The notes beneath the pieces were generated by a model. It worked only from the letters and a program-made list of their open reading frames with translations. It made no database searches and was not told where the DNA came from. A DNA stretch of 64,000 nucleotides from a virus (taxonomy: Duplodnaviria > Caudoviricetes), in the IMG/VR virus record IMGVR_UViG_3300009680_000012, positions 438 through 64,437 of that record. One strand, written 5' to 3'. Numbering within the stretch: position 1 is the stretch's first letter; every line of letters begins with the position of its first letter. The position numbers and the translations under genes are program-made. Positions 1 to 64,000 of this stretch are shown here, piece after piece.

Positions 1-22
1 GAATATTGGATGTAATCATCAG

Positions 23-236
23 CGGACCGAAATGTAAAAATTAAGCGATGTGGAATTATGCAATGTATTTAGCCCCGATAATTCGGGGTTTTTATGCTTA
101 GCTTACTTTTGTCGATTGCGATTAATGGCCGCCTTGACATTAAGCAATCGCAAGTGTAAAAATTTATTCATATAACCGACTAAAGTGGTAGAAAATAAGC
201 GATGTATCGGACCGAAAAACAGAAAATAAGCGATGT
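23..236 (+). repeat. Three copies of an ACCGA..AAAA(T)TAAGCGATGT motif
   Basis: TAAGCGATGT at 42-51, 196-205 and 227-236, each preceded by an A-run and an ACCGA element; copies 2 and 3 are 31 bp apart. Confidence 0.8.
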
Positions 237-275
237 AAATTAATTGGAAATTGGGCTTACCCCCGTGTGGGGAAT

Positions 276-282
276 TGTCGAA
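276..282 (+). promoter_or_regulatory. Spo0A box (TGTCGAA)
   Basis: Exact match to the TGNCGAA 0A consensus, intergenic, upstream of the first plus-strand gene; a one-mismatch TGTCGAT lies at 110-116. Confidence 0.45.
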
Positions 283-401
283 AAGTTTTTGTTGTTGTTT
301 GGTTTACATTTGTATATAATATATATAATATAAGTAAGGATATTAGGGTAAGGCACACAAGACACACGAAACAGATATAAAACAGAGGGGAGGAAGTTGG
401 T

Positions 402-548
402 ATGCTTAAGAAAATACTTGTGGATGTTCCAGAAGAAGTGCATTTCAAGATTAAAAGTGTTGCGCTACAAAGGAGAAGCACGTTAAGAGACTGTGTAATT
501 GAAGCGTTGGTACAGTGGGTTGAGCGTTATTATGGGAAGGAGGGTTAA
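402..548 (+). CDS. Ribbon-helix-helix DNA-binding protein (48 aa, CopG/ParG-like)
   Basis: Translated by hand: MLKKILVDVPEEVHFKIKSVALQRRSTLRDCVIEALVQWVERYYGKEG; beta-strand + two helix RHH pattern; GGGGAGG RBS; below the ORF-track cutoff. Confidence 0.75.
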   Translation: MLKKILVDVPEEVHFKIKSVALQRRSTLRDCVIEALVQWVERYYGKEG

Positions 549-554
549 TCACCT

Positions 555-1760
555 GTGGCTATGAAAGGGATACCCCCGGACTTTGACCATGACGAGTTCT
601 GTAAAGCTGTGGCTGTCATAGTTAGGTTTAGTAAGAGTGGTTTTGTGGGAGATTACAATGTGTTTAAGAACCATGCGGATAGTATTGTGGGGTATAAAGT
701 TGTACAAAAACTACATAGTAGAACAATTGGTAGGTTGCTGGTTTTTAATAAGGAAAAATTATACCAGGAGTATCGAATTAAGCTGCACTTATTTAGACAT
801 TCAGGGAAAAGTTACATGCGGTTAAACTTTGCTAGTGAGGCGGGAGAACTTAAAGTTGTGCAGGATTTCGCTAGAAAGTTTCCACAGGGGCGCGGTAGAC
901 CGCGTAAACTTTGGGGAAGAACCAATATGAAGGAACAAAGAGACAGTGTTAGGCCGTATAAACCGTTAGTTAACGCTATTGTTTATATGTCAGAGCATGA
1001 TTTTGAGAGGGTGTGGGTAGGAAGGGTTAGTGAGTTGTGGGACGAACTTAATCAGATGCCGGGAGTCAGGGAACAGATGAAGGAGATTTATCCGGCTAAC
1101 CCACAAGTATTAGGAAAATATTTGAGAAAAGAAGCCGTTAAACATGAACTTGAGTTTAGGGGGGTTGAGTTAGAGTTTAAAAAAGTTACGGCTTCGAGAA
1201 GGAGGATACTTTACTTTTACAATAGGTTTAGGAGCGTTACAGATAAGTTAATAAGTCAAGCGGTAGAGGATTACGCCAACAAATTAGCCAGTGAAATATG
1301 GGAAGAAAAGAGAAAACCCAGGAAAAAAGTGAGAAAACCACCAAAGCACCCGGAGAAAAGCTTTGATGAACGGTTTGGTTTGCAGGCATACGTTGAGCCG
1401 CTACCGAAAAGCCGGGCAAACCCTGTGGAAACCGAAGAAGACCTTCCGAAAAGACGGGTAAAACCAGTAGAAACAGTGGAAGAGCTGCCTAAAAGGAAGG
1501 TTAAGCCACTTGTGGAGGAAGAATTACCCCGTAGAAGGGAGGATTTACCACCATTAATACCGAATTTTCCGGTTGCTGGAGAAGAACCGCCCCGGAAAAA
1601 GAAGAAAGAAGGTGCTAGTTTTGATTGGATGAAGTTTATGCAGGATCAGTACGCCGATGACCAGAAGTTTGAGGTTATAATTGACCCGGAATTGGCTAAT
1701 CACCCGGATAAAGACAGGATTATGGCAGAGTTAAAAGAGGAAAAGAGTAAGGAGGTTTGA
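555..1760 (+). CDS. Putative tandem winged-helix DNA-binding protein with low-complexity C-terminus
   Basis: WVGRVSELWDEL..YPANPQVLGKYLR..L..RGVELEF..RRRIL resembles wHTH domains found at the end of phage primase/helicases; repeated EELPKR(R/K)VKP units in the C-terminus. Confidence 0.5.
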   Translation: MAMKGIPPDFDHDEFCKAVAVIVRFSKSGFVGDYNVFKNHADSIVGYKVVQKLHSRTIGRLLVFNKEKLYQEYRIKLHLFRHSGKSYMRLNFASEAGELKVVQDFARKFPQGRGRPRKLWGRTNMKEQRDSVRPYKPLVNAIVYMSEHDFERVWVGRVSELWDELNQMPGVREQMKEIYPANPQVLGKYLRKEAVKHELEFRGVELEFKKVTASRRRILYFYNRFRSVTDKLISQAVEDYANKLASEIWEEKRKPRKKVRKPPKHPEKSFDERFGLQAYVEPLPKSRANPVETEEDLPKRRVKPVETVEELPKRKVKPLVEEELPRRREDLPPLIPNFPVAGEEPPRKKKKEGASFDWMKFMQDQYADDQKFEVIIDPELANHPDKDRIMAELKEEKSKEV

Positions 1761-1764
1761 GTTT

Positions 1765-1878
1765 ATGCTTGGATTAGGTAAGGCTGAAAAACTAAAATCG
1801 AAGGGACAAATGTGGTATCCAGAGATACAGGGCGAGGACTATGGACTGGTAATGGACGTATTCCAAAGTTGTTGTTAA
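1765..1878 (+). CDS. Small hypothetical protein (37 aa)
   Basis: AAGGAGG RBS then ATG; fills the gap between larger ORFs. Confidence 0.45.
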   Translation: MLGLGKAEKLKSKGQMWYPEIQGEDYGLVMDVFQSCC

Positions 1879-1916
1879 TCAGCAACACAATAAGCCGAAA
1901 GGGAGGGCACGACCCT

Positions 1917-2222
1917 GTGAAACAATTTAAAGAGAAGGGAACAGGTTATAAGACTGCCATTGATGACAAAAAGTTAGTTATTGAAATACCTATATCTACG
2001 CTTGTTTGTGCATTTAATTACTTACCCGATAATGCAGATGGGACAGTTGTAAAGCGTGGTAAAAAACAGGCATTTGCGGAACTTGTGGCTCAGCATCTAC
2101 ATGATGAAATTGATTCAGAAACGGGTGCCAGTTTTATTACTGATATGTTTGACAAATTATTTGTGGCTTTTAGCGACGGGTATATTGATACCTTAGATAT
2201 TATTAAATATCCAGAGGAATAG
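1917..2222 (+). CDS. Hypothetical protein
   Basis: ORF track 1812..2222; the GTG at 1917 follows an AAGGGAGGG RBS. Confidence 0.65.
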   Translation: MKQFKEKGTGYKTAIDDKKLVIEIPISTLVCAFNYLPDNADGTVVKRGKKQAFAELVAQHLHDEIDSETGASFITDMFDKLFVAFSDGYIDTLDIIKYPEE

Positions 2223-2269
2223 TCGATGCACCAACAGGTTAATCCGATTTAGTAGGCAAGTGTAATCTG

Positions 2270-2276
2270 TGTCGAA
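2270..2276 (+). promoter_or_regulatory. Spo0A box (TGTCGAA)
   Basis: Exact 0A consensus in the intergenic region upstream of the MazG-like gene. Confidence 0.4.
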
Positions 2277-2340
2277 ATAAAAAGTCCAACAGGGAAATCC
2301 GGATACCCAACAAAAGAAGAATTTGAAGGAGGTAAATAAT

Positions 2341-2682
2341 ATGAACTTTAATGAATATCAAAGGTTGGCGGCTAGAACAGATGTTCTTGTGGATTACGAT
2401 GAAATAGAAACAATACACGGTGCATTACTTAATGCTGCTATGGGAATGGTTGGTGAGTCTGGAGAGGTTATGGATCACTTAAAGAAGATTTTTTTCCAAG
2501 GACACGAAATAGATAAAGATAAATTTATAGAAGAAGCAGGGGATTGTTTGTGGTACATAGCTAAGTTGGCTCGGGTATGTGGTGTACGGTTAGAGGACGT
2601 AGCAATTAAGAATATAGAGAAGTTGAAAAAGAGATATCCTAATGGGTTCGAGGTTGATCGAAGTGTTAATCGAGAGGATTGA
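2341..2682 (+). CDS. MazG-like nucleoside triphosphate pyrophosphohydrolase
   Basis: MNFNEYQ..A..T, GMVGESGEVMDHLKK, EEAGDCLWY, NIEKLKKRYP are diagnostic of the phage MazG-like NTP-PPase family. Confidence 0.9.
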   Translation: MNFNEYQRLAARTDVLVDYDEIETIHGALLNAAMGMVGESGEVMDHLKKIFFQGHEIDKDKFIEEAGDCLWYIAKLARVCGVRLEDVAIKNIEKLKKRYPNGFEVDRSVNRED

Positions 2683-2695
2683 AGGGTAATGTTAA

Positions 2696-2724
2696 GCCCT
2701 TCTGGTTGGGGATTCCAGAAGGGC
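2696..2724 (+). terminator. 10-bp perfect hairpin after the MazG-like gene
   Basis: GCCCTTCTGG-N9-CCAGAAGGGC; no clean U-tract. Confidence 0.45.
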
Positions 2725-2861
2725 CTAGACATTGGGGTTTTGTAAAAACTGTAGAACTTTAAACAAAAACAGTTAGGAACCCTTTTGTTTTTGTTACTTT
2801 AAATGATAAGGGTAAGACAACCAGTGTGTCAAGTAAGAAATTAATGGAAGGAGGTTTTACA

Positions 2862-3143
2862 GTGAATGGTTATAGTAAACAAGATTTGTTAGGTATGCTT
2901 GAAGCAAAGAACCAACAGTTAGACGGCATTACGAAAACAGCCAATAGTTTAGTTAATTCTTTGATAGCATTCATTTTAATGGCTAACCCCAAAGACTTGA
3001 TGTTAGTTATTGACCCCAAAAATTACCCAGACATCAACAAATATCGACTTGAGTTTACTATCACAGACGAAGGTTACATGATGTATCAAGTTATACCGCC
3101 ACCAGACAAACCCCCCAAAAGTAAAATTATTCTACCTAATTAG
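2862..3143 (+). CDS. Hypothetical protein
   Basis: AAGGAGG RBS before the GTG at 2862. Confidence 0.7.
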   Translation: MNGYSKQDLLGMLEAKNQQLDGITKTANSLVNSLIAFILMANPKDLMLVIDPKNYPDINKYRLEFTITDEGYMMYQVIPPPDKPPKSKIILPN

Positions 3144-3147
3144 TAGG

Positions 3148-3175
3148 CACATTTGTAATACTTCTGCATATACTA
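3148..3175 (+). promoter_or_regulatory. Sporulation sigK/sigE-like promoter of the parM operon
   Basis: AC(3149-50)-N16-CATATACTA(3167-75) matches the sigK-type AC-N16-CATANNNTA consensus; followed by palindrome TAGTGTA-N7-TACACTA (3178-3198). Confidence 0.45.
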
Positions 3176-3211
3176 TGTAGTGTAAAAGTAATACACTAAA
3201 GGAGGTTACAA

Positions 3212-4084
3212 ATGGAGTATATCGGTATTGATGTAGGACGGCACACTACCAAGGCGGTAGGGGATAATGGTATTGTATATACCTTTCCCAGTAAAGTGGG
3301 TAGTGCCAGGGACTTGCGGTTGGATAGTAATTTGGATTATTTGGTTAATATTGAGGATACTGATTACTTTGTGGGCTGGTTGGCAGAAGAGGCCAGGGAT
3401 AAACGGGAAATGGCGAGTGCCAGTAAGTTGCATGATGAAACCAGGATACTTTTCCTAACTGCTTTCTGTCTGGCTTCTAATCGGGGCAGTCTTAATAATC
3501 CTTTGGTTACTGTGGGATTACCCATTGCACAGCGTACCCCGGAGAACAAAACCAAGTTACAAGAACTGCTTAACGGAGTGTGGGAGGTACAGGTAGGCGA
3601 TAAACCAGCTAAACTGTTTACCAATAACAATGATCTGGTTATTGTGGCCGAGGGGGTTGGTGCTTGGTTTGACCTGTTGCTGGATAACCAAGGAAGGATT
3701 AAGAATGAATCTTTGTTAGAGGTTCCGGTTATTAGGATACTGGATTTGGGGAGTCGTATGTTTAACTACTGTACCATATTAAAGGGCAGGGTACATGACC
3801 TGGACAGTGGCAGTTTAAACTATGGGTACATGGAAATGGAGCATGGGGATATCGTTGCGGAAGCGTTGGCTCGGAGACTGTTTGCTGACCTGACTAAAAG
3901 AATATCTTCCCTTAATAGGAATGATATGGTAATACTTTGCGGTGGTGGAGCATATAATATGAAAGAAGCGTTGGGGCAATACTTTAGTCAGTTAAAGTTA
4001 GTAGATGATCCGGTTACTACCAATGCCAAAGGTTACAGAAAGTTGGGAATTGTTTATGCCAATCAGAAAGGTAATCTACTTTAA
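3212..4084 (+). CDS. parM: ParM/StbA-family actin-like partition ATPase
   Basis: IGIDVGRHTTK (phosphate 1), VAEG (connect), ILDLGSR (phosphate 2), LCGGGA (adenosine) actin-fold motifs. Confidence 0.9.
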   Translation: MEYIGIDVGRHTTKAVGDNGIVYTFPSKVGSARDLRLDSNLDYLVNIEDTDYFVGWLAEEARDKREMASASKLHDETRILFLTAFCLASNRGSLNNPLVTVGLPIAQRTPENKTKLQELLNGVWEVQVGDKPAKLFTNNNDLVIVAEGVGAWFDLLLDNQGRIKNESLLEVPVIRILDLGSRMFNYCTILKGRVHDLDSGSLNYGYMEMEHGDIVAEALARRLFADLTKRISSLNRNDMVILCGGGAYNMKEALGQYFSQLKLVDDPVTTNAKGYRKLGIVYANQKGNLL

Positions 4085-4286
4085 TGACCGTGATCCGGTG
4101 TTACTGGAACACATTAAACGTCAAGAAAACTTTAGTGCTTACATTAGACGGTTAATATTACAAGATTTGCATAACAATGATCTTCGTACTATTTTAAGGG
4201 AAGAACTTAAACATCTGACGTTAACAAACGATGTGGAGAGTAAGTCTATTAAACTGCCTAAGTATTTGTTGGATAACGTTTTCTAA
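4056..4286 (+). CDS. ParR-like ribbon-helix-helix adaptor
   Basis: Overlaps the parM end; RKVIYFN..D..LLEHI...NFSAYIRRLILQD is an RHH pattern typical of ParM partner proteins. Confidence 0.7.
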   Translation: MPIRKVIYFNDRDPVLLEHIKRQENFSAYIRRLILQDLHNNDLRTILREELKHLTLTNDVESKSIKLPKYLLDNVF

Positions 4287-4299
4287 GGAGTGACAGCAA

Positions 4300-4506
4300 T
4301 TGTGGAAACAGTACATACTATATCTAGTACGTTGGCAATTAAGTACCCCAATACTTGCTATAGTTATGGTGTACTTAGCTTACCTGGGGGAATGGCGCGC
4401 AGCAGTTATTAGTAATTTAATAGGGGGTTTAATCTTTTTCTGGTTGGATAGGCTAATATTTACACTAGGGGGTACACATGGAAACAGTGCTATTGGTAAA
4501 AGATGA
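4300..4506 (+). CDS. Small membrane protein
   Basis: Two hydrophobic segments; AAGGAG RBS. Confidence 0.7.
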   Translation: MWKQYILYLVRWQLSTPILAIVMVYLAYLGEWRAAVISNLIGGLIFFWLDRLIFTLGGTHGNSAIGKR

Positions 4507-4624
4507 CAGTTTACCGTCGGGGGGTGTGTTGTTTGTTGACGTAATGCTTTTTTGGGGTAAATACTTGGACAAGGATGACAAGCTAAAGAGTGTTTTACTT
4601 TATAATTTTTAAGGAGGTGTCTTT

Positions 4625-5002
4625 GTGAAAACAAGCGAAATGCTGGCAATGATTGAGAAGAATCCTGCACTAAGGTTCAGGGATGCTAACGGTAAAGTAC
4701 AAGATATAAGGATAAATATTATTGGAGCTATTATGCATCCTGATGGATCGTTGGCTGAGCTTAATAGTAGTTTTATGTATGCTGATTGGATAATAATTCA
4801 AAAATCTGTAACATGGCCGGAAGCTGTACACGCCTGGGTTTTTGGCGAAAAAACAATACGTTGCGAACTTAATGATGTAGGTAAAGGTACTACCAGTACG
4901 GTTTATAAAAAGTCTAAGGGTACGTTACAAGATACATTTGGATGCGCACCTACTAGAGAAGAAATAAGGAATGGTGTTTGGTACATAGAAGAAGATTGTT
5001 AA
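4625..5002 (+). CDS. Phage hypothetical protein
   Basis: AAGGAGGTG RBS and GTG start. Confidence 0.75.
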   Translation: MKTSEMLAMIEKNPALRFRDANGKVQDIRINIIGAIMHPDGSLAELNSSFMYADWIIIQKSVTWPEAVHAWVFGEKTIRCELNDVGKGTTSTVYKKSKGTLQDTFGCAPTREEIRNGVWYIEEDC

Positions 5003-5015
5003 GGAGGTGATGCCC

Positions 5016-5054
5016 ATGCCAAACGGAATACCATATCCCACAGAAATATTGTGA
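5016..5054 (+). CDS. Candidate 12-aa micropeptide MPNGIPYPTEIL
   Basis: Perfect AAGGAGGTGA RBS at 5001-5010, ATG at 5016, TGA at 5052-5054. Confidence 0.45.
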   Translation: MPNGIPYPTEIL

Positions 5055-5086
5055 CTACGCCACCACAGCCTAACCACAATCATCCA

Positions 5087-5115
5087 GCATAGTGTTCTTA
5101 AAACTGAGCATACTA
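5087..5115 (+). promoter_or_regulatory. Forespore sigG-like promoter of the SASP gene
   Basis: GCATA(5087-91)-N17-CATACTA(5109-15) matches the sigG consensus GHATR-N17/18-CATWHTA. Confidence 0.6.
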
Positions 5116-5135
5116 TACCCAGGAGGTGAGGAAAG

Positions 5136-5306
5136 CTGAGTAATCAGCAATTGGATAGGCTGAAAGCGGAGGTACTGCAATCTACGGGTATAGGAAGTAA
5201 GGTAAGGGATGGTTACTGGGGGAACGTGCCATCTAAGGATTGTGGGGCTGTCGGTGGCGAAATGGTTCGGCGAATGATTGCGTTTGCTTCACAGAATATG
5301 CGGTAA
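5136..5306 (+). CDS. Alpha/beta-type small acid-soluble spore protein (56 aa, CTG start)
   Basis: Hand translation LSNQQLDRLKAEVLQSTGIGSKVRDGYWGNVPSKDCGAVGGEMVRRMIAFASQNMR contains the SASP signatures (L(K)xE(V/I) and GYWGxxxSxxCGxVGGxMVRRMI); AGGAGGTG RBS; an in-frame stop just upstream forces the CTG start; missed by the ORF track. Confidence 0.9.
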   Translation: MSNQQLDRLKAEVLQSTGIGSKVRDGYWGNVPSKDCGAVGGEMVRRMIAFASQNMR

Positions 5307-5309
5307 CTT

Positions 5310-5336
5310 TAAAGGGGCAGGTTAACTGCCCCTTTA
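5310..5336 (+). terminator. Hairpin terminator after SASP
   Basis: TAAAGGGGCAG-GTTAA-CTGCCCCTTTA, 11-bp perfect stem. Confidence 0.7.
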
Positions 5337-5354
5337 GTCTGGAGGTATGAGGTT

Positions 5355-5747
5355 GTGCGAGGAAACACGCATATTTGGTTTGGGGTTAGCTCAGCCCTTC
5401 TTTTATTTCATCCCCCCTTGTGGAGTTACGCTCTAGTTGGTTTGGGTTCTTTGTTACCTGACGTAGATCACAAGAACAGTCCGGTAGGTATTCTTCCCTG
5501 CATTAAGCACCGTACAGTCACACACTCTTTGTTAGCCTGTGGGTTGGCCTTACTCATTAACCCCTGGTTGGGGTTGGGGTATGTGTCTCATGTTTTGCTT
5601 GATATGCTTAATCCTACTGGATGCCCCCTACTGTGGCCTTACACCAAGAAATTTAGTGTTGGTAGTATCAAAACCGGGAGTAAGGTCGAAACAATCTTTC
5701 GTAACGGTTTGAAGATGATTATGCTTACCATAATCCTTTTTCCTTGA
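5355..5747 (+). CDS. YdjM-like membrane-bound metal-dependent hydrolase
   Basis: MRGNTH, GSLLPDVDH, HRTVTHSL, SHVLLDMLNPTGCPLLWP motifs. Confidence 0.9.
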   Translation: MRGNTHIWFGVSSALLLFHPPLWSYALVGLGSLLPDVDHKNSPVGILPCIKHRTVTHSLLACGLALLINPWLGLGYVSHVLLDMLNPTGCPLLWPYTKKFSVGSIKTGSKVETIFRNGLKMIMLTIILFP

Positions 5748-6396
5748 TGTTAGCTATTGTTTTCACCACAAAGGTAAGCCCTTCCACATTTTCACTTTCG
5801 ATTTTGTTGCTGATGGCTTTGGCGCGTTTGTCGGTGGTAGTTACTATGTATATAATAGGAAACAATTCACCCTGGACTGCGTACTTGGTATCTAACCAAA
5901 CATCTGTTCGATAAAGTTCTGTGTACTTCTGGATTTTGTCAAACTTACTCAGGGCCACTGTTCCGAGATCAGTTTCCAAGAATAGGGTTCTTCTTTTATC
6001 CAGGGTAACTTTGAGAACCACAAAGGCATCTGGTTGTATCTGTCCACTATTCCATTTAAGACATGGCTCTAATTCAAAGGTTTCAATGCTTTGCCAGGAG
6101 TTTTTATGGTTCTCAGTTGCTACGTAAACCTCATTAATGCTCAGCCAGTGGTGTACTTTGAAACTGGGTTTACCTTCATGGACGTAGTAGACGTATCCCA
6201 ATTCTTTGGCCAGATAGTACCTGTTAATGTACTTTCTTTCATACAGACTTTGTAGTTTTCTTCTGGATAGACGCAGGCTTTGTGACTTCTTACCATATAC
6301 CATATCAGCCACATGTTTACTGGTTAGGTAGCTGTGGTTACTAAGCAGGTCAACAATTTGCATATCATAATTAAATCCCTTCTGGTAATTGTTCAT
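5725..6396 (-). CDS. Replication-relaxation (Replic_Relax) family protein
   Basis: N-terminal wHTH (LTSKHVADMVY..RRKLQSLYERKYI), HWLSINEVY, PDAF..FLETDLGT..KIQKY motifs. Confidence 0.8.
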   Translation of the reverse strand: MNNYQKGFNYDMQIVDLLSNHSYLTSKHVADMVYGKKSQSLRLSRRKLQSLYERKYINRYYLAKELGYVYYVHEGKPSFKVHHWLSINEVYVATENHKNSWQSIETFELEPCLKWNSGQIQPDAFVVLKVTLDKRRTLFLETDLGTVALSKFDKIQKYTELYRTDVWLDTKYAVQGELFPIIYIVTTTDKRAKAISNKIESENVEGLTFVVKTIANIKEKGLW

Positions 6397-7225
6397 GGGT
6401 TAGAATTCCTTTCCTCCTTTGCTTAACATTTTCTGGTGCTGTCTTTTCCACAATAACTTTGGCTTTGTTAAGCCAGTTAAGAGCTTCTTCTTCCTCCAGG
6501 TAGATGGTTTGAAATTCGGTTTGCGTTAAACCATGTTGCAGGATACCCCTGCCGGGGAGGGCTGGTAATTCTGCGGCGAAATCTCCGTCAGTAACTATTT
6601 GGGAATTGATACGGTTGCGTACCCTGAAAGCTACGGTAACTGGTATATTGGCTTTGATGTACCCCGGTAAGGAATCCTTATCCGGGCGTTGGGTACAAGC
6701 TATTACGTGAATTCCAGCGGCCCGGCCTAGTCTGGTTATTCTATCCAGTTCATTATGGAAAGCCAGCTTCATTCTTTTGACATCAGCCCGAGGTTCTCTT
6801 GTACCGATAGCGAATTCAGACAGTTCATCAATCACTACAATGTGGTGTGGTATCTGGGTCATTCTAGTGCAATACTTATCAATGCAGGTTACTCCAGCTT
6901 CTTCAAACATAGTGTATCTACCATCTATTTCCTGGTTTATGTCTGATAGAGTATTAATGGCCGTGGTTAGGCTCAAGGCCACCTTTTCTGTGTGTACGGT
7001 ATTTTTGAAAATCGACAATTCTACTTTTTTGAGGTCTATCAGATGTAGTTGCACCTGCCTTGGGTTGTACGTCAGTAGTAAGTAAGTTAGCAACTGTCTT
7101 AGGTAGGTACTTTTTCCAGCCCCGGTCAGCCCGGCTACTAGAACGTGACAGCTTGTGGGTTTGGTTATGTCGATTACTTTTACGCCTTTTCTGGTTAAGC
7201 CGATAACTAGATATAAGTTTTTCAT
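6371..7225 (-). CDS. FtsK/SpoIIIE-family ATPase domain
   Basis: HVLVAGLTGAGKS (Walker A), LIDLKKVEL, VVIDELSE (Walker B), LGRAAGIHVIACTQRP. Confidence 0.95.
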   Translation of the reverse strand: MKNLYLVIGLTRKGVKVIDITKPTSCHVLVAGLTGAGKSTYLRQLLTYLLLTYNPRQVQLHLIDLKKVELSIFKNTVHTEKVALSLTTAINTLSDINQEIDGRYTMFEEAGVTCIDKYCTRMTQIPHHIVVIDELSEFAIGTREPRADVKRMKLAFHNELDRITRLGRAAGIHVIACTQRPDKDSLPGYIKANIPVTVAFRVRNRINSQIVTDGDFAAELPALPGRGILQHGLTQTEFQTIYLEEEEALNWLNKAKVIVEKTAPENVKQRRKGILTHEQLPEGI

Positions 7226-7694
7226 TGTTGCTGTTTCTTAACACCTCCGCTAGTTTTTGGTCAAACTTAATTTGATCCGGGAGTTCCCCTACCGCAGCAG
7301 AAATTTTAAGCCGTCTACCCCGGACACTGAATTGTAATTCTGAACAAGTGTTTTCTTCCAGTACCTTGCGTTTCTTTTCAAAGTCAGCCAGGGATAACCC
7401 GTAGGGTAGCATGTAAACTAACTCCCAACCGTAAGCAGTTTTCTTTTTCTTCATTAGTTTAGGAGTTTTCTTGACTCCATTAACTTCTTTAGTTAGTTCA
7501 GAATATTTCATAGATTCACGCATACGCCGGGTAAAAGGAGCATACTTGTGGTTAATGTAAGATACCCCGATCCCAGTTAAGATACCTGCCCCGGTACACT
7601 TACTAAAATAGGTGCTTAAAGTGTGGGGGCTGTTGTTCCAGGTAGTAATCCAGTAATCATACAGACTAGGAGCAGTTAAGAAAGTGAAATCCAT
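6954..7694 (-). CDS. N-terminal (membrane anchor/alpha) part of the FtsK-like translocase
   Basis: Hydrophobic N-terminal segment and ELVYMLPYGLSLADFEKK..LE motif; runs 272 nt into the ATPase gene in another frame. Confidence 0.55.
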   Translation of the reverse strand: MDFTFLTAPSLYDYWITTWNNSPHTLSTYFSKCTGAGILTGIGVSYINHKYAPFTRRMRESMKYSELTKEVNGVKKTPKLMKKKKTAYGWELVYMLPYGLSLADFEKKRKVLEENTCSELQFSVRGRRLKISAAVGELPDQIKFDQKLAEVLRNSNNEKLISSYRLNQKRRKSNRHNQTHKLSRSSSRADRGWKKYLPKTVANLLTTDVQPKAGATTSDRPQKSRIVDFQKYRTHRKGGLEPNHGH

Positions 7695-7695
7695 T

Positions 7696-7785
7696 TTACC
7701 ACCACCAATCATCCACAATGTGGAATACTGTGTAGCTCATAGTTAGGTACCAGATAAAGCCTGAAATGATGTATTCAGTGGGCAT
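7696..7785 (-). CDS. Small hydrophobic peptide (29 aa)
   Basis: AGGAGG RBS; MPTEYIISGFIWYLTMSYTVFHIVDDWWW; stop abuts the next ATG. Confidence 0.55.
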   Translation of the reverse strand: MPTEYIISGFIWYLTMSYTVFHIVDDWWW

Positions 7786-8053
7786 TTTTTAATTCCTCCT
7801 TAACTTTTTTAATAACGGCATTGTCATAACGATCCTTGGAGTTAAAGACTTTTCCGTTTTCAAACTTGACAGTTATTCCTTCAGTAGTTTTTTCTATGAT
7901 AATTGGCCCTTTGATTTTTTCTTTGTAAATTATGTAACCAGTAGTGGGGCTGGATAATTCTACTTGAACCGCTTTAGGGTAATAGCAATTGTTAATAACT
8001 GTCATTATCTGTAGTCCAGCAGCTAATACTAAAATTGGCATAGCTTGGTACAT
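7775..8053 (-). CDS. Hypothetical protein with N-terminal signal/TM segment
   Basis: AGGAGGG RBS; hydrophobic N-terminus. Confidence 0.65.
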   Translation of the reverse strand: MYQAMPILVLAAGLQIMTVINNCYYPKAVQVELSSPTTGYIIYKEKIKGPIIIEKTTEGITVKFENGKVFNSKDRYDNAVIKKVKEELKNAH

Positions 8054-8198
8054 AGTGTTTTTATTTTTCCCTCCTTTCTGTTCAACATTTCCTTTTATAG
8101 TTTTGAAATAAGCTCATAACACCCCCAATAAAACAGCATCTAGTATACCTTTTAAAAACAATGTTAAATAGAAACTACTTCATATATTTAGGTATTAC

Positions 8199-8227
8199 TA
8201 CATTATGTGTTTTGTAGCTAAAGTGTT
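8199..8227 (-). promoter_or_regulatory. Sporulation sigK/sigE-like promoter of the FtsK/Replic_Relax operon
   Basis: Minus strand AACA-N16-CATAATGTA matches mACm-N16-CATANNNTA. Confidence 0.45.
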
Positions 8228-8255
8228 AATGTACCTTACAGGTATTTTAAGGAAA

Positions 8256-8281
8256 TAAAAAAGCCTGGATTTCTCCAGGCT
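8256..8281 (-). terminator. Intrinsic terminator
   Basis: AGCCTGGA-TTTC-TCCAGGCT with an A-run on the plus strand (U-tract on minus). Confidence 0.8.
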
Positions 8282-8294
8282 AAGTCTTATTAAA

Positions 8295-8438
8295 TTAACT
8301 GTGTAAAATTTGTACAGTACCATCTTTTTTAATATGCATTACAATTGTGCAGTTTGTACACAACCAACAATCTAAATTTTTATATCTACACTTGATCATA
8401 CCTTGTCCACAATAGTAACAAACAGGAGTATCAGACAT
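8295..8438 (-). CDS. Small zinc-ribbon protein
   Basis: CYYC...CTNC; AAAGGA RBS. Confidence 0.6.
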   Translation of the reverse strand: MSDTPVCYYCGQGMIKCRYKNLDCWLCTNCTIVMHIKKDGTVQILHS

Positions 8439-8835
8439 TATCAACCGTCCTTTCCTGAATGAGTTGAATAAAACCATGTATACTATAATTAGCTAAATCA
8501 AGCCACGTATCTGCAATAGTTTCATCAGGTACACTATTATCATTACCCTCCCAAACACAATTTTGAATCCTAGCTAGTTTATCTTTAGCTCGAACAAAAA
8601 CACCTTTTTGCCCTAACTCAGATATATTTCTGTAACCGTAAGAAGAATTTTTCTGTATCATCAATTCCTGTAAACCCTGTAAGATATAATCTAATAATTT
8701 CCCGAAGTGTTCGGGGTTGTTGGGATTTAGTTCCTTTATCTGAAGCATCAATTTCTCGGTTACTGTTTTCTGCGTTTGCGTCATTTTCACGTATTTCTCC
8801 AGAGGCATACAAGGTCCTATTGGGTTTTGATTCAT
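8431..8835 (-). CDS. DUF1599 / nucleotide-modification-associated domain (MazG-like fold)
   Basis: KNSSYG..GVFVRAKDKLARI..ETIADTWLDLANYS. Confidence 0.75.
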   Translation of the reverse strand: MNQNPIGPCMPLEKYVKMTQTQKTVTEKLMLQIKELNPNNPEHFGKLLDYILQGLQELMIQKNSSYGYRNISELGQKGVFVRAKDKLARIQNCVWEGNDNSVPDETIADTWLDLANYSIHGFIQLIQERTVDNV

Positions 8836-9172
8836 CTGTTTTTCCTCCTATATAGATTTGTATTTCTTTACGACCCCACTCCTTAGCCTTTTGGGGTTCC
8901 TCCATAAAAATGTCTATCCGAGGATTCTCCTGATATTTTCGGTTATACCGGGAATTCATGCGATCTTCTACAACACCCCACCCCCGAGAAGGTATATATA
9001 CCTCAGTACCTAAAGGGATGTGGTCACTAGCCGCTAGAGTTATATACTCCTGGGCTTCTTTACCGGAAGCAGTTATACGATTTCCCCCACACTCATAGGG
9101 AGTGTACGCTGTAACAGTAGCGGTAGTCCAGAATAAGAGCAGAAAAGATAACAGTAAATTAGCGTAACGCAA
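8618..9172 (-). CDS. 3D-domain (cell-wall lytic transglycosylase-like) protein
   Basis: TVTAY..ITASG..AAS..IPLGTEVYIP..VEDR..RIDIFM..WGR after a signal-like N-terminus. Confidence 0.85.
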   Translation of the reverse strand: MRYANLLLSFLLLFWTTATVTAYTPYECGGNRITASGKEAQEYITLAASDHIPLGTEVYIPSRGWGVVEDRMNSRYNRKYQENPRIDIFMEEPQKAKEWGRKEIQIYIGGKTDESKPNRTLYASGEIRENDANAENSNREIDASDKGTKSQQPRTLREIIRLYLTGFTGIDDTEKFFLRLQKYI

Positions 9173-9184
9173 AGAATTCCCCCT

Positions 9185-9820
9185 TTAGTCAAGTAAAATT
9201 TGTCCAAAAGTAACGGGTGCTAGCTCTGAAACAATGTGGTATATTTTAGTGAATAGCTCTCGGATTTCCCACTGTGCCCTTTTATCTAACCGTAGGCTGA
9301 AAGCATTAAGTAAAGACCGGGCATTCATGGTTAGAGTAAGGTTGGTAGTGGCAGCGTTAGGTAGTACGAATCTAGCTTCTCCGGCAGGTACCCCTAATCT
9401 ACGCAAATACTTGTATGTACGGAAACTATTGTTGTAGCTGTCTCTAATATGTTCTAACACAATTTCTTTGTTTTTATCAGGAATAGCGTCTGGTAGGTGT
9501 GGTTCGACAAAAGAAAGGTCTTTGTTTTCTTTACTATAATCGGTATAACGTTGTGACTCTACGGTATAGCTTGCAATACGATGGCGGGTAAGTTGTGCTA
9601 GACAAGCACGGCTTATCCCACGCACACTGAAAGTAAAAGAAAGATGTTCAATTACGCTGGTATGTCCGGAGGAAAGACAACGAATAATGGCTTTGTCATT
9701 TGGTTCGGTTTGATAGCAGTCAGCTATAGCGTAAGCAATTAAAGAATCAAAAGAGGTAAGGCCAGGTACAGCAGGAAACTCAGGGGATAAAATAGAGGCC
9801 GCTAAAAGTTTGACTTCCAT
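9185..9820 (-). CDS. thyX: FAD-dependent thymidylate synthase
   Basis: GHTSVIEH, ISRACLAQLTRHRIASYTVESQRY (RHRx7SxR), EARFVLP, AQWEIR. Confidence 0.97.
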   Translation of the reverse strand: MEVKLLAASILSPEFPAVPGLTSFDSLIAYAIADCYQTEPNDKAIIRCLSSGHTSVIEHLSFTFSVRGISRACLAQLTRHRIASYTVESQRYTDYSKENKDLSFVEPHLPDAIPDKNKEIVLEHIRDSYNNSFRTYKYLRRLGVPAGEARFVLPNAATTNLTLTMNARSLLNAFSLRLDKRAQWEIRELFTKIYHIVSELAPVTFGQILLD

Positions 9821-9852
9821 AGTGATCTTAGATACACTCCTTTCATTAAGTA

Positions 9853-9890
9853 TTACACTAAGTGTAACAGCTTGTACATGGAAATGTCAA
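9853..9890 (-). promoter_or_regulatory. sigA promoter of thyX with an overlapping palindromic operator
   Basis: Minus strand TTGACA-N18-TACACT with TG extension; palindrome TTACACT-A-AGTGTAA at 9853-9867. Confidence 0.6.
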
Positions 9891-9894
9891 CCAT

Positions 9895-10062
9895 TTAGAC
9901 TTCCATATAGTTTCTAATCCAAGCAGAAGATTTGTTATTGGGCTTTCTTCTTTTTCTACTATTATTCGACGATCTACTTTTTTTACCTGTAAGACTAACC
10001 ACTGTAACTGCTCGTAGTGGTGCTGGAGATATTTCTCGTAACCCTTCATACTTATTTGGCAT
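9895..10062 (-). CDS. Small basic protein (55 aa)
   Basis: AAGGAGGTG RBS; MPNKYEGLREISPAPLRAVTVVSLTGKKSRSSNNSRKRRKPNNKSSAWIRNYMEV. Confidence 0.55.
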   Translation of the reverse strand: MPNKYEGLREISPAPLRAVTVVSLTGKKSRSSNNSRKRRKPNNKSSAWIRNYMEV

Positions 10063-10141
10063 AAGCAACACCTCCTTATTTTGGTAAAGTATAACATGTA
10101 CAGGCAGTTTTTAAAAGTTTTGTAATGGTAATAAAAAGGTG

Positions 10142-10170
10142 TTGACATTCAGTGTAATGGTTGTTACAAT
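10142..10170 (+). promoter_or_regulatory. sigA promoter
   Basis: TTGACA-N17-TACAAT with extended -10 TG. Confidence 0.8.
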
Positions 10171-10210
10171 GGTTTTACCACATTTTTCACAACTAAGGAG
10201 GTGTCAGTTT

Positions 10211-10414
10211 ATGAGGTTTAAATGTAATTTAGCAGTTGTTTTGGCTAAACGTAAAATGCGTATGGTAGATTTAGTGGACGCAACCGGGGTAGCGTTTCAT
10301 ACTGTACGCAGATATTACCATGACGAAAATATTAAGATGATCGACATGGACGTTATGGCTAAGTTTTGCTCCGTATTGAACTGTCAAATTAGTGATCTAT
10401 TTATATTAGAATGA
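10211..10414 (+). CDS. Cro/CI-type (XRE) HTH regulator
   Basis: LAVVLAKRKM..VDL..ATGVAFHTVRRYY..MAKFCSVLNCQISDLF. Confidence 0.9.
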   Translation: MRFKCNLAVVLAKRKMRMVDLVDATGVAFHTVRRYYHDENIKMIDMDVMAKFCSVLNCQISDLFILE

Positions 10415-10424
10415 TCTTTCTTAA

Positions 10425-12653
10425 TTGCATAGGAGAGGGGGGTTTTGTTTGCCGGACTTTAAAGAGTTTCTGCATCATGCCTCAGAACTCCGTTTTCAAT
10501 CTAAATGTTCAATCATACCTTTACGCCACAAGGATAAAATACCAGCAATTTCTTGGGAACGATACCAGCAGAATCCACCAGGGTTAGGAGAAATAGAAAA
10601 CTGGTGGTCAGAAATTACCCAAAAAGAATGCTATAACATTGGGGTAGTTTGTGGGGAAGTCAGTGAAAGGTTGGTTGTAATAGACATAGACCCCCGGCAT
10701 GGGGGGTCTTCAGAAAAGATTGAAAAGGTTTTGGGGTTTAAGCTACCTGCAACAGTGCAAGTGTTAACAGGTGGCGAAGATAACGGGTTACACTACTATT
10801 ATAGAGACTACACAGGAGAATGTGACTTAAAAACTTTTAAACTTATGGATGGGGTAGAGGTACGAGGTAATGGTTCAATGGTCGTTGCTCCACCTAGTAT
10901 CCATCCTGTTACAAATAATGTATATGTTTGGAAGTATTCTCCTTATGATTACGAAATCACACAGTTGCCCAAACAAATAATGGAAATTTCCAAACAGAAG
11001 CAGCAAAGTAAGACAACTGTTGATAATGAAGAATTTGGTGATAAACCCACAGTTCTTGAAATACAAGCAGTAATTTCTGAAATTGACATTATGTTAGAAG
11101 GGGATGCTGGAGAAGAGTCAGGTCTTATTCAATCGTTTATTCATGGTAATTATTTTAGAAGTCGGATTGATGGTTGGGATCGCTCTGGTTGGTCCTATAA
11201 GTTAGCGCGGCTGTTAGTTGAGAATGGTGTGTTTAGCGTCAATGAAAAACGTAAAATAGCAATTGCGGTATATGGTGCAGCAGTACACCAGTCTAAGTTT
11301 AAAGACCGTCCTGATCGTTGGCAAGATTGTATTAACATAACCAAAGAAGCTATAGCAGGAGAAATGACATTAACATTTATCAACGGGCACAGCACAGAAG
11401 AAGAAATAACAGAACCAGAAATTAATACTCCTGTTTTCCCTGTAGAAGCATGTACGGGAATAATTGGTGATATTGCCAAGGGGTTAAGCAAATATTCGGA
11501 ATCTTCTTTATCTTATCTTTTCTTTTCAGCACTTACTGTTTTCAGCACACTGGTATGTGGTAACTATACATTGGATACCAGTCTTAGGGTTAAACCTACA
11601 ATGTACACTATTCTTTTGGGTGAGAGTGGTTTAAGCAGGAAGTCTGTGGCTATTAAGTCTGTCGTAGAATTTTTTGCTGATGCTTTAGGCGACACGTTCA
11701 TTGAGAGAGTGTTTAGTGGTTACTTCGGTAGCGGTGAAGGAATACTTCGAAAGTTGTCTACGTTAGGAGAAAAGAACCCCAAAGGTTTAGCACAGCTATT
11801 GTGGTATGTAGACGAGTTTGAAGAAGTAATGAGTCGTGGTAGTATGGAAGGTAGTGTGTTAGCTCCAGTATTACAGCAGTTGTATGAAGATACTAACTTT
11901 GAGTATTACTCATTAAGCAAGTCGTTGAGTGTTGGTAACGCCTACTTAAATATTATTAGTGCTTCTACGATAGATACCTTCAATTCTATGTGGTCAGGCA
12001 AAATGACCGAAGGCGGTCTGTTCAACCGAATGTGGTTAGTAGCTCCTGAAGATACTGAAAGAATGGCTATACCTGATTCGTTTGGTGATTCTCTGGATTA
12101 TTTGAAAGATGCTCTAAAAGAATTGGTATTACAAATTGATGCTGGCCCTTGTATTAGCTTTGGTGACAAGACGGTTAAAGTACCACATACGAAAACAATT
12201 GTTATGTCACCAGAAGCTAAAGAACTTTGGAGTTCGTTTTACTTACAGGATTTGCTAAACATGATACGTAGTGACCCTGAATGTGCTAGGCGTTTAGATG
12301 CTTATGGATTACGTTTAGCAATTTTATTATCGTTAAGCAAAGGGGAACTAGAAGAAATAAGTGCGGATACTATTCGTGAAGTGATTATGCTTTTACGTTA
12401 TGAATATTTGGTTAGAGTAGATTTAAAGCCACCTGACGCTAAAAATGATATAGCTAGAATTGAACAGATAATAATGAGAAAACTACAATCAAGTAAGGAA
12501 GTTAATCGCAGAGAATTATACCGCTTGGGTGTGTGCCAAAGGTACGGTACCGGTATGTTTGAGAAAGCTCTGGAGAATTTACATAAAACAGGATTTGTTA
12601 CTATTAAAAGGGCTAAGGGGGATCGCGTAAATGTTTTTGTAGAAAAGATATAA
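10425..12653 (+). CDS. Bifunctional primase-polymerase (Prim-Pol) fused to a DUF3987-like helicase domain
   Basis: YNIGVVCG..LVVIDIDPRHGG, TGG..GLHYYY, VEVRGNGSMVVAPPSIH; C-terminal LLGESGLSRKS and DEFEE motifs. Confidence 0.88.
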   Translation: MHRRGGFCLPDFKEFLHHASELRFQSKCSIIPLRHKDKIPAISWERYQQNPPGLGEIENWWSEITQKECYNIGVVCGEVSERLVVIDIDPRHGGSSEKIEKVLGFKLPATVQVLTGGEDNGLHYYYRDYTGECDLKTFKLMDGVEVRGNGSMVVAPPSIHPVTNNVYVWKYSPYDYEITQLPKQIMEISKQKQQSKTTVDNEEFGDKPTVLEIQAVISEIDIMLEGDAGEESGLIQSFIHGNYFRSRIDGWDRSGWSYKLARLLVENGVFSVNEKRKIAIAVYGAAVHQSKFKDRPDRWQDCINITKEAIAGEMTLTFINGHSTEEEITEPEINTPVFPVEACTGIIGDIAKGLSKYSESSLSYLFFSALTVFSTLVCGNYTLDTSLRVKPTMYTILLGESGLSRKSVAIKSVVEFFADALGDTFIERVFSGYFGSGEGILRKLSTLGEKNPKGLAQLLWYVDEFEEVMSRGSMEGSVLAPVLQQLYEDTNFEYYSLSKSLSVGNAYLNIISASTIDTFNSMWSGKMTEGGLFNRMWLVAPEDTERMAIPDSFGDSLDYLKDALKELVLQIDAGPCISFGDKTVKVPHTKTIVMSPEAKELWSSFYLQDLLNMIRSDPECARRLDAYGLRLAILLSLSKGELEEISADTIREVIMLLRYEYLVRVDLKPPDAKNDIARIEQIIMRKLQSSKEVNRRELYRLGVCQRYGTGMFEKALENLHKTGFVTIKRAKGDRVNVFVEKI

Positions 12654-12660
12654 GAAAAAC

Positions 12661-12689
12661 TTGACTAACCTGTAATTTTTAGTTATACT
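12661..12689 (+). promoter_or_regulatory. sigA promoter upstream of the structured leader and late operon
   Basis: TTGACT-N17-TATACT. Confidence 0.8.
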
Positions 12690-12696
12690 TATACTA

Positions 12697-12981
12697 GCTC
12701 TAGGTGTACCCTGGGATACACAACAACGCACTAGGGATGCGTGAGATTGAGGTACTGGACACCTCTTCACGTTTCTGTGGTGCGTTTTTATTTGCGCAAC
12801 CAATAAAGGTTGTATTTTTATACAATATGTTTATAGGCGGGCCTGCACTGGCAGGTCCCCGCGCGGTGACAAAGCCCTGCTCATTACGTGGAAACACGTA
12901 TGGGTGGGGCTTAATGATTACAGGCTCTTGTGGGGATGTACGGTTCTTAAATGCGTGGGGGTGGGACGCTGAACCGTTTTT
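12697..12981 (+). ncRNA. Candidate structured RNA (~285 nt; sRNA or attenuator leader)
   Basis: Starts just after the promoter; six or more stems, e.g. AAGCCCTGCTCAT-T-ACGTG-GAAA-CACGT-ATGGGTGGGGCTT with G.U pairs and a GNRA loop; ends in ACGGTTC..GAACCGT followed by a T-run. Confidence 0.55.
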
Positions 12982-12995
12982 AGGGGGAATACTTT

Positions 12996-13787
12996 GTGCG
13001 TTTCGGTGGGTTTACCAGTTATTCTAAGTTTAAAGAAAGTTGGCAAGGGTATAAAATTCTGCTACCTGTTGACTATAAAGCACTTAATATATACTTAGCC
13101 AATTATCCGGGTACTCCAAAAGAATTTGCTGAACGCCACATTCCTGAAGAGATTAGAGAAAGTACCTACAAAAAATTAATTAGCACTCCTTTATCATACT
13201 GGTGGAATGGCCGGACTAGACAAAGACCTAAAGTTAATATTGATTGGTATTATATACTAGCTCTAGCCCAGGCATTTGGTGTTGACCCTTGTTTGTTCTT
13301 TGATGAACTTAGTTACTATACAGAACTACGTGAAAAGAAAACCTACAAGTATTATTATGGTGCTAAATTCCACAAGATTCCTTTTACTGCGTGGCAACAA
13401 GGTTTATCTGTAGATGCACTAATCCCCCACTATTTTTATGCTAATAAAGAACCAGAAGAAAGAAGAAAATTATTTATTAAATATAATCTGGTTCCACATT
13501 TTTCTGGGACTAATCGTAAAACTACGACAGCAACCTATCGTATTAACGTGCTATTGGATGTGTCAGAGAAATTAGGTATTCCTACTAAGGATATGTTTAT
13601 TCAGGAAAGACGGGTTGAGCTTAGTTGTTTTGGGGCTATACATAATGCTTTGATGTTAATGTCCGAGAGTGATCTTAAATTATATTATGCTATCGCTGAA
13701 GTAATAGCGTCTAAGAAGTTTCATAATGACAATGATCTTAAAGAAGCCTTTTGTACTTTGGTAGACCATCGGCATAGGTGGGGGTAG
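12996..13787 (+). CDS. Protein with two degenerate XRE-like HTH repeats
   Basis: YYILALAQAFGVDPCLFF and INVLLDVSEKLGIPTKDMF both resemble XRE C-terminal helices. Confidence 0.5.
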   Translation: MRFGGFTSYSKFKESWQGYKILLPVDYKALNIYLANYPGTPKEFAERHIPEEIRESTYKKLISTPLSYWWNGRTRQRPKVNIDWYYILALAQAFGVDPCLFFDELSYYTELREKKTYKYYYGAKFHKIPFTAWQQGLSVDALIPHYFYANKEPEERRKLFIKYNLVPHFSGTNRKTTTATYRINVLLDVSEKLGIPTKDMFIQERRVELSCFGAIHNALMLMSESDLKLYYAIAEVIASKKFHNDNDLKEAFCTLVDHRHRWG

Positions 13788-13791
13788 ATAT

Positions 13792-14187
13792 ATGACTAAA
13801 AAGTTAGCTGTTAAACGAGAATTAAATGAAGAACTGATTGAATTAATCCAGAATATTGACGATAAGATTATTTCTTTATCTAAGAATAAAGGCAAGGTTA
13901 CTGACGATGACTTCAGGTGGGCGTTCAAGAACGCCCTTACTTTTGAGGAATACCTGCGCACATTTAAGGAACGGTTAGCTGCTAGTGCCACAGCCTACGC
14001 TCCGGCTGCCTTGGACGCTGTGGGTAGGAAAGCTGCCGCCGGGGATGTTAAAGCTGCTCAGGTTGTATTTAATATGTTGGGTGCTTTAGAGAAAGCCGGA
14101 GGTAGTGGTGCAATAAATATGACCCAGGTTAATGTAAACGTACCCACCTTACGGGATTTGGAAGAAGGTAAAGTTATAGATGCCTGA
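13792..14187 (+). CDS. Terminase small subunit (putative)
   Basis: Overlaps the terL start; ALGRKAAAGDVKAA-like helical motif; size and position fit. Confidence 0.7.
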   Translation: MTKKLAVKRELNEELIELIQNIDDKIISLSKNKGKVTDDDFRWAFKNALTFEEYLRTFKERLAASATAYAPAALDAVGRKAAAGDVKAAQVVFNMLGALEKAGGSGAINMTQVNVNVPTLRDLEEGKVIDA

Positions 14188-15898
14188 TTTTTTGGGGGCT
14201 AAGTTTGCAGAACAAGATTATAAAGAATATTTAAGGCTCTTGTGTGATGAGTATTTGTACAAGTTATACCCCAAAAGTATTGCTGAACAAGCCAAAGAAA
14301 TACCCTTGTGGGGTAAGGCAGGCTTACGCCGCCAGCTAGGGGAAAGAAGTGTGGAATTCTTTGCGCGGGCTTATCATCCAGAATATTTTGAATTCCCTGT
14401 TGGATGGTTCCATGAACGGGCGTATGCTGAAATAACTGGTTTGTTGCGAATGCCTCCTTCTCGTGCGAGAATGGCTCGGGCATGGCCTAGAGGGTATGCT
14501 AAGAGTACCATCTTTAACTTCTTTACCCCGGAGTATGCTTCTCTTAATGCACGTAGAGCTTTTACTTTAGAGTTATCTGATACTGAAACTCAAGCGTTAG
14601 GTTTCTTGAATGATATAAGAACCTCCTGCGAAGGTAATGATCATGTACTTACTGATTATGGGGACATCCGGGGGTCAATTTGGCGTAGTGATTTGCTTAC
14701 TATCGAGAACGCTCAAGGGCGTTCTATTATTATGGCCGCTGGAGCAGAGAGCAGTATTTTGGGTACCAGGAAAGCACAAAACAGACCTAGCTTAGTTATC
14801 TTGGATGACCTGGAAGATTTGCTATCAGTACAGACAGTGGAACGTATTAACAAACGCCACAACTGGTTAATGCGTACCTTGATGCCTATAGGCAACGCGC
14901 GCACAGATTTTATTTATGTAGGTACAATCCTATCATACGATTGTGTGTTCGATAGGATTTTGAATAGTCATGCCTGGGATGCCCAGAAATTTTCATCCAT
15001 TATTACTTGGAGTGAATCTCCTTTATGGACTGAATGGAAGAATATTTATACCAATTTAAGTAAGAGTAAAGAAGAGCGTGAGCAAGAATCCTTTGAATTT
15101 TACGAAGAGCATAAGGATGAATTGTTACACGGTACTGAGGTTTTGTGGCCTGAAGGTAAGCCTTACATAACTTTAATGCGAGAATTTACAGAGATTGGTG
15201 ATCTAGCATTTCAGGCAGAGTATCAGAACGAACCGATTAACCCGGCTGATTGTATCTTTGATAAGGAGTGGTTTAAATACTACGATGATGATACCTTTAA
15301 AACTGTCAATATTATAGACGTTGTGGGTGCAGTAGACCCCTCATTAGGTAAGACTAGGCTGAGTGACTTCACAGCAATTATCACAGTAGGTAGAGGTGAT
15401 GACGGTTATATTTATGTTCTTGATGCGGTAATAGAACGGATGCCCCCGGATAGAATTGTGGAAACGATACTGCAAAAAGCACAAGAATATAAGTATACCC
15501 GGTTTGGGGTTGAGGTTAATCTATTCCAGGAGTTGCTTCGCTTGCAGTTAATTAGAGAAGCACAACAGCGCAGAATTTTTCTACCAACCACAGAAGTTAA
15601 GCACAACAAAGATAAGGTGTTGAGAGTACAGACTTTAGTACCTTACATTAAAAACGGTTTCATTCGCTTTAGAAAAAATCAGCTAGAGCTTTTAAATCAG
15701 TTAGGTAACTTCCCTAAAGGTAGGTACGATGACGGCCCTGACTGTTTGGAAACTGCGGTCAGGCTTTTAGGTAGGGGAACAACGCACGGTTCGTTGGAAA
15801 CTGGAATAGACCCTACGGGCAGACGTTATCGTAGATTTACAGATGACGATGATGATTATGTACACACACGTTCTAAGTTCGATTGGATTAATTTCTAG
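14180..15898 (+). CDS. terL: Terminase large subunit
   Basis: PRGYAKST Walker A, ILDDLED Walker B, AVDPSLG..SDFTA and DDGPDCLE nuclease motifs. Confidence 0.95.
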   Translation: MPDFLGAKFAEQDYKEYLRLLCDEYLYKLYPKSIAEQAKEIPLWGKAGLRRQLGERSVEFFARAYHPEYFEFPVGWFHERAYAEITGLLRMPPSRARMARAWPRGYAKSTIFNFFTPEYASLNARRAFTLELSDTETQALGFLNDIRTSCEGNDHVLTDYGDIRGSIWRSDLLTIENAQGRSIIMAAGAESSILGTRKAQNRPSLVILDDLEDLLSVQTVERINKRHNWLMRTLMPIGNARTDFIYVGTILSYDCVFDRILNSHAWDAQKFSSIITWSESPLWTEWKNIYTNLSKSKEEREQESFEFYEEHKDELLHGTEVLWPEGKPYITLMREFTEIGDLAFQAEYQNEPINPADCIFDKEWFKYYDDDTFKTVNIIDVVGAVDPSLGKTRLSDFTAIITVGRGDDGYIYVLDAVIERMPPDRIVETILQKAQEYKYTRFGVEVNLFQELLRLQLIREAQQRRIFLPTTEVKHNKDKVLRVQTLVPYIKNGFIRFRKNQLELLNQLGNFPKGRYDDGPDCLETAVRLLGRGTTHGSLETGIDPTGRRYRRFTDDDDDYVHTRSKFDWINF

Positions 15899-15998
15899 GG
15901 GTGTTTAGCTGCCAGTAAAGATATGCAAGCCTGACATATTCGTAAAGACACATGAACCTGTAAAAAATTAACCCTTCGGGGAAAACTTAGGAGGTATT

Positions 15999-16385
15999 AT
16001 GAAAGAGTTAAAAAGCGGATTATTGACCAACAAGTATACTGAGGTGTATCACGAGGACCCCGAGCAAATGAAATATAACGCTCCGCATCATTTTCTTGTT
16101 ATTAGGTCTAAGAGATCACCCGAAACTCCCAGGGAGGACGCAATAAACTTGGTCGGCCAAGTCGATTTCCAGGAAGGACCTATTAAGGAATGCGGCGTTA
16201 ACGGTGTGGCCAATGAAGATTTAATCAATATGGTTATCTGTCGTCTTGAACACTTCCAGCGTTCAAAGTACGCCTGCCGGGAAAATGAACGTGCAATCAC
16301 CAAACTGGAAGAGGCGTTGATGTGGCTTAGAAAGCGCACCAATGAGCGCGAAGCGCGTGGTGTGGAGGGAACGCATACGGTTTAA
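15999..16385 (+). CDS. tad1: Tad1-family anti-Thoeris signalling-molecule sponge
   Basis: FQEGP..GVNGVANEDL..V..RLEHFQ....CREN..AITKLEEALMWL..RT..R..RGVEGT follows the Tad1 C-terminal signature; MKEL start and similar length (~125 aa). Confidence 0.85.
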   Translation: MKELKSGLLTNKYTEVYHEDPEQMKYNAPHHFLVIRSKRSPETPREDAINLVGQVDFQEGPIKECGVNGVANEDLINMVICRLEHFQRSKYACRENERAITKLEEALMWLRKRTNEREARGVEGTHTV

Positions 16386-16416
16386 ATTTTAGAGAAAGAA
16401 ATAGGGAGGTTTTATT

Positions 16417-16629
16417 TTGAAGGAGTGGCTGGTGGTTTTAGTATTAATCTGGACACCCCTGGTTTGTATAAGCTCCGTGATTATCGGGGCTTATATTATG
16501 TGGTGCAAAGAAAAAGGCGCAAACCCTCTTAATGATGTGAAGATGTTTGTTAACCGTAACGATGACACTAAATGGAACCCTAAAGTAGATGGGTATAAAG
16601 AAGATAATATGCCGGGATTTTATGATTAA
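16417..16629 (+). CDS. Small membrane protein
   Basis: N-terminal TM helix; AGGGAGG RBS. Confidence 0.7.
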   Translation: MKEWLVVLVLIWTPLVCISSVIIGAYIMWCKEKGANPLNDVKMFVNRNDDTKWNPKVDGYKEDNMPGFYD

Positions 16630-16655
16630 ACCTCCAAGGAAAGGGGGGATAATGT

Positions 16656-18824
16656 GTGCTAGACGAGCTTCTTAAAGAAGAAGAATCAGAGCAAGAGCCT
16701 ATGTCAAATGACCTGGAAGAATTAGAAAGATATACGCGATTAGTACAGCGCGTAACCAATCACCTGGATTGGTGTAAGGGTACTGCGGATAGACAGGATT
16801 TTGAAAAACGCTGTACTGATTCACAAAATTTCTGGCAGGGTAAACATTGGAGTGGTATCAGTTCTTACGGGATTCCTGGGCGTAGTGCTGAGCGTAAAAA
16901 GGTCAAGCCATCCCCAGTAGACAACTTTTTCTTTTCACAAATTGAGGGCATTGTGGGGGATGTATGTGACCAGCCAGCGGATATTATCGTAGAACCCACA
17001 GAGGAATCAGATGAAGAAATAGCCACCCTGTACAACGATGTGGCTAACCACATTTGGCACGTTAACCGGGGAGACAAAGCCCTTAAGTTTCAGGTACGCA
17101 GGGGCATTCTCTACGGGCCTATGGTAGCCAAGGTGTTTTGGGATTCAGAATGGGCGGGAGGTGCGAGTAACCCCTATGTGGGGGAGGTACGAGTAACCAT
17201 GTTTCCTCCTACCCAGTTATTTGTGGACCCGAGAATTAAAGCAGTAGAACCCGGCGTTATTCAACAGGCCGGGTTTGTTATTTATGGAGTACGCAGGTCA
17301 CTCCACCAGATACGAGAGACTTACCCTGAACGGGGTTCTTTTGTTACTGCTGATTCATACGCCAGTTATATCTCAACCCTAGACCCTTATGAAAGTACAT
17401 ATTCCACAGACCCGCATGATTCGTCGGCTTTGGTTATTGAGTATTACTATCGGGGCAAACCCCTAGCACCTAAATTTCCGGCAACTTTGGAGTATGACGA
17501 ATTCAAGGATAACCGGGGGGAAGGGGTTCATTTGGCGGTAGTAGCCGGAAATGAATTGCTGCGGCATGTACCGTATATAGCTCCCAAGTACCCGTTTGTA
17601 ATGGAATGGATGTATCCCAGTGACGATAGTATCTACTGTTATGGTGATGGTCATTTCATGCTGGTACCACAACTGGTAATTAACAAGAGTAATGAGATAG
17701 CTATTGAAGGTAACGCAATTCAAGCCTACGGTAACTGGGTTACAGACGAAGGGAACGTGCGTGATGTAGCAACGTTTCAACGGTTAGCTCAGACTGGGGG
17801 CGCATTGCTATCCTTTGTGGATATTAACCGGGCTAGACGCGATATGGCGGGTGGAGTAGCTTCTTCAGTATTTAACCAGTATAACCAGGAACAACGTGCT
17901 ATGGAGACTGTAACGGGTAGGCTGGATATTTCACAAGGACGTGCACCAAGGGGCATACGGGCAGCGTCAGCTATTTCTATGCTGCTTAGTCAGGCAGCAG
18001 GTAGAATTAAATCCCGTTCTGATGCAGTCTCCAGTTTTGTGCAACAGATTATGGAGTTGTCTTTGATGTTTGCTGGTAAGCACTACCTTGATGAACGAAC
18101 GCTTAGGTTAAAAGGTCCGAACGGCAGACCAGTGTGGAAAAACATTAGTGCTGATAATTTAAGGAAGATTAAAGTATATCAGAGTCCGACTACTGGCATG
18201 ATGGTTGAAGAAGAATACATTCCTGAGTTTGACATTAAAGTGATTGCCGGGGCAGAGACTCCAACCTCCAGAGCGTACTACGCAGAAATGGCTACGCAGT
18301 TATTTCAGGCCGGGGCAATTGACCAGGAAGCTCTATTGGAAGTACACAAGTTTCCACGTTGGCGTGAGGTACTTGTTCGGATGCAGACCAAAGCACAGGC
18401 TATGCAACAAGCGCAAGCACCTGCTCCTGGTAGTATGGGAATGCCCCAAGGTCCGCCGGATATGGGAGGTATAGGTTTACCACAAGGTATACCAGATATG
18501 GGACAAGGGGCTGGAGCAATACCCCCTGAGCTTTTGGATATGTTGATCCAGAGAGGGGAACAACCAGCACCAGAGGAACAGATGAACCCGGAAATGTTTA
18601 TTCAGTCTTTGCTGGAGGAAGGTGTACCTCCTGAAGCAATACAGCAGATTCTAATGGAGTTAATGGCTGGTGGACAAGAACAACCGGGGATGCCGGGGCC
18701 AGCACCAATTAATCCCGGTTATAACCCTGAAGTAAATCCACAGAGTAATATCGGTGGGGGTGGTGGCTTAAATGTTTTAGCAGACTTAGTCAATAGTTTA
18801 CAACGCGCTAATACCGGGTACTAA
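16656..18824 (+). CDS. Portal protein (P22-like)
   Basis: Follows terL; FWQGKHW, IIVEPTEESDEEIA..L, LFVDP, ETVTGRLDISQG motifs; low-complexity Q/P/G/M tail. Confidence 0.88.
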   Translation: MLDELLKEEESEQEPMSNDLEELERYTRLVQRVTNHLDWCKGTADRQDFEKRCTDSQNFWQGKHWSGISSYGIPGRSAERKKVKPSPVDNFFFSQIEGIVGDVCDQPADIIVEPTEESDEEIATLYNDVANHIWHVNRGDKALKFQVRRGILYGPMVAKVFWDSEWAGGASNPYVGEVRVTMFPPTQLFVDPRIKAVEPGVIQQAGFVIYGVRRSLHQIRETYPERGSFVTADSYASYISTLDPYESTYSTDPHDSSALVIEYYYRGKPLAPKFPATLEYDEFKDNRGEGVHLAVVAGNELLRHVPYIAPKYPFVMEWMYPSDDSIYCYGDGHFMLVPQLVINKSNEIAIEGNAIQAYGNWVTDEGNVRDVATFQRLAQTGGALLSFVDINRARRDMAGGVASSVFNQYNQEQRAMETVTGRLDISQGRAPRGIRAASAISMLLSQAAGRIKSRSDAVSSFVQQIMELSLMFAGKHYLDERTLRLKGPNGRPVWKNISADNLRKIKVYQSPTTGMMVEEEYIPEFDIKVIAGAETPTSRAYYAEMATQLFQAGAIDQEALLEVHKFPRWREVLVRMQTKAQAMQQAQAPAPGSMGMPQGPPDMGGIGLPQGIPDMGQGAGAIPPELLDMLIQRGEQPAPEEQMNPEMFIQSLLEEGVPPEAIQQILMELMAGGQEQPGMPGPAPINPGYNPEVNPQSNIGGGGGLNVLADLVNSLQRANTGY

Positions 18825-18895
18825 TGCCTCCCTGTGGGCATAAACACAGCGGTTAATTACCCGACAACGGGGTTAAGTTGAAGGAGGTTTTATTT

Positions 18896-19750
18896 ATGTC
18901 TAAGGAATTTGATCTTTATGAGCCTACAGGTATGCTGGACTTGCAGTTATTTGGCTTGGATGATGACGATGATGGTATTGATACTGAGCTGGATGAACTG
19001 CTTAAAGACCTGGATGGTTCAGATGATGACGCTGATGATGACGATGATGACATTTTCAGCGGGCTTGAGGATGATGATGACGATGAACCTCAATCGTCAG
19101 TTAAAAAACGCATTTCAAATGCGGTACGTACTCGCTTAGCCCGAGAAAAGGCTAAACAACAACGGGAAGAAGAAAACTTTTCAAAGATGTTTGGGATAAC
19201 CCCCAAGCAAGCCTATGAAATGGCGTTAGCCCAGGCAGTACAGAACCAGAATAACCCAGTACCGCCACAACCTAATAACGCTCCCCCGATGCCCCAGAAT
19301 GGTGCGCCGATTACTGATCCACGCTTGGCCAGTGCTTTAGAATATGTGGAATCGCGCCGGGTGCAGGATGCTATGGAAGCAGAAGCAATGGAATTCGCGC
19401 ATAAGTTTCCAGGGGTTACGTTTGAGCAGTTGCCTGAAGAGGTTAAGATTCGACGGTCTAAGGGTGGTGTTTCTCTTGCAGAAGCGTACAGCATGTATCT
19501 GGGAGGTAATCTGGAGAAAATTGTTACGGAGGCTAAGAAGAAGGGTGTCAAGGAAACCCTGTTGGGTGTGACCAAGAGCAGAGCAGTAAAAACTGAAGGG
19601 GCAGATTTCGGAGCATCATTTAATAATGATGTGTTTGATAGCTTTGAGCCTGAAGATCAAGAGATTGCCCGGAGTGCTTTTGGTATGACACCTAAAGAAC
19701 TCGCTAAGTTTAACAAAGTAGCGCAAAAGGCTAGAGAACTTGGTATGTAA
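18896..19750 (+). CDS. Capsid scaffolding protein
   Basis: LDLQLFG motif, poly-Asp tract, coiled coil; lies between portal and capsid genes. Confidence 0.75.
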   Translation: MSKEFDLYEPTGMLDLQLFGLDDDDDGIDTELDELLKDLDGSDDDADDDDDDIFSGLEDDDDDEPQSSVKKRISNAVRTRLAREKAKQQREEENFSKMFGITPKQAYEMALAQAVQNQNNPVPPQPNNAPPMPQNGAPITDPRLASALEYVESRRVQDAMEAEAMEFAHKFPGVTFEQLPEEVKIRRSKGGVSLAEAYSMYLGGNLEKIVTEAKKKGVKETLLGVTKSRAVKTEGADFGASFNNDVFDSFEPEDQEIARSAFGMTPKELAKFNKVAQKARELGM

Positions 19751-19768
19751 TATGGAGGTGAATGCTTA

Positions 19769-20188
19769 ATGTTTAGACTTGTTAACCAATATAGTGAGGC
19801 ACCTATTTTCATAACGCTGCCTGTTACTGACAATGAAGCAATTTATGACGGACAGGCATTGATTTTGAGTAGCGGTAAGTTAACCAAAGCTGCTGCTGGT
19901 GGTGACATTGGCTTTATAGCTCAGCAGGATGTGGCGGCTGGTTTAGGTAACACCTGTCGGGTAATTGTAGTAACTCCTAACCAAGTGTGGGAAGTTGATT
20001 ATGTAGGTAGTGCTGATGCTGGTTTTATTATTGGTTGTGACTCTGCGGACCTTGATACTGACGTTGGTAGTGGCGTTGGTTTAAATCTTAATTCTGCTGA
20101 TATTGTTGGTGGTCCTTGTGCCATCCTTAAGAAAGACGCTACCAATAAGAAATGCCATGTCATTGTTAAGAATCGGCAAATGTCCTAA
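19769..20188 (+). CDS. Capsid decoration/cement protein
   Basis: Small beta-rich protein immediately upstream of the major capsid gene. Confidence 0.6.
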   Translation: MFRLVNQYSEAPIFITLPVTDNEAIYDGQALILSSGKLTKAAAGGDIGFIAQQDVAAGLGNTCRVIVVTPNQVWEVDYVGSADAGFIIGCDSADLDTDVGSGVGLNLNSADIVGGPCAILKKDATNKKCHVIVKNRQMS

Positions 20189-20218
20189 ATTGTTAAGTTG
20201 AAATGGGGGTGTTAATTT

Positions 20219-21154
20219 ATGGGAGTTATGACTAGAGAACGGTTCCAAAACCTGCTTGAACCCTATGTGTGGAAAGTCTATACCCAGACCATGAACCAAG
20301 AAGGCGACATAATTCCACAGCTTTATGACGTAAATACCTCTACTAAAGCGTTTGAGAAATTTACGGGAATCGGTTCCTTGGGACTGATGAAAAAATGGAA
20401 TGGTACGGTATATTACGATGATGTTCGTGCCCTGTGGGATAAGACTTATATCCACCAGAAATACAGCATGGGTATTATGATTGAACGCGACCTGTGGGAT
20501 GACGCGCAATACTCTGAGGTTAAAGACCGCGTTAATCAGGTAATGCTTTCTATCTTTCGTACCCGGCAGATTCATGCTACTATCCCGTTTGAGAAAGCTT
20601 TTGTAACTTCTTTTACGGACGATGAGGGTGATACCATTAGTACCGCAGGACCGGACGGTGTGGCTCTTTGTGCTGTTAATCATCCGACCTTTCCTGGTGC
20701 TTCTGCTGCTGGTGATTTACAGAGTAACTTGGGTTCTTCGGCGTTGAGCTTGGATGCTTTAGAAACAACCAAACTTGCTATGAAGGAATTCAAAGATGAC
20801 CGGGGTAAGAAACTTCTGATTGTTCCCGATACAGTTATTATTCCTCCTAATTTGGAGTACCAGTTTGACGAAATGATGAAGTCGGAGGGTCGTTATGACA
20901 CGGCTAACCGGGTTGACAATGTTCGTCGGGGTGCATACAAAAAGATCGTTCTGGATTTCTTGACTGACACTAACGCTTGGTTTATGGTTGACTCTAAACT
21001 GATGAAGCAATACCTGAAGTGGTTTGAGCGTAGAAAGCCTACTCCGGAGAGGGACGAGGACTTTGACACTGAAGTTCTTAAATGGAAATTTATTTCCAGA
21101 TATTCCTTTGGCTTTCATGGTTGGCACTTTGTATATGGAAACAATCCTGGGTAA
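20219..21154 (+). CDS. Major capsid protein (Mu gpT-like, HK97 fold)
   Basis: STKAFEK..G.G.M..W..TVYYD, KYSMGI.I.R.LWDD, LIVPDTVIIPPNLE, AWFMVD, RYSFGFHGWHFVYGN. Confidence 0.9.
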   Translation: MGVMTRERFQNLLEPYVWKVYTQTMNQEGDIIPQLYDVNTSTKAFEKFTGIGSLGLMKKWNGTVYYDDVRALWDKTYIHQKYSMGIMIERDLWDDAQYSEVKDRVNQVMLSIFRTRQIHATIPFEKAFVTSFTDDEGDTISTAGPDGVALCAVNHPTFPGASAAGDLQSNLGSSALSLDALETTKLAMKEFKDDRGKKLLIVPDTVIIPPNLEYQFDEMMKSEGRYDTANRVDNVRRGAYKKIVLDFLTDTNAWFMVDSKLMKQYLKWFERRKPTPERDEDFDTEVLKWKFISRYSFGFHGWHFVYGNNPG

Positions 21155-21241
21155 TTCGGGTTTTTCGTGTGACATTACCTCTTAGGTAGTGCCGTAAATT
21201 TAGGTGGGGGGCTTAATAGCCCCCTGCTACATTAGGAGGGA

Positions 21242-21739
21242 TTGTTAATGGGTATTACACATTTTGACGCTATCGCACTTGCAGAGGGTAAACTTTATGC
21301 AGGCAAAAAAGGTGAAGAGGTTTTGGTACTTCAAGCAACACCAAGGCTGGAGTGTATTTCTAAAGAGTGTGCTATTACAGGTTTTACTGATGGTGGTGGT
21401 ACGTCTGGTTATATAGACTTTGCTGCTAATTCTTTACCCGCCGGAGCTATCCCACTAGGATGGAAAGCTGTGGTAACAGAGGGATTTGACGGTAATAGTT
21501 CTGCCACAATTTCCGTGGGTGTGTCTGGTGACACTGATCGGTTTAGTGCTGATACCGCGCAATCGGTTGCTGCTGCTGGAGTAGTTGGTTCTTCGGCCCT
21601 GGCTGCGGATGCTTGTGACGGCATTGGTGCGGCACAGACCCCCAGAGTTACTGTTACTACTGCTTCAGACTTTACTGCTGCTAAAAGTGACGGTGACGGA
21701 GTTATGACGGTTTACCTGTATTACTTGCGTACTGCTTAA
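21242..21739 (+). CDS. Putative virion structural (decoration) protein
   Basis: Ala/Gly/Thr-rich beta protein following the capsid gene. Confidence 0.55.
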   Translation: MLMGITHFDAIALAEGKLYAGKKGEEVLVLQATPRLECISKECAITGFTDGGGTSGYIDFAANSLPAGAIPLGWKAVVTEGFDGNSSATISVGVSGDTDRFSADTAQSVAAAGVVGSSALAADACDGIGAAQTPRVTVTTASDFTAAKSDGDGVMTVYLYYLRTA

Positions 21740-21794
21740 TCATTAATCCGGGAGGTGAGTGTGGGGTATTCTTTAGGGGATACCCCACAATTTT

Positions 21795-22415
21795 ATGAAT
21801 TTAATCGGTTTGTGTAATTTATATTGGTGGTCTATAAACGATAACCCGGATAACCCTTTGCTTATAAGTAAAGAAATGATTGTACAGTTTTTAAATGATG
21901 CTGTTAAAGAATTGTCTCAGGTTGTGGATTATAAAAAATATGCTGAGATAATTCCTGAAGATAGTACAGGAATAATACCCCTTCCTACAGATGTAATTAA
22001 AATAGAAAAAGCTAGATGGAGTGACAAAGACCTGTCACCTATCTCTGATATACATACGGCCTTACTTTATAAACCTGATCGTAAGGTGTCTCAATACTAT
22101 CATTTAAACCTAGCTACTGTACAGGTGTTTCCTGCCCCCAAAGAAGATGATACGGGGCCATTAAAAATCTGGTATAAAGCGTATTTACCTGCGCTAATTA
22201 ATGACAATGATGCCCCTGTGGATATTCCAGAAGAATACCACAAGGATTTAGCTCTAGTTTTTGTGCGCGCGCAACATGCGTTTAAAATGGGCAGGTACTC
22301 TGAATATCAATTTTTGGCTAACCTTTGGGAAGATATAAAGAAAGAACTGGGTGGAGAGTATACCAGTCGAGTAGTTACTGTAATAGACGAAAACCAGGGA
22401 AGGTTTAATTGGTAG
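21795..22415 (+). CDS. Head-tail adaptor (podovirus-type)
   Basis: IVQFLNDAVKEL, LPTDVIKIEKAR, IPEEYHKDLALVFV; position fits. Confidence 0.7.
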   Translation: MNLIGLCNLYWWSINDNPDNPLLISKEMIVQFLNDAVKELSQVVDYKKYAEIIPEDSTGIIPLPTDVIKIEKARWSDKDLSPISDIHTALLYKPDRKVSQYYHLNLATVQVFPAPKEDDTGPLKIWYKAYLPALINDNDAPVDIPEEYHKDLALVFVRAQHAFKMGRYSEYQFLANLWEDIKKELGGEYTSRVVTVIDENQGRFNW

Positions 22416-22426
22416 GTGGTGTTTAA

Positions 22427-24850
22427 GTGCGTAAATCCTTAAGAAAAAGTATAGGCAACCCTAGTATTATTCCCGAATATGTTTCTTGGGAAGGGTTAGT
22501 TGGGGTTGATTTGATTAGCGACAACACCAGACTGAAGAGAAATCACGTAGTGTGGGCTACCAATGCTGACTTTATCTACAATAAAATGGGAGCTATTTCT
22601 AAAGCTCCGGGGGCTGGCTCTTTATTTTTTGTACCTCCCCCAATAAAGGGAGCGCATATAGCCGACCTAAATAATAGACAGTATATGCTTATTGCCAACA
22701 CCACTGATTTATATGTTATTCCTGGTGGTAGGCAAATATTTGTAACTACTACTAAAGATGATTGGGATACAGGAACCTTTACTGATTTAGTAGCGTCATC
22801 TGATGGTAAATTACAGTTTGATACAAATTGTTTTGGTACTGGTACTTGGGTATCTCCTTCTTATTGGTTATCGTCTATTGTCTATGAATTGCTTTTTACT
22901 TATACCCAAAGCGTACCTAAGTTTTCTAGTATTACGGTAGAATACTCAGTAAGCAATAACAATACTGATTGGTCTGAATGGTTAATTATTCCTACTTCGG
23001 GTATACCTGATGAAGTTGGTAAATATATACGTTTTAAATTTACGGTTATTCGTGAGCCATATTGGGAAAGTTCAATTAGTAAAGCAGACGCCTTCATTTG
23101 TGGAGAGGACACTGACATAATAGGTACTGATGAAGATAGCGCAATTTTATTTTTAGAAACTTTATTTGATGATGCAACTAATACAATATACCCGGATGTT
23201 AACGTAGACAGATATGAGTTTTACACCAGGGTAGAGTTTGAACCAGTAAATGAACCAGAACTTATTTATACTGGCTTTACAGGTAATAAAGTAAGGTTTA
23301 CTGATTACATGGATAAAACTTATATTGCCGCTGGAGGTAGGCCATTAGTATTTAATGGTACTACTATACGCCCGGTAGGAGTAGACCCCCCTACCACTAA
23401 AGGTACGTTAGCGGCTTCCGCAGAAGCAGGAAACCCTGATGGTGACTATTACATGGTGTACACTTATGTTAATGAGGATAACGTAGAATCTACCGCAAGT
23501 CCGGTATCTGATAAACTTACTGTAAGTGAATACAAATTAGATTATTCTGATATAGCGGTAGGGCCAGCAGGTACAAAAGCACGTAGAATTTACCGTAGTA
23601 TGTCTGATGCACCAGGAGTATTCTACCTTGTGGCAACTATAGACAATAATACGGATACTACATACACCGGGGATAACTACTCTGATTTAGAATTAGCGGC
23701 TAATGCTTTGTTGGAAGATGATAACCAAGTACCCCCTAACGCATCTATAGTTTACTTACATTTGGATACTATGTTTTATGTGTCCAGTGATGTAGAAAAT
23801 CAGTTATGGTTTTCTAAACCCGGTAGGCCAGAGCATGTTCCCAATACTTCTGAAAAACAGTTTTACATATATTTTCCTTCTGGGGTTAAGTTAGTGCGTT
23901 CTTTTTCCAACAGGCTATTTGTTTCTGGTTTTAATTTTACTAAATTTGTATCGGGTACGATATTCCACAGTGATCCTACTGTTTCAGATATTGTAATCAA
24001 AGATTTGGGCAGGCTAGGCGCGTTAAACCAAGAGTGTGGTACATTCCTTAATTCTCCTAAAGGGTATATGGGACTGGCTATATTAACAGATACGCAAGAA
24101 ATTTTCAGTATTTATCCCACATTGGTTGAGGATATTTTTAACGTCACACCTGTATCTGTTAATGTATCTTCTATATTAAGGGACAATGTTGGTTGGGATA
24201 CCAGCTTAGTGTACGCTTTTCAAGATAACTTATACATTGTGTTTAATCCTGGTGATCCTAACTTACCGGACAGGTCTGTGGCTGTCTATAATACGATTCA
24301 TAAAGAATGGCAGGGATTTAGGTTTTTAGATATTGCTTGTTATATATCCACTCCTTGGAGATTGTACTCTATTTCAGAAAGTGGTTCGGTACTATTTCAT
24401 TTTACTAATGATGATTTGTTAGTTTGGGGCAAACGGTGGGGTGGTTTTTACGGTTATCTACCCACAAGTATAGAAGAAAATCCGGTTGAGTTTGTGGTAG
24501 ATACGGGATACAAAACCCCGAACAAAATGCAACGGGCAAGATTTTCTTACTTACAGCTTATCGTTGCCGAAGACAGCTTAACAGATAACACAGAAGCAAC
24601 AGTTGTGGTGGATGGCTTAGCACAAACAATACCGTTGGGGCCAATTAATAACTGGAATGTTAGTTCTTTAAGTTCTCCGGGGTATGGTATTGGTAGACAG
24701 GACGCAGTAATATCACCGCTATTCCCATTGAATTTACCTCCAGGAAGGTTTGTTGGGGTAAGGATAAAAGATACATCTAATAATCCTTTAACTATTTACG
24801 GTATAGTTGTGGTTTGTGAACCTGTTTATTCCATGTGGGGAGGGATTTAA
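22427..24850 (+). CDS. Tail nozzle/tube protein
   Basis: 807-aa beta-rich protein after the adaptor; LWFSKPGRPEH-like propeller motif. Confidence 0.65.
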   Translation: MRKSLRKSIGNPSIIPEYVSWEGLVGVDLISDNTRLKRNHVVWATNADFIYNKMGAISKAPGAGSLFFVPPPIKGAHIADLNNRQYMLIANTTDLYVIPGGRQIFVTTTKDDWDTGTFTDLVASSDGKLQFDTNCFGTGTWVSPSYWLSSIVYELLFTYTQSVPKFSSITVEYSVSNNNTDWSEWLIIPTSGIPDEVGKYIRFKFTVIREPYWESSISKADAFICGEDTDIIGTDEDSAILFLETLFDDATNTIYPDVNVDRYEFYTRVEFEPVNEPELIYTGFTGNKVRFTDYMDKTYIAAGGRPLVFNGTTIRPVGVDPPTTKGTLAASAEAGNPDGDYYMVYTYVNEDNVESTASPVSDKLTVSEYKLDYSDIAVGPAGTKARRIYRSMSDAPGVFYLVATIDNNTDTTYTGDNYSDLELAANALLEDDNQVPPNASIVYLHLDTMFYVSSDVENQLWFSKPGRPEHVPNTSEKQFYIYFPSGVKLVRSFSNRLFVSGFNFTKFVSGTIFHSDPTVSDIVIKDLGRLGALNQECGTFLNSPKGYMGLAILTDTQEIFSIYPTLVEDIFNVTPVSVNVSSILRDNVGWDTSLVYAFQDNLYIVFNPGDPNLPDRSVAVYNTIHKEWQGFRFLDIACYISTPWRLYSISESGSVLFHFTNDDLLVWGKRWGGFYGYLPTSIEENPVEFVVDTGYKTPNKMQRARFSYLQLIVAEDSLTDNTEATVVVDGLAQTIPLGPINNWNVSSLSSPGYGIGRQDAVISPLFPLNLPPGRFVGVRIKDTSNNPLTIYGIVVVCEPVYSMWGGI

Positions 24851-24851
24851 T

Positions 24852-25706
24852 TTGTCTTTTAAATACTTAACTAAACAGTTTTCTGCGAGTGTTGGGCAAA
24901 GGTCAAGAGGTTATGCTGGCCCAGATACGCTTGAAGATGAATTGGATAGACTGTATGCAAGTCTAGACCCTACAAAGACTATCAACTTTCCTGATGGTAC
25001 TACTAGAGTAGGTGGTCTACATGTAGAAAATTTATCAGAAAGTTTTGCGCTGCCTGACACATATATTGGAAATCGTACTGTTAACGATACTGAAACAGTA
25101 AACACAAATACAGGCACACTTACTAAAATATTATCTATGTTTGCGACAATGATTAAAAGGATTGTTGGTGGTGCTAACTGGCGTTCCGCAGTTCCTATAA
25201 CATTAACACAAATTGATACTACATTAAATCAGCTTAATACATCAACAGGCCAAATAGGAAGTTTGTTAGGAGAAGTTGGTACTACTTTAGGGCAGCATGT
25301 AGAAGATACAGAAAACCCACATGAGGTAAATGCTGAACAGATAGGCGCGCTGGTTAGTATCAATAATGTTTCAAATGCCGGAGGTAATATAAATCTTGTC
25401 AGGTCCGCCATGAATGAGACTCTTGATATATCTTTTACGTCAGATAATTTGAGTAAACAGATAGAGGTGTGGGCAGACATTAACAACGGCAAGGTTACTA
25501 ATGCAATGCTTGGTGCTGATGTTAAAGTAGGCAGTTTGTCGGACTTAGAAACTACAGTTAAAACATCTGTTGTAGCAGCAATAAATGAACATTTGAATAA
25601 TGATGATACTCCTCACGTGTTTAAAGATGAAGCACTAAGCGTGTGGTATAGGTTTGTTGTAGATAATGGTGAACCTTTTCTAGAGGTTGTGGGGGTGGGG
25701 CAGTAA
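24852..25706 (+). CDS. Tail-associated structural protein
   Basis: GGGGAGG RBS before TTG; HVEDTENPHEVNAEQIG is a motif seen in tail-fibre shafts. Confidence 0.6.
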   Translation: MSFKYLTKQFSASVGQRSRGYAGPDTLEDELDRLYASLDPTKTINFPDGTTRVGGLHVENLSESFALPDTYIGNRTVNDTETVNTNTGTLTKILSMFATMIKRIVGGANWRSAVPITLTQIDTTLNQLNTSTGQIGSLLGEVGTTLGQHVEDTENPHEVNAEQIGALVSINNVSNAGGNINLVRSAMNETLDISFTSDNLSKQIEVWADINNGKVTNAMLGADVKVGSLSDLETTVKTSVVAAINEHLNNDDTPHVFKDEALSVWYRFVVDNGEPFLEVVGVGQ

Positions 25707-26845
25707 TGCAGGTTGGAGATAGGATACCAATGTCGGGGGTTACTGTTTTAGAGGAAGTGTTTACGCCTGATGCTACAGAAGAGTTAGCCATAACACATAG
25801 AATAAATTTAGAAGAAACACTGGCACCATTAGCTTGGAGTAGGGATGGTAAATATTTATTTTCAGGTATTCAGGGATTGAAGATGTATAAAATAATGAGC
25901 GATGACACGTTACAATTAATGCAACACGCTAGTAGTATGCCCCCAATTGTTGCCATTAAATACGCTAATACCAGTAACCATGTACTTGTTCTGGTTAAAT
26001 ATACTGAAACAGAACAGCATTACTTTTTAGTATACGAGCATACTGGTAATGAGTTTACTTTTTTATTTTCTCACTATGTAGACATACCCGCTACAGTAAC
26101 GTGTATTAGTGTATCTTTCTACGATGCTTATATTGCAATAGGTACTGAAGTACCTGGATCGTCGCTTGCTAGCTTATTGCTTTATAAATGGAATCGTGAT
26201 TATACTTTTACTTTTTTAGATGATGCACAAATCCCAAGTTGCCGTGACGTTGCTTTCGGTAATTCTAGTAACTACATAGCCGCAGTATACGATGTGGGCA
26301 TCGGAGCAGGGGTAGCTTTGTATACTATCACAGAAGGTGGTGTATTAACGCGATTAGATTTATACGCTTTGGGACTGGAAGTAGCTTCAATGGACCCGAT
26401 TGGTGTCGGTTGGTCATCTGACGATTACTGCATAGTAGTTGTAGCACGAGGTACTGATGCTTATACTACGTACTTAATTACTTTTAGCTACGATAAAAAT
26501 GATGGGTTAACAACTATAACTATAGGCCACGATCAGGTTCATACGCAACCAGACAGCGCTAGTATTGTTAACGGCTTAGTAGTAACACTACATAGTACAC
26601 AACCGTCAATGACGTTACGTTGCATAAACGAACATCATGCTTTAGTATATTTAACCGACGAACTTGTAGATGACTTTACTTTTTTTGCGGAAGGTGTTGC
26701 TGCTTCTCCTGTTGGAAATTATATAGCTGCTGCGTATGCCACGGCTGGTACGAATGCCGGACTATTTTTAGTCAAACGAAACGGTACAACTTATGCCACA
26801 CGGATCAGCTATAGAAATAATGAGTATGTTTTAAGTACAGAGTAG
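25706..26845 (+). CDS. WD40-like beta-propeller tail protein
   Basis: Repeated blades: LAWSRDGKYLF, VAFGNSSNYIA, VGWSSDDYCIV, VAASPVGNYIA. Confidence 0.7.
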   Translation: MQVGDRIPMSGVTVLEEVFTPDATEELAITHRINLEETLAPLAWSRDGKYLFSGIQGLKMYKIMSDDTLQLMQHASSMPPIVAIKYANTSNHVLVLVKYTETEQHYFLVYEHTGNEFTFLFSHYVDIPATVTCISVSFYDAYIAIGTEVPGSSLASLLLYKWNRDYTFTFLDDAQIPSCRDVAFGNSSNYIAAVYDVGIGAGVALYTITEGGVLTRLDLYALGLEVASMDPIGVGWSSDDYCIVVVARGTDAYTTYLITFSYDKNDGLTTITIGHDQVHTQPDSASIVNGLVVTLHSTQPSMTLRCINEHHALVYLTDELVDDFTFFAEGVAASPVGNYIAAAYATAGTNAGLFLVKRNGTTYATRISYRNNEYVLSTE

Positions 26846-26848
26846 GGG

Positions 26849-27796
26849 GTGTTTTTAATGTATGCTCTTGGTGCTTTTCCGTCCAAGGCAGACTCTAGGT
26901 ATTACCGACCGTCAATGTTTACTACGATTCCCGTATCTTTTCCAGAATCTTTTGAGATTTCACATTTACCAAAAATACTTAATCAGGGTAATATAGGTTC
27001 TTGTGTAGCTCATTCATTACGGTCAGTTGTGGAATCCCTAAATTATAAGGAAACTGGTAAGTACGTAGATTTTTCTTCGGGGTTTATCTATGGAAACAGA
27101 TACCCTGGAGATTACACTGGTGAGGGCATGTACCCTAATGAAGCATTAAGGGCTTTGTGTAAAGATGGTACTCCTTCGTATGATAGAATGCCTATTAACA
27201 TGCCTTGCTCGGTTTGTTATGACTATATTAAAAACAGTCCTTACGATCTCAAAACCCTTGGAAAACCACAGAAGATAATGTCTTATGTACGTGCCTACAA
27301 TGTGGATGAAATAAAGACTATGTTAACCACAATGGGGCCAGTAAGTATGATGATTGCGGTGTATCCTTCATTCTATAACAGCGGTGAATTAGTACCTAAC
27401 GTCGGTTTAGGTGAGAGTGTTAATGGGTATCATCAGATAACTATACTGGGTTGGAAAGGGTCCCGGTGGTTAATGCAGAACTCCTGGGGTAAAGGTTGGG
27501 GTTCTGGGGGACGGGCTTTACTTCCAATGGATTACAAAGGCATCACAGAAATCTGGGGTATTACTGATATGATACCACAAACCAGTGAGATTAAAATGGA
27601 TGTACCCATGCAGTTGTGGCAAGGTAGAACGATGGTTCCAATAAGATTTGTGGCTGAAGCATTGGGGGCCAGATTTGACTGGACACATAATTCAGATGGT
27701 AAATTATTGGTAACTATAATTGTGCCACCGCAAGAAAGAGAAAAAGTAATTCAGCTAATAGATGGCAATGATATACTTAAAACTTATGTACTTTAA
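26849..27796 (+). CDS. Papain-like (C1) cysteine protease with a C-terminal copper-amine-oxidase-N (stalk) domain
   Basis: NQGNIGSCVAH (Gln/Cys), GYHQITILGW (His), MQNSWGKGWG (Asn); GRTMVPIRFVAEALGARFDW. Confidence 0.92.
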   Translation: MFLMYALGAFPSKADSRYYRPSMFTTIPVSFPESFEISHLPKILNQGNIGSCVAHSLRSVVESLNYKETGKYVDFSSGFIYGNRYPGDYTGEGMYPNEALRALCKDGTPSYDRMPINMPCSVCYDYIKNSPYDLKTLGKPQKIMSYVRAYNVDEIKTMLTTMGPVSMMIAVYPSFYNSGELVPNVGLGESVNGYHQITILGWKGSRWLMQNSWGKGWGSGGRALLPMDYKGITEIWGITDMIPQTSEIKMDVPMQLWQGRTMVPIRFVAEALGARFDWTHNSDGKLLVTIIVPPQEREKVIQLIDGNDILKTYVL

Positions 27797-27818
27797 TAGG
27801 TAGAGGGGGTATTAGAGA

Positions 27819-29018
27819 ATGGGAGCTTTTGAAGATGCTCAAAGGGCTAATGTTCAAGCGGCTTTAAGTGCGGGCACAATAACACAAGCACAGGCAAATA
27901 CAGCATTATCCGGCATATCTGCTGCCGAAAAATCTGGTGGTGTCTACACTGGATCAAATCCCAGTGTATCAACACCTAGCTCTAGTTCTACATCAAATAA
28001 TACGTCAAATAGTTCGTATAATAATTCGTATAATAGTTCATACAATAATAATTCACCTGGAAATGCCGGCGCACCTACTTTTAACAGTTGGCAGGACGCT
28101 CTTTCTTATTATGGTAATGGTACAGATGCAGCACGACAAGCTGCTAACTCTGAAATAAATAGGGCACTAAATGTTTATCAGCAGAAAACTGCGGCTGGTG
28201 ATACTCAAGGTGCTCAAGCAGCTATGCATTGGATAAATCAGATAGGTGCTGCTGTAGGACCGGGAGTAAATTTAAGTCAACCCGGAGGGGGGCAGCAACA
28301 AGCACCGGAACAGCCACCAGTAGACCAGTACCAGCAAGCATATATCCAGGCAATGCAGGAATTGGAGGCACTCAAGAATCAAATACCTAATCAGATGAAC
28401 CAGTTTTGGGAACAGTATCAACCTCCTGCTAGACAAGTAATGTCCCGAGAAGAAGCAAATAGACTTGCTTCAGAACAGATAGCCCCAGAGTTAAAGAAAT
28501 CCATACAGGCGATTGCTATGTCTAGTGCAAATCAAGCTGAGTTACTGCCCTACCAACTAGCATCCAGAGGACTTCTTTCTGGTGGTCCATTACAGTCAGC
28601 CTATACAGGACTTACTAGAGATCGCGCCAGCAGAATTAATGATGCCGGTTGGTCTGCTTTACAGTTAATATCTGATCTCTCTAACACGTATAGAAATCAG
28701 AGCTTGGCTGAAGATTCTGATGCGTATAACCGTTATTGGCAGGAGTTTATTAATCGGGCCAATATGTTGAATAATGAACAATGGAATACTTACGGGTCTA
28801 AACTAAATATCATCAACTCACTTCTCAACACTGTGGGTAATCTACGTGAACAAGATAAGAACGATCTTATTCAGCAACTAAGTATGTACAATGCAGGACA
28901 GCTACCTGTGGGTATTTACAGTAACACTAATCCATATACTGCTTATACTCAGACAGCAGACACGCAAGCACAGTTGATAAATGATATTCTGTTTAAAGGG
29001 TTGCTTGGATTGCAATAA
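27819..29018 (+). CDS. Internal virion/ejection protein (putative)
   Basis: Ser/Asn/Gln-rich, helical; first of three consecutive ejection-like genes. Confidence 0.55.
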   Translation: MGAFEDAQRANVQAALSAGTITQAQANTALSGISAAEKSGGVYTGSNPSVSTPSSSSTSNNTSNSSYNNSYNSSYNNNSPGNAGAPTFNSWQDALSYYGNGTDAARQAANSEINRALNVYQQKTAAGDTQGAQAAMHWINQIGAAVGPGVNLSQPGGGQQQAPEQPPVDQYQQAYIQAMQELEALKNQIPNQMNQFWEQYQPPARQVMSREEANRLASEQIAPELKKSIQAIAMSSANQAELLPYQLASRGLLSGGPLQSAYTGLTRDRASRINDAGWSALQLISDLSNTYRNQSLAEDSDAYNRYWQEFINRANMLNNEQWNTYGSKLNIINSLLNTVGNLREQDKNDLIQQLSMYNAGQLPVGIYSNTNPYTAYTQTADTQAQLINDILFKGLLGLQ

Positions 29019-29035
29019 AGGAGGTGGTATCCTGA

Positions 29036-29938
29036 ATGGCTACCATTACAGGAAATCTTAAGCCACAAAAAATGACCTTAGACCAATGGTTAGGGGAAAA
29101 TAAACAGCACTTAAATTTTGAGCCTTTAAGTTCTCAGATTGCTAAAGCGCAGATGGCCCAAAAATTGCAGGAACAATTAATTGATCTAACCCTTAACTTT
29201 AGAAAGTTACAAATGGAAGCAGAACAAAATGCTGCTCAAAGAGCGCATTGGGATAATATGTCAAGAGCAGCAATGGCTAAAGCAACAAACTCAGGTGCTT
29301 CTATCCCTGGGCTTAGTGCCGCTGAAATTAAAATGGTACAAGATGCAAATTACGCAGAGCTTAAAAACTACTTAGAGAGTGGCGTTTATAGAACACCAAT
29401 GGATGCGTATGCAGATATAATTCAAACCACAAGCCCTGACGCTAGGAGAGCATTACTAGAAACAATAGGTGTGGATAATTTTGACGAGCTTGCTTCTACT
29501 TATGCGTACCTTGCAAATAATTACACACCAGACCAAGGAATAGGCAGGGTTTTCTCTAACATAAGCAATACTGCTTCTAACCAAGCCACAGGGATAAATG
29601 CTACACGTTTTCTAGATTCTATGACAACAGGTAAATCCAGCATACCTGCTGCACGTTATACGGGTGTGGGTTCTCCTTTAATACCGTTCTTACAGCAATA
29701 CTACCCTAATGTGCAATTCCCTGAAAAAGACTTACATCAAAAGATGGATTACGCTACTGTACAAAAAATGGCTCAACAAAAAGTTGGGTATGATACTTCT
29801 AAGTTAGTTCGTGATGAACAAATTAAGAATTCTATGGCTTATAATTTACCAACCAGCATAGACACAAGTAAAACACCGATAACATCAAACAAACAATTTG
29901 GTATTGGTACTACTTCTTTGTATCCTAACATACGGTAA
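29036..29938 (+). CDS. Internal virion/ejection protein (putative)
   Basis: Coiled-coil Ala/Gln-rich; position fits. Confidence 0.5.
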   Translation: MATITGNLKPQKMTLDQWLGENKQHLNFEPLSSQIAKAQMAQKLQEQLIDLTLNFRKLQMEAEQNAAQRAHWDNMSRAAMAKATNSGASIPGLSAAEIKMVQDANYAELKNYLESGVYRTPMDAYADIIQTTSPDARRALLETIGVDNFDELASTYAYLANNYTPDQGIGRVFSNISNTASNQATGINATRFLDSMTTGKSSIPAARYTGVGSPLIPFLQQYYPNVQFPEKDLHQKMDYATVQKMAQQKVGYDTSKLVRDEQIKNSMAYNLPTSIDTSKTPITSNKQFGIGTTSLYPNIR

Positions 29939-29950
29939 GGAGGTGCTTGA

Positions 29951-32900
29951 ATGGCGAACGCTAAAACTTTTTCCGAAGCCTACAACATATATAGATTACA
30001 ACAAGCCCTTACCGAAAATAAGTATCCAGTTGTACAAGTACCTAGCGTACCACAGGAAGATACCTATTTGTTAGGACAGGAGCCAGTACAACACATTCCT
30101 ACCGTACAAGAACAACATGGAGCAGTAGCACCGGGATGGGTACATAGGTCACTTACTTCTGCTGGCTTAGGTTTGGCTGGAGGATTATCTAAACTTGGGG
30201 GCTTCTTGGCTGATGCCGCCCCTACCCTAGACAACTTTTCTCGTAGGTTTGAGGAAGGCACAGATAAAAAAGCTATAGAAGAATTTAAAAAAGCAGAAGA
30301 TTTCAATGACTATATGAATGCCATTAGTACAGCCCTTCCTGCCATGACTTCTGCGGGCAGGTCTTACGAAAAGGCTGTGCAACCAATAAAAGATAAAGTT
30401 TTGTTAGGTACTCCTGCTGAAAGTTTTATTTATGCAATGGCTGAAGCTATACCAACAGTAATGCCGGGTGTCGGTTCTGCTGGAACAAAGGCAGTAACTA
30501 AAACAATGCTTAAGAAAGCTGTGCAAAGGGATGCTATGGAATCTGTAGCTTCTAAAGTATTACAAACAGAAGTTAAAGAATTAACTGAAAAAGAGATTAA
30601 AGATAAATTACTTGAAACTGGCCTTACAACTAAAGCTATTAAAGAATTGGTTAATAAAGAAAGCAAAAACTTTTTAGCTGATACAGCTAAACAAACAATG
30701 TACAAAGAAGCAGCCAAACAAGCAATGAAAACAGCACCGTTACTACAAAAAGCAGCCGCAGGCGGTACTAAGACCCTTCTAAACAGAACGGAGGAATTGC
30801 TTAGGGAGGGACCCCTAGCATATATAATCCTAGAAGCTAGTAAAAAACCAGAAGAACGTATGAATCCTCTGGAGTTTTCTGTGAGTTGGCTGGCTGCCAG
30901 TATGCTGCTTGGTGATGCGCTAATCCCTGCTGTGTCTAAAGGAATAAGAGAATTAAAAGCCTACGCTAAAAAATCAAAAGCACCTAAAACATTTGAGCAA
31001 CCTGACACCACAAAACCAACAGAAGCCATAGATGTTGAACCTACAACAACTTCTAGTACAGGGGAAGGTTTTACCGCACAATTAGTTAAAGATATTACTG
31101 ATCCACTTAAAAACATGGAAACTAAAACAACTGTGAAAGCAGCACCATCTAAACTTAAGATGGCAGAATACAGTAACCACAAGGTTAACACAGAAGCGAA
31201 TAAACTTATCCGTGATTTAGCTGAAGAAAGCAAGATTAAACAAGAAATCCAGACCAAGTATGCGCAAGCTGTGGCAGATGAAGATGAAATAGCCAAGCAG
31301 TTCTGGTCTGATGTAGACCGTAGGGTAGGGCAAAAAGTAACTGAAGTAAAACAAAAAGCTATTACCAAAGACTTAAATACACGAATTAAAACTGAATGGG
31401 AAGAATTAAAGAAGATCACAGAATACTTAGATGAAGCAAAAGAGATTGTAACCACAAGTAAAACCATAGCGCAAGTACGTGGTGATGATCTGTCTGTACG
31501 TCTGTATGATGCTATACTAGAAAAACTGGAAATTAATAGTGGCAAACACTTCAAGGTTAGAGAAAGAAAACCTGTGGTATTGAACAGAGAAAACAAGATT
31601 CCTGATGAAATATTAGGTGAGGAACCAGAAGGTGTATTGGGCAAAGGTAAGGGAAAGGTCAAAGCCAAAGGCGGTAGAGTTGTAGTTGACCTTGAAGGAC
31701 TGTCACAAGAGGACGCGCTAAAGAAAATTACTTATGAGCTTAAAAAGAAACGTGCCCAGAAAAGAAAACTTGAAGCTGACGATAAGTTGGACGCTGAAAA
31801 GAAAGCTAAAGCAATTGAAAAGTTAGATGAAGATATTGATATACTGCTGGCACAAAGAGACAAGGTTAAAGGTACGGAGAAACCTAAAAAAGAAACCCCT
31901 AAAAAAGAACGCCCCAAAGAAAAACGTGCAGTTAAAGAAGGGGATATTGTAACTGTACATCAAAGGAAAATCTCCAGTAAAAAGAATGAAGCTGGAGAAA
32001 CAATGAAGAATGTACGTGATGTAGAAATTGAGAATGTAAAAGTAATTAAGACAGGTCTTAAAATAACCAAAGGTAAAGGAAAAAACAAAAAAGAATATGA
32101 TGCAGTATTAGTCAAAGACGCAAAGGGTAAAGAAACTGTTGTTGCGTTCAACTATAATGGTAGGCCGGGAAAAAATAAGCAAATATCTGCGGAATGGGTT
32201 GAACCTACACAAACACACAAATCAAATAAGAGTGTTTCTGGTAAGGATGTAGCACCAGATGAAAAGGTTACGATTAATGAAGGAATCGCTAACCTTGTGG
32301 CAGGAGAAACTGGTGAAGAGACAGTTAAGAAAGGTAAAGGTAAGAAAGGCAAAACTAAACCGGTTGAACCAGAAGAAGAAGTATCTATTGATCTAGATAC
32401 ACCTCTTGTGCCCGAAACCCCGGCTTTAGGTAAACGGGGCAACAGGTTAAATCGTAAACAGATAAGCCAGGATAAACTTAAAAAGAGCGTTGAAAGTTTA
32501 AAGGAAACTCTTGGTGAAGCAGCAGAAGAACTTAAAGGCGAGTCTGGTAAACTAGGTGTTATCTATCGTGATCCAATCAGCACAGTTATGGACCACTATG
32601 GAAAAGAGATAGTGCAAGAACTTAAGGAAATAGCACTTGAGCTGATGGAATTAATTGAAGCGCATCTGGATGAATTATTTGCAGAGTACAAAATTAAAAA
32701 GCCTAAATCAAGGGAAAAACTAAAGGATGCTAAAGAACTACTGTGGCATCAAATGGCTTATGAGGAAGATAACTACGCAGAGATACTTAGCAGTATTCCT
32801 GCTGCTACACGTGTTGAACTTGATAAGCAACTGTTCGACTATGCCTATAAAGGCATACGCAGTATTAAACAACTTAAACGAGATAAAGAAGCCGCTAGAA

Positions 32901-35900
32901 TGGTTCACATAGGTACAACCGATGTGGAGATTCCACAGTTTTCTGTAAGCACTCAAGCTGAACTGACTAAATTATTAACTGGTAATAAGGGTTTGCACAA
33001 CTATCTTGAAGAAAGATTCGGTGCAAAATACACTGACTTGCTGGAACACTGGAGGTTACTGCGTTCCACGGAGGCTGCTAATGCTAAAGCAGCGGGTAAG
33101 AAAGCAAACTATAATCGTAAGGACATTAAACAAGAATTTCAGAATGTTCTAAACCTTGTAGAAAGTGTCTGGGATGATTTCTTTAGAAACAACGCCGATA
33201 TTTTTAACGCTGCCAAAGCCAGAGAAATGCAGATTGATATTGAGTTAGTTGATGAGCACTGGGACCGCTGGCTTGATATGTTTAAGATAGCTAAACTAGA
33301 CCCTAAGAAAATTGAAGGAGCAGATAAAGCGTTACTTGCTGAAGTACAAAGGGCTAAGAATTTTGTCAGGTTCATAGATGAAAACTACTCTATGTTTCTG
33401 CCTCTTTTGGAAAAACACGGTGAAGGAAAAACTTTAGGTGTTCTACGCGCTAACGCACAAAAAATGGTAGACGCTATGAATGCTGGAAGATTGCACGATG
33501 CTGCTTACTACCACAGGTTACTTGACCAGATACACGATGCTGAATTAGAAACGCTTGAAACCTTAGAGTTGGCAGAACAAATATTCAACAAGCACCATAT
33601 CAACGAAAAAATGAATCGTGCTTTGCGTAGTGGTGATCCTAGAAAAACTTATGAACGAGAAACTATCCCTAAGATTGAATCATACTTATTCTTACGTACT
33701 TATGTACCAAAGTTAAATGAAGCACTAGAAACAGAAAACCATGTGTTACGTAAACTGCTGGATAGGTATTATGACTTACATGCTGAATATATGTCCAGTG
33801 TAAGGATACCCGGTAGGAGTCGTTCTAAGTTTATAGCTGTAGCTTTAAACGATGTTGGCTTTGAATTTTCACAGCTTGCTGGAAAATTAGTTTATGGTGA
33901 TAAGACTAATGTTGTTTTGTCTAGGATGCAACGGGCGTATCGAGATATGTATAATTTTATAAATGGTACTGGTGAAAATCAAAAGAAATATCGTTTTATT
34001 TCTTTTGACCAGCTAGAGAATGTTTTAGAAGCAGAGCGTTATGATGCTGAGTTACATCGTATGCTTCGTAAGAATAGGTTAGCAGTAGGTAGAGAGTATA
34101 AAACCATTGCTGATGGGCTAAAAGAATATGACGATTTGCTTAACAAATTTGGTTTTGACTTAGGTTCTGCTAGTGTTAAAGATAGTTGGCCTAAAGTAAT
34201 ACAAGAAACAATAGATAGACTTTATGCAGAAAAACCTACGCTGAATAGTATTACAGATGTACTAGATGCTATAGACAAAATAGTTAACTTAGGGCAGACC
34301 ATCGGTAATGCGGTATTTAGAGTTACTAAAGGGCATACGCGTAAAGGATACAGCCCTGCCAGCGCAGAAAAAGTTTTAGGATCGCTGAAACAAAAACAAA
34401 TCAGAGAACTAGATAGAATAGTTGAATATGTTCCGGCCTTAACCAAAGAAATGCGCGACGATTTTCTTACTTTGGAAAACCATCGGCGTAATATGGCTAA
34501 AGCACAAGCATCTTTAGACAAAGAAAGAATACAAACACAGGAGATAATCAAAGGGCTTAAAAAGAATAAACTAAGTACGGAAGAAATCCACAAAAACAAA
34601 ACTGTAGCGAAGAACCTAAAAGTTATCAAGTCTTTAACTGATGTTATTGAACAGGAAAAAGACAACATTGATACTATTATGGGTAATCTGGAAGAATTAG
34701 GACTAGATAAACAGGACATAATCAATATTGAATATTATATAAGCAGAAGAAAAGACGTTATTGGTTGGGTTAATCAGGTTGAGAGAACTGTTAAAAGACC
34801 TTTAGATGATCCTGAAGCTATTGCCTCATTTAAACGTTACTCAGATGTAATGCGTAAGCGTTCTATGGAAAGATACGTAGAAACCGAAATGAGTAAAGCA
34901 CGTTATGGTTGTGAAGAATATCTGACTAAGAATGCTGATATAATTGGTGCTTGGGATGATTACATTCGCAAAGCTGCTGATACTGTGTTCGGAGATACGT
35001 TAGACAAGAAAACGCATATTTACGAGCTGTATGATAGATACGATAACTTGAAACGCAGATTTGATGGTAGTGAATCAGCAGGAGACATTTATATCGGATA
35101 TCAACTTAACCATGTGGCTAAGAAAATTAACCAAGAGCTGTGTAATCTTTACCGTAATGTTAAGAAAAACAATAAGAAAATACCAGCGTTACCTGCCGCA
35201 CTTAAAAAGGAAATAACTGTTAGAGAAAAGTTAGCTGATATGGCTAAGAACGGTTGGCGATTTATTAAGGATGAAAAAGGCAGCGTTAAGCTAGAAAACT
35301 TAACCCCCATGTGGTGGGGAAGTAAGATCAAACAGTTAACCAGAATAGCGGCGCAAACAATTTATGACCTACACCCCACAAAAACAATGTGGGTAAGCAG
35401 CATGGTTAAACAGTTTGGTAATGGTGTTAAGGCACATCTTGATGAAGTATGGGCTAAAGCCCACAGCTTTATAGCTGAGTTAGTTGATAGCATTAAGATT
35501 AAGCCAGAATATACGCCACACTTCATACAGAATCTATCTGTAAAAGATAGAACCAGGGTATTGTTTGGCGGTAAACCAGAACTTGAAAACCCTTGGGTAC
35601 GTGCCATTGACTCCAAGTTAAATAAAGAGTGGGAGAAATCGCGCCTTGTGGCTCAGGAAGATACTAACGCTCTATTTAAGGAAATTGTAAAAGGCAATGA
35701 AGAGGGTATTGTACATGGGATCAGTAAATTACAGCAGTTAATGGACGAGGTATTTAGTCCTAAACTATACGCAGTTGACCCTAACGTACAGTTTATAGGC
35801 GGTAAAGTACAAGAAGCACGTGCATTTGTGCGGGATACTGTCAAAGGTTTAACCGACTTTGCTGAAAACATAGTTAATTCTTCTCTTAATGAGAGGTACT

Positions 35901-38900
35901 ACCTTAACTTTGATCGCTTGGCAGATTTGAAAACCAGTAGCCTACAGAATCAAGTACAGCGTATGTCTGAATTTTACGACAATGTACTTAAAAAATATAT
36001 TGATATAGCTGAAAAGGTTTACTATTTATCTAAAAAGTCACCGGAAGAATATATGGAAATCAGATTTGCGCTTAAAGAAGCCTGTGACCAAATGAGTAAA
36101 AGAGTAGAGTATCTCAAGGGAAGAAATAATCGACTGGCTAAAAAAGACATAAATAACCCAGAGATTAAAGAGAACAAAGCAGAGATAGCTCTGTACAAAG
36201 AAATGCTGGAGGTTTACGGTAGTATCCTGGAGCATCCTGAAGAGTATGTACTGTACTTGCGCAAGTTTTCTTCCTTCATAAAAAATGACATTCAAAGTGG
36301 TGGTAAATTATCCTACCTAACCTATGGTTTTAATCAGCTAATGAGTAAAATAGTTTCCGGGTGGGATATAAAAGACCCAGTAATGCGTAACTTATTACGA
36401 TTAGGACCTATGCGCGCAGGACATTACACTAGGTCTGTGGCTCAAAAGAAGATAAAAAGTGTGTTAGGTAAACTGGCTAGTCCTTTAGAGAGGGAGTTGT
36501 TTGAGCAACTCCTTCTTCATTTAGGTCTGGAGGATAACCTACAGCGTGGTGCTAGAGAGCTGGATATTTCTATTACTCCTGGAGAACCGTTAAAGAAGAA
36601 GGGGCTACGGGCTATTGATTATGGTATTCCTTTAGAGGACATACAAGCTAACATAGTTATGTTACGCGAATGGATCGCAGAAATACCTGGAGCAACAGAA
36701 CGTATTGAACAAGCTCTACAAAACCACAAGGAATTGATAGATGAAACACTGGACATGCTGGTTAGAGAGGGACGCTTAAGTAAAAAGTACGCAGATAATC
36801 GGCTTAACTGGTATTTCCCGTACCAGATCAAGGAATTTACTAGAGACTATTTACAGTTGCCAGACCACATTGATCGCATGATTACTCAAGAAGCTAACAA
36901 ATTACGTAACAAATACAGGATACCTGACAGCTACCACCTTAAACGCAGGTTTGGTAAGAAGTTAACAGAAACAGAATACATCAATACCGATTATGAAACT
37001 GTAATGTTTGACTATTATTCGCGGCTGTTTATGCAAAAAGAAATGAATAACTTTTACCAGACACTCCACGCAAACTATACCCCTGAAGGTATCATTCACA
37101 AGAGGTTGCGTGAGCTTTCAGGTAAAGCAGAGAGGGGACAAGATGTATCCCGAGAAATAGAACTTCTTAAAAATGAATTAGAATTGTTTGACAAAAGCAC
37201 CAAGAAACTTATGCGAAACAATAAGATGTATATTACAGATGATTACATTAACTTCCAAGGCAAACGTTATTATGGTGTGCGAACCCCGCACTTGTACAGT
37301 ATCCCTGAAAACTTAGCTATGGTAGACAGAAACAAATTTTTGTTTGAAATACTGGATGCTTTACGGCATAGGTTTGGTGATCTTGATAATGAACAATTCA
37401 CAAAAACATTGAGAGAAGTTCTCGACTATCCTTTTGAAAATGATAAAAGCAGTATTAAATCATACCTGTGGCTACCAGAAGATGTTGCTTTGCAAGTAAG
37501 TAGGATATACACCGGGGCTTTGGAAAAGGATAATATATGGGCTAACTTACTTAAAACGTATACTACAGGGTTTAAAAAGAGTGTGCTATTCAGGCTTAAC
37601 CTTGTACCTTATGTTCTTAACAATATGATTGGTGACTTCCTTATGCTTATTGGTGAGGACCCGGCCATGTTTAAAGTATGGCAAAAAGAAGCCACCCTGT
37701 GGGATTCTTTTGCTTCACTGTTTGAAACCGAAACTGTTGATTGGTTATACGGTCAGGGTGGGGCAGTCAGCAAAACAGTAGCATCATTGGGCGGTAAGAA
37801 AATTGCCGCAGGGTTAGAGCGTCGAGCCAATGAAATCAGAAACTTTGAGGTTCCTTTAGAAGTGCTTAAAGACTATACCAAGATAAGCAACCTTGTGGAA
37901 ATGAATGCGATTAAACAAGGCAGTAAGGAAGGAACAGTTAAGATTGATTTACAAAAACTGGCGGAGCTTGAGGACATTCAGATGTCCGGCTTCTGGGGTG
38001 AGGTACCACCGGAACGCTTAACAGGTGGGCTTAGAGCAGTAGGTAGTGGGCCGATGCGTAAATTAAGACAGGCTGATAGTGTGATAATGAATGTAATACA
38101 AAAGAGGGAGGATTTGCTTAGACTAGCTAAATTCTACAAAGATGTTAAAAGAGTTGCTAAAGGAGAGCAGGTAGTAATAACGCCCCGAGAGGAACTCAAA
38201 GCATTACAACCTTTACACCGGGCAGGGTGGGCCGCCAGAGCCTCTTTAATTGATTACTCTGCACTAACGCCTGAAATGCAGGGAGTATGGGGTAGGGGGT
38301 TTCTCTTACCCTTCTTAACTTGGTACGCTAATGCGACAGCTAACTTTGTTCGGTGGTTTGGGCATAACACAGGATTACGTAAGCTAATCAATCCATCTTT
38401 CTATGACAATGTACCCATGGATTCTACAAGTGCTAAACTTACTAGGCTGGCTCTTATGATTATTCCGGCTATGTTAATTGATGCTTGGAACAACACCGGA
38501 CCGCGTGCGGATATTGAAGCGGTTATGCCACAATCGCAGAGAGGTCAAATGCACATAATCTTAGTTAATGATGAATTACCTGAAGGAGAAAAGGCAGGGG
38601 TATTAAAAATAAATCACCCGTACCACACGGTTGGGGCTTTATTGGGCGGGATTAATAATATCCCAATGTTTACTTGGGATGTTATTAAAGGCAGGAGAAC
38701 TGCTGGCGAGGCTGTTAAAGAGTATGTTACTGACAGCATGTGGCGTGATCCGTTACTGTCCGCAGGGTCACAGCTTACTCCGGTAATACGGGCACCATTA
38801 GAAGCAGGCTTTAATGTTAAATTCTGGAGCGACACTCCTTTAATGTATGAGGGGGCGACACCACAAACTCTTAGTGAAGAACGGGCACAAAGACTAGCGC

Positions 38901-39490
38901 ATATTCCGCAAGAGGTATTCCCTCTAGTGGGGCGTTTAAGTAAGAGTGCCATACAAACTACACAGGATAACATTGAAGAAGGAGATTCAGTTATTCCAGC
39001 AGCACTTAAAGGCGGTTTAAGTGCTGGAGTTGGGCTTGTAGGAAAGAATATTAAACCCACGCCAATACTGCCTAGAGACTTAGACGTTACTAGGTTAACT
39101 GAATCTGCTAAGTGGGACATACTGGAAAATGAAATCTTAATACCTAGGGAAAAAGCACGTGAAGAAATTAAGAATAGCTTAATTTATTACTGGGCTACTG
39201 GGGATTCTACTCGTTACCAGAAAGTGTATGACGAATATGTTAATCAACAGAGATTACTTGATCCTAAGACAGTTGCTTCTCTGCATAAAGACGAATTGTT
39301 TGAAATCAGACTTAAAGCGTCCAAGTTACGGAGAAGAATTGTTAAGGATAAAAACCAACAAGAAGCCTTAGACGCCGAAATAGAAAGGCTTACTAAGCTA
39401 TACAATCAAGAAGCACGTAGAAAACGCACTCCTAAATCTGTTCGACTACAAGCTGAAGAAGCCTTTAGACAACGGCTTGAGGGAAAATAG
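29951..39490 (+). CDS. Giant internal virion (ejectosome/large polyvalent) protein, 3179 aa
   Basis: Last structural gene before lysis; mostly helical with a Lys-rich insert; C-terminal TPVIRAPLEAGFNVKFWSDTPL resembles LPD38-type domains. Confidence 0.7.
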   Translation: MANAKTFSEAYNIYRLQQALTENKYPVVQVPSVPQEDTYLLGQEPVQHIPTVQEQHGAVAPGWVHRSLTSAGLGLAGGLSKLGGFLADAAPTLDNFSRRFEEGTDKKAIEEFKKAEDFNDYMNAISTALPAMTSAGRSYEKAVQPIKDKVLLGTPAESFIYAMAEAIPTVMPGVGSAGTKAVTKTMLKKAVQRDAMESVASKVLQTEVKELTEKEIKDKLLETGLTTKAIKELVNKESKNFLADTAKQTMYKEAAKQAMKTAPLLQKAAAGGTKTLLNRTEELLREGPLAYIILEASKKPEERMNPLEFSVSWLAASMLLGDALIPAVSKGIRELKAYAKKSKAPKTFEQPDTTKPTEAIDVEPTTTSSTGEGFTAQLVKDITDPLKNMETKTTVKAAPSKLKMAEYSNHKVNTEANKLIRDLAEESKIKQEIQTKYAQAVADEDEIAKQFWSDVDRRVGQKVTEVKQKAITKDLNTRIKTEWEELKKITEYLDEAKEIVTTSKTIAQVRGDDLSVRLYDAILEKLEINSGKHFKVRERKPVVLNRENKIPDEILGEEPEGVLGKGKGKVKAKGGRVVVDLEGLSQEDALKKITYELKKKRAQKRKLEADDKLDAEKKAKAIEKLDEDIDILLAQRDKVKGTEKPKKETPKKERPKEKRAVKEGDIVTVHQRKISSKKNEAGETMKNVRDVEIENVKVIKTGLKITKGKGKNKKEYDAVLVKDAKGKETVVAFNYNGRPGKNKQISAEWVEPTQTHKSNKSVSGKDVAPDEKVTINEGIANLVAGETGEETVKKGKGKKGKTKPVEPEEEVSIDLDTPLVPETPALGKRGNRLNRKQISQDKLKKSVESLKETLGEAAEELKGESGKLGVIYRDPISTVMDHYGKEIVQELKEIALELMELIEAHLDELFAEYKIKKPKSREKLKDAKELLWHQMAYEEDNYAEILSSIPAATRVELDKQLFDYAYKGIRSIKQLKRDKEAARMVHIGTTDVEIPQFSVSTQAELTKLLTGNKGLHNYLEERFGAKYTDLLEHWRLLRSTEAANAKAAGKKANYNRKDIKQEFQNVLNLVESVWDDFFRNNADIFNAAKAREMQIDIELVDEHWDRWLDMFKIAKLDPKKIEGADKALLAEVQRAKNFVRFIDENYSMFLPLLEKHGEGKTLGVLRANAQKMVDAMNAGRLHDAAYYHRLLDQIHDAELETLETLELAEQIFNKHHINEKMNRALRSGDPRKTYERETIPKIESYLFLRTYVPKLNEALETENHVLRKLLDRYYDLHAEYMSSVRIPGRSRSKFIAVALNDVGFEFSQLAGKLVYGDKTNVVLSRMQRAYRDMYNFINGTGENQKKYRFISFDQLENVLEAERYDAELHRMLRKNRLAVGREYKTIADGLKEYDDLLNKFGFDLGSASVKDSWPKVIQETIDRLYAEKPTLNSITDVLDAIDKIVNLGQTIGNAVFRVTKGHTRKGYSPASAEKVLGSLKQKQIRELDRIVEYVPALTKEMRDDFLTLENHRRNMAKAQASLDKERIQTQEIIKGLKKNKLSTEEIHKNKTVAKNLKVIKSLTDVIEQEKDNIDTIMGNLEELGLDKQDIINIEYYISRRKDVIGWVNQVERTVKRPLDDPEAIASFKRYSDVMRKRSMERYVETEMSKARYGCEEYLTKNADIIGAWDDYIRKAADTVFGDTLDKKTHIYELYDRYDNLKRRFDGSESAGDIYIGYQLNHVAKKINQELCNLYRNVKKNNKKIPALPAALKKEITVREKLADMAKNGWRFIKDEKGSVKLENLTPMWWGSKIKQLTRIAAQTIYDLHPTKTMWVSSMVKQFGNGVKAHLDEVWAKAHSFIAELVDSIKIKPEYTPHFIQNLSVKDRTRVLFGGKPELENPWVRAIDSKLNKEWEKSRLVAQEDTNALFKEIVKGNEEGIVHGISKLQQLMDEVFSPKLYAVDPNVQFIGGKVQEARAFVRDTVKGLTDFAENIVNSSLNERYYLNFDRLADLKTSSLQNQVQRMSEFYDNVLKKYIDIAEKVYYLSKKSPEEYMEIRFALKEACDQMSKRVEYLKGRNNRLAKKDINNPEIKENKAEIALYKEMLEVYGSILEHPEEYVLYLRKFSSFIKNDIQSGGKLSYLTYGFNQLMSKIVSGWDIKDPVMRNLLRLGPMRAGHYTRSVAQKKIKSVLGKLASPLERELFEQLLLHLGLEDNLQRGARELDISITPGEPLKKKGLRAIDYGIPLEDIQANIVMLREWIAEIPGATERIEQALQNHKELIDETLDMLVREGRLSKKYADNRLNWYFPYQIKEFTRDYLQLPDHIDRMITQEANKLRNKYRIPDSYHLKRRFGKKLTETEYINTDYETVMFDYYSRLFMQKEMNNFYQTLHANYTPEGIIHKRLRELSGKAERGQDVSREIELLKNELELFDKSTKKLMRNNKMYITDDYINFQGKRYYGVRTPHLYSIPENLAMVDRNKFLFEILDALRHRFGDLDNEQFTKTLREVLDYPFENDKSSIKSYLWLPEDVALQVSRIYTGALEKDNIWANLLKTYTTGFKKSVLFRLNLVPYVLNNMIGDFLMLIGEDPAMFKVWQKEATLWDSFASLFETETVDWLYGQGGAVSKTVASLGGKKIAAGLERRANEIRNFEVPLEVLKDYTKISNLVEMNAIKQGSKEGTVKIDLQKLAELEDIQMSGFWGEVPPERLTGGLRAVGSGPMRKLRQADSVIMNVIQKREDLLRLAKFYKDVKRVAKGEQVVITPREELKALQPLHRAGWAARASLIDYSALTPEMQGVWGRGFLLPFLTWYANATANFVRWFGHNTGLRKLINPSFYDNVPMDSTSAKLTRLALMIIPAMLIDAWNNTGPRADIEAVMPQSQRGQMHIILVNDELPEGEKAGVLKINHPYHTVGALLGGINNIPMFTWDVIKGRRTAGEAVKEYVTDSMWRDPLLSAGSQLTPVIRAPLEAGFNVKFWSDTPLMYEGATPQTLSEERAQRLAHIPQEVFPLVGRLSKSAIQTTQDNIEEGDSVIPAALKGGLSAGVGLVGKNIKPTPILPRDLDVTRLTESAKWDILENEILIPREKAREEIKNSLIYYWATGDSTRYQKVYDEYVNQQRLLDPKTVASLHKDELFEIRLKASKLRRRIVKDKNQQEALDAEIERLTKLYNQEARRKRTPKSVRLQAEEAFRQRLEGK

Positions 39491-39506
39491 AAAGGAGTGA
39501 GATAGT

Positions 39507-39788
39507 ATGGAAATCGGGCTTGAAATGCTTAAGGAATACGGCGTACCAATAGTTTTATTGGTTGCCGTACTTGCCTGGGCCAAAGGGTTTGTGGGTCGGG
39601 TAATGGACGAATCACAAAAAAGGGAGTTAAGATTGATGGCTTTTTTAGAAACATTTAAAGACGTAGAGGATAAAATCGAAGAAATGAAAGAAGAAGTGCT
39701 AGACATGAAAGGCAAGGTTAACGAGATTAGTAACAAACAAAATCAAGTATTAGATAAAATATCTACTATTGGAAGGGGGAGTTATTAA
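39507..39788 (+). CDS. BhlA/UviB-like holin
   Basis: Single N-terminal TM segment plus coiled coil, directly upstream of the endolysin. Confidence 0.6.
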   Translation: MEIGLEMLKEYGVPIVLLVAVLAWAKGFVGRVMDESQKRELRLMAFLETFKDVEDKIEEMKEEVLDMKGKVNEISNKQNQVLDKISTIGRGSY

Positions 39789-40393
39789 TGCGTGGGGTTG
39801 AGTTACTGCATCCTACGGTTGAGTTACTGCATCCTACAGCACAGAAACTAGCCAATGCGCTTGTGGCTAAGTGCGGGGAGCAGGGAGTTACTATTCTTAT
39901 AACTGATACACTACGTACTGAAAAAGAACAGAATGACTTGTATGCTCAAGGAAGAACTAAACCGGGCAATAAAGTTACCAACCTTAAGTACCCAGACAGT
40001 TTACACTGTTGGGGTGTGGCTTTTGATTTTGCTGTGTTAAGTGATATTGATAACGATGGTGACTTAGACGCTGATTGGACTAGTTTAAATCTTTACAACA
40101 AGGTGGGTCAGATAGGGAAGGATTTGGGTCTTGTTTGGGGAGGTGATTTTTCTAATACAGATCGTCCGCATTTTCAATTAAGTAACTATACGGTAAGTGT
40201 ATTACAGAAAACCTACAAAACGCCCCAGGGTTTTATTGATTATTACAACAGTAAAGTATGGAACCCTACGAAAGAAGTGGAAAAACTATTAGAAAATGGT
40301 ATAATTAATACCAGACATAATGCTTACGTACCTATTACCTGGGGGGAGCTTGCCACAGTTCTGAATAAACTAGACCCTAAACTCTTTAAATGA
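39788..40393 (+). CDS. Endolysin, M15-family L-Ala-D-Glu peptidase
   Basis: RTEKEQNDLYAQGRTKPG.KVTN, SLHCWGVAFD, WGGDF..DRPHFQ. Confidence 0.92.
   Translation: MRGVELLHPTVELLHPTAQKLANALVAKCGEQGVTILITDTLRTEKEQNDLYAQGRTKPGNKVTNLKYPDSLHCWGVAFDFAVLSDIDNDGDLDADWTSLNLYNKVGQIGKDLGLVWGGDFSNTDRPHFQLSNYTVSVLQKTYKTPQGFIDYYNSKVWNPTKEVEKLLENGIINTRHNAYVPITWGELATVLNKLDPKLFK
39797..39838 (+). repeat. 21-nt in-frame tandem duplication (VELLHPT x2)
   Basis: GTTGAGTTACTGCATCCTAC(G/A) occurs twice. Confidence 0.9.
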
Positions 40394-40493
40394 GCTTGAC
40401 CTGTAAAATTTTCGCCTGTAGCAAACGTTTTTACTTTTTATGATCAATTGTATTCGGGCGTTGTATTTCGTGGCTCTATGGGCCAGAGATTTT

Positions 40494-40500
40494 TGTCGAA
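40494..40500 (+). promoter_or_regulatory. Spo0A box (TGTCGAA)
   Basis: Exact 0A consensus 17 bp upstream of the 40518 start. Confidence 0.35.
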
Positions 40501-40517
40501 AGTTGAGGTGATACGTC

Positions 40518-40883
40518 TTGCCACATATAGTAGATAAGTCTGGTAAACCGATTGCTTCAGATAATCCATTTCCTGTAAGGATTGAAGCTAGTAGTGTTGC
40601 ATTTACAGCTATGCCAGGGGGTAGTCCTTTAGTTGCTGCTGGTAAAAAGATAGACGCAGATGACACAGAGGATAGGGTTATAACCACAGATGGTTTTAAC
40701 ACTATAAGCATTATTAATGACGGTCCAGGAGATTTAGTAATTACTATTGATGAAAGCTCATTGACGGGAGAAAACAAAATTTATGTGGAATGTTTTGAGG
40801 GGTTTATTGAAAACATAGCAGGAGAAGAATTACATTACTCTGCGCTAAATGATATATGCACATTTCGGTATGTCCTAAAGTAA
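40518..40883 (+). CDS. Hypothetical (tail-appendage-associated) protein
   Basis: GAGGTGA RBS and TTG start; beta-rich. Confidence 0.6.
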   Translation: MPHIVDKSGKPIASDNPFPVRIEASSVAFTAMPGGSPLVAAGKKIDADDTEDRVITTDGFNTISIINDGPGDLVITIDESSLTGENKIYVECFEGFIENIAGEELHYSALNDICTFRYVLK

Positions 40884-40884
40884 G

Positions 40885-41631
40885 GTGGTGGTACCTTTGG
40901 GCTGGACAAAAAGACGCTTTAATAGGGCAGGAACACTCTTTGATTTTGAACAGTGGCTTGGTGTTTTTAATAACCAAGAAAGTTGTTTAGATGTAGAGTT
41001 TCCTGCTGCTGGTATACTGTACACTAAAGAAATTACAGATTTTACTGGAGGAAACCATAACTATACAGCCGTCACTGAAAATGGTTTAACCATTATTAGC
41101 TGGCCTGGGTGGAGTAGTGATGTATACCAAGACGAAAATTTTTCGCTTGCGGATACTACTTCTTGGGAAGATTCTGCTTCTGCTGCTCTTTTAATTAATT
41201 CATTATTCGATACTGTAGATACTGAAACATTTTATGACGGTGTAAGCACCTTTGAAAGTTTACCAATTATACTAAATCCTGTAGGAAAAGTATTTACCAA
41301 TAACTTTGATTGGGTAGATACTACACCAGAAGGAGTAACATTAGCAGTACAGGTGGCTATTTTTAATGGTTCTATATGGTCTTCGTGGGAGCAGGTTAAT
41401 AAAGAAACTACTATAGCACAACTAATAAACGGGGTAGATTTAGGCGATTATCAAATTAAGTATCGTGTACTTATGCAAGTTAATACAGAAAATATGGCTC
41501 CTGTAGTTTCAAAAGTAGAGTTATCTCTGAATAGTTACAAACAAATTAAGTTTGGGTTGAATGGTAAGGTGTACGTAGCAAGCTCTTTAAAAGACTTTGT
41601 TTTAGAACACACAGTAGAATTACCTGATTAA
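40885..41631 (+). CDS. Hypothetical structural protein
   Basis: Acidic, beta-rich; WSSWEQV and IKYRV resemble the 22427 N-terminal domain. Confidence 0.55.
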   Translation: MVVPLGWTKRRFNRAGTLFDFEQWLGVFNNQESCLDVEFPAAGILYTKEITDFTGGNHNYTAVTENGLTIISWPGWSSDVYQDENFSLADTTSWEDSASAALLINSLFDTVDTETFYDGVSTFESLPIILNPVGKVFTNNFDWVDTTPEGVTLAVQVAIFNGSIWSSWEQVNKETTIAQLINGVDLGDYQIKYRVLMQVNTENMAPVVSKVELSLNSYKQIKFGLNGKVYVASSLKDFVLEHTVELPD

Positions 41632-41671
41632 AGTAATTTCTAAATTTATTTTAAATAAGGAGGGGTATTAC

Positions 41672-41995
41672 ATGGCGGAAGATATTACATTAGGAACGCT
41701 ACGAGATTTGTGGGCAGCAGTAGCCGATTCAGTTGGTGAGGACGGACAAGCAAAAGTTGATAATGCTATGCAGATTGCTGGTAGTGACGGTACTAATACG
41801 CTAGTTTTAAAAACTACTGATGATGGAACACTTCTTACTAAGCTATCGGGCAGCATTGTTGAATATGCTTGGTTCACAGGTGGGACTCAAGCAACACCAA
41901 CAGAGGACTTTGCATGGGGGTATGAATTTAACACCTCCACGGGTGCATTAAAAGTCTACGGATGGACAGGTTCTGCTTGGGTGGAGGTGGTATAG
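41672..41995 (+). CDS. Hypothetical tail-fibre-associated protein
   Basis: AAGGAGG RBS; YGWTGSAWVEV terminal motif. Confidence 0.6.
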   Translation: MAEDITLGTLRDLWAAVADSVGEDGQAKVDNAMQIAGSDGTNTLVLKTTDDGTLLTKLSGSIVEYAWFTGGTQATPTEDFAWGYEFNTSTGALKVYGWTGSAWVEVV

Positions 41996-43651
41996 ATGGA
42001 TGCGGCAACATTAGTTCTTGCGAAAAAACATACAGATGAACAAGTTGCTCAAAAAGCAAATATTGACGGCTATTATGAAACATTAGCCGCTGGTACTGCT
42101 GATAACCTTGTTGACCGCAAAGGGACTGGCACATCACAAAATTTCCTGTATCGTACATCTTGCGGTGATGCTAGTATAGCAGATGACGGAAGCGGAATTA
42201 TCCAGAGTATCCAAGGGAATACTTTGATTTGGAATCAACTATGTCCGAATAATATACTAACAGGTACTGGTTATACAAGGACTTCAACCACTATTACTAT
42301 AACAAATAATACTGTTACAAATTTTAATGATACAAATTGTTTTATTGGAGTTAAAACTATAATTGGCCATAAATATTATCTGAAAATAAATTCAAACACT
42401 CCATATTTGAGGTTGCGTAATTACTTCACTGGGGGAGCATTTTTAGAAGTAAATGATGGGAAAATATACACCGAAACAATGGCAGGTAATATCTGTTTAG
42501 GATTCGTTGCTCCAATAGAAAACGGAACATATGACCTTACAATTAATGTGATAGACCTAACCCAAATGTTCGGTGCAGGAATGGAACCTTCAACCGTTGC
42601 TGAATTTAAAGAAATGTTCCCACTCGACTATTATGAATATAACGCAGGAGAACTTCTAAATCTCACAGCAACAGGCATCAAGACAGTTGGATTCAATGCT
42701 TTCAATATCGCAACAGGCACAGCCGCTTTGCTTGGAGGTAATCAGTATCAGATAACAGGTACTTATGAGTCTGTGGAATATTCAACTGGTGAAGTGTTGT
42801 TGATTAGTGAAGGTCTGTTTACACCAACTGAAAACGGCACATTGACCGTGATTGGTGGAGAAGATGACGTTTGTGTACATCTTACGTGGTCAGGTTATCG
42901 TAACGGTGAGTATGAGGATTATTGGGAGAGAACTCATCCACTACCGATTACAACTATTACGGACAGCAACGGTGATGCGATATTCCCTGACGGGCTTAAA
43001 TCAGCAATAAACGCATGCGATGAAATCACGCCAACAAAAGCAATCAAGAGAATTGGCGTTGTGGATATGGGAAATTTGAACTGGTCGGCTAATACAGGTG
43101 CTACTGGTTGGATTGCTCCACCGCCATCAGGTTTTAAGATAGTGAGTAACTCAACCCTTGCAAATATGAGATGTATCCCCTATCAAACGGTAAGAGGTAG
43201 TGAAAGCTCTGCTGATATCCAGAAAACAATTAGTTTTGTTAATTCATCATTCTTTACTGTACGAGATACGTCATACGCAGATGCCGCCGCTTTTAAGACC
43301 GCAATGTCTGGCGTAATGCTCTACTACGAACTTGCCGAACCAGTTGAATATGAATTCCCCGAATCTCTCAATCTCACCTACAAGGTTGCAGACTTTGGAA
43401 CGGAACAAATCCTGCCAGTAAATGATGCCGAACCAACGACTGCTCCATTTATAGGCGTTATTAAGTACAGTGATGATTTCACACGACAACTTGCAACGAT
43501 GCACAAGAATTATCAATCACAGGACAGCATGGATGCTTTACTCGCAGAACTTGGTACTGCTTGCGGCGGTACTTTTAAAAAAGAATGGGATGACATAAAC
43601 AGCAAATGGACATACACGTTTACACCAACACCGTCAGGGGGTGGGGAATAG
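41996..43651 (+). CDS. Tail fibre/receptor-binding protein (putative)
   Basis: Thr/Asn/Gly-rich; IQGNTLIWNQL, IDLTQMFGAGMEPSTVAEF and YYELAEP motifs typical of phage tail appendage proteins. Confidence 0.6.
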   Translation: MDAATLVLAKKHTDEQVAQKANIDGYYETLAAGTADNLVDRKGTGTSQNFLYRTSCGDASIADDGSGIIQSIQGNTLIWNQLCPNNILTGTGYTRTSTTITITNNTVTNFNDTNCFIGVKTIIGHKYYLKINSNTPYLRLRNYFTGGAFLEVNDGKIYTETMAGNICLGFVAPIENGTYDLTINVIDLTQMFGAGMEPSTVAEFKEMFPLDYYEYNAGELLNLTATGIKTVGFNAFNIATGTAALLGGNQYQITGTYESVEYSTGEVLLISEGLFTPTENGTLTVIGGEDDVCVHLTWSGYRNGEYEDYWERTHPLPITTITDSNGDAIFPDGLKSAINACDEITPTKAIKRIGVVDMGNLNWSANTGATGWIAPPPSGFKIVSNSTLANMRCIPYQTVRGSESSADIQKTISFVNSSFFTVRDTSYADAAAFKTAMSGVMLYYELAEPVEYEFPESLNLTYKVADFGTEQILPVNDAEPTTAPFIGVIKYSDDFTRQLATMHKNYQSQDSMDALLAELGTACGGTFKKEWDDINSKWTYTFTPTPSGGGE

Positions 43652-43654
43652 AAT

Positions 43655-43795
43655 ATGAAAATTACAGAGTTTAGAAATAATTATGTTCGCCTAACTGCGG
43701 AAAATGGAATTATCTATATCCCAACAGGCGAATGGTATTCTGAGGTTGTAATCAAGCAGAAGAACATTGATAAGTACATGGCAGCAAGTGCTTAA
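43655..43795 (+). CDS. Small hypothetical protein (46 aa)
   Basis: MKITEFRNNYVRLTAENGIIYIPTGEWYSEVVIKQKNIDKYMAASA, 3 nt after the fibre stop codon. Confidence 0.55.
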   Translation: MKITEFRNNYVRLTAENGIIYIPTGEWYSEVVIKQKNIDKYMAASA

Positions 43796-43853
43796 TTAAG
43801 CTATCGGAATAGCGATAGTTTAATAACTACATAGTAAGGAAGGAGGGAGTGTT

Positions 43854-44072
43854 GTGAATAAAGTAACAAGCACTTTAGCAAATAAATCTAGATGGGCAAA
43901 TTATGGTTTATGGGTTGCTGTACTAGCATTATTCACACCGCAACTACTGGGTATGTTTAACATTGTATTGCCTGCTGGATATGAAACTTTAGTCTATACT
44001 GCTTTAGATATTTTAGTGTTAGCAGGAATACTTAGTAACCCATTAACTAAAGGCTTTTTGGATAACAAGTAA
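43854..44072 (+). CDS. Phage holin (two TM segments)
   Basis: RWANYGLWVAVLAL...LVLAGILSNP motif; GGAGGGAG RBS. Confidence 0.8.
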   Translation: MNKVTSTLANKSRWANYGLWVAVLALFTPQLLGMFNIVLPAGYETLVYTALDILVLAGILSNPLTKGFLDNK

Positions 44073-44082
44073 AATGGGCAAT

Positions 44083-44124
44083 AAAAAAGAAGCCCCCGGC
44101 GCGTGTGCCGGGGGCTTACCTTTT
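44083..44124. terminator. Bidirectional intrinsic terminator between the convergent late and replication operons
   Basis: AAGCCCCCGGC-GCGTGT-GCCGGGGGCTT flanked by an A-run and a T-run. Confidence 0.9.
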
Positions 44125-44168
44125 AAATTAAACCTCTTTTTTGTAGGTATTTAAGTATCCATTTCTGT

Positions 44169-44471
44169 TTAGCTTTTAAACGAAACTGTTTCTTCCTTTC
44201 TGGTGACATGTTCTTCCAACTCCTTACCACCTGAAAAATGTTCCCAAAAGTATAAAACACCACATAAAAACAATGAAATAACTACAATTAGTACGGCCAC
44301 AACAACAGCACCACCTAGTATAAATAGAAACGTGTACCATGCACCGTACTTTAATATCAGTACATACGCAGAAATACCACAAACCGAACAAGTAAAAAGC
44401 ATTGCCGCTAGCATAAAAATAGCATTAAGTATGCACTTGGCAATACCTAAAAGTTTATTTTTTACGTTCAT
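44169..44471 (-). CDS. Membrane protein (two TM segments)
   Basis: Hydrophobic helices; overlaps the polA stop. Confidence 0.7.
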   Translation of the reverse strand: MNVKNKLLGIAKCILNAIFMLAAMLFTCSVCGISAYVLILKYGAWYTFLFILGGAVVVAVLIVVISLFLCGVLYFWEHFSGGKELEEHVTRKEETVSFKS

Positions 44472-46891
44472 GCAGCATATCCCTCCAATCTTTTAATAAT
44501 AAATTCATTAGGCTTTTTCAAAGCACCCCAACGGGTTCCTATTCCTACATCGGCAGTAAAAGGAACCCAACCATCCAGAACAGTTTTCTCCATTTCAGTT
44601 TTGAGTTCCCACGCTACTCGGTAAATATCTTCTTTAGTTTCTCCAAGCACTGAATCATGTACGGTACTAAGCAAACGTGTTTTACCTAATTCACCGCGTT
44701 CGATACGTTTACCAAAACGTAATAATGAACCTAAACTTATTTCATTTGCCATACTCTGAATAGGAAAATTTACCGCTTGACGAAGTACACCTGCTTTATT
44801 ATTTTCCGTTATCAATGGAAAACGTCTGTATCTACCGAAAGGAGAAACCACATAACCTTTTTCCAGCACACTCTTTTTGATGTTTTCGATCCATATTTTT
44901 GATTCAACGTATACCTCAAAGAATAAATCCATAAGACGTAGTGCTTCAGTTAAAGTAATAATTACACCGTCTGATCTTAGCGCGTCAACTAAACCTTCAG
45001 GAGTCATCTGGTAAATTAAACCAAATGTTATCCTCTTGGCTGTAGTTCGTTGCGCTTTAGTTACTTTATCGAATGGTACATTATACATAAGTGACGCTGT
45101 TCTAGTATGAAGATCAAGCCCTGATATAATTGCTTCATGCAACACCCTATCTTTGGCTATCCAACACAGCCCTTTAACCTCTGCCTGTGATAAGTCACAC
45201 TCAAACATCTGCCAACCAGGAGTAGCTGTAAATATATTCCTGGCTTGGGACCCTCTAGTAATATTTTGAAGGTTGGGGTTATTACTAGACAACCGGCCAG
45301 TTACCGTGCGTGCCACATTGAATTGGGTGTGTACTCGTTCTTCATCGTCTAAGTTTTTAAGGATGCCTTTAATATATGTGCCATGAAACTTGTGGCGTTT
45401 ACGATAATCAAGCATAACAGGTATGATGGGGTGTTCATCAATAATCATTTTAAGGTGTTCACGGTCTACACTCCAAGCACCAGGAATAGGTATCCCTAAC
45501 TTATTATAAAAAACATCTGGTACTTGTTTGGCGTTGGAATTAGGGTTAAACTCTTGCCCTGCTAACACATACATTTTTTGTTTGAGTTCTTCTATCTCAG
45601 CATCTAATACTTTATCAAGTTCTTCTAAATATTTTCTATCTGCTTTAATTCCTAAGTATTCCATACCAGCAAGTACGTCACTAACAGGGCACATGTGATT
45701 ATGCAGAAGGTCCCGCTGTTCTTCAGTTAACATTTTTTCAAACATATCATCAAGCATTAATGTATATGCTGCGTCTTTAGCGTTGTATTCGTACAACTCT
45801 TTTTCAGGACAATCTTCCAAGTGCGTATAAAAAGGAGCAATGTGGTTATTGTAATCGTTAACAAAAAGAAATTCTCGGGCTAAGTATTTAAGACCATGTA
45901 CACCACGGTATTCTTCTTCTGAATATCTGCGTTCATCTAAAAGATACGACTGATACATAGTATCGCTGTATGACGCTACGCTGTCTTTGCTGAAACCGTT
46001 AAACCACATTTTATTAATATCACTTTTAAAGTAATGCCCTGTTAAACGAATACCTTTTAAAGCTACAGACAATTTATCGTATGTGGTTTGATTCATTACT
46101 TCTTTAGTTAGTACAGCAGACTTAAGGGGCAACCAGCTTAAACCTATGCATAATAAGTTGTCTTGACTATCGTTCTCAACGTCAAGTGCTACTTTTCGTT
46201 TTTGTTGTTTAAGTTCATCTAACTTGGAGCATAATTCATCTACATCTTCCTGACAGTCAAGTAGCACGTACTCTACGTTATTTAAAGAATTGTTAACTGT
46301 AACTTCACCAGATAGTATGCGATTAATCTTAATAAAATCATTAGCAAAATCTTGAAATAATTTAGGTTCTTTCCAAATACTGCCTGGATCATGGGTTATA
46401 ACTACTGTACAGTTAAGTTCTTCATGCCACATAGTCCTGCCCCGTTCTTTGGTAAGGGATGTTAGTGTGGGGAATAACGCTTTCATAGCTACAGCACCCA
46501 TAGCCACAATAACTTTACGATTAGGGAGCCTTTTTAATTCAGCGTATAGTCGGGGAATACAATCCCTAATATCTCTAATAGATGGTGATTTACCGGTAGG
46601 AGACTGGCAGCAACAACTGTAACTTAACCAACAATTCATACGTTCAACGCCAACCAGTTGTAGGGCTTTAATAATAGTGCGGTTAGATGGCCCCGTAAAG
46701 GGGCGACCCCGGCGAACATCAACGTCGCCTGGGGTCGATCCTAGTAAGATTACTTCAGCATCAGAGTTACCTTGCCCCTCTACAAAACGAGCAGGATTAA
46801 GTTTACACTTAGCGCACTGTTTTGGGTCGTCCACGTTTAGGCTTTTCAGGTAATGCTGTATTAAGTCCGTATCGCGGATGTTTAATTTCAT
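44468..46891 (-). CDS. polA: Family A DNA polymerase with N-terminal family-4 uracil-DNA-glycosylase-like domain and 3'-5' exonuclease
   Basis: CAKCKL..VEGQG..GRPFTG (UDG4-like); LDVE / YNAKDA exonuclease motifs; TGRLSSNNPNLQNI, DLSQAE, RTTAKRITFGLIY, VHDS polymerase motifs. Confidence 0.95.
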   Translation of the reverse strand: MKLNIRDTDLIQHYLKSLNVDDPKQCAKCKLNPARFVEGQGNSDAEVILLGSTPGDVDVRRGRPFTGPSNRTIIKALQLVGVERMNCWLSYSCCCQSPTGKSPSIRDIRDCIPRLYAELKRLPNRKVIVAMGAVAMKALFPTLTSLTKERGRTMWHEELNCTVVITHDPGSIWKEPKLFQDFANDFIKINRILSGEVTVNNSLNNVEYVLLDCQEDVDELCSKLDELKQQKRKVALDVENDSQDNLLCIGLSWLPLKSAVLTKEVMNQTTYDKLSVALKGIRLTGHYFKSDINKMWFNGFSKDSVASYSDTMYQSYLLDERRYSEEEYRGVHGLKYLAREFLFVNDYNNHIAPFYTHLEDCPEKELYEYNAKDAAYTLMLDDMFEKMLTEEQRDLLHNHMCPVSDVLAGMEYLGIKADRKYLEELDKVLDAEIEELKQKMYVLAGQEFNPNSNAKQVPDVFYNKLGIPIPGAWSVDREHLKMIIDEHPIIPVMLDYRKRHKFHGTYIKGILKNLDDEERVHTQFNVARTVTGRLSSNNPNLQNITRGSQARNIFTATPGWQMFECDLSQAEVKGLCWIAKDRVLHEAIISGLDLHTRTASLMYNVPFDKVTKAQRTTAKRITFGLIYQMTPEGLVDALRSDGVIITLTEALRLMDLFFEVYVESKIWIENIKKSVLEKGYVVSPFGRYRRFPLITENNKAGVLRQAVNFPIQSMANEISLGSLLRFGKRIERGELGKTRLLSTVHDSVLGETKEDIYRVAWELKTEMEKTVLDGWVPFTADVGIGTRWGALKKPNEFIIKRLEGYAA

Positions 46892-47096
46892 AAACAGTAC
46901 CCCCATTCTTCAAAGCAGTTAAGATGTGGTTGACAAGTTCCTCTGCCTCGCTTGCTGTCAACGAATTAAACACTGTTTCCTGCTCTACACATAAGGAAAA
47001 TAACTCATTAGGTCTAGGTATTACTTTAATATCAACGTGATTAAGAGCACCAACAATACGAGTCAGACCGTCGTTATTGCGCCAAACAAATATCAT
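46809..47096 (-). CDS. Hypothetical protein
   Basis: Contiguous ORF in the operon; C-terminal KRGRPK. Confidence 0.6.
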   Translation of the reverse strand: MIFVWRNNDGLTRIVGALNHVDIKVIPRPNELFSLCVEQETVFNSLTASEAEELVNHILTALKNGGTVYEIKHPRYGLNTALPEKPKRGRPKTVR

Positions 47097-47434
47097 AACT
47101 CAAACCCCCAATGCGCTTCCATAATATCTTTACAGTTCTGTAAAATCATAGAACTAAAACACGCTGAAGCATTTTTCTTGATTTCTTGGTCTGGTAGATT
47201 GTTAATAGTCATCTCCACGGTATGCATAAATGCTGGAATTATATACAATAAATCCTCCAAAGATACCTGACCTATTGAGACAGTATGACTTCCCTGCACA
47301 CCAATAACTAAAGCTCCGGTGTGCCATTGTATTTCTTCGCCTGTTCTGTTGTCTATAGCTTTAATAGTTAAGTTTTCTACGCCCAAGTCTTTATGATCTC
47401 CGGTAATAACAACGCCTCTCATGTTACTTAACAT
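47093..47434 (-). CDS. Hypothetical protein
   Basis: Contiguous ORF in the operon. Confidence 0.65.
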   Translation of the reverse strand: MLSNMRGVVITGDHKDLGVENLTIKAIDNRTGEEIQWHTGALVIGVQGSHTVSIGQVSLEDLLYIIPAFMHTVEMTINNLPDQEIKKNASACFSSMILQNCKDIMEAHWGFEL

Positions 47435-47898
47435 TAATTTACACCTTCTTTCTTAAATAAAGCAGCACCAATCTTTTTAAGTTGTTCGTTATCTTCCATG
47501 TAATACACAATTAAATGTCGAGCAGCATCCCGCGCATGACGATAATTTTTAGTTATATCCCACAACCCCAGTGCTTTGATGGTTCTATTGTTTAATATTT
47601 TAGCTTTACCTGCTCCTTGTTCTATGTATTGTACGTCATAAGATAAACACCAATCTTTAATCGCTCCGATTATTTCTGCGGAAGGGACATTACTAAAGGA
47701 TTGTTCTCGGGCTTTCCAAGGATAAACTCGGTAGGATTCGCACACCACAATGTGGGGAGTATAGGTTTCAAGGAGAACGCGAAGTGCAGGAAAATCCTGC
47801 ACCTCGCCAACACTAAAAACATTTGTGGCAAAGGGACCGTCAGAAATAATATATCCTGTGGTTAATCCTGGGTCTATTGCCATAACAATCTTAGTCAT
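47434..47898 (-). CDS. RuvC-like Holliday junction resolvase
   Basis: VMAIDPGLTTG, VVCESY, HARDAARH. Confidence 0.8.
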   Translation of the reverse strand: MTKIVMAIDPGLTTGYIISDGPFATNVFSVGEVQDFPALRVLLETYTPHIVVCESYRVYPWKAREQSFSNVPSAEIIGAIKDWCLSYDVQYIEQGAGKAKILNNRTIKALGLWDITKNYRHARDAARHLIVYYMEDNEQLKKIGAALFKKEGVN

Positions 47899-48338
47899 CA
47901 GAACCCTGACAGTTTCCTACCAGCTTTAGGAGTCGGAGTGTTACCATTTAACGGTAACATAGATTTGACTTCGTTATAGGTTTTGTCCTCATAAACACGT
48001 TCCCCAACCACAATGCGCAATTGTTTGCCTTCCAGGTCGAATGTATCAAACTTAAAGTTACTACGGTTAGAGTCAGTCAACAACCCCACAACCTTGAGTA
48101 ACTGGCCTAATTTAAAGACACCCTTGCCAGTCACCATAAAGTTTTCAAATATCTTGCGTCCAGCGTATTCTCCATCAAGGACATTAAAAGTAAGAGTGAT
48201 ATACTCTGTTCCTTTTCCCCCGCCAACCTTAACTTCATCAGCTTTTTCCGTACTGATCTCTACGTTGTACGTACCTTTTGGTAGGGGTTCAAACCCGTCA
48301 AGGTTAACATCTGAAAAATCCATCATAAATCTCGGCAT
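47898..48338 (-). CDS. DUF669-type single-stranded DNA-binding protein
   Basis: FEPLPKGTYNVEI, YITLTFNVLDGEYAGRKIFENF, LEGKQLRIVV. Confidence 0.85.
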   Translation of the reverse strand: MPRFMMDFSDVNLDGFEPLPKGTYNVEISTEKADEVKVGGGKGTEYITLTFNVLDGEYAGRKIFENFMVTGKGVFKLGQLLKVVGLLTDSNRSNFKFDTFDLEGKQLRIVVGERVYEDKTYNEVKSMLPLNGNTPTPKAGRKLSGF

Positions 48339-48394
48339 AATTAAAATTCCTCCTTAATAATTGTTTTTGTTTAGATTTACCAGTTCTACAGTTT

Positions 48395-49204
48395 TTACAC
48401 ACTACCCTCCTTTACTTTTCGTTTAGGCATATCCTCAGTAATAGACGGCTCAGACATAGCCGTTACCACATGGGGAACAATTTGGTCTAGCCGGGGATTT
48501 CTAATTACATCAGGCAGTACCCCGCCGGGGTTCTTACCGAAGTACCTTTCTGTGGGAGTCAGGATAAGACTACGTACAATTTGACTTTCTTCAGCATCAC
48601 AGTCAAGGTACCCCACAATGTTGAAGTTTGCCATGATGTTCTTGGCTATTCTTTTAGGCTGAATTGACGGTACGGTTTGGCGATCCTCCCGGATATCCTG
48701 TTCTAAGGCCGATGCCCAGAAGTGCATGGGCAGGTCCCGGAAAGCTCTAACCGCAGCAGTAAACCGCAAGTCTACTCGGTACCAGTCACCCTGTTCAGGA
48801 ACATCTTCATCATGGATACTGCCTTTACCTTCCCGACGAACAACCTGCTCCTTAACAATTTCTCGTATAAGTCTGCTGTTAATATCTGTAAAACCATCCA
48901 AGCTAACGCCAGTATAATTATGATTACCGTTCGCTAGGAAGTGATAAAGCTCCAGTAGATCATCCATGCAGTTTATATCCCAAATATCAGGGATATATCC
49001 CAAGGTCTTTTTGACTTGCCATAGGGTTGGCTCGGCTATATTAGATTCAGTCAACCCCATAATACTGTTAGGCAATGTGGCAAGTAACCAAGTCTTACCT
49101 GCCCCCGACCTAGCGTACACCAAGCCTTTAGTATAGAACGGTGATCGTTCCAGTTTACGGATTCTACTATTAGCAACCGCATTATCAGTTGTCATAACAG
49201 GCAT
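48395..49204 (-). CDS. Sak4-like AAA_24 ATPase/recombinase
   Basis: LVYARSGAGKT Walker A, VSLDGFT, GDWY, NFNIVGY, YFGKNP. Confidence 0.85.
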   Translation of the reverse strand: MPVMTTDNAVANSRIRKLERSPFYTKGLVYARSGAGKTWLLATLPNSIMGLTESNIAEPTLWQVKKTLGYIPDIWDINCMDDLLELYHFLANGNHNYTGVSLDGFTDINSRLIREIVKEQVVRREGKGSIHDEDVPEQGDWYRVDLRFTAAVRAFRDLPMHFWASALEQDIREDRQTVPSIQPKRIAKNIMANFNIVGYLDCDAEESQIVRSLILTPTERYFGKNPGGVLPDVIRNPRLDQIVPHVVTAMSEPSITEDMPKRKVKEGSV

Positions 49205-49219
49205 TTAACATCCTCCTTA

Positions 49220-50122
49220 TTAGTTATTTTCCTGTACTAATTCTTCAGCCTTACGTTGTATTCTGTCTAATCGAGCTTCCCAGGCTTCTTTAGTTTTGGT
49301 TTCGTAATAATAATCAGCCATTTCCTGCCAGCCATCCCCGGTATTCATAGCCATACACAATGACGTATAGGCACAACGCCAGTTACAGTGCATACCAGGG
49401 CTAGGGACGAAATGAATATCTGATAACATCCTTTGAATAGTCCAGTATAAATTGTTCCGAATATTAATTAACTCCTGGGGGGATTTAGTAACGTAAAAAC
49501 GTTTAACCAATGGGTCTTTGGTTCGAGAAGGTATTTTAATCTTACGAGTTACATCGTGCATACAGCCCCGGAACGGTTCAGAAAATAATTGCGTAGCTGC
49601 CAGCAGGTATAACCCATCCTGTTCGGACAAGTTAAGATCAACGGTAGAAGGAAAACTAGCGCCAGTTTTATGCTCGTTAACCCACATGTGTTGTGTCTTA
49701 GTTATCAGGTCAAACGTACCCTTGTGGCGTACACCCTGCATTATTGTGCCATCAGAAGTATGCACCGGAAGATCAAACTCTTGTTCAACAGCAATTACAT
49801 CAAAGTTGTCGTTAGCTTCGGCAAAATCAATGTAATAGCCAACACATTTAACTGCCATGTCAATTATTTCTCTGGCTTTTGATTCATCCTCACTGTGCTG
49901 TGAATAATCCTGCAAGAGTTCATCGGCCCATACGTTAAGATACTTTGATGCGGCTACCATGCTACGGTTGTGGCGATAATAACCAGCCACACCCAAATGA
50001 AAACCTGTACCAATGCTTAGTTTTTCGTTGTCTATTTTTGGGCGTAGTTTTAATTCGTGAGCAAAATAATATAGTCTCGGACAGGTTTTGTAGTCCCCAA
50101 TCATTGATGCCCCAATGTCCAT
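49220..50122 (-). CDS. PD-(D/E)XK exonuclease (RecB/Cas4-like fold)
   Basis: CPRLYYF, EQEF..GTFDL..VNEHKT, C-terminal CNWRCAYTSLC. Confidence 0.85.
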   Translation of the reverse strand: MDIGASMIGDYKTCPRLYYFAHELKLRPKIDNEKLSIGTGFHLGVAGYYRHNRSMVAASKYLNVWADELLQDYSQHSEDESKAREIIDMAVKCVGYYIDFAEANDNFDVIAVEQEFDLPVHTSDGTIMQGVRHKGTFDLITKTQHMWVNEHKTGASFPSTVDLNLSEQDGLYLLAATQLFSEPFRGCMHDVTRKIKIPSRTKDPLVKRFYVTKSPQELINIRNNLYWTIQRMLSDIHFVPSPGMHCNWRCAYTSLCMAMNTGDGWQEMADYYYETKTKEAWEARLDRIQRKAEELVQENN

Positions 50123-50128
50123 TTAATA

Positions 50129-50326
50129 TTAACCCTCCTTTGTTGCTTCAAGTTTCTGGTCAATAAACCACTTAGGAATCCTTACGATATTACCTTCCAT
50201 CGGAAGGGTGGGCCAGTTACCCAGTTTAATTTGCTTTCTTACATAAGTCATTCCTACGCCTAAAATTCTAGCTGCTTCTTTAGCTGTATAGGCTTGTTTT
50301 TCTACCTGCATATCCTTTGCTGTCAT
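50129..50326 (-). CDS. HTH_17 / excisionase-like DNA-binding protein
   Basis: AYTAKEAARILGVGMTYVRKQIK.G..P...IVRIP. Confidence 0.85.
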   Translation of the reverse strand: MTAKDMQVEKQAYTAKEAARILGVGMTYVRKQIKLGNWPTLPMEGNIVRIPKWFIDQKLEATKEG

Positions 50327-50565
50327 CTACTCACCACCTCCTTAAATTTTATTTGTTTAACCCAACACCAACCACCATAGTTATTACGACTACCTTTAAA
50401 CCTTCTACGAAAAAACGGTGCTGTATTAAAGGTTTTAAAGTAGTTAAGTAATCTATCGTAATGTTCAGCAGGAATCCATACTTCGTAAAGTTCAGGAAAT
50501 ATTACTGCTCCAGTTATACCCAATTTATTTAGTATGGCTTGTGGGTCATAGGGTCGTCGTGCCAT
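50323..50565 (-). CDS. Hypothetical protein
   Basis: Contiguous ORF in the operon. Confidence 0.6.
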   Translation of the reverse strand: MARRPYDPQAILNKLGITGAVIFPELYEVWIPAEHYDRLLNYFKTFNTAPFFRRRFKGSRNNYGGWCWVKQIKFKEVVSR

Positions 50566-50568
50566 TAA

Positions 50569-51930
50569 CTACACCCCCATTCGGAGCAATTTAACATAAT
50601 CGTAAATCATTTCTAATGCAGAAGAATACTGTTCTTTCCTGGGTAATACCGTATATTCTATATACTCGTCTAGCGTCATTACCCCTGGTATTACTCCCAC
50701 AAAGGTAACAATTTTAACCTGTTTGTTTTGTCCTCTACGGTTAACTCTGCCTATTACCTGTTCGACTAAAGCCGGAACCCAGTCCTTATCCATGAACACT
50801 AATGTATCGGCTGTCTCTTGTAAGTTCAACCCTTCTCGCATGGTGGTTAGCATTACTCTGCAACTATCGTCCTCTCGAAAACGTATTAAGGCTTGTTCTC
50901 TTTCAGGTCCGGTCTTTTCTCCTATAATCATTACCGGATTAAAAGACTTCAATCTGGGAAATAGTAGTTTAAGATACTCTGCCAAGGTGCTGAACACTAC
51001 AACTTTAGTGTAAGGAGTATGCTCAGCTAAAAACTCTAACAAGGCTTCTGTTTTAGAGCTTTCATTTTTACCACCAAACAAATACGGTGAACATGCTATC
51101 TGCCTAAAGCGGGTATACTTTACCAGTGGATTGGTTGTGGCTAAGAAATTACCATCACCTAGCTCAGCTAAACTTAATTCAGCTAACTGCGAGTATATTT
51201 TGGATTGATACGGTGATAATCTAACACGGATAACCTCATGGATAGGTTCGGTTATTCCTTCAACTTCAGTTCTACGGAGCATATAATTGTCTAAAATTTC
51301 AGCCAATTTTTCTTCATTCTTAAACCCTTCAATCCTGGTGTACCCCATAAAATCCTGAGTAGCTATGCAGTATTGTTCTACAAATCGCCAATAACTTGAA
51401 AACTCTTTAGGATTTAAAATGTGGAGCAGATGCCACAACTCGTCAGGTCGGTTATGAATAGGCGTTCCGGTCATTAATACCACATAGGGTGTTCGTCGAG
51501 CCAACTTTAGAATAGCTTTACTACGGGCTGCCTTACGGTTTTTTAGTGCAGTAGCTTCATCAGCAATTATCATATCCCATTTAGTCTTTAGTATATCGTC
51601 CCTAAGTTCCATGTGGTAACGGTTATTATCATCCCGGTAACGTTTAAATAACGCTTCGTAGTACGTTAAGTTAAACTTTGCATTGCCTATAGGAGTAGAG
51701 GAAAGTATTTCATGTGGGACTTCACCGCACCAGGATTGAATTTCTTCTGACCATTGAAACATTAGGGATTTTTTAACCACAATTAATACTTTGTTTAATT
51801 TTAGTTCCTTAGCAGCCACCAATGTTTGGGCGGTTTTTCCAAAACCTACTATATCCGCAAGTAAAACCTTTTCTTTATCTTTAATAAACTCTTTGCCTGT
51901 TTGTTGTTCAGGGGTTAAAACTTTTACAAT
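50569..51930 (-). CDS. SNF2-family helicase (extended start, probably ATT)
   Basis: IADEA, LMTGTPIHNRPDELW, EGLNLQ, QVIGRVNRRGQ; motif I LADIVGFGKT lies upstream of the ORF-track start at 51822. Confidence 0.9.
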   Translation of the reverse strand: MVKVLTPEQQTGKEFIKDKEKVLLADIVGFGKTAQTLVAAKELKLNKVLIVVKKSLMFQWSEEIQSWCGEVPHEILSSTPIGNAKFNLTYYEALFKRYRDDNNRYHMELRDDILKTKWDMIIADEATALKNRKAARSKAILKLARRTPYVVLMTGTPIHNRPDELWHLLHILNPKEFSSYWRFVEQYCIATQDFMGYTRIEGFKNEEKLAEILDNYMLRRTEVEGITEPIHEVIRVRLSPYQSKIYSQLAELSLAELGDGNFLATTNPLVKYTRFRQIACSPYLFGGKNESSKTEALLEFLAEHTPYTKVVVFSTLAEYLKLLFPRLKSFNPVMIIGEKTGPEREQALIRFREDDSCRVMLTTMREGLNLQETADTLVFMDKDWVPALVEQVIGRVNRRGQNKQVKIVTFVGVIPGVMTLDEYIEYTVLPRKEQYSSALEMIYDYVKLLRMGV

Positions 51931-51948
51931 ACGCTACACCACCTTAAA

Positions 51949-52164
51949 TTAATCATCTTCTTCTTCCAGTTTTTGCTCATTAAACAGTATGTACGCTCCG
52001 TGTACTTGCATCAATATTATTGCTATCGGTAATACCCAATTCCAAACATCCCAATATCCCCGGCCTGGAAAAATTATTTCAACTACTTGACTACAAGCAT
52101 AAACCGCAGTTCCCCAGAGTATTCCGTTGTGGAGCCAAGTCCACCAAGTATATTCTTGGGGCAT
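51949..52164 (-). CDS. Small membrane protein
   Basis: AGGAGGTGA RBS; two hydrophobic segments. Confidence 0.7.
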   Translation of the reverse strand: MPQEYTWWTWLHNGILWGTAVYACSQVVEIIFPGRGYWDVWNWVLPIAIILMQVHGAYILFNEQKLEEEDD

Positions 52165-52214
52165 TCTTATATCACCTCCTATCTTTAAGCGATACTAAGC
52201 GTTAATGTAAGATA

Positions 52215-52243
52215 ATTATAGCACCTACGCGATACATTGTCAA
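52215..52243 (-). promoter_or_regulatory. Consensus sigA promoter for the replication operon
   Basis: TTGACA-N17-TATAAT with TG extension. Confidence 0.9.
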
Positions 52244-52656
52244 ACGAAAGGAGTCTCTAAGGACAGAATTTCTACCGGGTATTGTACAGAAATTTGGTAA
52301 TAATAATCTACAGACCATAGTTGTAACTTACCCTGTTTCCACAATTTCTTTTCTTGTTCTCCAGGTTCAGCTCCATCTTCACATTCAAGACAAGAAACCA
52401 CAAAACCCCCGTCCTTAAAATACAATTGCTGATCGTCAATAACATTGTGGAATCGTTTAATTTTACAAACTAATTCTCCGAGCGTGTTAGCAGAGTATGT
52501 TATATCTATGTCTTGATAAACTTCTGTGTCTGGGTTACACCCGTTATTCCAATCATCTTCTACTGCGTATCTGGTACAGTTATGTGCAATGTATTTACTT
52601 TCAAGTTTGTTTACTCTGTATTCCATACTTTTATATTTGTTTACGCTGTGTTGCAT
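52240..52656 (-). CDS. Hypothetical protein
   Basis: GGAGG RBS. Confidence 0.7.
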   Translation of the reverse strand: MQHSVNKYKSMEYRVNKLESKYIAHNCTRYAVEDDWNNGCNPDTEVYQDIDITYSANTLGELVCKIKRFHNVIDDQQLYFKDGGFVVSCLECEDGAEPGEQEKKLWKQGKLQLWSVDYYYQISVQYPVEILSLETPFV

Positions 52657-52690
52657 TATTTATCTTCCTCCCTTTTAATTTTTGGTGGCC

Positions 52691-52885
52691 TTACTTCTCC
52701 CAAATAATCTCCCAACGATCCTCAACTGGGGTATACTCGCTGCCTATGATAGTAAAGTTTTCCGTCTCCTGCAAAACATCGAAAACTCTTCTAGCTTCTT
52801 CTTTGTCGTTCCCACAATACTTCTCTACTTCAGTACCCGGTAGGTACTGCCCCTTTGTGTGCGCTATAGACTCCACCATATACAT
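52691..52885 (-). CDS. Hypothetical protein
   Basis: GGGGGG RBS-like run before ATG 52885. Confidence 0.55.
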   Translation of the reverse strand: MYMVESIAHTKGQYLPGTEVEKYCGNDKEEARRVFDVLQETENFTIIGSEYTPVEDRWEIIWEK

Positions 52886-53228
52886 GCCGTTTCCCCCCTT
52901 CAAGCAAATCTTCAGCAACAGATAACCAAGATTCAACGTCTGCTGGTGTCGTAAAGTGATACTTTTCAGATAAAGATGTTAGTTTTTTAGTGGCTAAATC
53001 TAGTGCTTTATTAAATACCTTTAGCCTTTGGTTCAAGCGTTCCACTTCAGTCTCATACGTAGGTTCTAGCTGTGCATCATTTAGTTTGCCGATTATTTCA
53101 TTGTACTTATCTGTTGGCATGTAACAACTAATCTCACTTTCAAACAGCATGTGAATTGCATCATATAATTTATTGTTTTCTGTTTTGAGTTTTTGGTTTT
53201 CTTCCATTAGTTGACAGAATTTTTTCAT
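52830..53228 (-). CDS. Coiled-coil hypothetical protein
   Basis: AAGGGTG RBS-like element; heptad pattern. Confidence 0.6.
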   Translation of the reverse strand: MKKFCQLMEENQKLKTENNKLYDAIHMLFESEISCYMPTDKYNEIIGKLNDAQLEPTYETEVERLNQRLKVFNKALDLATKKLTSLSEKYHFTTPADVESWLSVAEDLLEGGKRHVYGGVYSAHKGAVPTGY

Positions 53229-53279
53229 ACAACAACACCCTTTCAGTATATTTTGTGGGAGGGGATAAACCCCTCCCAA

Positions 53280-54212
53280 TTATGCAGCGATTAACTCGTA
53301 GGCTTTATCTATTAACACATGCCCATCAACCGTTTTCATAAACAGATTCTCCCGGAAGGTGTCTGTTTTTCTTAGCGGTTGAATGTGGGTGGCGAAATCA
53401 CTTACTGCATTAACAAAACCCCAGGCTGTGTCTTTGAATTTACCTAAATCCGGGGCTTCAGTATACCGGGACAACAAGCCGGTTCTAAGATCAATAACGT
53501 TACGCTCTTTAACTGGTCCGGCATCTTCTGGTATTGGTAACAGTTGTTCAATCAAGTCCTCAACTTCAGCCAAATAAAGTGTCTTATTAGCCAGGGACTC
53601 TGCTTCTTTACCAAAGGAAACCAGATACCTCTCAGACAAGCCTAGCGTCCTCTGTGCTTCGTGCATTTTAGCCGCTATATCTCCAGTATGCCGAACGGAC
53701 CAACTACGCTGTGCGGTCCTCAGAGCAAGGTTTAAGGTGTTCATACAGATAACTCTTACAGGTGTGACTGCAACCTTAACTGCACCAGTACCGTCATGGG
53801 TATTACTGAACACCAAAAACACTTGGGTAACATCACCTAAAATATTTTGGTCAGGCATTCTGGCTAAAAGCCATACCCTTCTACCAGAGGATAAGCTACC
53901 AGCAGTTTCGTAACGTACATCCCCACCAACAAGGTGATCTGTAAACGCAAAGGCTTCATGGTTCTGCACTACCCGGTATTGGTCAGAAACCAAACCCAAA
54001 ACACGGCGGTCAGAGCTACGAATATTTAGCTTATACCCCGGAACATCAGTAAAGTAGTTATCATTCTTAATGAAAACATCTTCCTGGATTACCTGCCAAT
54101 TTAACCCGGATAATCTTAATGCGTCCATACTGTTAACGGCTCCGGCTACAGAAGAACCTAAACCATCCCAAGGTGTTCTCCTGGCATCAAACATAGTATC
54201 CAATCTACTCAT
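53280..54212 (-). CDS. DUF932 / TIGR03299 phage-plasmid-like protein
   Basis: R..PW.GLG..V, YRVVQNHEAFAF, YETAGSL..GRRVWLLA, HDGTG...TPVRVICMNTL, RHTG, TAWGFVNAV. Confidence 0.9.
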   Translation of the reverse strand: MSRLDTMFDARRTPWDGLGSSVAGAVNSMDALRLSGLNWQVIQEDVFIKNDNYFTDVPGYKLNIRSSDRRVLGLVSDQYRVVQNHEAFAFTDHLVGGDVRYETAGSLSSGRRVWLLARMPDQNILGDVTQVFLVFSNTHDGTGAVKVAVTPVRVICMNTLNLALRTAQRSWSVRHTGDIAAKMHEAQRTLGLSERYLVSFGKEAESLANKTLYLAEVEDLIEQLLPIPEDAGPVKERNVIDLRTGLLSRYTEAPDLGKFKDTAWGFVNAVSDFATHIQPLRKTDTFRENLFMKTVDGHVLIDKAYELIAA

Positions 54213-54291
54213 TACAAAACCCCCTTTAAGTAATTGCAACTAACTAAAAGTAACAGCAGTATTCTATAAGCAACACCACCTTACGTAAACT

Positions 54292-54321
54292 ATTTTATCA
54301 TATCGCACAGTATCGTGTCAA
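54292..54321 (-). promoter_or_regulatory. sigA promoter
   Basis: TTGACA-N18-TAAAAT with TG extension. Confidence 0.75.
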
Positions 54322-54335
54322 GTTGTTTGGTTAAA

Positions 54336-54734
54336 TTAAATTACAGTAAATTCTCCAGGATTTTCATTGAGTGTTTTTTTGTAATCACTGTATGATATGA
54401 TTGATTCAGTACCTTCAACAACACATTTAAAACAGCGCATTTCAAAAGGTAACATACCTTCTTTTACTTTTTTACCACAAGCGAAACAAAGCCGTCTTTT
54501 CTTCATTTCTCGTAGCATATTATAATAAAGTTCTCTTGCAGCTCTTGACATACACCCCATATAACCGGATGGATGTGAACCATAACGTTCATACGCTTGC
54601 ACTAATGTTGATATAGTTTCAAACAGGTATTTGTTACCTAACCTACTAATGTGTACCTTTTGTCCATTTTCCTTACATAAACACGTAGGACTGGACTTAA
54701 AAACCATACGCCTCAACAAATCAGATTCATTCAA
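54336..54734 (-). CDS. Hypothetical protein with Cys clusters
   Basis: CLC, CFAC..CFKC; AAGGAGG RBS. Confidence 0.65.
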   Translation of the reverse strand: MNESDLLRRMVFKSSPTCLCKENGQKVHISRLGNKYLFETISTLVQAYERYGSHPSGYMGCMSRAARELYYNMLREMKKRRLCFACGKKVKEGMLPFEMRCFKCVVEGTESIISYSDYKKTLNENPGEFTVI

Positions 54735-54761
54735 CTAAAGCACCCCCCTCCTTATACGGAT

Positions 54762-54796
54762 AAAATAAAAGCCGGGAAGAATTATATCTTCCCGGC
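54762..54796 (-). terminator. Intrinsic terminator
   Basis: GCCGGGAAGA-ATTATA-TCTTCCCGGC with a minus-strand U-tract. Confidence 0.85.
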
Positions 54797-54812
54797 GCAC
54801 CAGACACTCGTA

Positions 54813-55169
54813 TTAGTCCAGCAATTCGTCTACCGCTACCCAACAGTTATTGTCTGCATTATACTGCATGATAAATTTACGGTCCTGCAAATTGTATTCT
54901 ACCAGCCAATTACTAAGACCCTTTCTATTAGTCAGGATACTGCCGCTACCATACGTAGTACGGTTAAGGGTAAGGCCGTTGGGTTCTTCAGTTTCAGCAA
55001 TTACAGGTAGGTTATCCTTCGTAATTCCTAATCTAATCCGTTTGGTGCTGATCTTAGTGGTTATGGTTTTTGAAATGTAGATATTCTTTGGACCAATTTT
55101 GACAACATCACCCTCTAAGGCCGTTGTAGGATTACGCCGGGGGATAAACCATTGAATTTGATTAGACAC
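54813..55169 (-). CDS. Hypothetical protein
   Basis: AAGGAG RBS. Confidence 0.7.
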   Translation of the reverse strand: MSNQIQWFIPRRNPTTALEGDVVKIGPKNIYISKTITTKISTKRIRLGITKDNLPVIAETEEPNGLTLNRTTYGSGSILTNRKGLSNWLVEYNLQDRKFIMQYNADNNCWVAVDELLD

Positions 55170-55236
55170 TAAACAACAACTCCTTTAAAATTAATTTGTT
55201 TTAGTTTATCATGTAGGTACAAGCAGTTCTATCGGT

Positions 55237-56358
55237 TTAATCTTCCATTACTGCTCCATACCTATCACAACCACTGTAATGACGCTCATAGTATTCCAGT
55301 ATAGCGTCTATCACAAAACCTTCAGCAACGCACAGCAAGTCATCTGCATTGTCTCGTAGGAAGTTATCCCAATTTTTCATTGATCCAAAATCAGTGTTAT
55401 TGTACAAATCTTCAGCAGTAATCGCTAACAGTAAAGTAAAATCATCCGCACTTTCTTTATCAATATCTTCTAGCGAACAATGTTTATCGGCAGTATCTTG
55501 TGGTAATTGTTTAACTTCTGCGGTATTTTTTGTTGCTTCTGTAGACACATACTTGTCATAATACTCATCCAAACTATGCCCATTGAGCCATGAATCATAG
55601 CAAAAACCATTGCTCCAGCAAGCGTTACGTTGTCCGGGGCTATAGTCAAAGTAGCTGTACTTAGCCTTTTCATACTTAAAGATTCTTTTAGGAATGTTCT
55701 TGAATATTTGTTTGATCCTGCCTATAGTGGTTTCCAAGTGGTTAAGATTAAGGTATTCCCTTTCACTATGTTGGTGTCTGTAACCTACTGAAAGATTAAC
55801 TCCAGCAATTCCCCAGGCAGGACAGAGTATGGAAATATCTGTGAAAGAACCGTAAGCCTTAGTAAAACCAAAACTCTTAATATATTTGGTAAACTTTTGG
55901 TTATCACAACTATAAAACACCATGTCATTTTCTCCCGCCCGGTCGAGTTCAATGATAAACTTTACCTCTGGTACTTCCAGCTTTTTAGTTGCGTCTGTAG
56001 CACCCTTACCACCTGATTCTTCCAAGTCACATAACAGTATATGTGGTCTTAAACCAGCCTTGAGTATCTCCAAAATAGCCACCACCCCGGCACGATCATC
56101 AGCTCCCAGACCATCAGGAGAAGTAACTATGTTACTCTCCTGATCATAGATAAACAGTTGTGGAGGGGTCTTAAACACTGTATCTACATGGGCAACCAGC
56201 ATAACAGGTACGTCACCCTTAATGTAAGTAAACAGACTCCCTACTACGTAACTTTCAGGACTATATCCAAATTCCTCCATAGCCATAGTTTCCAGCCTTG
56301 CCAACAATGGTTGTGGCTTGGCTTCAAAAACCCATTGATAGTCTTTAAAATTAATCAT
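55237..56358 (-). CDS. M20/M28-family zinc peptidase
   Basis: LVAHVDTV, GLGADDRAG, DLEESG, IELDR, FTDIS, NLSVGYRHQHS. Confidence 0.9.
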   Translation of the reverse strand: MINFKDYQWVFEAKPQPLLARLETMAMEEFGYSPESYVVGSLFTYIKGDVPVMLVAHVDTVFKTPPQLFIYDQESNIVTSPDGLGADDRAGVVAILEILKAGLRPHILLCDLEESGGKGATDATKKLEVPEVKFIIELDRAGENDMVFYSCDNQKFTKYIKSFGFTKAYGSFTDISILCPAWGIAGVNLSVGYRHQHSEREYLNLNHLETTIGRIKQIFKNIPKRIFKYEKAKYSYFDYSPGQRNACWSNGFCYDSWLNGHSLDEYYDKYVSTEATKNTAEVKQLPQDTADKHCSLEDIDKESADDFTLLLAITAEDLYNNTDFGSMKNWDNFLRDNADDLLCVAEGFVIDAILEYYERHYSGCDRYGAVMED

Positions 56359-56370
56359 TTGACAACCTCC

Positions 56371-57654
56371 TTAAACTGCTTCATAAATAGGTTCCGGGGT
56401 ATAATGAACGTGATAATTTTCCCGAACACAGGAAGGACAGTAAATTACTGAGGGGCTAATACTAACCGCGCCTACATCACTGGTAAAATGATTACGGCAA
56501 CCGTTACAGTAATATATTGGTGCTTTATTATCACAGTGAGGACAGTAAAAACTCTTAGCACTATGATCCTCCCGGATTTCGCCACACCGGATACAGGGTA
56601 TTCCCTCAGAACCAATACGTAATTTAATCTTTTTAGTTAAGGTTTCTGCTTTAACACAGGCGGTAGGACCATCAGTGTAAAGCAAATACTTGTTAGCAGC
56701 TCTATAATTTACCACATCGGACACAAGATAATCACCGTGTGTATAGTCTATGTTTCTGAAGTCACCTGCGTAATTATGCACATTACACAGTAAATCCTGC
56801 AAAGGTTTATACAACGCTTCCTGCGTTTGAATTTGGCTCTGTGGATACTGCCGTCCGACTAAAGCCACCGGAATAGTTGAGCCAAGATGAACCCAAGCCC
56901 GCCAAATTTTAGCTGGAACTTCTACGTGTTCTAAAGGATTGCTAAAAGGATTAAAGGTAGAACGGTAAACGTAAGCCAGCAATGTTTTGTTGTCACATAG
57001 ATACGACAGTGTTGATGTTTTATAAATACCTCCACCATCATTGCCTTTTTGAATATCAAAACAACTGGAAAAATTAGGCGATACACTTGCCAGTAAATAG
57101 TCAAGCGGGTTAAGGGATATAATTACATTTTTTGTGCTGGTCAAAGCCTTAATCAATAAGCTCAGAGAAGTTTCCAAAATATGCTTCTGCTTATCGTTAG
57201 GCTTGCTATCCAGGATGTTGTTCTGCATCCACAACTGGAAGTATTTTGATGCTTTAGTACCCTTATTAAGTTTTTTGTCCTGGTTAGCCGGGTTAGGACG
57301 GTCCTTAAGTAGACGGTTCTGCTTAAGCTCTTCTGGCGTAACCAGATAAAAACAAAAGTACGCCAGTATGTCCGTAAGTAAGTAAACATCTTCTGCATTT
57401 GCCTTACTGCGGATATGCTCCAAGCATTGTGTCCGTACTACGTGTTGAATGTCTTTGAAATCAATAGTGCTAAATTCATCCGCTGTATGGATAATTCTTC
57501 CGGTGTGGTCAAAGAAAGGTAACAGGTGTTTTTTATTCTCCAACCACAAGGTTTTAAGCGCAGCAACTCCTTCCTTAGTAGCGTTGTAACCTAAATTAAC
57601 CAACATCCTCTCCGCAAACTCCCAAGACTGATCCAAACTAAACTCTGCCAGCAT
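56371..57654 (-). CDS. Hypothetical protein with C-terminal Cys (zinc-finger) clusters
   Basis: IISLNPLDYLLAS..FSSC, GRQYP motifs; CIRC, CPHC, CNGC, CPSC. Confidence 0.7.
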   Translation of the reverse strand: MLAEFSLDQSWEFAERMLVNLGYNATKEGVAALKTLWLENKKHLLPFFDHTGRIIHTADEFSTIDFKDIQHVVRTQCLEHIRSKANAEDVYLLTDILAYFCFYLVTPEELKQNRLLKDRPNPANQDKKLNKGTKASKYFQLWMQNNILDSKPNDKQKHILETSLSLLIKALTSTKNVIISLNPLDYLLASVSPNFSSCFDIQKGNDGGGIYKTSTLSYLCDNKTLLAYVYRSTFNPFSNPLEHVEVPAKIWRAWVHLGSTIPVALVGRQYPQSQIQTQEALYKPLQDLLCNVHNYAGDFRNIDYTHGDYLVSDVVNYRAANKYLLYTDGPTACVKAETLTKKIKLRIGSEGIPCIRCGEIREDHSAKSFYCPHCDNKAPIYYCNGCRNHFTSDVGAVSISPSVIYCPSCVRENYHVHYTPEPIYEAV

Positions 57655-57671
57655 TTACAAAACCTCCTTTT

Positions 57672-57708
57672 AAAATTAAAAGAGGTAGTGCTAAGAAGCA
57701 CTACCTCT
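57672..57708 (-). terminator. Intrinsic terminator
   Basis: AGAGGTAGTGCT-AAGA-AGCACTACCTCT with a minus-strand U-rich tail. Confidence 0.8.
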
Positions 57709-57724
57709 AACCAGGAACGCCTCA

Positions 57725-58081
57725 CTAAAAACCCTCACACATTGCCAGCACCCTAAACGCGTCCCCAATCGCATTATACAAGTGCTTTCGTTTAGCATGA
57801 ATTTGTAAACGAGTAGTATTATCGCAGTATATAACTTCCCAAGTCTGCTTTAGAGTAGCCCGAATATCTTGCCGCAGTAAATATGATGCATCAGCAGAAA
57901 GCATACTTGGTCTTATTGTAATTAAAACCAAACCAGTATCATCAGCAAGCGGAACCAAGTCTACCCGGTAGCGACCAATCCTACCAAGAAAGTAGGCCGG
58001 GCTATACTCACAGAACTTCTCTTTAGCAAGGTTATATTCCTGCAAAAATATACTTACATCCACTTCATTATCCCTCCCCAT
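57725..58081 (-). CDS. Hypothetical protein
   Basis: Overlaps the phosphatase stop. Confidence 0.65.
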   Translation of the reverse strand: MGRDNEVDVSIFLQEYNLAKEKFCEYSPAYFLGRIGRYRVDLVPLADDTGLVLITIRPSMLSADASYLLRQDIRATLKQTWEVIYCDNTTRLQIHAKRKHLYNAIGDAFRVLAMCEGF

Positions 58082-58877
58082 GTATGCTTATATATTCTTT
58101 GCAAGCAACTGCATATTTTAATACATCGTCAGCACCTTTGTCTTTGAGGAAACAAGTACCCCGCCACTGTGATGTAGCGGTAAAAAACACACAGTTGTTG
58201 CAACGGTTTTCGGTAACTGTTTTAGTAGCACCATAAGAATAACCCCAATCGTCGCCATAACCCCAAGAGGTAAAATCATCTAAGCCATAACTACGAAAGC
58301 CCATTATCCTAGTGGGTTTGACGTACAGTTCCTTAATCTCAGGCATGTTTAATACTTCTGCTATGTGGTCCCGTTGTTCTGCGGTTTCTACTGCTTCTTC
58401 ACAGTAGTTTTTCCGTAGAAAAGTAACCGGGTCAGGGTCGATCTGGCCTAGCATACCCAACACCACCGCAGTAAAATACCCGGTTCTACCATGACCACCT
58501 AAGCAGAAGATACCTACATTTAATCCAGCCTGTACCATACGGGTTACTTTATCTGCCTTACTTTTAAGCACATCTTCAGGCAGTATATCGTAATCCTCTA
58601 TTGGCACATACATAATTTCACCACGCCAGTTAGTATCCCATACCCTACCATCTAAACTGTCTAAGGGTACGAGAACATCCACCGGAACATCTAAGAAGTC
58701 CCGGTAATCTCGGTTCTTACCCACAAATAGATGTGGATAAATTTCGGTTATCCCTTTGTGACAGTCCGCGTAGGTTTTATCCCTCGATTGCTCTGTATCT
58801 GAATTTAGTGTCGTATCTTTGGACTGGCCCAATGTTTGGTGTCTTTTTCTCTTTAGGTTGTATTTTCGTCGGCTCAA
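58068..58877 (-). CDS. Dual-specificity/protein-tyrosine phosphatase (CX5R)
   Basis: IYPHLFVG, PIEDY (general acid), IFCLGGHGRTG P-loop, AVETAEQ; AAGGAGGTG RBS. Confidence 0.9.
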   Translation of the reverse strand: MSRRKYNLKRKRHQTLGQSKDTTLNSDTEQSRDKTYADCHKGITEIYPHLFVGKNRDYRDFLDVPVDVLVPLDSLDGRVWDTNWRGEIMYVPIEDYDILPEDVLKSKADKVTRMVQAGLNVGIFCLGGHGRTGYFTAVVLGMLGQIDPDPVTFLRKNYCEEAVETAEQRDHIAEVLNMPEIKELYVKPTRIMGFRSYGLDDFTSWGYGDDWGYSYGATKTVTENRCNNCVFFTATSQWRGTCFLKDKGADDVLKYAVACKEYISIHGEG

Positions 58878-59880
58878 CTACTACACCTCCTTCCTCTCTT
58901 TCCCGTTCTCTTCGCTCTCTTCGTTCTCTCCGTTCTCTTCGGTAATATCTGCTCCCGTCCTCCCCAAAACGCCGGCCAGTTTTCTCGAAAGTTTTATCAA
59001 CAATTTCCTGGCCCCATTGAATAGGTACATAAGCTAACACCGCCGCCACATAGTTATCAAAGTTTTTCCAGGAACAGTTGTATTTTTCACTGAGTAAAGA
59101 GGTATAAGCTGGCGTAAATGCTGCTTTTTCTTCGTAATAATCAGGGTACCAAGCAGTAATACAGTAAGGCTCTATAGTACGAGAAACCGTAATGTAAGGG
59201 TGTAAGGGGTATTTGTTGTTGTTGGGTAAAATTCCCAGGCTTTTGCCGATGTTAACTAGATTATTACTATATCCAGACTTCACAATTAACCAAGTCGGGT
59301 GTTTAGTCTCTGTTTTTTGGGTCAGAAAACTCTGGTAGACGCCACTTCCTATTTCATCCATAGCAAATATCATAGTATCCCGTTTATTAAGGAAAATCGA
59401 ACCATTATGGCTTAGATCGACCACATGGTCTATGAAACCAACTACAGAACCAAATTTGAATCGGTTAAGCCCTGCGTCGGCTATCGTACCCCACTTCTCC
59501 CCACCATAAGCAGACTGCCAATAGTAGTTGTTAAACAGTATAGAGGACGCTTCCAAAATACTTTGTGGGTCATACGCTTTTAGTTTTGCATAAGCCATAT
59601 TCCTACCACCACCTGCGGGCAGCCCCCGACAACAATATTTACAGTGAACATCTGCGTGACGTGCCTCCCCACCGCACGTTAACACAATGTAATCAAAGAG
59701 CATATTGGCAAGGTTGTTTATGTACTGCTCTTTGTGCTGCTGGAACGCTTTAACCCACCAGCGGTTGCTTTTAAGCCACATATCCGGCTTAGCTAAGGCT
59801 TCTATAGCCAACAGGCTATAGAAATACCTAACCGCCGCGTACCCCTCAACTGGATAAATTGGCTTTGACACCGCTACCAT
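58777..59880 (-). CDS. Hypothetical protein with an Arg/Glu repeat tail
   Basis: GGEARH, YGGEKWGTIA, DHVVDLSHNG motifs; RRERRERRERERE. Confidence 0.7.
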   Translation of the reverse strand: MVAVSKPIYPVEGYAAVRYFYSLLAIEALAKPDMWLKSNRWWVKAFQQHKEQYINNLANMLFDYIVLTCGGEARHADVHCKYCCRGLPAGGGRNMAYAKLKAYDPQSILEASSILFNNYYWQSAYGGEKWGTIADAGLNRFKFGSVVGFIDHVVDLSHNGSIFLNKRDTMIFAMDEIGSGVYQSFLTQKTETKHPTWLIVKSGYSNNLVNIGKSLGILPNNNKYPLHPYITVSRTIEPYCITAWYPDYYEEKAAFTPAYTSLLSEKYNCSWKNFDNYVAAVLAYVPIQWGQEIVDKTFEKTGRRFGEDGSRYYRRERRERRERREREREEGGVVVEPTKIQPKEKKTPNIGPVQRYDTKFRYRAIEG

Positions 59881-60107
59881 TCCTCCTTTGCCGCCAGTGA
59901 CGCAACCTTTAGGGCTAAACCTTCCATATCATAGCCCTGGTATTGTCCTGAAACTCTGCGGCCCTGAATTACGCCTGCAAAAAACGCGAACAGCACCGCA
60001 TCAGAAACATCTTTGATTTTGTCGTAAATAATCTGATTCTGTAATGCCTGCTCCAGCAGTTCCGGGTCCTCTTTGGAAATACTAGCCATTCTTTCAATAA
60101 CCGACAT
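59874..60107 (-). CDS. Hypothetical protein
   Basis: AAGGAGG RBS. Confidence 0.7.
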   Translation of the reverse strand: MSVIERMASISKEDPELLEQALQNQIIYDKIKDVSDAVLFAFFAGVIQGRRVSGQYQGYDMEGLALKVASLAAKEEW

Positions 60108-60238
60108 AGTAATACCTCCTTTCTACTTTAAAAATAAAACAGCCAAGCCAACGGCTTGGCAAAACCACCGCACAACAATTAAGGTAATTACGAAAAAGAA
60201 CAATTGTTTCACTGTTTAAGCCCCCTCCTTAGTAAAAC

Positions 60239-60811
60239 CTAAAAGCACAAAGCACTAATTCCTTTATCTTTTAGTTCTTTCTGCTTTAATAAAGCCTCTT
60301 CCAAGTCCTTATCAGGAACAAACAAATTCCAGTTGATGTGTTGGCTTAATACAAACAACGAGGGACTTCTTTCATAAAGCAAATATTCTTTTGCTTTATA
60401 TGTTACTTGCTGACCGTCAACGCCACGCGGCATTATACCGCAGGATACGCAGCATGAGGTAGCTACAACTTTTCCAGTAATCGTACCTGTATCTGCGTCA
60501 CACTGTCCCTTGATTATCATATCGTAGCACCAATGCTTGTTGTCTTTATCGTTCACAGCGTGACCCATATAAAAATAACTATCCATAACTTTATCCGTTA
60601 CAAGTTCTAAATGAGTAAATGGAACCCACCAACAACGCCCTGCATACTCAGGAATAGCATTGTGACCATGAACTTGATTGTCGAATATAACCAAAGCGAA
60701 ACCCGCACATCCTCCGCTGCCTATCTCCCATATTGTTCCACACTGGTCCATAATCCACGGATTACCGTCATGTGGTTGCATACACCGTACCCTATCCCCT
60801 ACACTAAACAC
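60239..60811 (-). CDS. SH3/KOW-like domain protein, paralog 1
   Basis: FSVGDRVRC..DGN..G..FD..GH..CWWVP..L.L.T; later CCVSC. Confidence 0.65.
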   Translation of the reverse strand: MFSVGDRVRCMQPHDGNPWIMDQCGTIWEIGSGGCAGFALVIFDNQVHGHNAIPEYAGRCWWVPFTHLELVTDKVMDSYFYMGHAVNDKDNKHWCYDMIIKGQCDADTGTITGKVVATSCCVSCGIMPRGVDGQQVTYKAKEYLLYERSPSLFVLSQHINWNLFVPDKDLEEALLKQKELKDKGISALCF

Positions 60812-60822
60812 TCTAACACCCC

Positions 60823-61329
60823 CTAACTTGTGGTAGTAGCTTCTACCAACCACCGGGAAAGTTGCGGCGTTAAACAGTAAAAATTTCTAGCAATATCAGT
60901 TATCATAAATTCAGAGTTACGTTTCTTAAACGCCATTCCATCCAGGTGTCTGCCCGGTAAATCGCACTTGGCACAGCGCGTAGAAAGGATTACTTTTCCT
61001 TCTAACAGATCACCAACCATAGTCCCTTTAACCACTAACGCACTACAGTCATGGTCTTGTGCAACAGTGCGTATGTAGTAGTACATAACGCATTCTTTAG
61101 AAGTGGCAAGCACTAATTTTTCGGGCGGGAAACACCAAACATGCCCTGTTTGGCCGCCACTATCGTCGTGACCGCCAATATGCTCGTCAAATTCTACGGC
61201 ACACCAGCTAACACCAGCATCCGTAAACTTATTAATTACTGTATTAATTACTGTGCCGAGTTTATTCAGTGTTCTGTGGTTACCGTCTTGTACTGCAACA
61301 CACCTTACGCGATCTCCGATTAAAAACAT
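60823..61329 (-). CDS. SH3/KOW-like domain protein, paralog 2
   Basis: FLIGDRVRC..DGN..G..FD..GH..WCFP..L.L.T; later CAKC. Confidence 0.7.
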   Translation of the reverse strand: MFLIGDRVRCVAVQDGNHRTLNKLGTVINTVINKFTDAGVSWCAVEFDEHIGGHDDSGGQTGHVWCFPPEKLVLATSKECVMYYYIRTVAQDHDCSALVVKGTMVGDLLEGKVILSTRCAKCDLPGRHLDGMAFKKRNSEFMITDIARNFYCLTPQLSRWLVEATTTS

Positions 61330-61484
61330 TTTCTCACCTCCTTAGCCACCAAAAAACCCAAATCCACGCCGAAAGAACAATAATACCACCGACGAAAAAA
61401 CCTAACCAAAAAATGCTTATAAGACCACCCCCTTTCATAGTTTACTCCCGGCTGAACACCCTCAAGTGTTCAGCAAGCAGGAAA

Positions 61485-61817
61485 CTACTTCTGAATGAGT
61501 ATTTCAATAACTTCACCGTTAAGCAGGAAAATCCTGCAATCTGGTACAGTCCAACCGTACCGGTTGGCTAAGTCTTGGTAATGTTTTATAACTTCTTCCA
61601 GTGTTTCAGCTTTTACTTTATTTTCCCACTTAGACCAGCGATCTCCACAGCAGGGACAGTCAATCCCTTGAGAAACCCCCTGCCAATAACACCCCAGTTC
61701 TTCCGCTTTTTCAACCGCTTGTTCGAAGCTATGCGCTTCGACGATTACCCGGTGACACAGTTTGTCATTAACCACAAACCGCCCACCGGAGTTATTTTGG
61801 TTAAATTCCCAGTACAT
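61485..61817 (-). CDS. Conserved phage protein
   Basis: FNQNNSGG.F, IVEA..A.EKAEELG.Y, DCPCCGDRW motif recurrent in phage early regions. Confidence 0.8.
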   Translation of the reverse strand: MYWEFNQNNSGGRFVVNDKLCHRVIVEAHSFEQAVEKAEELGCYWQGVSQGIDCPCCGDRWSKWENKVKAETLEEVIKHYQDLANRYGWTVPDCRIFLLNGEVIEILIQK

Positions 61818-61828
61818 TTTCTCACCTC

Positions 61829-62134
61829 CTAAATTGAATTGTTCATACAGTCTCTACCATAACTGACCAGACTGCATGTAACACAATCGCCATCGTTCTG
61901 CGTACAGTAGTCGGGGCGTTTAACCAAGTCAGAATCTTCAGAAAACATTTTGTCAAAACATTCTCCGCAAATCCCGGAAATTAAAAGCTCCCGTTCTGCA
62001 GGTGTAAAAGTCGGAAAAATATCCTGTACCTTCTTATCACCAGCCAACAATTCTGTAAGTTGTGTGTTAGTCATTATAATTTTAAACGTCTTGCCGCAAC
62101 TTACACATGTGGGAATAAACCATACGTCAAACAT
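61829..62134 (-). CDS. Zinc-binding hypothetical protein
   Basis: CVSC..ERELLISGICGECF..C..C..C..C. Confidence 0.75.
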   Translation of the reverse strand: MFDVWFIPTCVSCGKTFKIIMTNTQLTELLAGDKKVQDIFPTFTPAERELLISGICGECFDKMFSEDSDLVKRPDYCTQNDGDCVTCSLVSYGRDCMNNSI

Positions 62135-62157
62135 TCAGTCACCTCCTTTCATAGCAT

Positions 62158-62341
62158 CCTCCCTCCCCAACCCTCTCTGAAGGTTGGGACGGGAAAAAAC
62201 TAATCTCCCGATTACCGGATTTTTTAGTCTATACGGGGTATAACCCGTACACTCAGATCAGCAAGCTCGACCTGCTGATCTGTGGAGTTTCCTCCCTCCC
62301 CAGTCCTACAATACAGCAGGACCGGGACGGGAATAAACTCC
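62158..62341 (-). other. Intergenic cluster of hairpins with a duplicated bulged stem
   Basis: CCTCCCTCCCCA (62158-69, 62291-302) and GGGACGGGAA (62186-95, 62324-33) flank different inner stems; also TACGGG/CCCGTA and CAGATCAGCA/TGCTGATCTG. Confidence 0.6.
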
Positions 62342-62893
62342 CTAGTACAGACTGCCCTCTGCTTCGATCTTGTCGGAGGCCCTGCGGAGCCTCCTGTATT
62401 CCCTGACTGTCAGGGCGCGGATGCCCTGATAGCCCGTACCACATGCGTCAAAATCGCATGTGGTTTCGGTATATACCTTGTATATACCAGGGTATTCTGT
62501 AAGGGGGATATATCGGGTGTAAAACCCATATTCCCCACCGTTGTTGCACTTCTCACCACCAACGGTGTCAGTAAAAACCACATCGTTTTCAGAAACATAA
62601 AGCTCCTTCCCTGTGGCATAAGCCACAGCCTTGATTAAGTCAGTAACGTCGACCCACAGGTCAATCATCTCCAGTGCATCTAGCACCGGGAAAGTTGTCT
62701 CATCTTCCCAACGGCCCTCCCATATACCGTCCTTAGTCGGACGATACACGAAGAGCATTACCCCGAGGGAATCTCGATGATCCCAACCGCTAGTTACGGC
62801 CATGGTGTTATCCTGGTCATCTACCAGGACAACGAAACCGGGCTTAAACGTAAACCCGGCTTCTTGGAACCTATTCACACAAACTTTTAACAT
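62342..62893 (-). CDS. Hypothetical protein
   Basis: AAGGAG RBS before ATG 62893; the ORF-track extension through the tandem repeat lacks an RBS. Confidence 0.7.
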   Translation of the reverse strand: MLKVCVNRFQEAGFTFKPGFVVLVDDQDNTMAVTSGWDHRDSLGVMLFVYRPTKDGIWEGRWEDETTFPVLDALEMIDLWVDVTDLIKAVAYATGKELYVSENDVVFTDTVGGEKCNNGGEYGFYTRYIPLTEYPGIYKVYTETTCDFDACGTGYQGIRALTVREYRRLRRASDKIEAEGSLY

Positions 62894-62954
62894 TATTTCT
62901 CCTTTCGCCACAGCCTGCAAATCGTCAGGTCTTACGTGGTGGTGTGCTAAAAGC

Positions 62955-63061
62955 ATCACACCACAAACCCACAAGCTGTAGTACCGTAGTACCGTAGTAC
63001 CGTAGTACCGTAGTACCGTAGTACCGTAGTGTCTTAGCATCTTGTGGTCTTGTGGTGTGAT
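62955..63061. repeat. (GTAGTACC)x6.6 tandem array flanked by a 21-bp inverted repeat
   Basis: Array 62978-63030; arms ATCACACCACAAACCCACAAG (62955-75) and CTTGTGGTCTTGTGGTGTGAT (63041-61), 19/21 complementary. Confidence 0.85.
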
Positions 63062-63070
63062 ACTAAAAGT

Positions 63071-63167
63071 TGCCCCTGGTCTTATAGTCTACCCGTAAAC
63101 CGCCAAACTATTCAACGCTACGCCGAACAGCCTAACCTAACGCTGGGTAGTCTATAAGACCGGGGCA
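63071..63167 (-). other. 97-nt long hairpin, sso-like or structured RNA
   Basis: Outer 23-bp arms; inner stem pairs fully only on the minus strand via G.T; TAGCGT at the apex. Confidence 0.65.
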
Positions 63168-63231
63168 CTAGGAAAAAAAAACCAAAAAAGTAAAATGGCA
63201 GGTGATTCAGAAATGAATCACCCACCGCTTT

Positions 63232-63268
63232 TTAGAAGTCTAGGTGGTCAGACCACCTAGACTTCTAA
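63232..63268. repeat. 37-bp perfect palindrome
   Basis: TTAGAAGTCTAGGTGGTC-A-GACCACCTAGACTTCTAA. Confidence 0.9.
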
Positions 63269-63592
63269 GATTTCTATGGTCACCTTGACCCGTTTAAAAG
63301 TTTTACCCGGGGATGTTATAATCCCTGCAATTTCCCAGGGGTTGGAGTCTTTGCCGACAAAAGTTTTTACTCTTTTGCCGTCTTTGGTTTTTTGGTCTGA
63401 AACTGCACACTCGGTGCTGAACTTATCCCCAACTTTGGCCTTTTTGGGGCCTTTGCTGGTACTTGCCCCATTGGCCTTTGATGCCAGGTCCAACAACTTC
63501 GTCGCATCCTCCAAGGTCAATGTTCCTGCGGCGACGGCTTTTAAAATTTCAGCCGTTCCTTCCAGTTTGACTTCACCCTTCTTTTTTGCCAT
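63257..63592 (-). CDS. Basic hypothetical protein with a SHOCT-like N-terminal helix pair
   Basis: AAGGGAGG RBS; ILKAVAAGTLTLEDATKLL; first gene of the early operon. Confidence 0.7.
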   Translation of the reverse strand: MAKKKGEVKLEGTAEILKAVAAGTLTLEDATKLLDLASKANGASTSKGPKKAKVGDKFSTECAVSDQKTKDGKRVKTFVGKDSNPWEIAGIITSPGKTFKRVKVTIEILEV

Positions 63593-63858
63593 TCAAAAGT
63601 CCTCCCTTAAACTTAATTTTAAACCAGGGTACTGGCTACTCACTGTCCGCCTCCCCGATTTGCTGGCTCCATCATGCCACCCCGACGGAAAGTCCGCAAC
63701 GTATCGCCCCGCAACGTCCGAGTTTTCGGCGTTTCCGGACGACGCACCGCGACGCATTGCGACCCCGATCTGGCACTTGGTTGACATAATGACCAGGGTA
63801 TCCCGGTCGGTATCGCGATCCGGCCTAGGGTGCTAAAGCCACAGGTGAGTATGTGTAC

Positions 63859-63936
63859 TATTTCCAGAAATTAGGTTGTCTATTTCCAGAAACTAGGTGA
63901 ACTATTTCCAGAAACTAGATATTTTATTTCCAGAAA
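63859..63936 (+). repeat. Four TATTTCCAGAAA repeats with exact 22-bp period
   Basis: Copies at 63859, 63881, 63903, 63925; core TTTC-CA-GAAA is palindromic. Confidence 0.9.
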
Positions 63937-64000
63937 TTCTCTAAACTTACTACAAATTATTCCCAAATCTGTAAACTCACTTAGTCATTTCCACAAGGGA

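Follow-up and report, generated by a model that had tools for sequence, protein, structure and literature searches.

The window analyzed here, that is, the whole 64,000-nucleotide stretch, comes from an uncultured 64-kb tailed phage whose source samples are a digester and wastewater. In one region of this window, a plus arm encompassing parM, an RHH parR-like gene, a gene for a 2-TM peptide, an alpha/beta SASP gene and a YdjM gene is convergent with genes for a Replic_Relax-like nuclease and an FtsK-like ATPase. This arrangement raises the question whether the region is a single island that serves the inheritance of the phage through sporulation, as proposed in an earlier sequence-only reading, or a set of unrelated neighbors. 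The gene content and the convergent layout described in that reading are borne out by the Pfam and PHROG family matches and by the ORF positions. The observation is thereby partly confirmed, as the genes are real but a single sporulation-controlled island is not upheld, and the interpretation as a whole is partly supported. On balance, we lean toward a mosaic accessory region of three separate cassettes in a non-integrating tailed phage rather than a co-regulated island. The three side-by-side accessory cassettes are of ordinary kinds, namely, plasmid partition, a SASP with a forespore-type promoter, and an FtsK pump with a relaxase-like nuclease; among these, the link to sporulation is real only for the SASP.

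Partition genes and the SASP cassette

The first gene of the plus arm, parM (3212..4084, plus strand), encodes an actin-fold partition ATPase, with matches to ALP_N (E-value 2.7e-19; 70.3 bits against a cut-off of 26.3) and to phrog_691, a partition protein family (5.6e-44), and a partial match to the ParM equivalog. The following parR-like gene (about 4056..4286, plus strand; the ORF is listed from 4005, overlapping the 3' end of parM) encodes a small protein of ~77 aa that was assigned by its position after parM; the sole PHROG match, to phrog_14312 (6.3e-8), has no name, and the RHH type is assigned solely on the basis of the sequence pattern. A 9-bp perfect inverted repeat, CATTTGTAA/TTACAAATG (3150..3214), detected by a repeat search, brackets the parM promoter and RBS. 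Of the only three exact copies in the window, two are located here, and this is the only repeat feature beside the putative parMR operon, the arrays at 62978-63030 and 63858-63936 being at least 3.7 kb off; the repeat is a possible ParR operator. By family membership, ParM and ParR would be a partition pair of type II, with the task of pushing episome copies apart in dividing cells, and pole-directed pushing by ParM might also put a copy of the episome in the polar forespore. The claim that the phage is an extrachromosomal prophage fares well, given that the presence of ParMR and the absence of an integrase among the scanned ORFs of the window fit an episomal lifestyle; accordingly, the mosaic account toward which we lean includes a non-integrating phage of the plasmid-type or carrier-state kind. 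The host is probably an anaerobic, spore-forming member of Bacillota.

Two small genes without family matches in the Pfam and PHROG searches come next, one for a 68-aa protein with two hydrophobic helices in the hydropathy profile (4300..4506, plus strand) and one for a 125-aa protein (4625..5002, plus strand). The latter shows the greatest variability between the two strains compared, with 9 listed differences, 5 of them non-synonymous.

The SASP gene (5136..5306, plus strand) starts with either CTG at 5136 or TTG at 5151, preceded by the RBS GGAGGTG at 5122-5128. Its product matches PF00269 (7.1e-17; 61.6 bits against a gathering cut-off of 22) over profile positions 12-59 of 59 and has phage homologues. 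A pattern scan identified a sigG-type promoter, GCATA-N17-CATACTA, at 5087..5115 (plus strand), ~20 nt ahead of the SASP start; this is the single match to GHATR-N17-CATNHTA on both strands of the 64-kb window. Thus, the sigG-like promoter that had been attributed to this gene alone is correctly placed and unique. The SASP gene is probably monocistronic; being read from a sigG-type promoter, the SASP would be produced in the forespore, where it is expected to coat all DNA, that of the phage included. A GC-rich hairpin with a weak T-run (5314..5332, plus strand) was read from the sequence 3' of the SASP gene; the terminator scan gave no call, and the hairpin is at most a partial terminator. The gene for a YdjM-family membrane metal-dependent hydrolase-like protein (5355..5747, plus strand; PF04307, 8e-21; phrog_27171) may be read through from the SASP promoter. 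Of the two convergent operons originally described, the convergence holds but the single plus-arm operon does not, as this arm probably consists of several transcription units.

The FtsK-like motor and its partner nuclease

The outer boundary of the minus arm is a hairpin terminator identified in the terminator scan (8262..8281) that closes the upstream minus-strand genes. The first gene of the arm (7775..8053, minus strand) encodes a small protein of 92 aa with an N-terminal hydrophobic/TM helix, according to the ORF list and hydropathy. The FtsK-like gene is split between two frames. The N-terminal part is encoded in frame A (6954..7718, minus strand; matched by phrog_1358, with FtsK_N matches in relatives), and the FtsK/SpoIIIE-type motor ATPase in frame B (6371..7225, minus strand; PF01580, 1.2e-26, 94 bits against a cut-off of 24; phrog_1358, 6.8e-68), with Walker A (GLTGAGKS) and Walker B (VVIDE) motifs in the translation. 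Positions 485-579 of phrog_1358 align with the former ORF and positions 586-840 with the latter. The frames meet at AGA AAC AGC AAC AAT GAA AAA CTT (7214..7240, minus strand), where, by frame comparison, the reading shifts by +1 from the N-terminal frame to the motor frame. No 19-residue window with a Kyte-Doolittle mean of 1.4 was found in the N-terminal 170 aa, no gamma domain family was found among the Pfam matches, and the protein stops ~45 aa past the motor. The single membrane-anchored translocase envisaged previously is therefore not what is encoded here, the gene lying in two frames and its N-terminal part having no clear TM helix.

The Replic_Relax/MOBC-like protein (5725..6396, minus strand; phrog_9381, 1.3e-16) combines, in an AF2 structure model with pLDDT of 94, an N-terminal winged helix with a PD-(D/E)xK nuclease fold. 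Foldseek matches of the model are VC1899, FokI, Can2, McrC and BlaI/MecI, and residues D123, E141 and K154 do not vary among 40 relatives. The identity of the protein to its nearest relatives is about 30%. The current Pfam model, PF13814.12, gave no match to this protein at E up to 10, which counts against the mosaic account; a precomputed PF13814.13 label exists, and relatives show 'faint' PF13814 matches. PF13814 equals MOBC, for which a compact gene order of coupling protein, relaxase and integrase has been described (PMC5357655). In every related locus examined, FtsK is directly upstream of Replic_Relax and the genes overlap (here, 6371-6396).

From this fold, the catalytic residues and the coupling of the two genes, we infer the activity, DNA site and destination of the pair. 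The structure model suggests a nuclease whose most likely role is to bind the element at a specific site and to cut or nick it there, and the FtsK-like protein, as a hexameric motor, would then move that DNA. We interpret this as a process that resembles conjugation or segregation, acts on the DNA of the element itself and would not be tied to sporulation. Integrating prophages and lytic phages alike make use of this pair. As a replicon, the pair is dispensable, because the scanned ORFs include phage genes for PolA, a helicase, a primase, an exonuclease and Sak4. A conjugation-like route is disfavored by the lack of a TM anchor and of T4SS families among the scanned phage ORFs.

Weighing sporulation, defence and decay

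The strongest competing explanation is that mother-cell promoters turn on ParMR and the FtsK/Replic_Relax pair, the episomal prophage is nicked, positioned and pumped into the forespore, and the SASP then protects it. The SASP with its sigG-type promoter fits this scenario, as do the sigK-consensus motifs that head both arms. The motif ahead of parM (AC-N16-CATAtacTA; 3149..3175, plus strand) belongs to a set of 4 matches in the window, where 3.4 would be expected by chance, and the promoter scan found no sigA-like promoter there; the site at the head of the minus arm (8199..8229, minus strand) equally fits a sigK motif, AC-N17-CATAatgTA (8199-8226), and a sigA promoter, TTAACA-16-CATAAT (10 of 12). 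Thus, the arm-head motifs reported as sigK/sigE-like do exist, but the frequency of AC-N16/17-CATANNNTA in the window is at the chance level (4+4 matches against 3.4+3.7 expected, or 8 against about 7). That 2 of the 8 matches fall exactly at arm heads has, by our own rough estimate, a chance of roughly 0.05, and this counts against the mosaic account. Sporulation-type motifs were found upstream of none of the 17 related pairs. Moreover, sigK is active only after engulfment and therefore too late to drive pumping across the septum. Host range speaks for sporulation: the expected confinement to spore-formers applies to almost all named carriers of the Bacillus-type pair, including 103 of 105 phages (97 from Bacillus and 6 from Geobacillus; the other two are 'Staphylococcus' records, at least one with a doubtful host label) and all 124 plasmids, which come from spore-forming Bacillales. 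This bias, which the mosaic account has to accommodate, would also fit a sporulation-linked role, but may simply mirror descent from a Bacillus seed. In a sample of 401 genomes, all 14 with a match also carry a SASP, but with a base rate of 331/401 (p about 0.07), this test has no power. Homologues of spoIIIE (K03466) are reportedly enriched in phages of spore-formers, and entrapment in the spore by means of segregation genes of the phage is an existing proposal (Schwartz 2023; PMC10294663). Against this, the FtsK gene of phage Fah is delayed-early in lytic growth, with both early and late genes transcribed by the sigA holoenzyme (PMC4113786). The closest relatives of the pair occur in integrating prophages, where recombinases of the serine or tyrosine type and lysis genes are their neighbors; such prophages are passed on via spores anyway. 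The suggested co-occurrence of FtsK and Replic_Relax with ParM and SASP is not seen either, as no ParM, SASP or YdjM was found near the pair in the related loci examined, some with flanks of only about 1.5 kb. Together with the missing anchor and gamma domain and the split motor gene, these observations make the nick-position-pump scenario unlikely.

The position of the pair in the relatives, between lysis genes and the integrase, is a common slot for both accessory and defence genes in temperate phages, so that the ATPase and the nuclease together might exclude other phages or plasmids. In its fold, the nuclease is similar to Can2, HamA and McrC, and the motor matches the SspH and mad8 models. 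However, the nuclease belongs to no PADLOC family, the ATPase matches are of the generic P-loop kind, and a published profile comparison groups the protein with MOBC relaxases (PMC3357382), so we regard a defence function as improbable. Equally improbable is decay of the FtsK-like gene into a frameshifted pseudogene, with the cassette an inactive remnant. This possibility is suggested by the colinear homology of the N-terminal part and the motor in different frames, by the SD-like sequence 16 nt from the ATG at 7225, and by the failure to find any RNA structure, hence any stimulatory fold, at the frame junction. Yet an independent strain, X2, which is about 1.2% diverged, shows the same two-frame arrangement with no indel; 13 of the 15 listed strain differences in the motor and all three in the N-terminal part are synonymous; and frame A extends into the motor gene for 89 codons without a stop, against 0.123 stops per codon in the same relative frame elsewhere. 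The synonymous excess among the listed differences and the intact arrangement in X2 show that both parts are under purifying selection; the motor is therefore made as two polypeptides or by recoding.

Comparison with known systems

The motor resembles the SpoIIIE/FtsK chromosome translocases in having a RecA-like motor domain (PF01580) after an alpha-like subdomain, but differs in lacking the four-helix membrane anchor, the linker and the gamma domain for polar sequences, and in its size (~450 aa in two frames compared to ~790 aa). The SASP is similar to phage-borne alpha/beta SASPs of Bacillus phages phi18, Goe19 and BSP7/BSTP and of gut phage contigs, where a short SASP domain is likewise encoded by a single accessory gene. 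Another phage-borne alpha/beta SASP is sspC of SPbeta. The identity to the phage proteins is ~35-43%, and the gene analyzed here is distinguished by a perfect sigG consensus promoter and by its location in a ParM-bearing, integrase-less phage. ParMR corresponds to the systems of Bacillus plasmid prophages IEBH, Bp8p-C and B83 (PMC11526630, PMC8026635), in that a tailed phage encodes an actin-like ATPase and, next to it, a small adaptor of RHH/HTH type (putative here), but the identity to ParM-like proteins of Bacillus phages is ~30% and the plasmid state is putative here.

The pair also resembles modules of MOBC relaxases and coupling proteins (CloDF13 MobC, pAD1 TraX and streptococcal IME class 8; FtsK-like coupling proteins of the TcpA type; PMC5357655), in which the ATPase precedes the relaxase, often beside a recombinase, and the nuclease joins a winged helix to a catalytic domain of the restriction-endonuclease type. 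Unlike TcpA or VirD4, the ATPase here has no TM segments, and in streptococcal IMEs, MOBC pairs with VirD4 rather than with an FtsK-like protein (PMC5357655). The closest kind comprises the 'DNA translocation operon' (0305phi8-36 orf200/201/203/207; SPO1, GBSV1, Gamma/Wbeta/Fah; PMC3357382), where a MobC-type nuclease adjoins an FtsK-like ATPase, and the FtsK/SpoIIIE and replication-relaxation pair of BtCS33, Andromeda-like phages and Bacillus plasmid prophages, which often adjoins partition systems (PMC9658697, PMC11526630). Shared features are the accessory position, a gene for a small membrane protein upstream of the pair, and the proximity of a gene for an actin-like or partition protein. 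The statement that such pairs lack an assigned function is correct at the experimental level, but the combination of MobC-type relaxase, translocase and actin-like gene was named a non-essential phage 'DNA translocation operon' by Pathria et al. 2012 (PMC3357382), and deletion of this cassette in 0305phi8-36 caused no growth defect (PMC3357382). What sets the phage analyzed here apart is a nuclease that escapes the current Pfam model, a motor gene split over two frames, a SASP/YdjM cassette toward which the pair is transcribed, and a host that is an uncultured digester organism.

Gene content of the region and of the phage

All genes that had been listed for this region from the sequence alone are present. 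The plus arm encodes ParM (ALP_N, 2.7e-19; partition-protein PHROG, 5.6e-44); a small protein resembling ParR; a 68-aa membrane peptide with two helices; a 125-aa protein without an assigned family (4625-5002(+)); an alpha/beta SASP (PF00269; 61.6 bits, cut-off 22); and a member of the YdjM family (8e-21). The minus arm comprises the genes for a 92-aa protein that bears a hydrophobic helix at its N-terminus, for an FtsK/SpoIIIE-type ATPase (PF01580, 94 bits) and for a 223-aa protein (5725-6396(-)) that matches PHROG families of annotated nicking or replication initiators. The two arms are indeed convergent, with a 23-bp overlap between their final genes. A single operon is not evident in the plus arm, where gaps with promoter-like sites precede both the 125-aa gene and the SASP gene. 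Between the two strains compared, the 125-aa gene varies most (9 listed differences, 5 of them non-synonymous), and none of the listed differences falls within 5000-5720, which covers the SASP gene and most of the YdjM gene. A 38-nt stretch inside the 68-aa membrane protein gene (4318-4355(+)) recurs, with five mismatches, in contigs from two other metagenomes that are otherwise unrelated to the window.

The virus record, almost all of which lies in the window, consists of 64,437 bp, with an estimated completeness of 100% (CheckV) and no end repeats found. The sequence comes from a bioreactor metagenome, and near-identical copies were detected in wastewater and anaerobic-digester sequencing runs of other studies. 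No DNA-level relatives of the phage, including the region 3000-8400, were found among 50,697 phage records. Among the proteins encoded by the phage itself are a family A DNA polymerase, a helicase, a primase-helicase, an exonuclease, the Sak4 annealase, ThyX, MazG and a Mu-like large terminase; no integrase was found among the ORFs scanned. The early genes include those for a DUF932 protein and a weak, below-cut-off match to dual-specificity phosphatases (53280-54239(-), 58068-58877(-)). Just upstream of the partition genes lies a gene for a 401-aa protein without an assigned family (555-1760(+)), in which a 42-nt tandem repeat (1404-1495) encodes repeated PKRRVKPVET-like units. Near the other end of the record, there are a perfect 8-mer array (unit GTAGTACC, 6.6 copies, 62978-63030) and a 22-bp array (3.6 copies, 63858-63936), which are candidate binding sites for ParR or for the Replic_Relax-like protein.

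Promoters of the two arms and of the SASP gene

The sigK-type pattern AC-N16/17-CATANNNTA occurs at the heads of both arms (3149-3175(+) and 8199-8226(-)), exactly where the sequence-only reading had placed it. The interpretation of these sites as sigK/sigE promoters is not supported: the pattern is present in 4 and 4 copies in the window, compared to 3.4 and 3.7 expected from shuffles; the minus-arm site doubles as a sigA match (10/12, TTAACA-16-CATAAT); and sigK-, sigE- and sigG-type patterns were found in none of 17 related FtsK/Replic_Relax loci, in which the search covered at most 1.2 kb ahead of the motor domain. The remaining six copies in the window are located within genes, mostly antisense. 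The occurrence of two of the eight copies at arm heads is mildly unusual (about 0.05 by our own rough estimate), and less so given the AT-rich composition of intergenic regions and the post hoc choice of the motif. A sigE assignment for both arm promoters was rejected on visual inspection, as the -35 regions do not fit, and the word ATGTAGT common to both promoter regions is not enriched. Furthermore, sigK becomes active only after engulfment, so that its timing is poorly suited to a pump operating across the septum.

The sigG-like promoter proposed for SASP fared better. The pattern GHATR-N17/18-CATNHTA matches the window only once, as GCATA-N17-CATACTA at 5087-5115, some 20 nt upstream of the ribosome-binding site of the SASP gene, where a promoter of this gene would be expected. 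The locus adds a clean example of a phage SASP gene with a forespore-type promoter, in a phage lacking a detected integrase; SASPs are known in Bacillus phages and gut phages.

The two-frame FtsK-like motor and the Replic_Relax-like nuclease

The FtsK-like motor is encoded in two frames. Positions 485-579 of PHROG 1358 align with the ORF 6954-7718(-), and positions 586-840 with the ORF 6371-7225(-), which is in the +1 frame; the similarity to relatives of 373-422 aa that have a single ORF continues colinearly through the junction (7214-7240). This layout is not an assembly error, because 6344-8500 is covered without a gap by an independent contig, about 1.2% diverged, that stems from a wastewater run of 2025. 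Synonymous changes make up 13 of the 15 differences listed between the strains in the motor and all three in the N-terminal part; purifying selection acts on both. The N-terminal frame runs on without a stop for 89 codons within the motor gene (the 6954-7240(-) region). In the same relative frame, stops occur at 0.123 per codon in other genes of the phage, and not one of 13,102 positions yields an equally long run; conditioned on the motor amino acids and the codon usage of the genome, the probability of such an open run is 5e-4. T-ending codons are rarer in the overlap (11/90 vs 52/194 downstream of it), and the 272-nt overlap contains a single listed strain difference, compared to 14 in the next 583 nt. 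No RNA structure was detected after the junction, where the fold is weaker than in shuffles, and the closest SD-like sequence lies 16 nt from the ATG at 7225. The arrangement may represent either a split gene with an overprinted basic tail or +1/-2 recoding. No close relatives of the motor were found in IMG/VR. In one relative (OR670591.1, 'Staphylococcus phage MVC_VPHSA1'), the FtsK-like gene is annotated as two CDS.

An exhaustive HMMER search identified 158 relatives of the 223-aa nuclease, the best of which are only about 30% identical; all sequences of a 40-member alignment share D123, E141 and K154. The AlphaFold model built on this alignment is confident (pLDDT 94.4). In Foldseek searches, the C-terminal half is similar to restriction endonuclease-like proteins (VC1899, FokI, Can2, McrC, HamA, XisH) and the N-terminal part to the winged helices of BlaI/MecI. 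The same architecture is found in MOBC relaxases (CloDF13 MobC, pAD1 TraX), and PF13814 is the MOBC family of CONJscan (PMC5357655, PMC3357382). The current PF13814 model matches neither this nuclease nor any other protein of the phage, whereas a precomputed PF13814 label does cover it; hence we denote the protein 'Replic_Relax-like'. No matches were obtained in tblastn searches of phages and plasmids with the nuclease and its relatives P0003 and P0004, and word-index searches with the nuclease and with the N-terminal ORF retrieved only the queries themselves. PADLOC has no family for the nuclease and gives only generic matches for the ATPase. The locus adds a diverged, clostridial-type branch of these nucleases with a confident fold model.

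Relatives of the gene pair, host range and interpretation

Every related nuclease gene that could be placed lies directly downstream of an FtsK-like gene, usually with overlapping ends. The nearest related pairs belong to integrating prophages, where they either have the lysis cassette on one side and a serine or tyrosine recombinase gene on the other or come right after the recombinase gene; the layout in BtCS33 is identical. ParM, SASP, YdjM and the small proteins of the window are absent from all related loci examined, some of which have short flanks, so the island is not a conserved unit, and the anticipated co-occurrence of FtsK, Replic_Relax, ParM and SASP was observed in none. One pair was found in a metagenome-assembled genome labeled 'Archaeoglobus sp.' (JACDNU010000044.1), where the nuclease is 45% identical to the Bacillota family; this is probably a mis-binned bacterial or phage contig.

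Host range is the one test that favors the sequence-only reading. Searches with the Bacillus-type nuclease yielded 105 phage records (97 Bacillus, 6 Geobacillus and 2 'Staphylococcus') and 124 plasmids, all from Bacillus, Priestia, Brevibacillus, Geobacillus or Cytobacillus. The Staphylococcus label of MVC_VPHSA1 is doubtful, given that its Replic_Relax protein shares 77.6% identity with the counterpart in B. mycoides phage Anath and its genome resembles Andromeda-like Bacillus phages. Enrichment in phages of spore-formers has been reported for a set of genes that includes K03466/spoIIIE homologs (PMC10294663). The predicted restriction to spore-forming hosts thus stands for nearly all named records, but these searches were seeded from a Bacillus protein, so shared descent fits the pattern as well as function does, and a 401-genome sample, with SASP in 14 of 14 matches against a base rate of 331/401, had no power. 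A Listeria record with an FtsK match, an unverified 4-kb contig encoding a 779-aa protein, was uninformative.

The genes are real, but their unification into a sporulation-timed island, in which the episome is nicked, positioned, pumped into the forespore and protected, is mostly unsupported. Integrated prophages reach the spore with the chromosome, so the main task of the pair cannot be to pump an episome into the forespore. The FtsK gene of phage Fah is delayed-early in lytic growth, and both early and late Fah genes are transcribed by the sigA holoenzyme (PMC4113786). With the host range on its side and the promoters and neighborhoods against it, sporulation hitchhiking appears unlikely. 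We consider about equally unlikely an elaborate version, a spore-inheritance kit in which ParM would park one copy at the pole, a mother-cell-timed motor, recoded across the junction and guided by the nuclease, would rescue copies outside the forespore, and SASP made in the forespore would protect the DNA, with the spore-former restriction of the pair reflecting function rather than descent. In the best reading, a non-integrating phage, probably infecting a spore-former, carries three cassettes that are independent of each other: ParMR, which would segregate the episome; SASP, presumably expressed in the forespore; and the FtsK-like and MOBC-like pair, of a known kind and with a putative role in DNA translocation.

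The proposed membrane-anchored, SpoIIIE-like translocase is not borne out: unlike the SpoIIIE pump, the FtsK-like protein shows no convincing TM helix in its N-terminal part and lacks the gamma domain, nor is it a typical TcpA. Spore entrapment of phages via segregation genes is itself an already published idea (PMC10294663, PMC4113786), kept alive and testable by the near-exclusive occurrence of the pair in spore-formers among named records. For this idea, Bacillus phages (BtCS33, Wbeta, a plasmid prophage) are better test systems than the present uncultured phage, which contributes a motor gene maintained in two frames whose overlap is long and free of stops, a possible case of recoding or overprinting. 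The pair is present in at least 100 Bacillus-type phages and at least 100 plasmids. In phage 0305phi8-36, Pathria et al. (2012) described a 'DNA translocation operon' in which an actin-like gene and genes for membrane proteins accompany those for a translocase and a MobC-type relaxase; the operon can be deleted without affecting laboratory growth and has relatives in SPO1, GBSV1 and Gamma/Wbeta/Fah (PMC3357382). In later genome papers on Bacillus plasmid prophages, the pair adjoins partition systems (PMC9658697, PMC11526630).

Follow-up and report, generated by a model that had tools for sequence, protein, structure and literature searches.

A putative promoter-proximal termination gate with a lineage-specific structured leader ahead of the late genes of a phage

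The window analyzed here is a 64,000-nucleotide stretch of phage DNA, bases 438–64437 of a 64,437-bp IMG/VR virus record that is rated complete and linear and carries no end information. Between a replication gene and the packaging module, it has a gap of 342 non-coding bases (12654–12995). The gene upstream of the gap (10425–12653, plus strand) encodes a Prim-Pol/DUF3987 replication protein (Pfam PF09250, 2.6e-25; PF13148, 1.4e-11), hereafter the primase, which is 45% identical over its full length to its homologue in the L002 type described below. The primase gene and the co-directional Cro/C1-type HTH gene that precedes it (10139–10414) form an early unit of two genes, with a promoter match at 10142–10170 on the plus strand (11/12 positions, with TG). 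Downstream of the gap, on the same strand, are the first late gene (12996–13787, 263 aa), a 131-aa ORF, and the gene for the large terminase, TerL (14180–15898; phrog_38, 1.2e-92; ~33% identity to Mu-like terminases). A preliminary description of this DNA, made from the letters alone, had placed the gap at the head of the late region. Since all substantial ORFs in 12996–43651 are on the plus strand, the gap, with its promoter, indeed precedes a co-directional block of ~31 kb. The block includes genes for a P22-type portal, a Mu gpT-like head protein and a cell-wall peptidase, and constitutes a late operon of packaging, head, tail and lysis genes. Our terminator scan also predicted at least one strong terminator inside the block (21760–21789), as would be expected if late transcription required processive read-through, although capsid genes often have partial terminators behind them. 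A Gram-positive or an anaerobic digester bacterium is the probable host.

As had been supposed, the gap encodes no protein. We considered the ORF at 12704–13027 (107 aa) and rejected it as a gene: it has no homologue among 5.8 billion clustered proteins, no Pfam or PHROG match and no ribosome-binding site, and it overlaps the start of the 12996 gene. That start, a GTG, is confirmed by the conserved N-terminus of the homologues of its product. Nor did the gap correspond to a known RNA family, in agreement with the preliminary description. A search of the whole window against Rfam (release 15) gave zero matches at gathering score, and with relaxed filters (E<=10) there were zero matches inside 12654–12995; three weak matches in the 901 bases 12400–13300 were all within the flanking genes. 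No tRNA or tmRNA was found.

The consensus sigA promoter reported earlier was found again. The sequence TTGACT-17-TATACT (12661–12689, plus strand) matches the sigma-A/sigma-70 consensus at 10/12 positions, begins 8 nt past the primase stop codon, and is the top plus-strand match within 12000–31999. From its position, the expected transcription start is ~12696. Among all promoters of the window with at least 10/12 matches, it is the only one followed by a hairpin and U-run of the kind described below as T1. A second TATACT hexamer, read from the sequence, abuts the −10 element in the discriminator position (12690–12695, plus strand). Since this hexamer is upstream of the expected start, its position is unlike that of the lambda-type sigma-dependent pause element, and with the start taken as ~12696 we found no lambda-type pause element in the initially transcribed region. 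Here and below, all promoter and terminator assignments are consensus matches, in the four lineages that we compared.

The RNA that would be made from the gap is highly structured, as the preliminary description had proposed. The segment 12696–12995 folds at −118.7 kcal/mol, versus −91.2 ± 4.6 kcal/mol for 200 dinucleotide shuffles (z −5.94), and none of the 200 shuffles folds as well. In 150-nt sliding windows, z is −3 to −4.5 within the gap and ~0 in the flanking genes; a more structured stretch exists elsewhere in the genome (62050–63350), so that the gap is an outlier, not an extreme. In the 3’ half of the gap, the sliding scan showed that the plus strand folds clearly better than the minus strand, and two of the hairpins described below (T1 and P2) depend on G.U pairs and lose 10–11 kcal/mol on the opposite strand. 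This bias towards the plus strand argues for a function as RNA, not as DNA. The GC content of the 3’ structured block is 0.49–0.55, compared to 0.30–0.40 in the surrounding genome region; GC-rich patches also occur in nearby coding DNA, for example at 13900–14100.

All five stems listed in the preliminary description were found where it had put them, and recur in the computed folds: CTCTAG/CTAGGG enclosing GTGTA/TACAC (12699–12736), a stem that proved to be the upper portion of T1 (12739–12772), and the stems here named P1, P2 and T3. The folds showed in addition a weak 5’ hairpin on the plus strand (12699–12715, −5.3 kcal/mol). The same bases can alternatively form an arm of the CTCTAG/CTAGGG stem, which competes with the base of T1.

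T1 is the main feature of the 5’ part (12725–12793, plus strand). It is a long imperfect hairpin of 24 pairs, four of them G.U (−32.2 kcal/mol; −20.9 kcal/mol on the minus strand), followed by a U-run. The second stem of the earlier list is only its upper part, and its U-run had been overlooked. The hairpin proper spans 12725–12786, and its 9-bp base (12725–12733/12778–12786) is flush against UUUUUAUUU. Since the base stem runs into this tract, T1 has the anatomy of an intrinsic terminator at ~+95. Its lower stem has a pairing probability of 0.96–1.00 in the nascent transcript, the 100-nt 5’ block that holds it has a z of −4.5, and a separate terminator scan also recovered it (−31.6, at +26 to +96). 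T1 is thus predicted to be a strong intrinsic terminator ~95 nt from the start site, and is also placed to end the early primase unit. With such a terminator, the default product would be ~95–125 nt long and not the ~285-nt transcript envisaged before, which would exist only as a read-through species.

T1 is followed by T2 (12796–12821, plus strand), a weak back-up terminator candidate consisting of a 6-bp hairpin (12796–12813, −6.6 kcal/mol, pairing probability 0.87–1.0) plus AUUUUUAU. A 16-base palindrome on the plus strand (12810–12825) overlaps T2 and matches positions 2148–2163 of L002 by blastn; it holds the sole stretch in common with the L002-type leader (14 bases, 12811–12824, and neighbours). 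We also considered the palindrome as a repeated operator and discarded this idea, since it occurs just once in the window, and copies with two mismatches are as numerous as expected by chance.

The 3’ part (12826–12985) contains three further plus-strand elements. P1 is a GC-rich hairpin (12836–12860, −16.8 kcal/mol), and P2 is a hairpin of 18 bp, three of them G.U, with a GAAA tetraloop closed by a G-C pair (12872–12912; −26.9 kcal/mol, versus −16.2 kcal/mol on the minus strand). The block comprising both (12832–12940) has a z of −4.85. T3 (12940–12981) has a 7-bp outer and a 4-bp inner stem, a G-rich loop and UUUUU, with the stem at 12940–12977 and the U-run at 12977–12981, 14 nt upstream of the GTG at 12996. 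The terminator-like end that the preliminary description saw ahead of the first late gene is therefore present as a stem and U-run, but it is marginal: T3 folds at −10.9 kcal/mol with a large interior loop and a pairing probability of 0.66–0.76, its stretch alone shows no fold excess (z −0.16), and it is the weakest of the three terminators. Prefix folds, and folds that include coding sequence, predict two elements that compete with T3 and are near-isoenergetic with it: a helix (12858–12865/12952–12959) and a plus-strand hairpin (12931–12949; 12931–12937/12943–12949) that would sequester the 5’ strand of T3. From one sequence alone, such pairings are indistinguishable from chance. T3 is followed by the ribosome-binding site AGGGGGA and the GTG start of the first packaging-module gene (12982–12998, plus strand). 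In the read-through RNA, both are predicted inside a hairpin of 12960–13016 that reaches the first codons (unpaired probability 0.26–0.40 for AGGG and 0.01–0.31 for GUG). One fold also paired the 5’ end with the ribosome-binding site in a closing helix, which was dismissed as a cut-site artefact, since it is lost once 40 nt of coding sequence are added.

We searched for syntenic relatives using the 263-aa protein, TerL, the primase and profile searches. The packaging module, consisting of the 263-aa family, a gene of ~135 aa and TerL, in that order, was common only to the window and three other lineages: the L002 type (six near-identical contigs) and the MAG contigs L091 and L092. No close relatives of the 263-aa protein or of the RNA were found in phage records or IMG/VR. 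In all three lineages, a promoter, a terminator and a ribosome-binding site occur in this order within a leader of 75–90 nt. L002 has a promoter at 2076–2104 (11/12), an 11-bp terminator with a U-run at 2123–2148, and the start codon at 2183. L091 has a promoter at 1026–1055 (10/12, with TG) and a terminator at 1110–1127 (six GC pairs, GAAA loop), whose U-run is directly before the ribosome-binding site. L092 has a promoter at 3719–3747 (12/12), a terminator with a long U-run at 3785–3803, and an ATG at 3841. In L002 and L091 there is no promoter-sized space between terminator and gene, and expression must therefore cross the terminator. Apart from the 16-base match in L002, these leaders have no sequence in common with that of the window. 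Judging from these motif matches, the design of the gate is conserved across the lineages that share the packaging module, and the leader sequence is not.

The preliminary description had suggested collecting homologues upstream of terminase modules. None of the three syntenic lineages carries the structured RNA. Both structured blocks (12696–12795 and 12826–12985) are absent from the closest syntenic relative, the L002 type, which makes them dispensable for the basic gate, and among the lineages compared they are specific to that of the window. Searches for the RNA itself pointed in the same direction. By blastn, it had no homologue in 50,697 phage records or in 72,556 plasmids, and blastn plus nhmmer on 80 TerL-related loci yielded just the L002 match. 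An exact-pattern scan of IMG/VR for P1 gave no match. A covariance model of 12832–12940 recovered only itself in 91 sources, with a hit in L010 (E 0.34) that falls in coding DNA, and had no match in two MAG genomes. Across 401 genomes sampled from the phylum of G002, BLAST returned chance-level matches of 18–47 bases, mostly to the AT-rich part. In the sources searched, the extra folded RNA thus appears to have no known relatives.

A wider enrichment of promoter-terminator cassettes ~2.3 kb upstream of TerL, in a clade with 37–41% TerL identity, was examined and rejected. In the two loci inspected, L006 and L022, the promoter match (TTGACA-17-TATAGT) is within an ORF, and the hairpin and T-run are past the stop codon of that ORF. 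Other loci of the clade have TTGACA-17-TATnGT matches at a similar distance from TerL; the encoded motif may resemble that of Mor/C-type activators.

The lack of homologues, together with the absence of the blocks from the nearest relative, raises the question of whether they have any function: they could be the remains of an insertion, or descend from duplicated terminators that have drifted, and fold well by accident. The GC-rich patches in coding DNA nearby (13900–14100 among them) would agree with this. We consider it very unlikely, given z values of −4.5 to −5.9, which no shuffle matched, and given that the long wobble-paired hairpins are strand-specific. The gap is also retained in two independent assemblies of the phage; these are near-identical to each other, and so add little weight.

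The reading that we favour, with a probability of about one half, is that the gap is transcribed as the leader of the late operon and serves as a promoter-proximal termination gate. The host RNA polymerase would initiate at the near-consensus promoter 12661–12689 and by default stop at T1 (~+95), with T2 as a back-up, yielding a short RNA of ~95–125 nt. T1 and T2 would also halt early transcription arriving from the primase unit, and so insulate the late block. The late genes would be expressed only upon read-through of T1, T2 and the marginal T3, presumably by means of a phage-encoded factor made earlier, following the logic of lambda PR’-tR’-Q. Promoter firing, termination at T1, regulated read-through and its agent are what we infer from this layout. 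The block 12826–12985 (P1, P2 and T3) may supply a second, tunable checkpoint, since T3 has predicted competitors and a predicted hairpin encloses both the ribosome-binding site and the start codon. The antitermination or attenuation leader of the preliminary description fits the promoter-then-terminator gate in the three relatives, but not as a ~285-nt unit.

A weaker version of the arrangement can also be envisaged, in which the terminators only end the primase unit and the promoter reads through at a fixed low rate.

The promoter and T1 have the classic anatomy of a small RNA gene: a consensus promoter, a small 5’ hairpin, a long hairpin and a U-tail. They might therefore form a stand-alone gene for a ~95-nt RNA acting in trans on host or phage mRNAs, with the late genes transcribed from elsewhere; short PR’-tR’ transcripts can indeed turn regulatory, as StxS has (PMC7547250). 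However, the promoter scan detected no other plus-strand promoter of at least 10/12 between T2 and the late genes from which these could be transcribed, and in the relatives the promoter-terminator pair is immediately before the gene, as in a gate and not as in a separate gene. No target, seed or homologue was identified either, and we regard a separate small RNA gene as improbable.

In another rival reading, the folded RNA would itself be the active agent. The leader (above all the block 12826–12985, or the 5’ hairpin with T1) would be a cis-acting RNA, either an antiterminator of the put, EAR or conAn2 kind that renders polymerase resistant to terminators, or a riboswitch or attenuator that responds to a ligand or protein by choosing between T3 and the competing helices. 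The strong plus-strand-specific structure of 12832–12940, the long P2 hairpin with its GNRA cap and the raised GC content of the block speak for such a role, as do the predicted alternatives to T3 (which itself pairs with a probability of 0.66–0.76), the predicted pairing of the ribosome-binding site and start, and the precedents of conAn2 (PMC8191782) and of the pLS20 zipper attenuator (PMC13401043). Against this, T1 and T2 are upstream of the block, which therefore cannot rescue polymerase from them, and the relatives with the same module manage without it. Furthermore, no homologue was found and hence there is no covariation to draw on, any G-rich sequence readily yields alternative pairings, and the closing helix to the ribosome-binding site did not survive the addition of coding sequence. 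We therefore consider an active cis-acting RNA unlikely, if somewhat less so than a separate small RNA gene.

The first late gene provides little indication of what would control the gate. Its 263-aa product belongs to a family of 15 proteins (E<=1e-3) among 1.84 billion representatives. It is predicted to be all-alpha (AlphaFold pLDDT 79.7), and its fold had no match at E<=0.001 in PDB or BFVD; the weak fold matches are nearly all to lambda-repressor/XRE HTH domains. By sequence and predicted fold, the 12996 protein appears to be a conserved XRE-HTH-like member of the packaging module and no evident antiterminator.

This protein is relevant to a different reading of the GC-rich part, as a pac region that acts as DNA and is bound by the adjacent HTH protein, by the small terminase, or by both. 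The region is directly upstream of the packaging module and adjoins the gene of this putative DNA-binding protein, which is conserved with TerL. The Mu-like TerL and the P22-like portal suggest headful packaging. There are also three G-rich direct repeats (12892–12908, 12949–12965 and 12997–13010), and pac sites are lineage-specific, as this stretch is. Nevertheless, a fold advantage that is strand-specific and dependent on G.U pairs is irrelevant to duplex DNA, the repeats are short and just 76–79% alike, the record is linear without end information, and the relatives have no comparable stretch. A pac function is in our view doubtful, about on a par with the small RNA gene.

Returning to the termination gate, we looked for its possible regulators. 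A Pfam search on ~60 ORFs of the window, many of which are unannotated, did not reveal any Q, N, NusG/LoaP, sigma, RinA/ArpU or Mor protein; an analogue without homology to these may still be encoded. A candidate came from the relatives. L091 and L092 each have, immediately upstream of the gate, a gene for a small protein (55–64 aa) that is conserved in its N-terminal half and has a tail rich in K/R. In an hmmsearch, a profile built from these two sequences detected a homologue in the window (E 5.9e-6), a small basic protein of 55 aa whose C-terminus is K/R-rich and whose gene is on the minus strand (10062–9895), next to the early HTH gene. Its gene is followed at once by a near-consensus minus-strand promoter (9890–9861), with no terminator. 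The protein has no Pfam or PHROG match and no usable Atlas match, and no further homologues were found in the other loci gathered. By analogy, its position recalls that of Q, and we regard it as a candidate regulator, which is only a lead. Going further, this small K/R-rich protein could be a new phage antiterminator acting on these leaders, with the block 12826–12985 as its RNA partner or as a sensor-type checkpoint; at present, we give this proposal a low probability.

Several known systems can be compared with the gap. In lambdoid phages, late control involves the Q protein, the PR’ promoter, the tR’ terminator and a short ‘6S’ transcript, with StxS as its counterpart in Shiga-toxin phages (PMC7547250). 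The gap has this layout, in which a promoter is closely followed by an intrinsic terminator before the late operon: a constitutive-looking strong promoter, an intrinsic terminator within ~100–200 nt, a long late operon and, as predicted here, a short terminated RNA as the default product. A further likeness is that, in L091 and L092, the gene of a small early protein directly precedes the promoter, as Q does. In contrast to lambda, the gate has no Q homologue (by Pfam on the ~60 ORFs) and no −10-like pause element past the expected start, up to three terminators are present together with an extra ~160-nt structured block, and the gene of the small basic protein in the window is 2.6 kb away and on the other strand.

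In Gram-positive plasmids, operons of more than 30 kb are known to be gated by long structured leaders (PMC13401043, PMC8191782). The pLS20 conjugation operon has a 456-nt leader with a zipper-type attenuator (cATT), followed by processive antitermination by the conAn1 protein and the conAn2 RNA (PMC13401043, PMC8191782), the latter being a poorly conserved GC-rich RNA of ~280 nt (PMC8191782). The window resembles pLS20 in that an operon of more than 30 kb is preceded by a long leader, in which a weak stem-loop is followed by a long imperfect one and, just ahead of the first gene, by a terminator. The zipper complementarity of pLS20, by which the long stem would grow at the cost of the terminator, was not found: in neither prefix nor full folds did T1 lengthen to the detriment of T2 or T3. 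The long stem here carries a U-run itself, and the element belongs to a phage and not to a plasmid. The RNA is also located before the first gene, in contrast to conAn, where it comes after, and the first late gene belongs to the small family of 15 proteins that we encountered only in packaging modules, before TerL.

The put RNAs of phage HK022 are ~70 nt long, have two defined stem-loops, and act on downstream terminators with no need for a protein factor. The likeness of the gap to putL and putR is general, namely promoter-proximal hairpins in a phage leader upstream of terminators, and here the first large hairpin has its own U-run. The put/nut analogy of the preliminary description is therefore not supported as stated. 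A put-like action without a protein factor would, however, explain why no recognisable antiterminator is found.

In Gram-positive phages, late operons are switched on by activators of the RinA, ArpU, LtrC and Alt families (PMC3753634, PMC3152322). As proposed for the window, this control acts just before the terminase genes. The promoters of such systems are generally silent unless the phage activator is present. That of the gap, in contrast, is close to consensus and has a terminator behind it, and no activator of these families was recognised by Pfam or PHROGs.

The control logic of the gate is thus a known one, and the new part is the lineage-specific addition of a folded RNA without known relatives. 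The specificity of this RNA limits its wider significance; at the same time, the large folded block lends itself to a clean test of whether lineage-specific RNA additions have any role. The four natural leaders (75–300 nt) and one small candidate protein form a concrete and cheap assay system. Late-gene control is well understood in lambdoid phages and, in Gram-positive phages, for a few families of activators, and hardly in the mass of uncultured phages. In the clade defined by this packaging module, the promoter-then-terminator gate seems to have been kept while the leader sequence was wholly replaced between lineages, which suggests antitermination by a factor that has no name in current libraries. 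If the small K/R-rich protein were this factor, it would represent a Q/N-like late switch, without homology to the known ones, in phages of anaerobic digester bacteria.

Copies of a small basic protein gene were found in the window (9895-10062, minus strand) and in two loci of related lineages that carry the same packaging module, L091 (835-1029) and L092 (3543-3710). The proteins, of 55-64 aa, share a conserved N-terminal half and a K/R-rich tail, and the family has no name. The window copy overlaps a longer ORF call in a different frame (9858-10148). Every copy has a near-consensus promoter directly behind it, and for the L091 and L092 copies this is the promoter of the late promoter-terminator gate, the promoter and intrinsic terminator that precede the first packaging gene. 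In the window, positions 10072-10170 form an early control region with divergent promoters: one on the minus strand for the small basic protein (10115-10088), and one on the plus strand (10142-10170; 11/12, TG) for the unit of a Cro/C1-type HTH gene and a primase gene. The pair of HTH and Prim-Pol genes is also present in L092, where it runs opposite to the late genes.

What looks like a consensus promoter some 2.3 kb before TerL in more distant TerL relatives (1579-1607 in L006 and 1146-1174 in L022) was rejected as a counterpart: in these two loci, the ones inspected for ORF context, the match lies inside an ORF, with a terminator-like hairpin after it. The motif encoded there presumably recalls Mor/C-type late activators. 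Five other loci (L005, L010, L011, L016 and L028) have an apparent promoter at a similar position. Promoter scans can be misled by matches of the kind seen in L006 and L022.

In the window, an exact 14-base repeat covers the second -10-like hexamer and start-site region (12690-12703) and recurs within the first late gene (13253-13266), with no promoter context around this second copy; the repeat may be due to chance, since its BLAST E value is 0.07. Three G-rich direct repeats (12892-12908, 12949-12965 and 12997-13010) include six plus-strand runs of at least three Gs in about 90 nt; these repeats may serve as binding boxes for a protein or be sequence prone to form G-quadruplexes. Further downstream, the late block contains a weaker terminator directly after the Mu gpT-like head gene (21146-21160) and a strong intrinsic one with a 13-bp stem (21760-21789) after ORF 21242-21739.

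In a composition-corrected MFE scan, the most structured part of the genome was 62050-63350, together with 63850-63937, where 150-nt stretches of the minus strand folded at -73 to -83 kcal/mol, with z between about -5.5 and -6.5. Repeats are dense there: seven copies of an 8-nt tandem repeat (62978-63037) and four of a 22-nt iteron, along with duplicated C-rich boxes, inverted repeats of 21 and 27 nt, and a perfect palindrome of 18 bp (63232-63268). Pfam searches of the ORFs called in this region gave no convincing match, only a weak one below threshold. An origin or a cluster of ncRNAs may lie here.

The first late gene of the window (12996-13787) belongs to a small unnamed family; a search of 1.84 billion representatives gave 15 members at E<=1e-3. 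The proteins of the family have XRE-type HTH-like domains, and the gene is the conserved first one of the packaging module, followed by a gene for about 135 aa and then by TerL (L002, 2183-3025; L091, 995-2188; L092, 4865-5668). Some members have an additional N-terminal extension of roughly 70-100 residues, whose sequence looks like a winged helix. The protein of this family may be a DNA-recognition subunit of the terminase.
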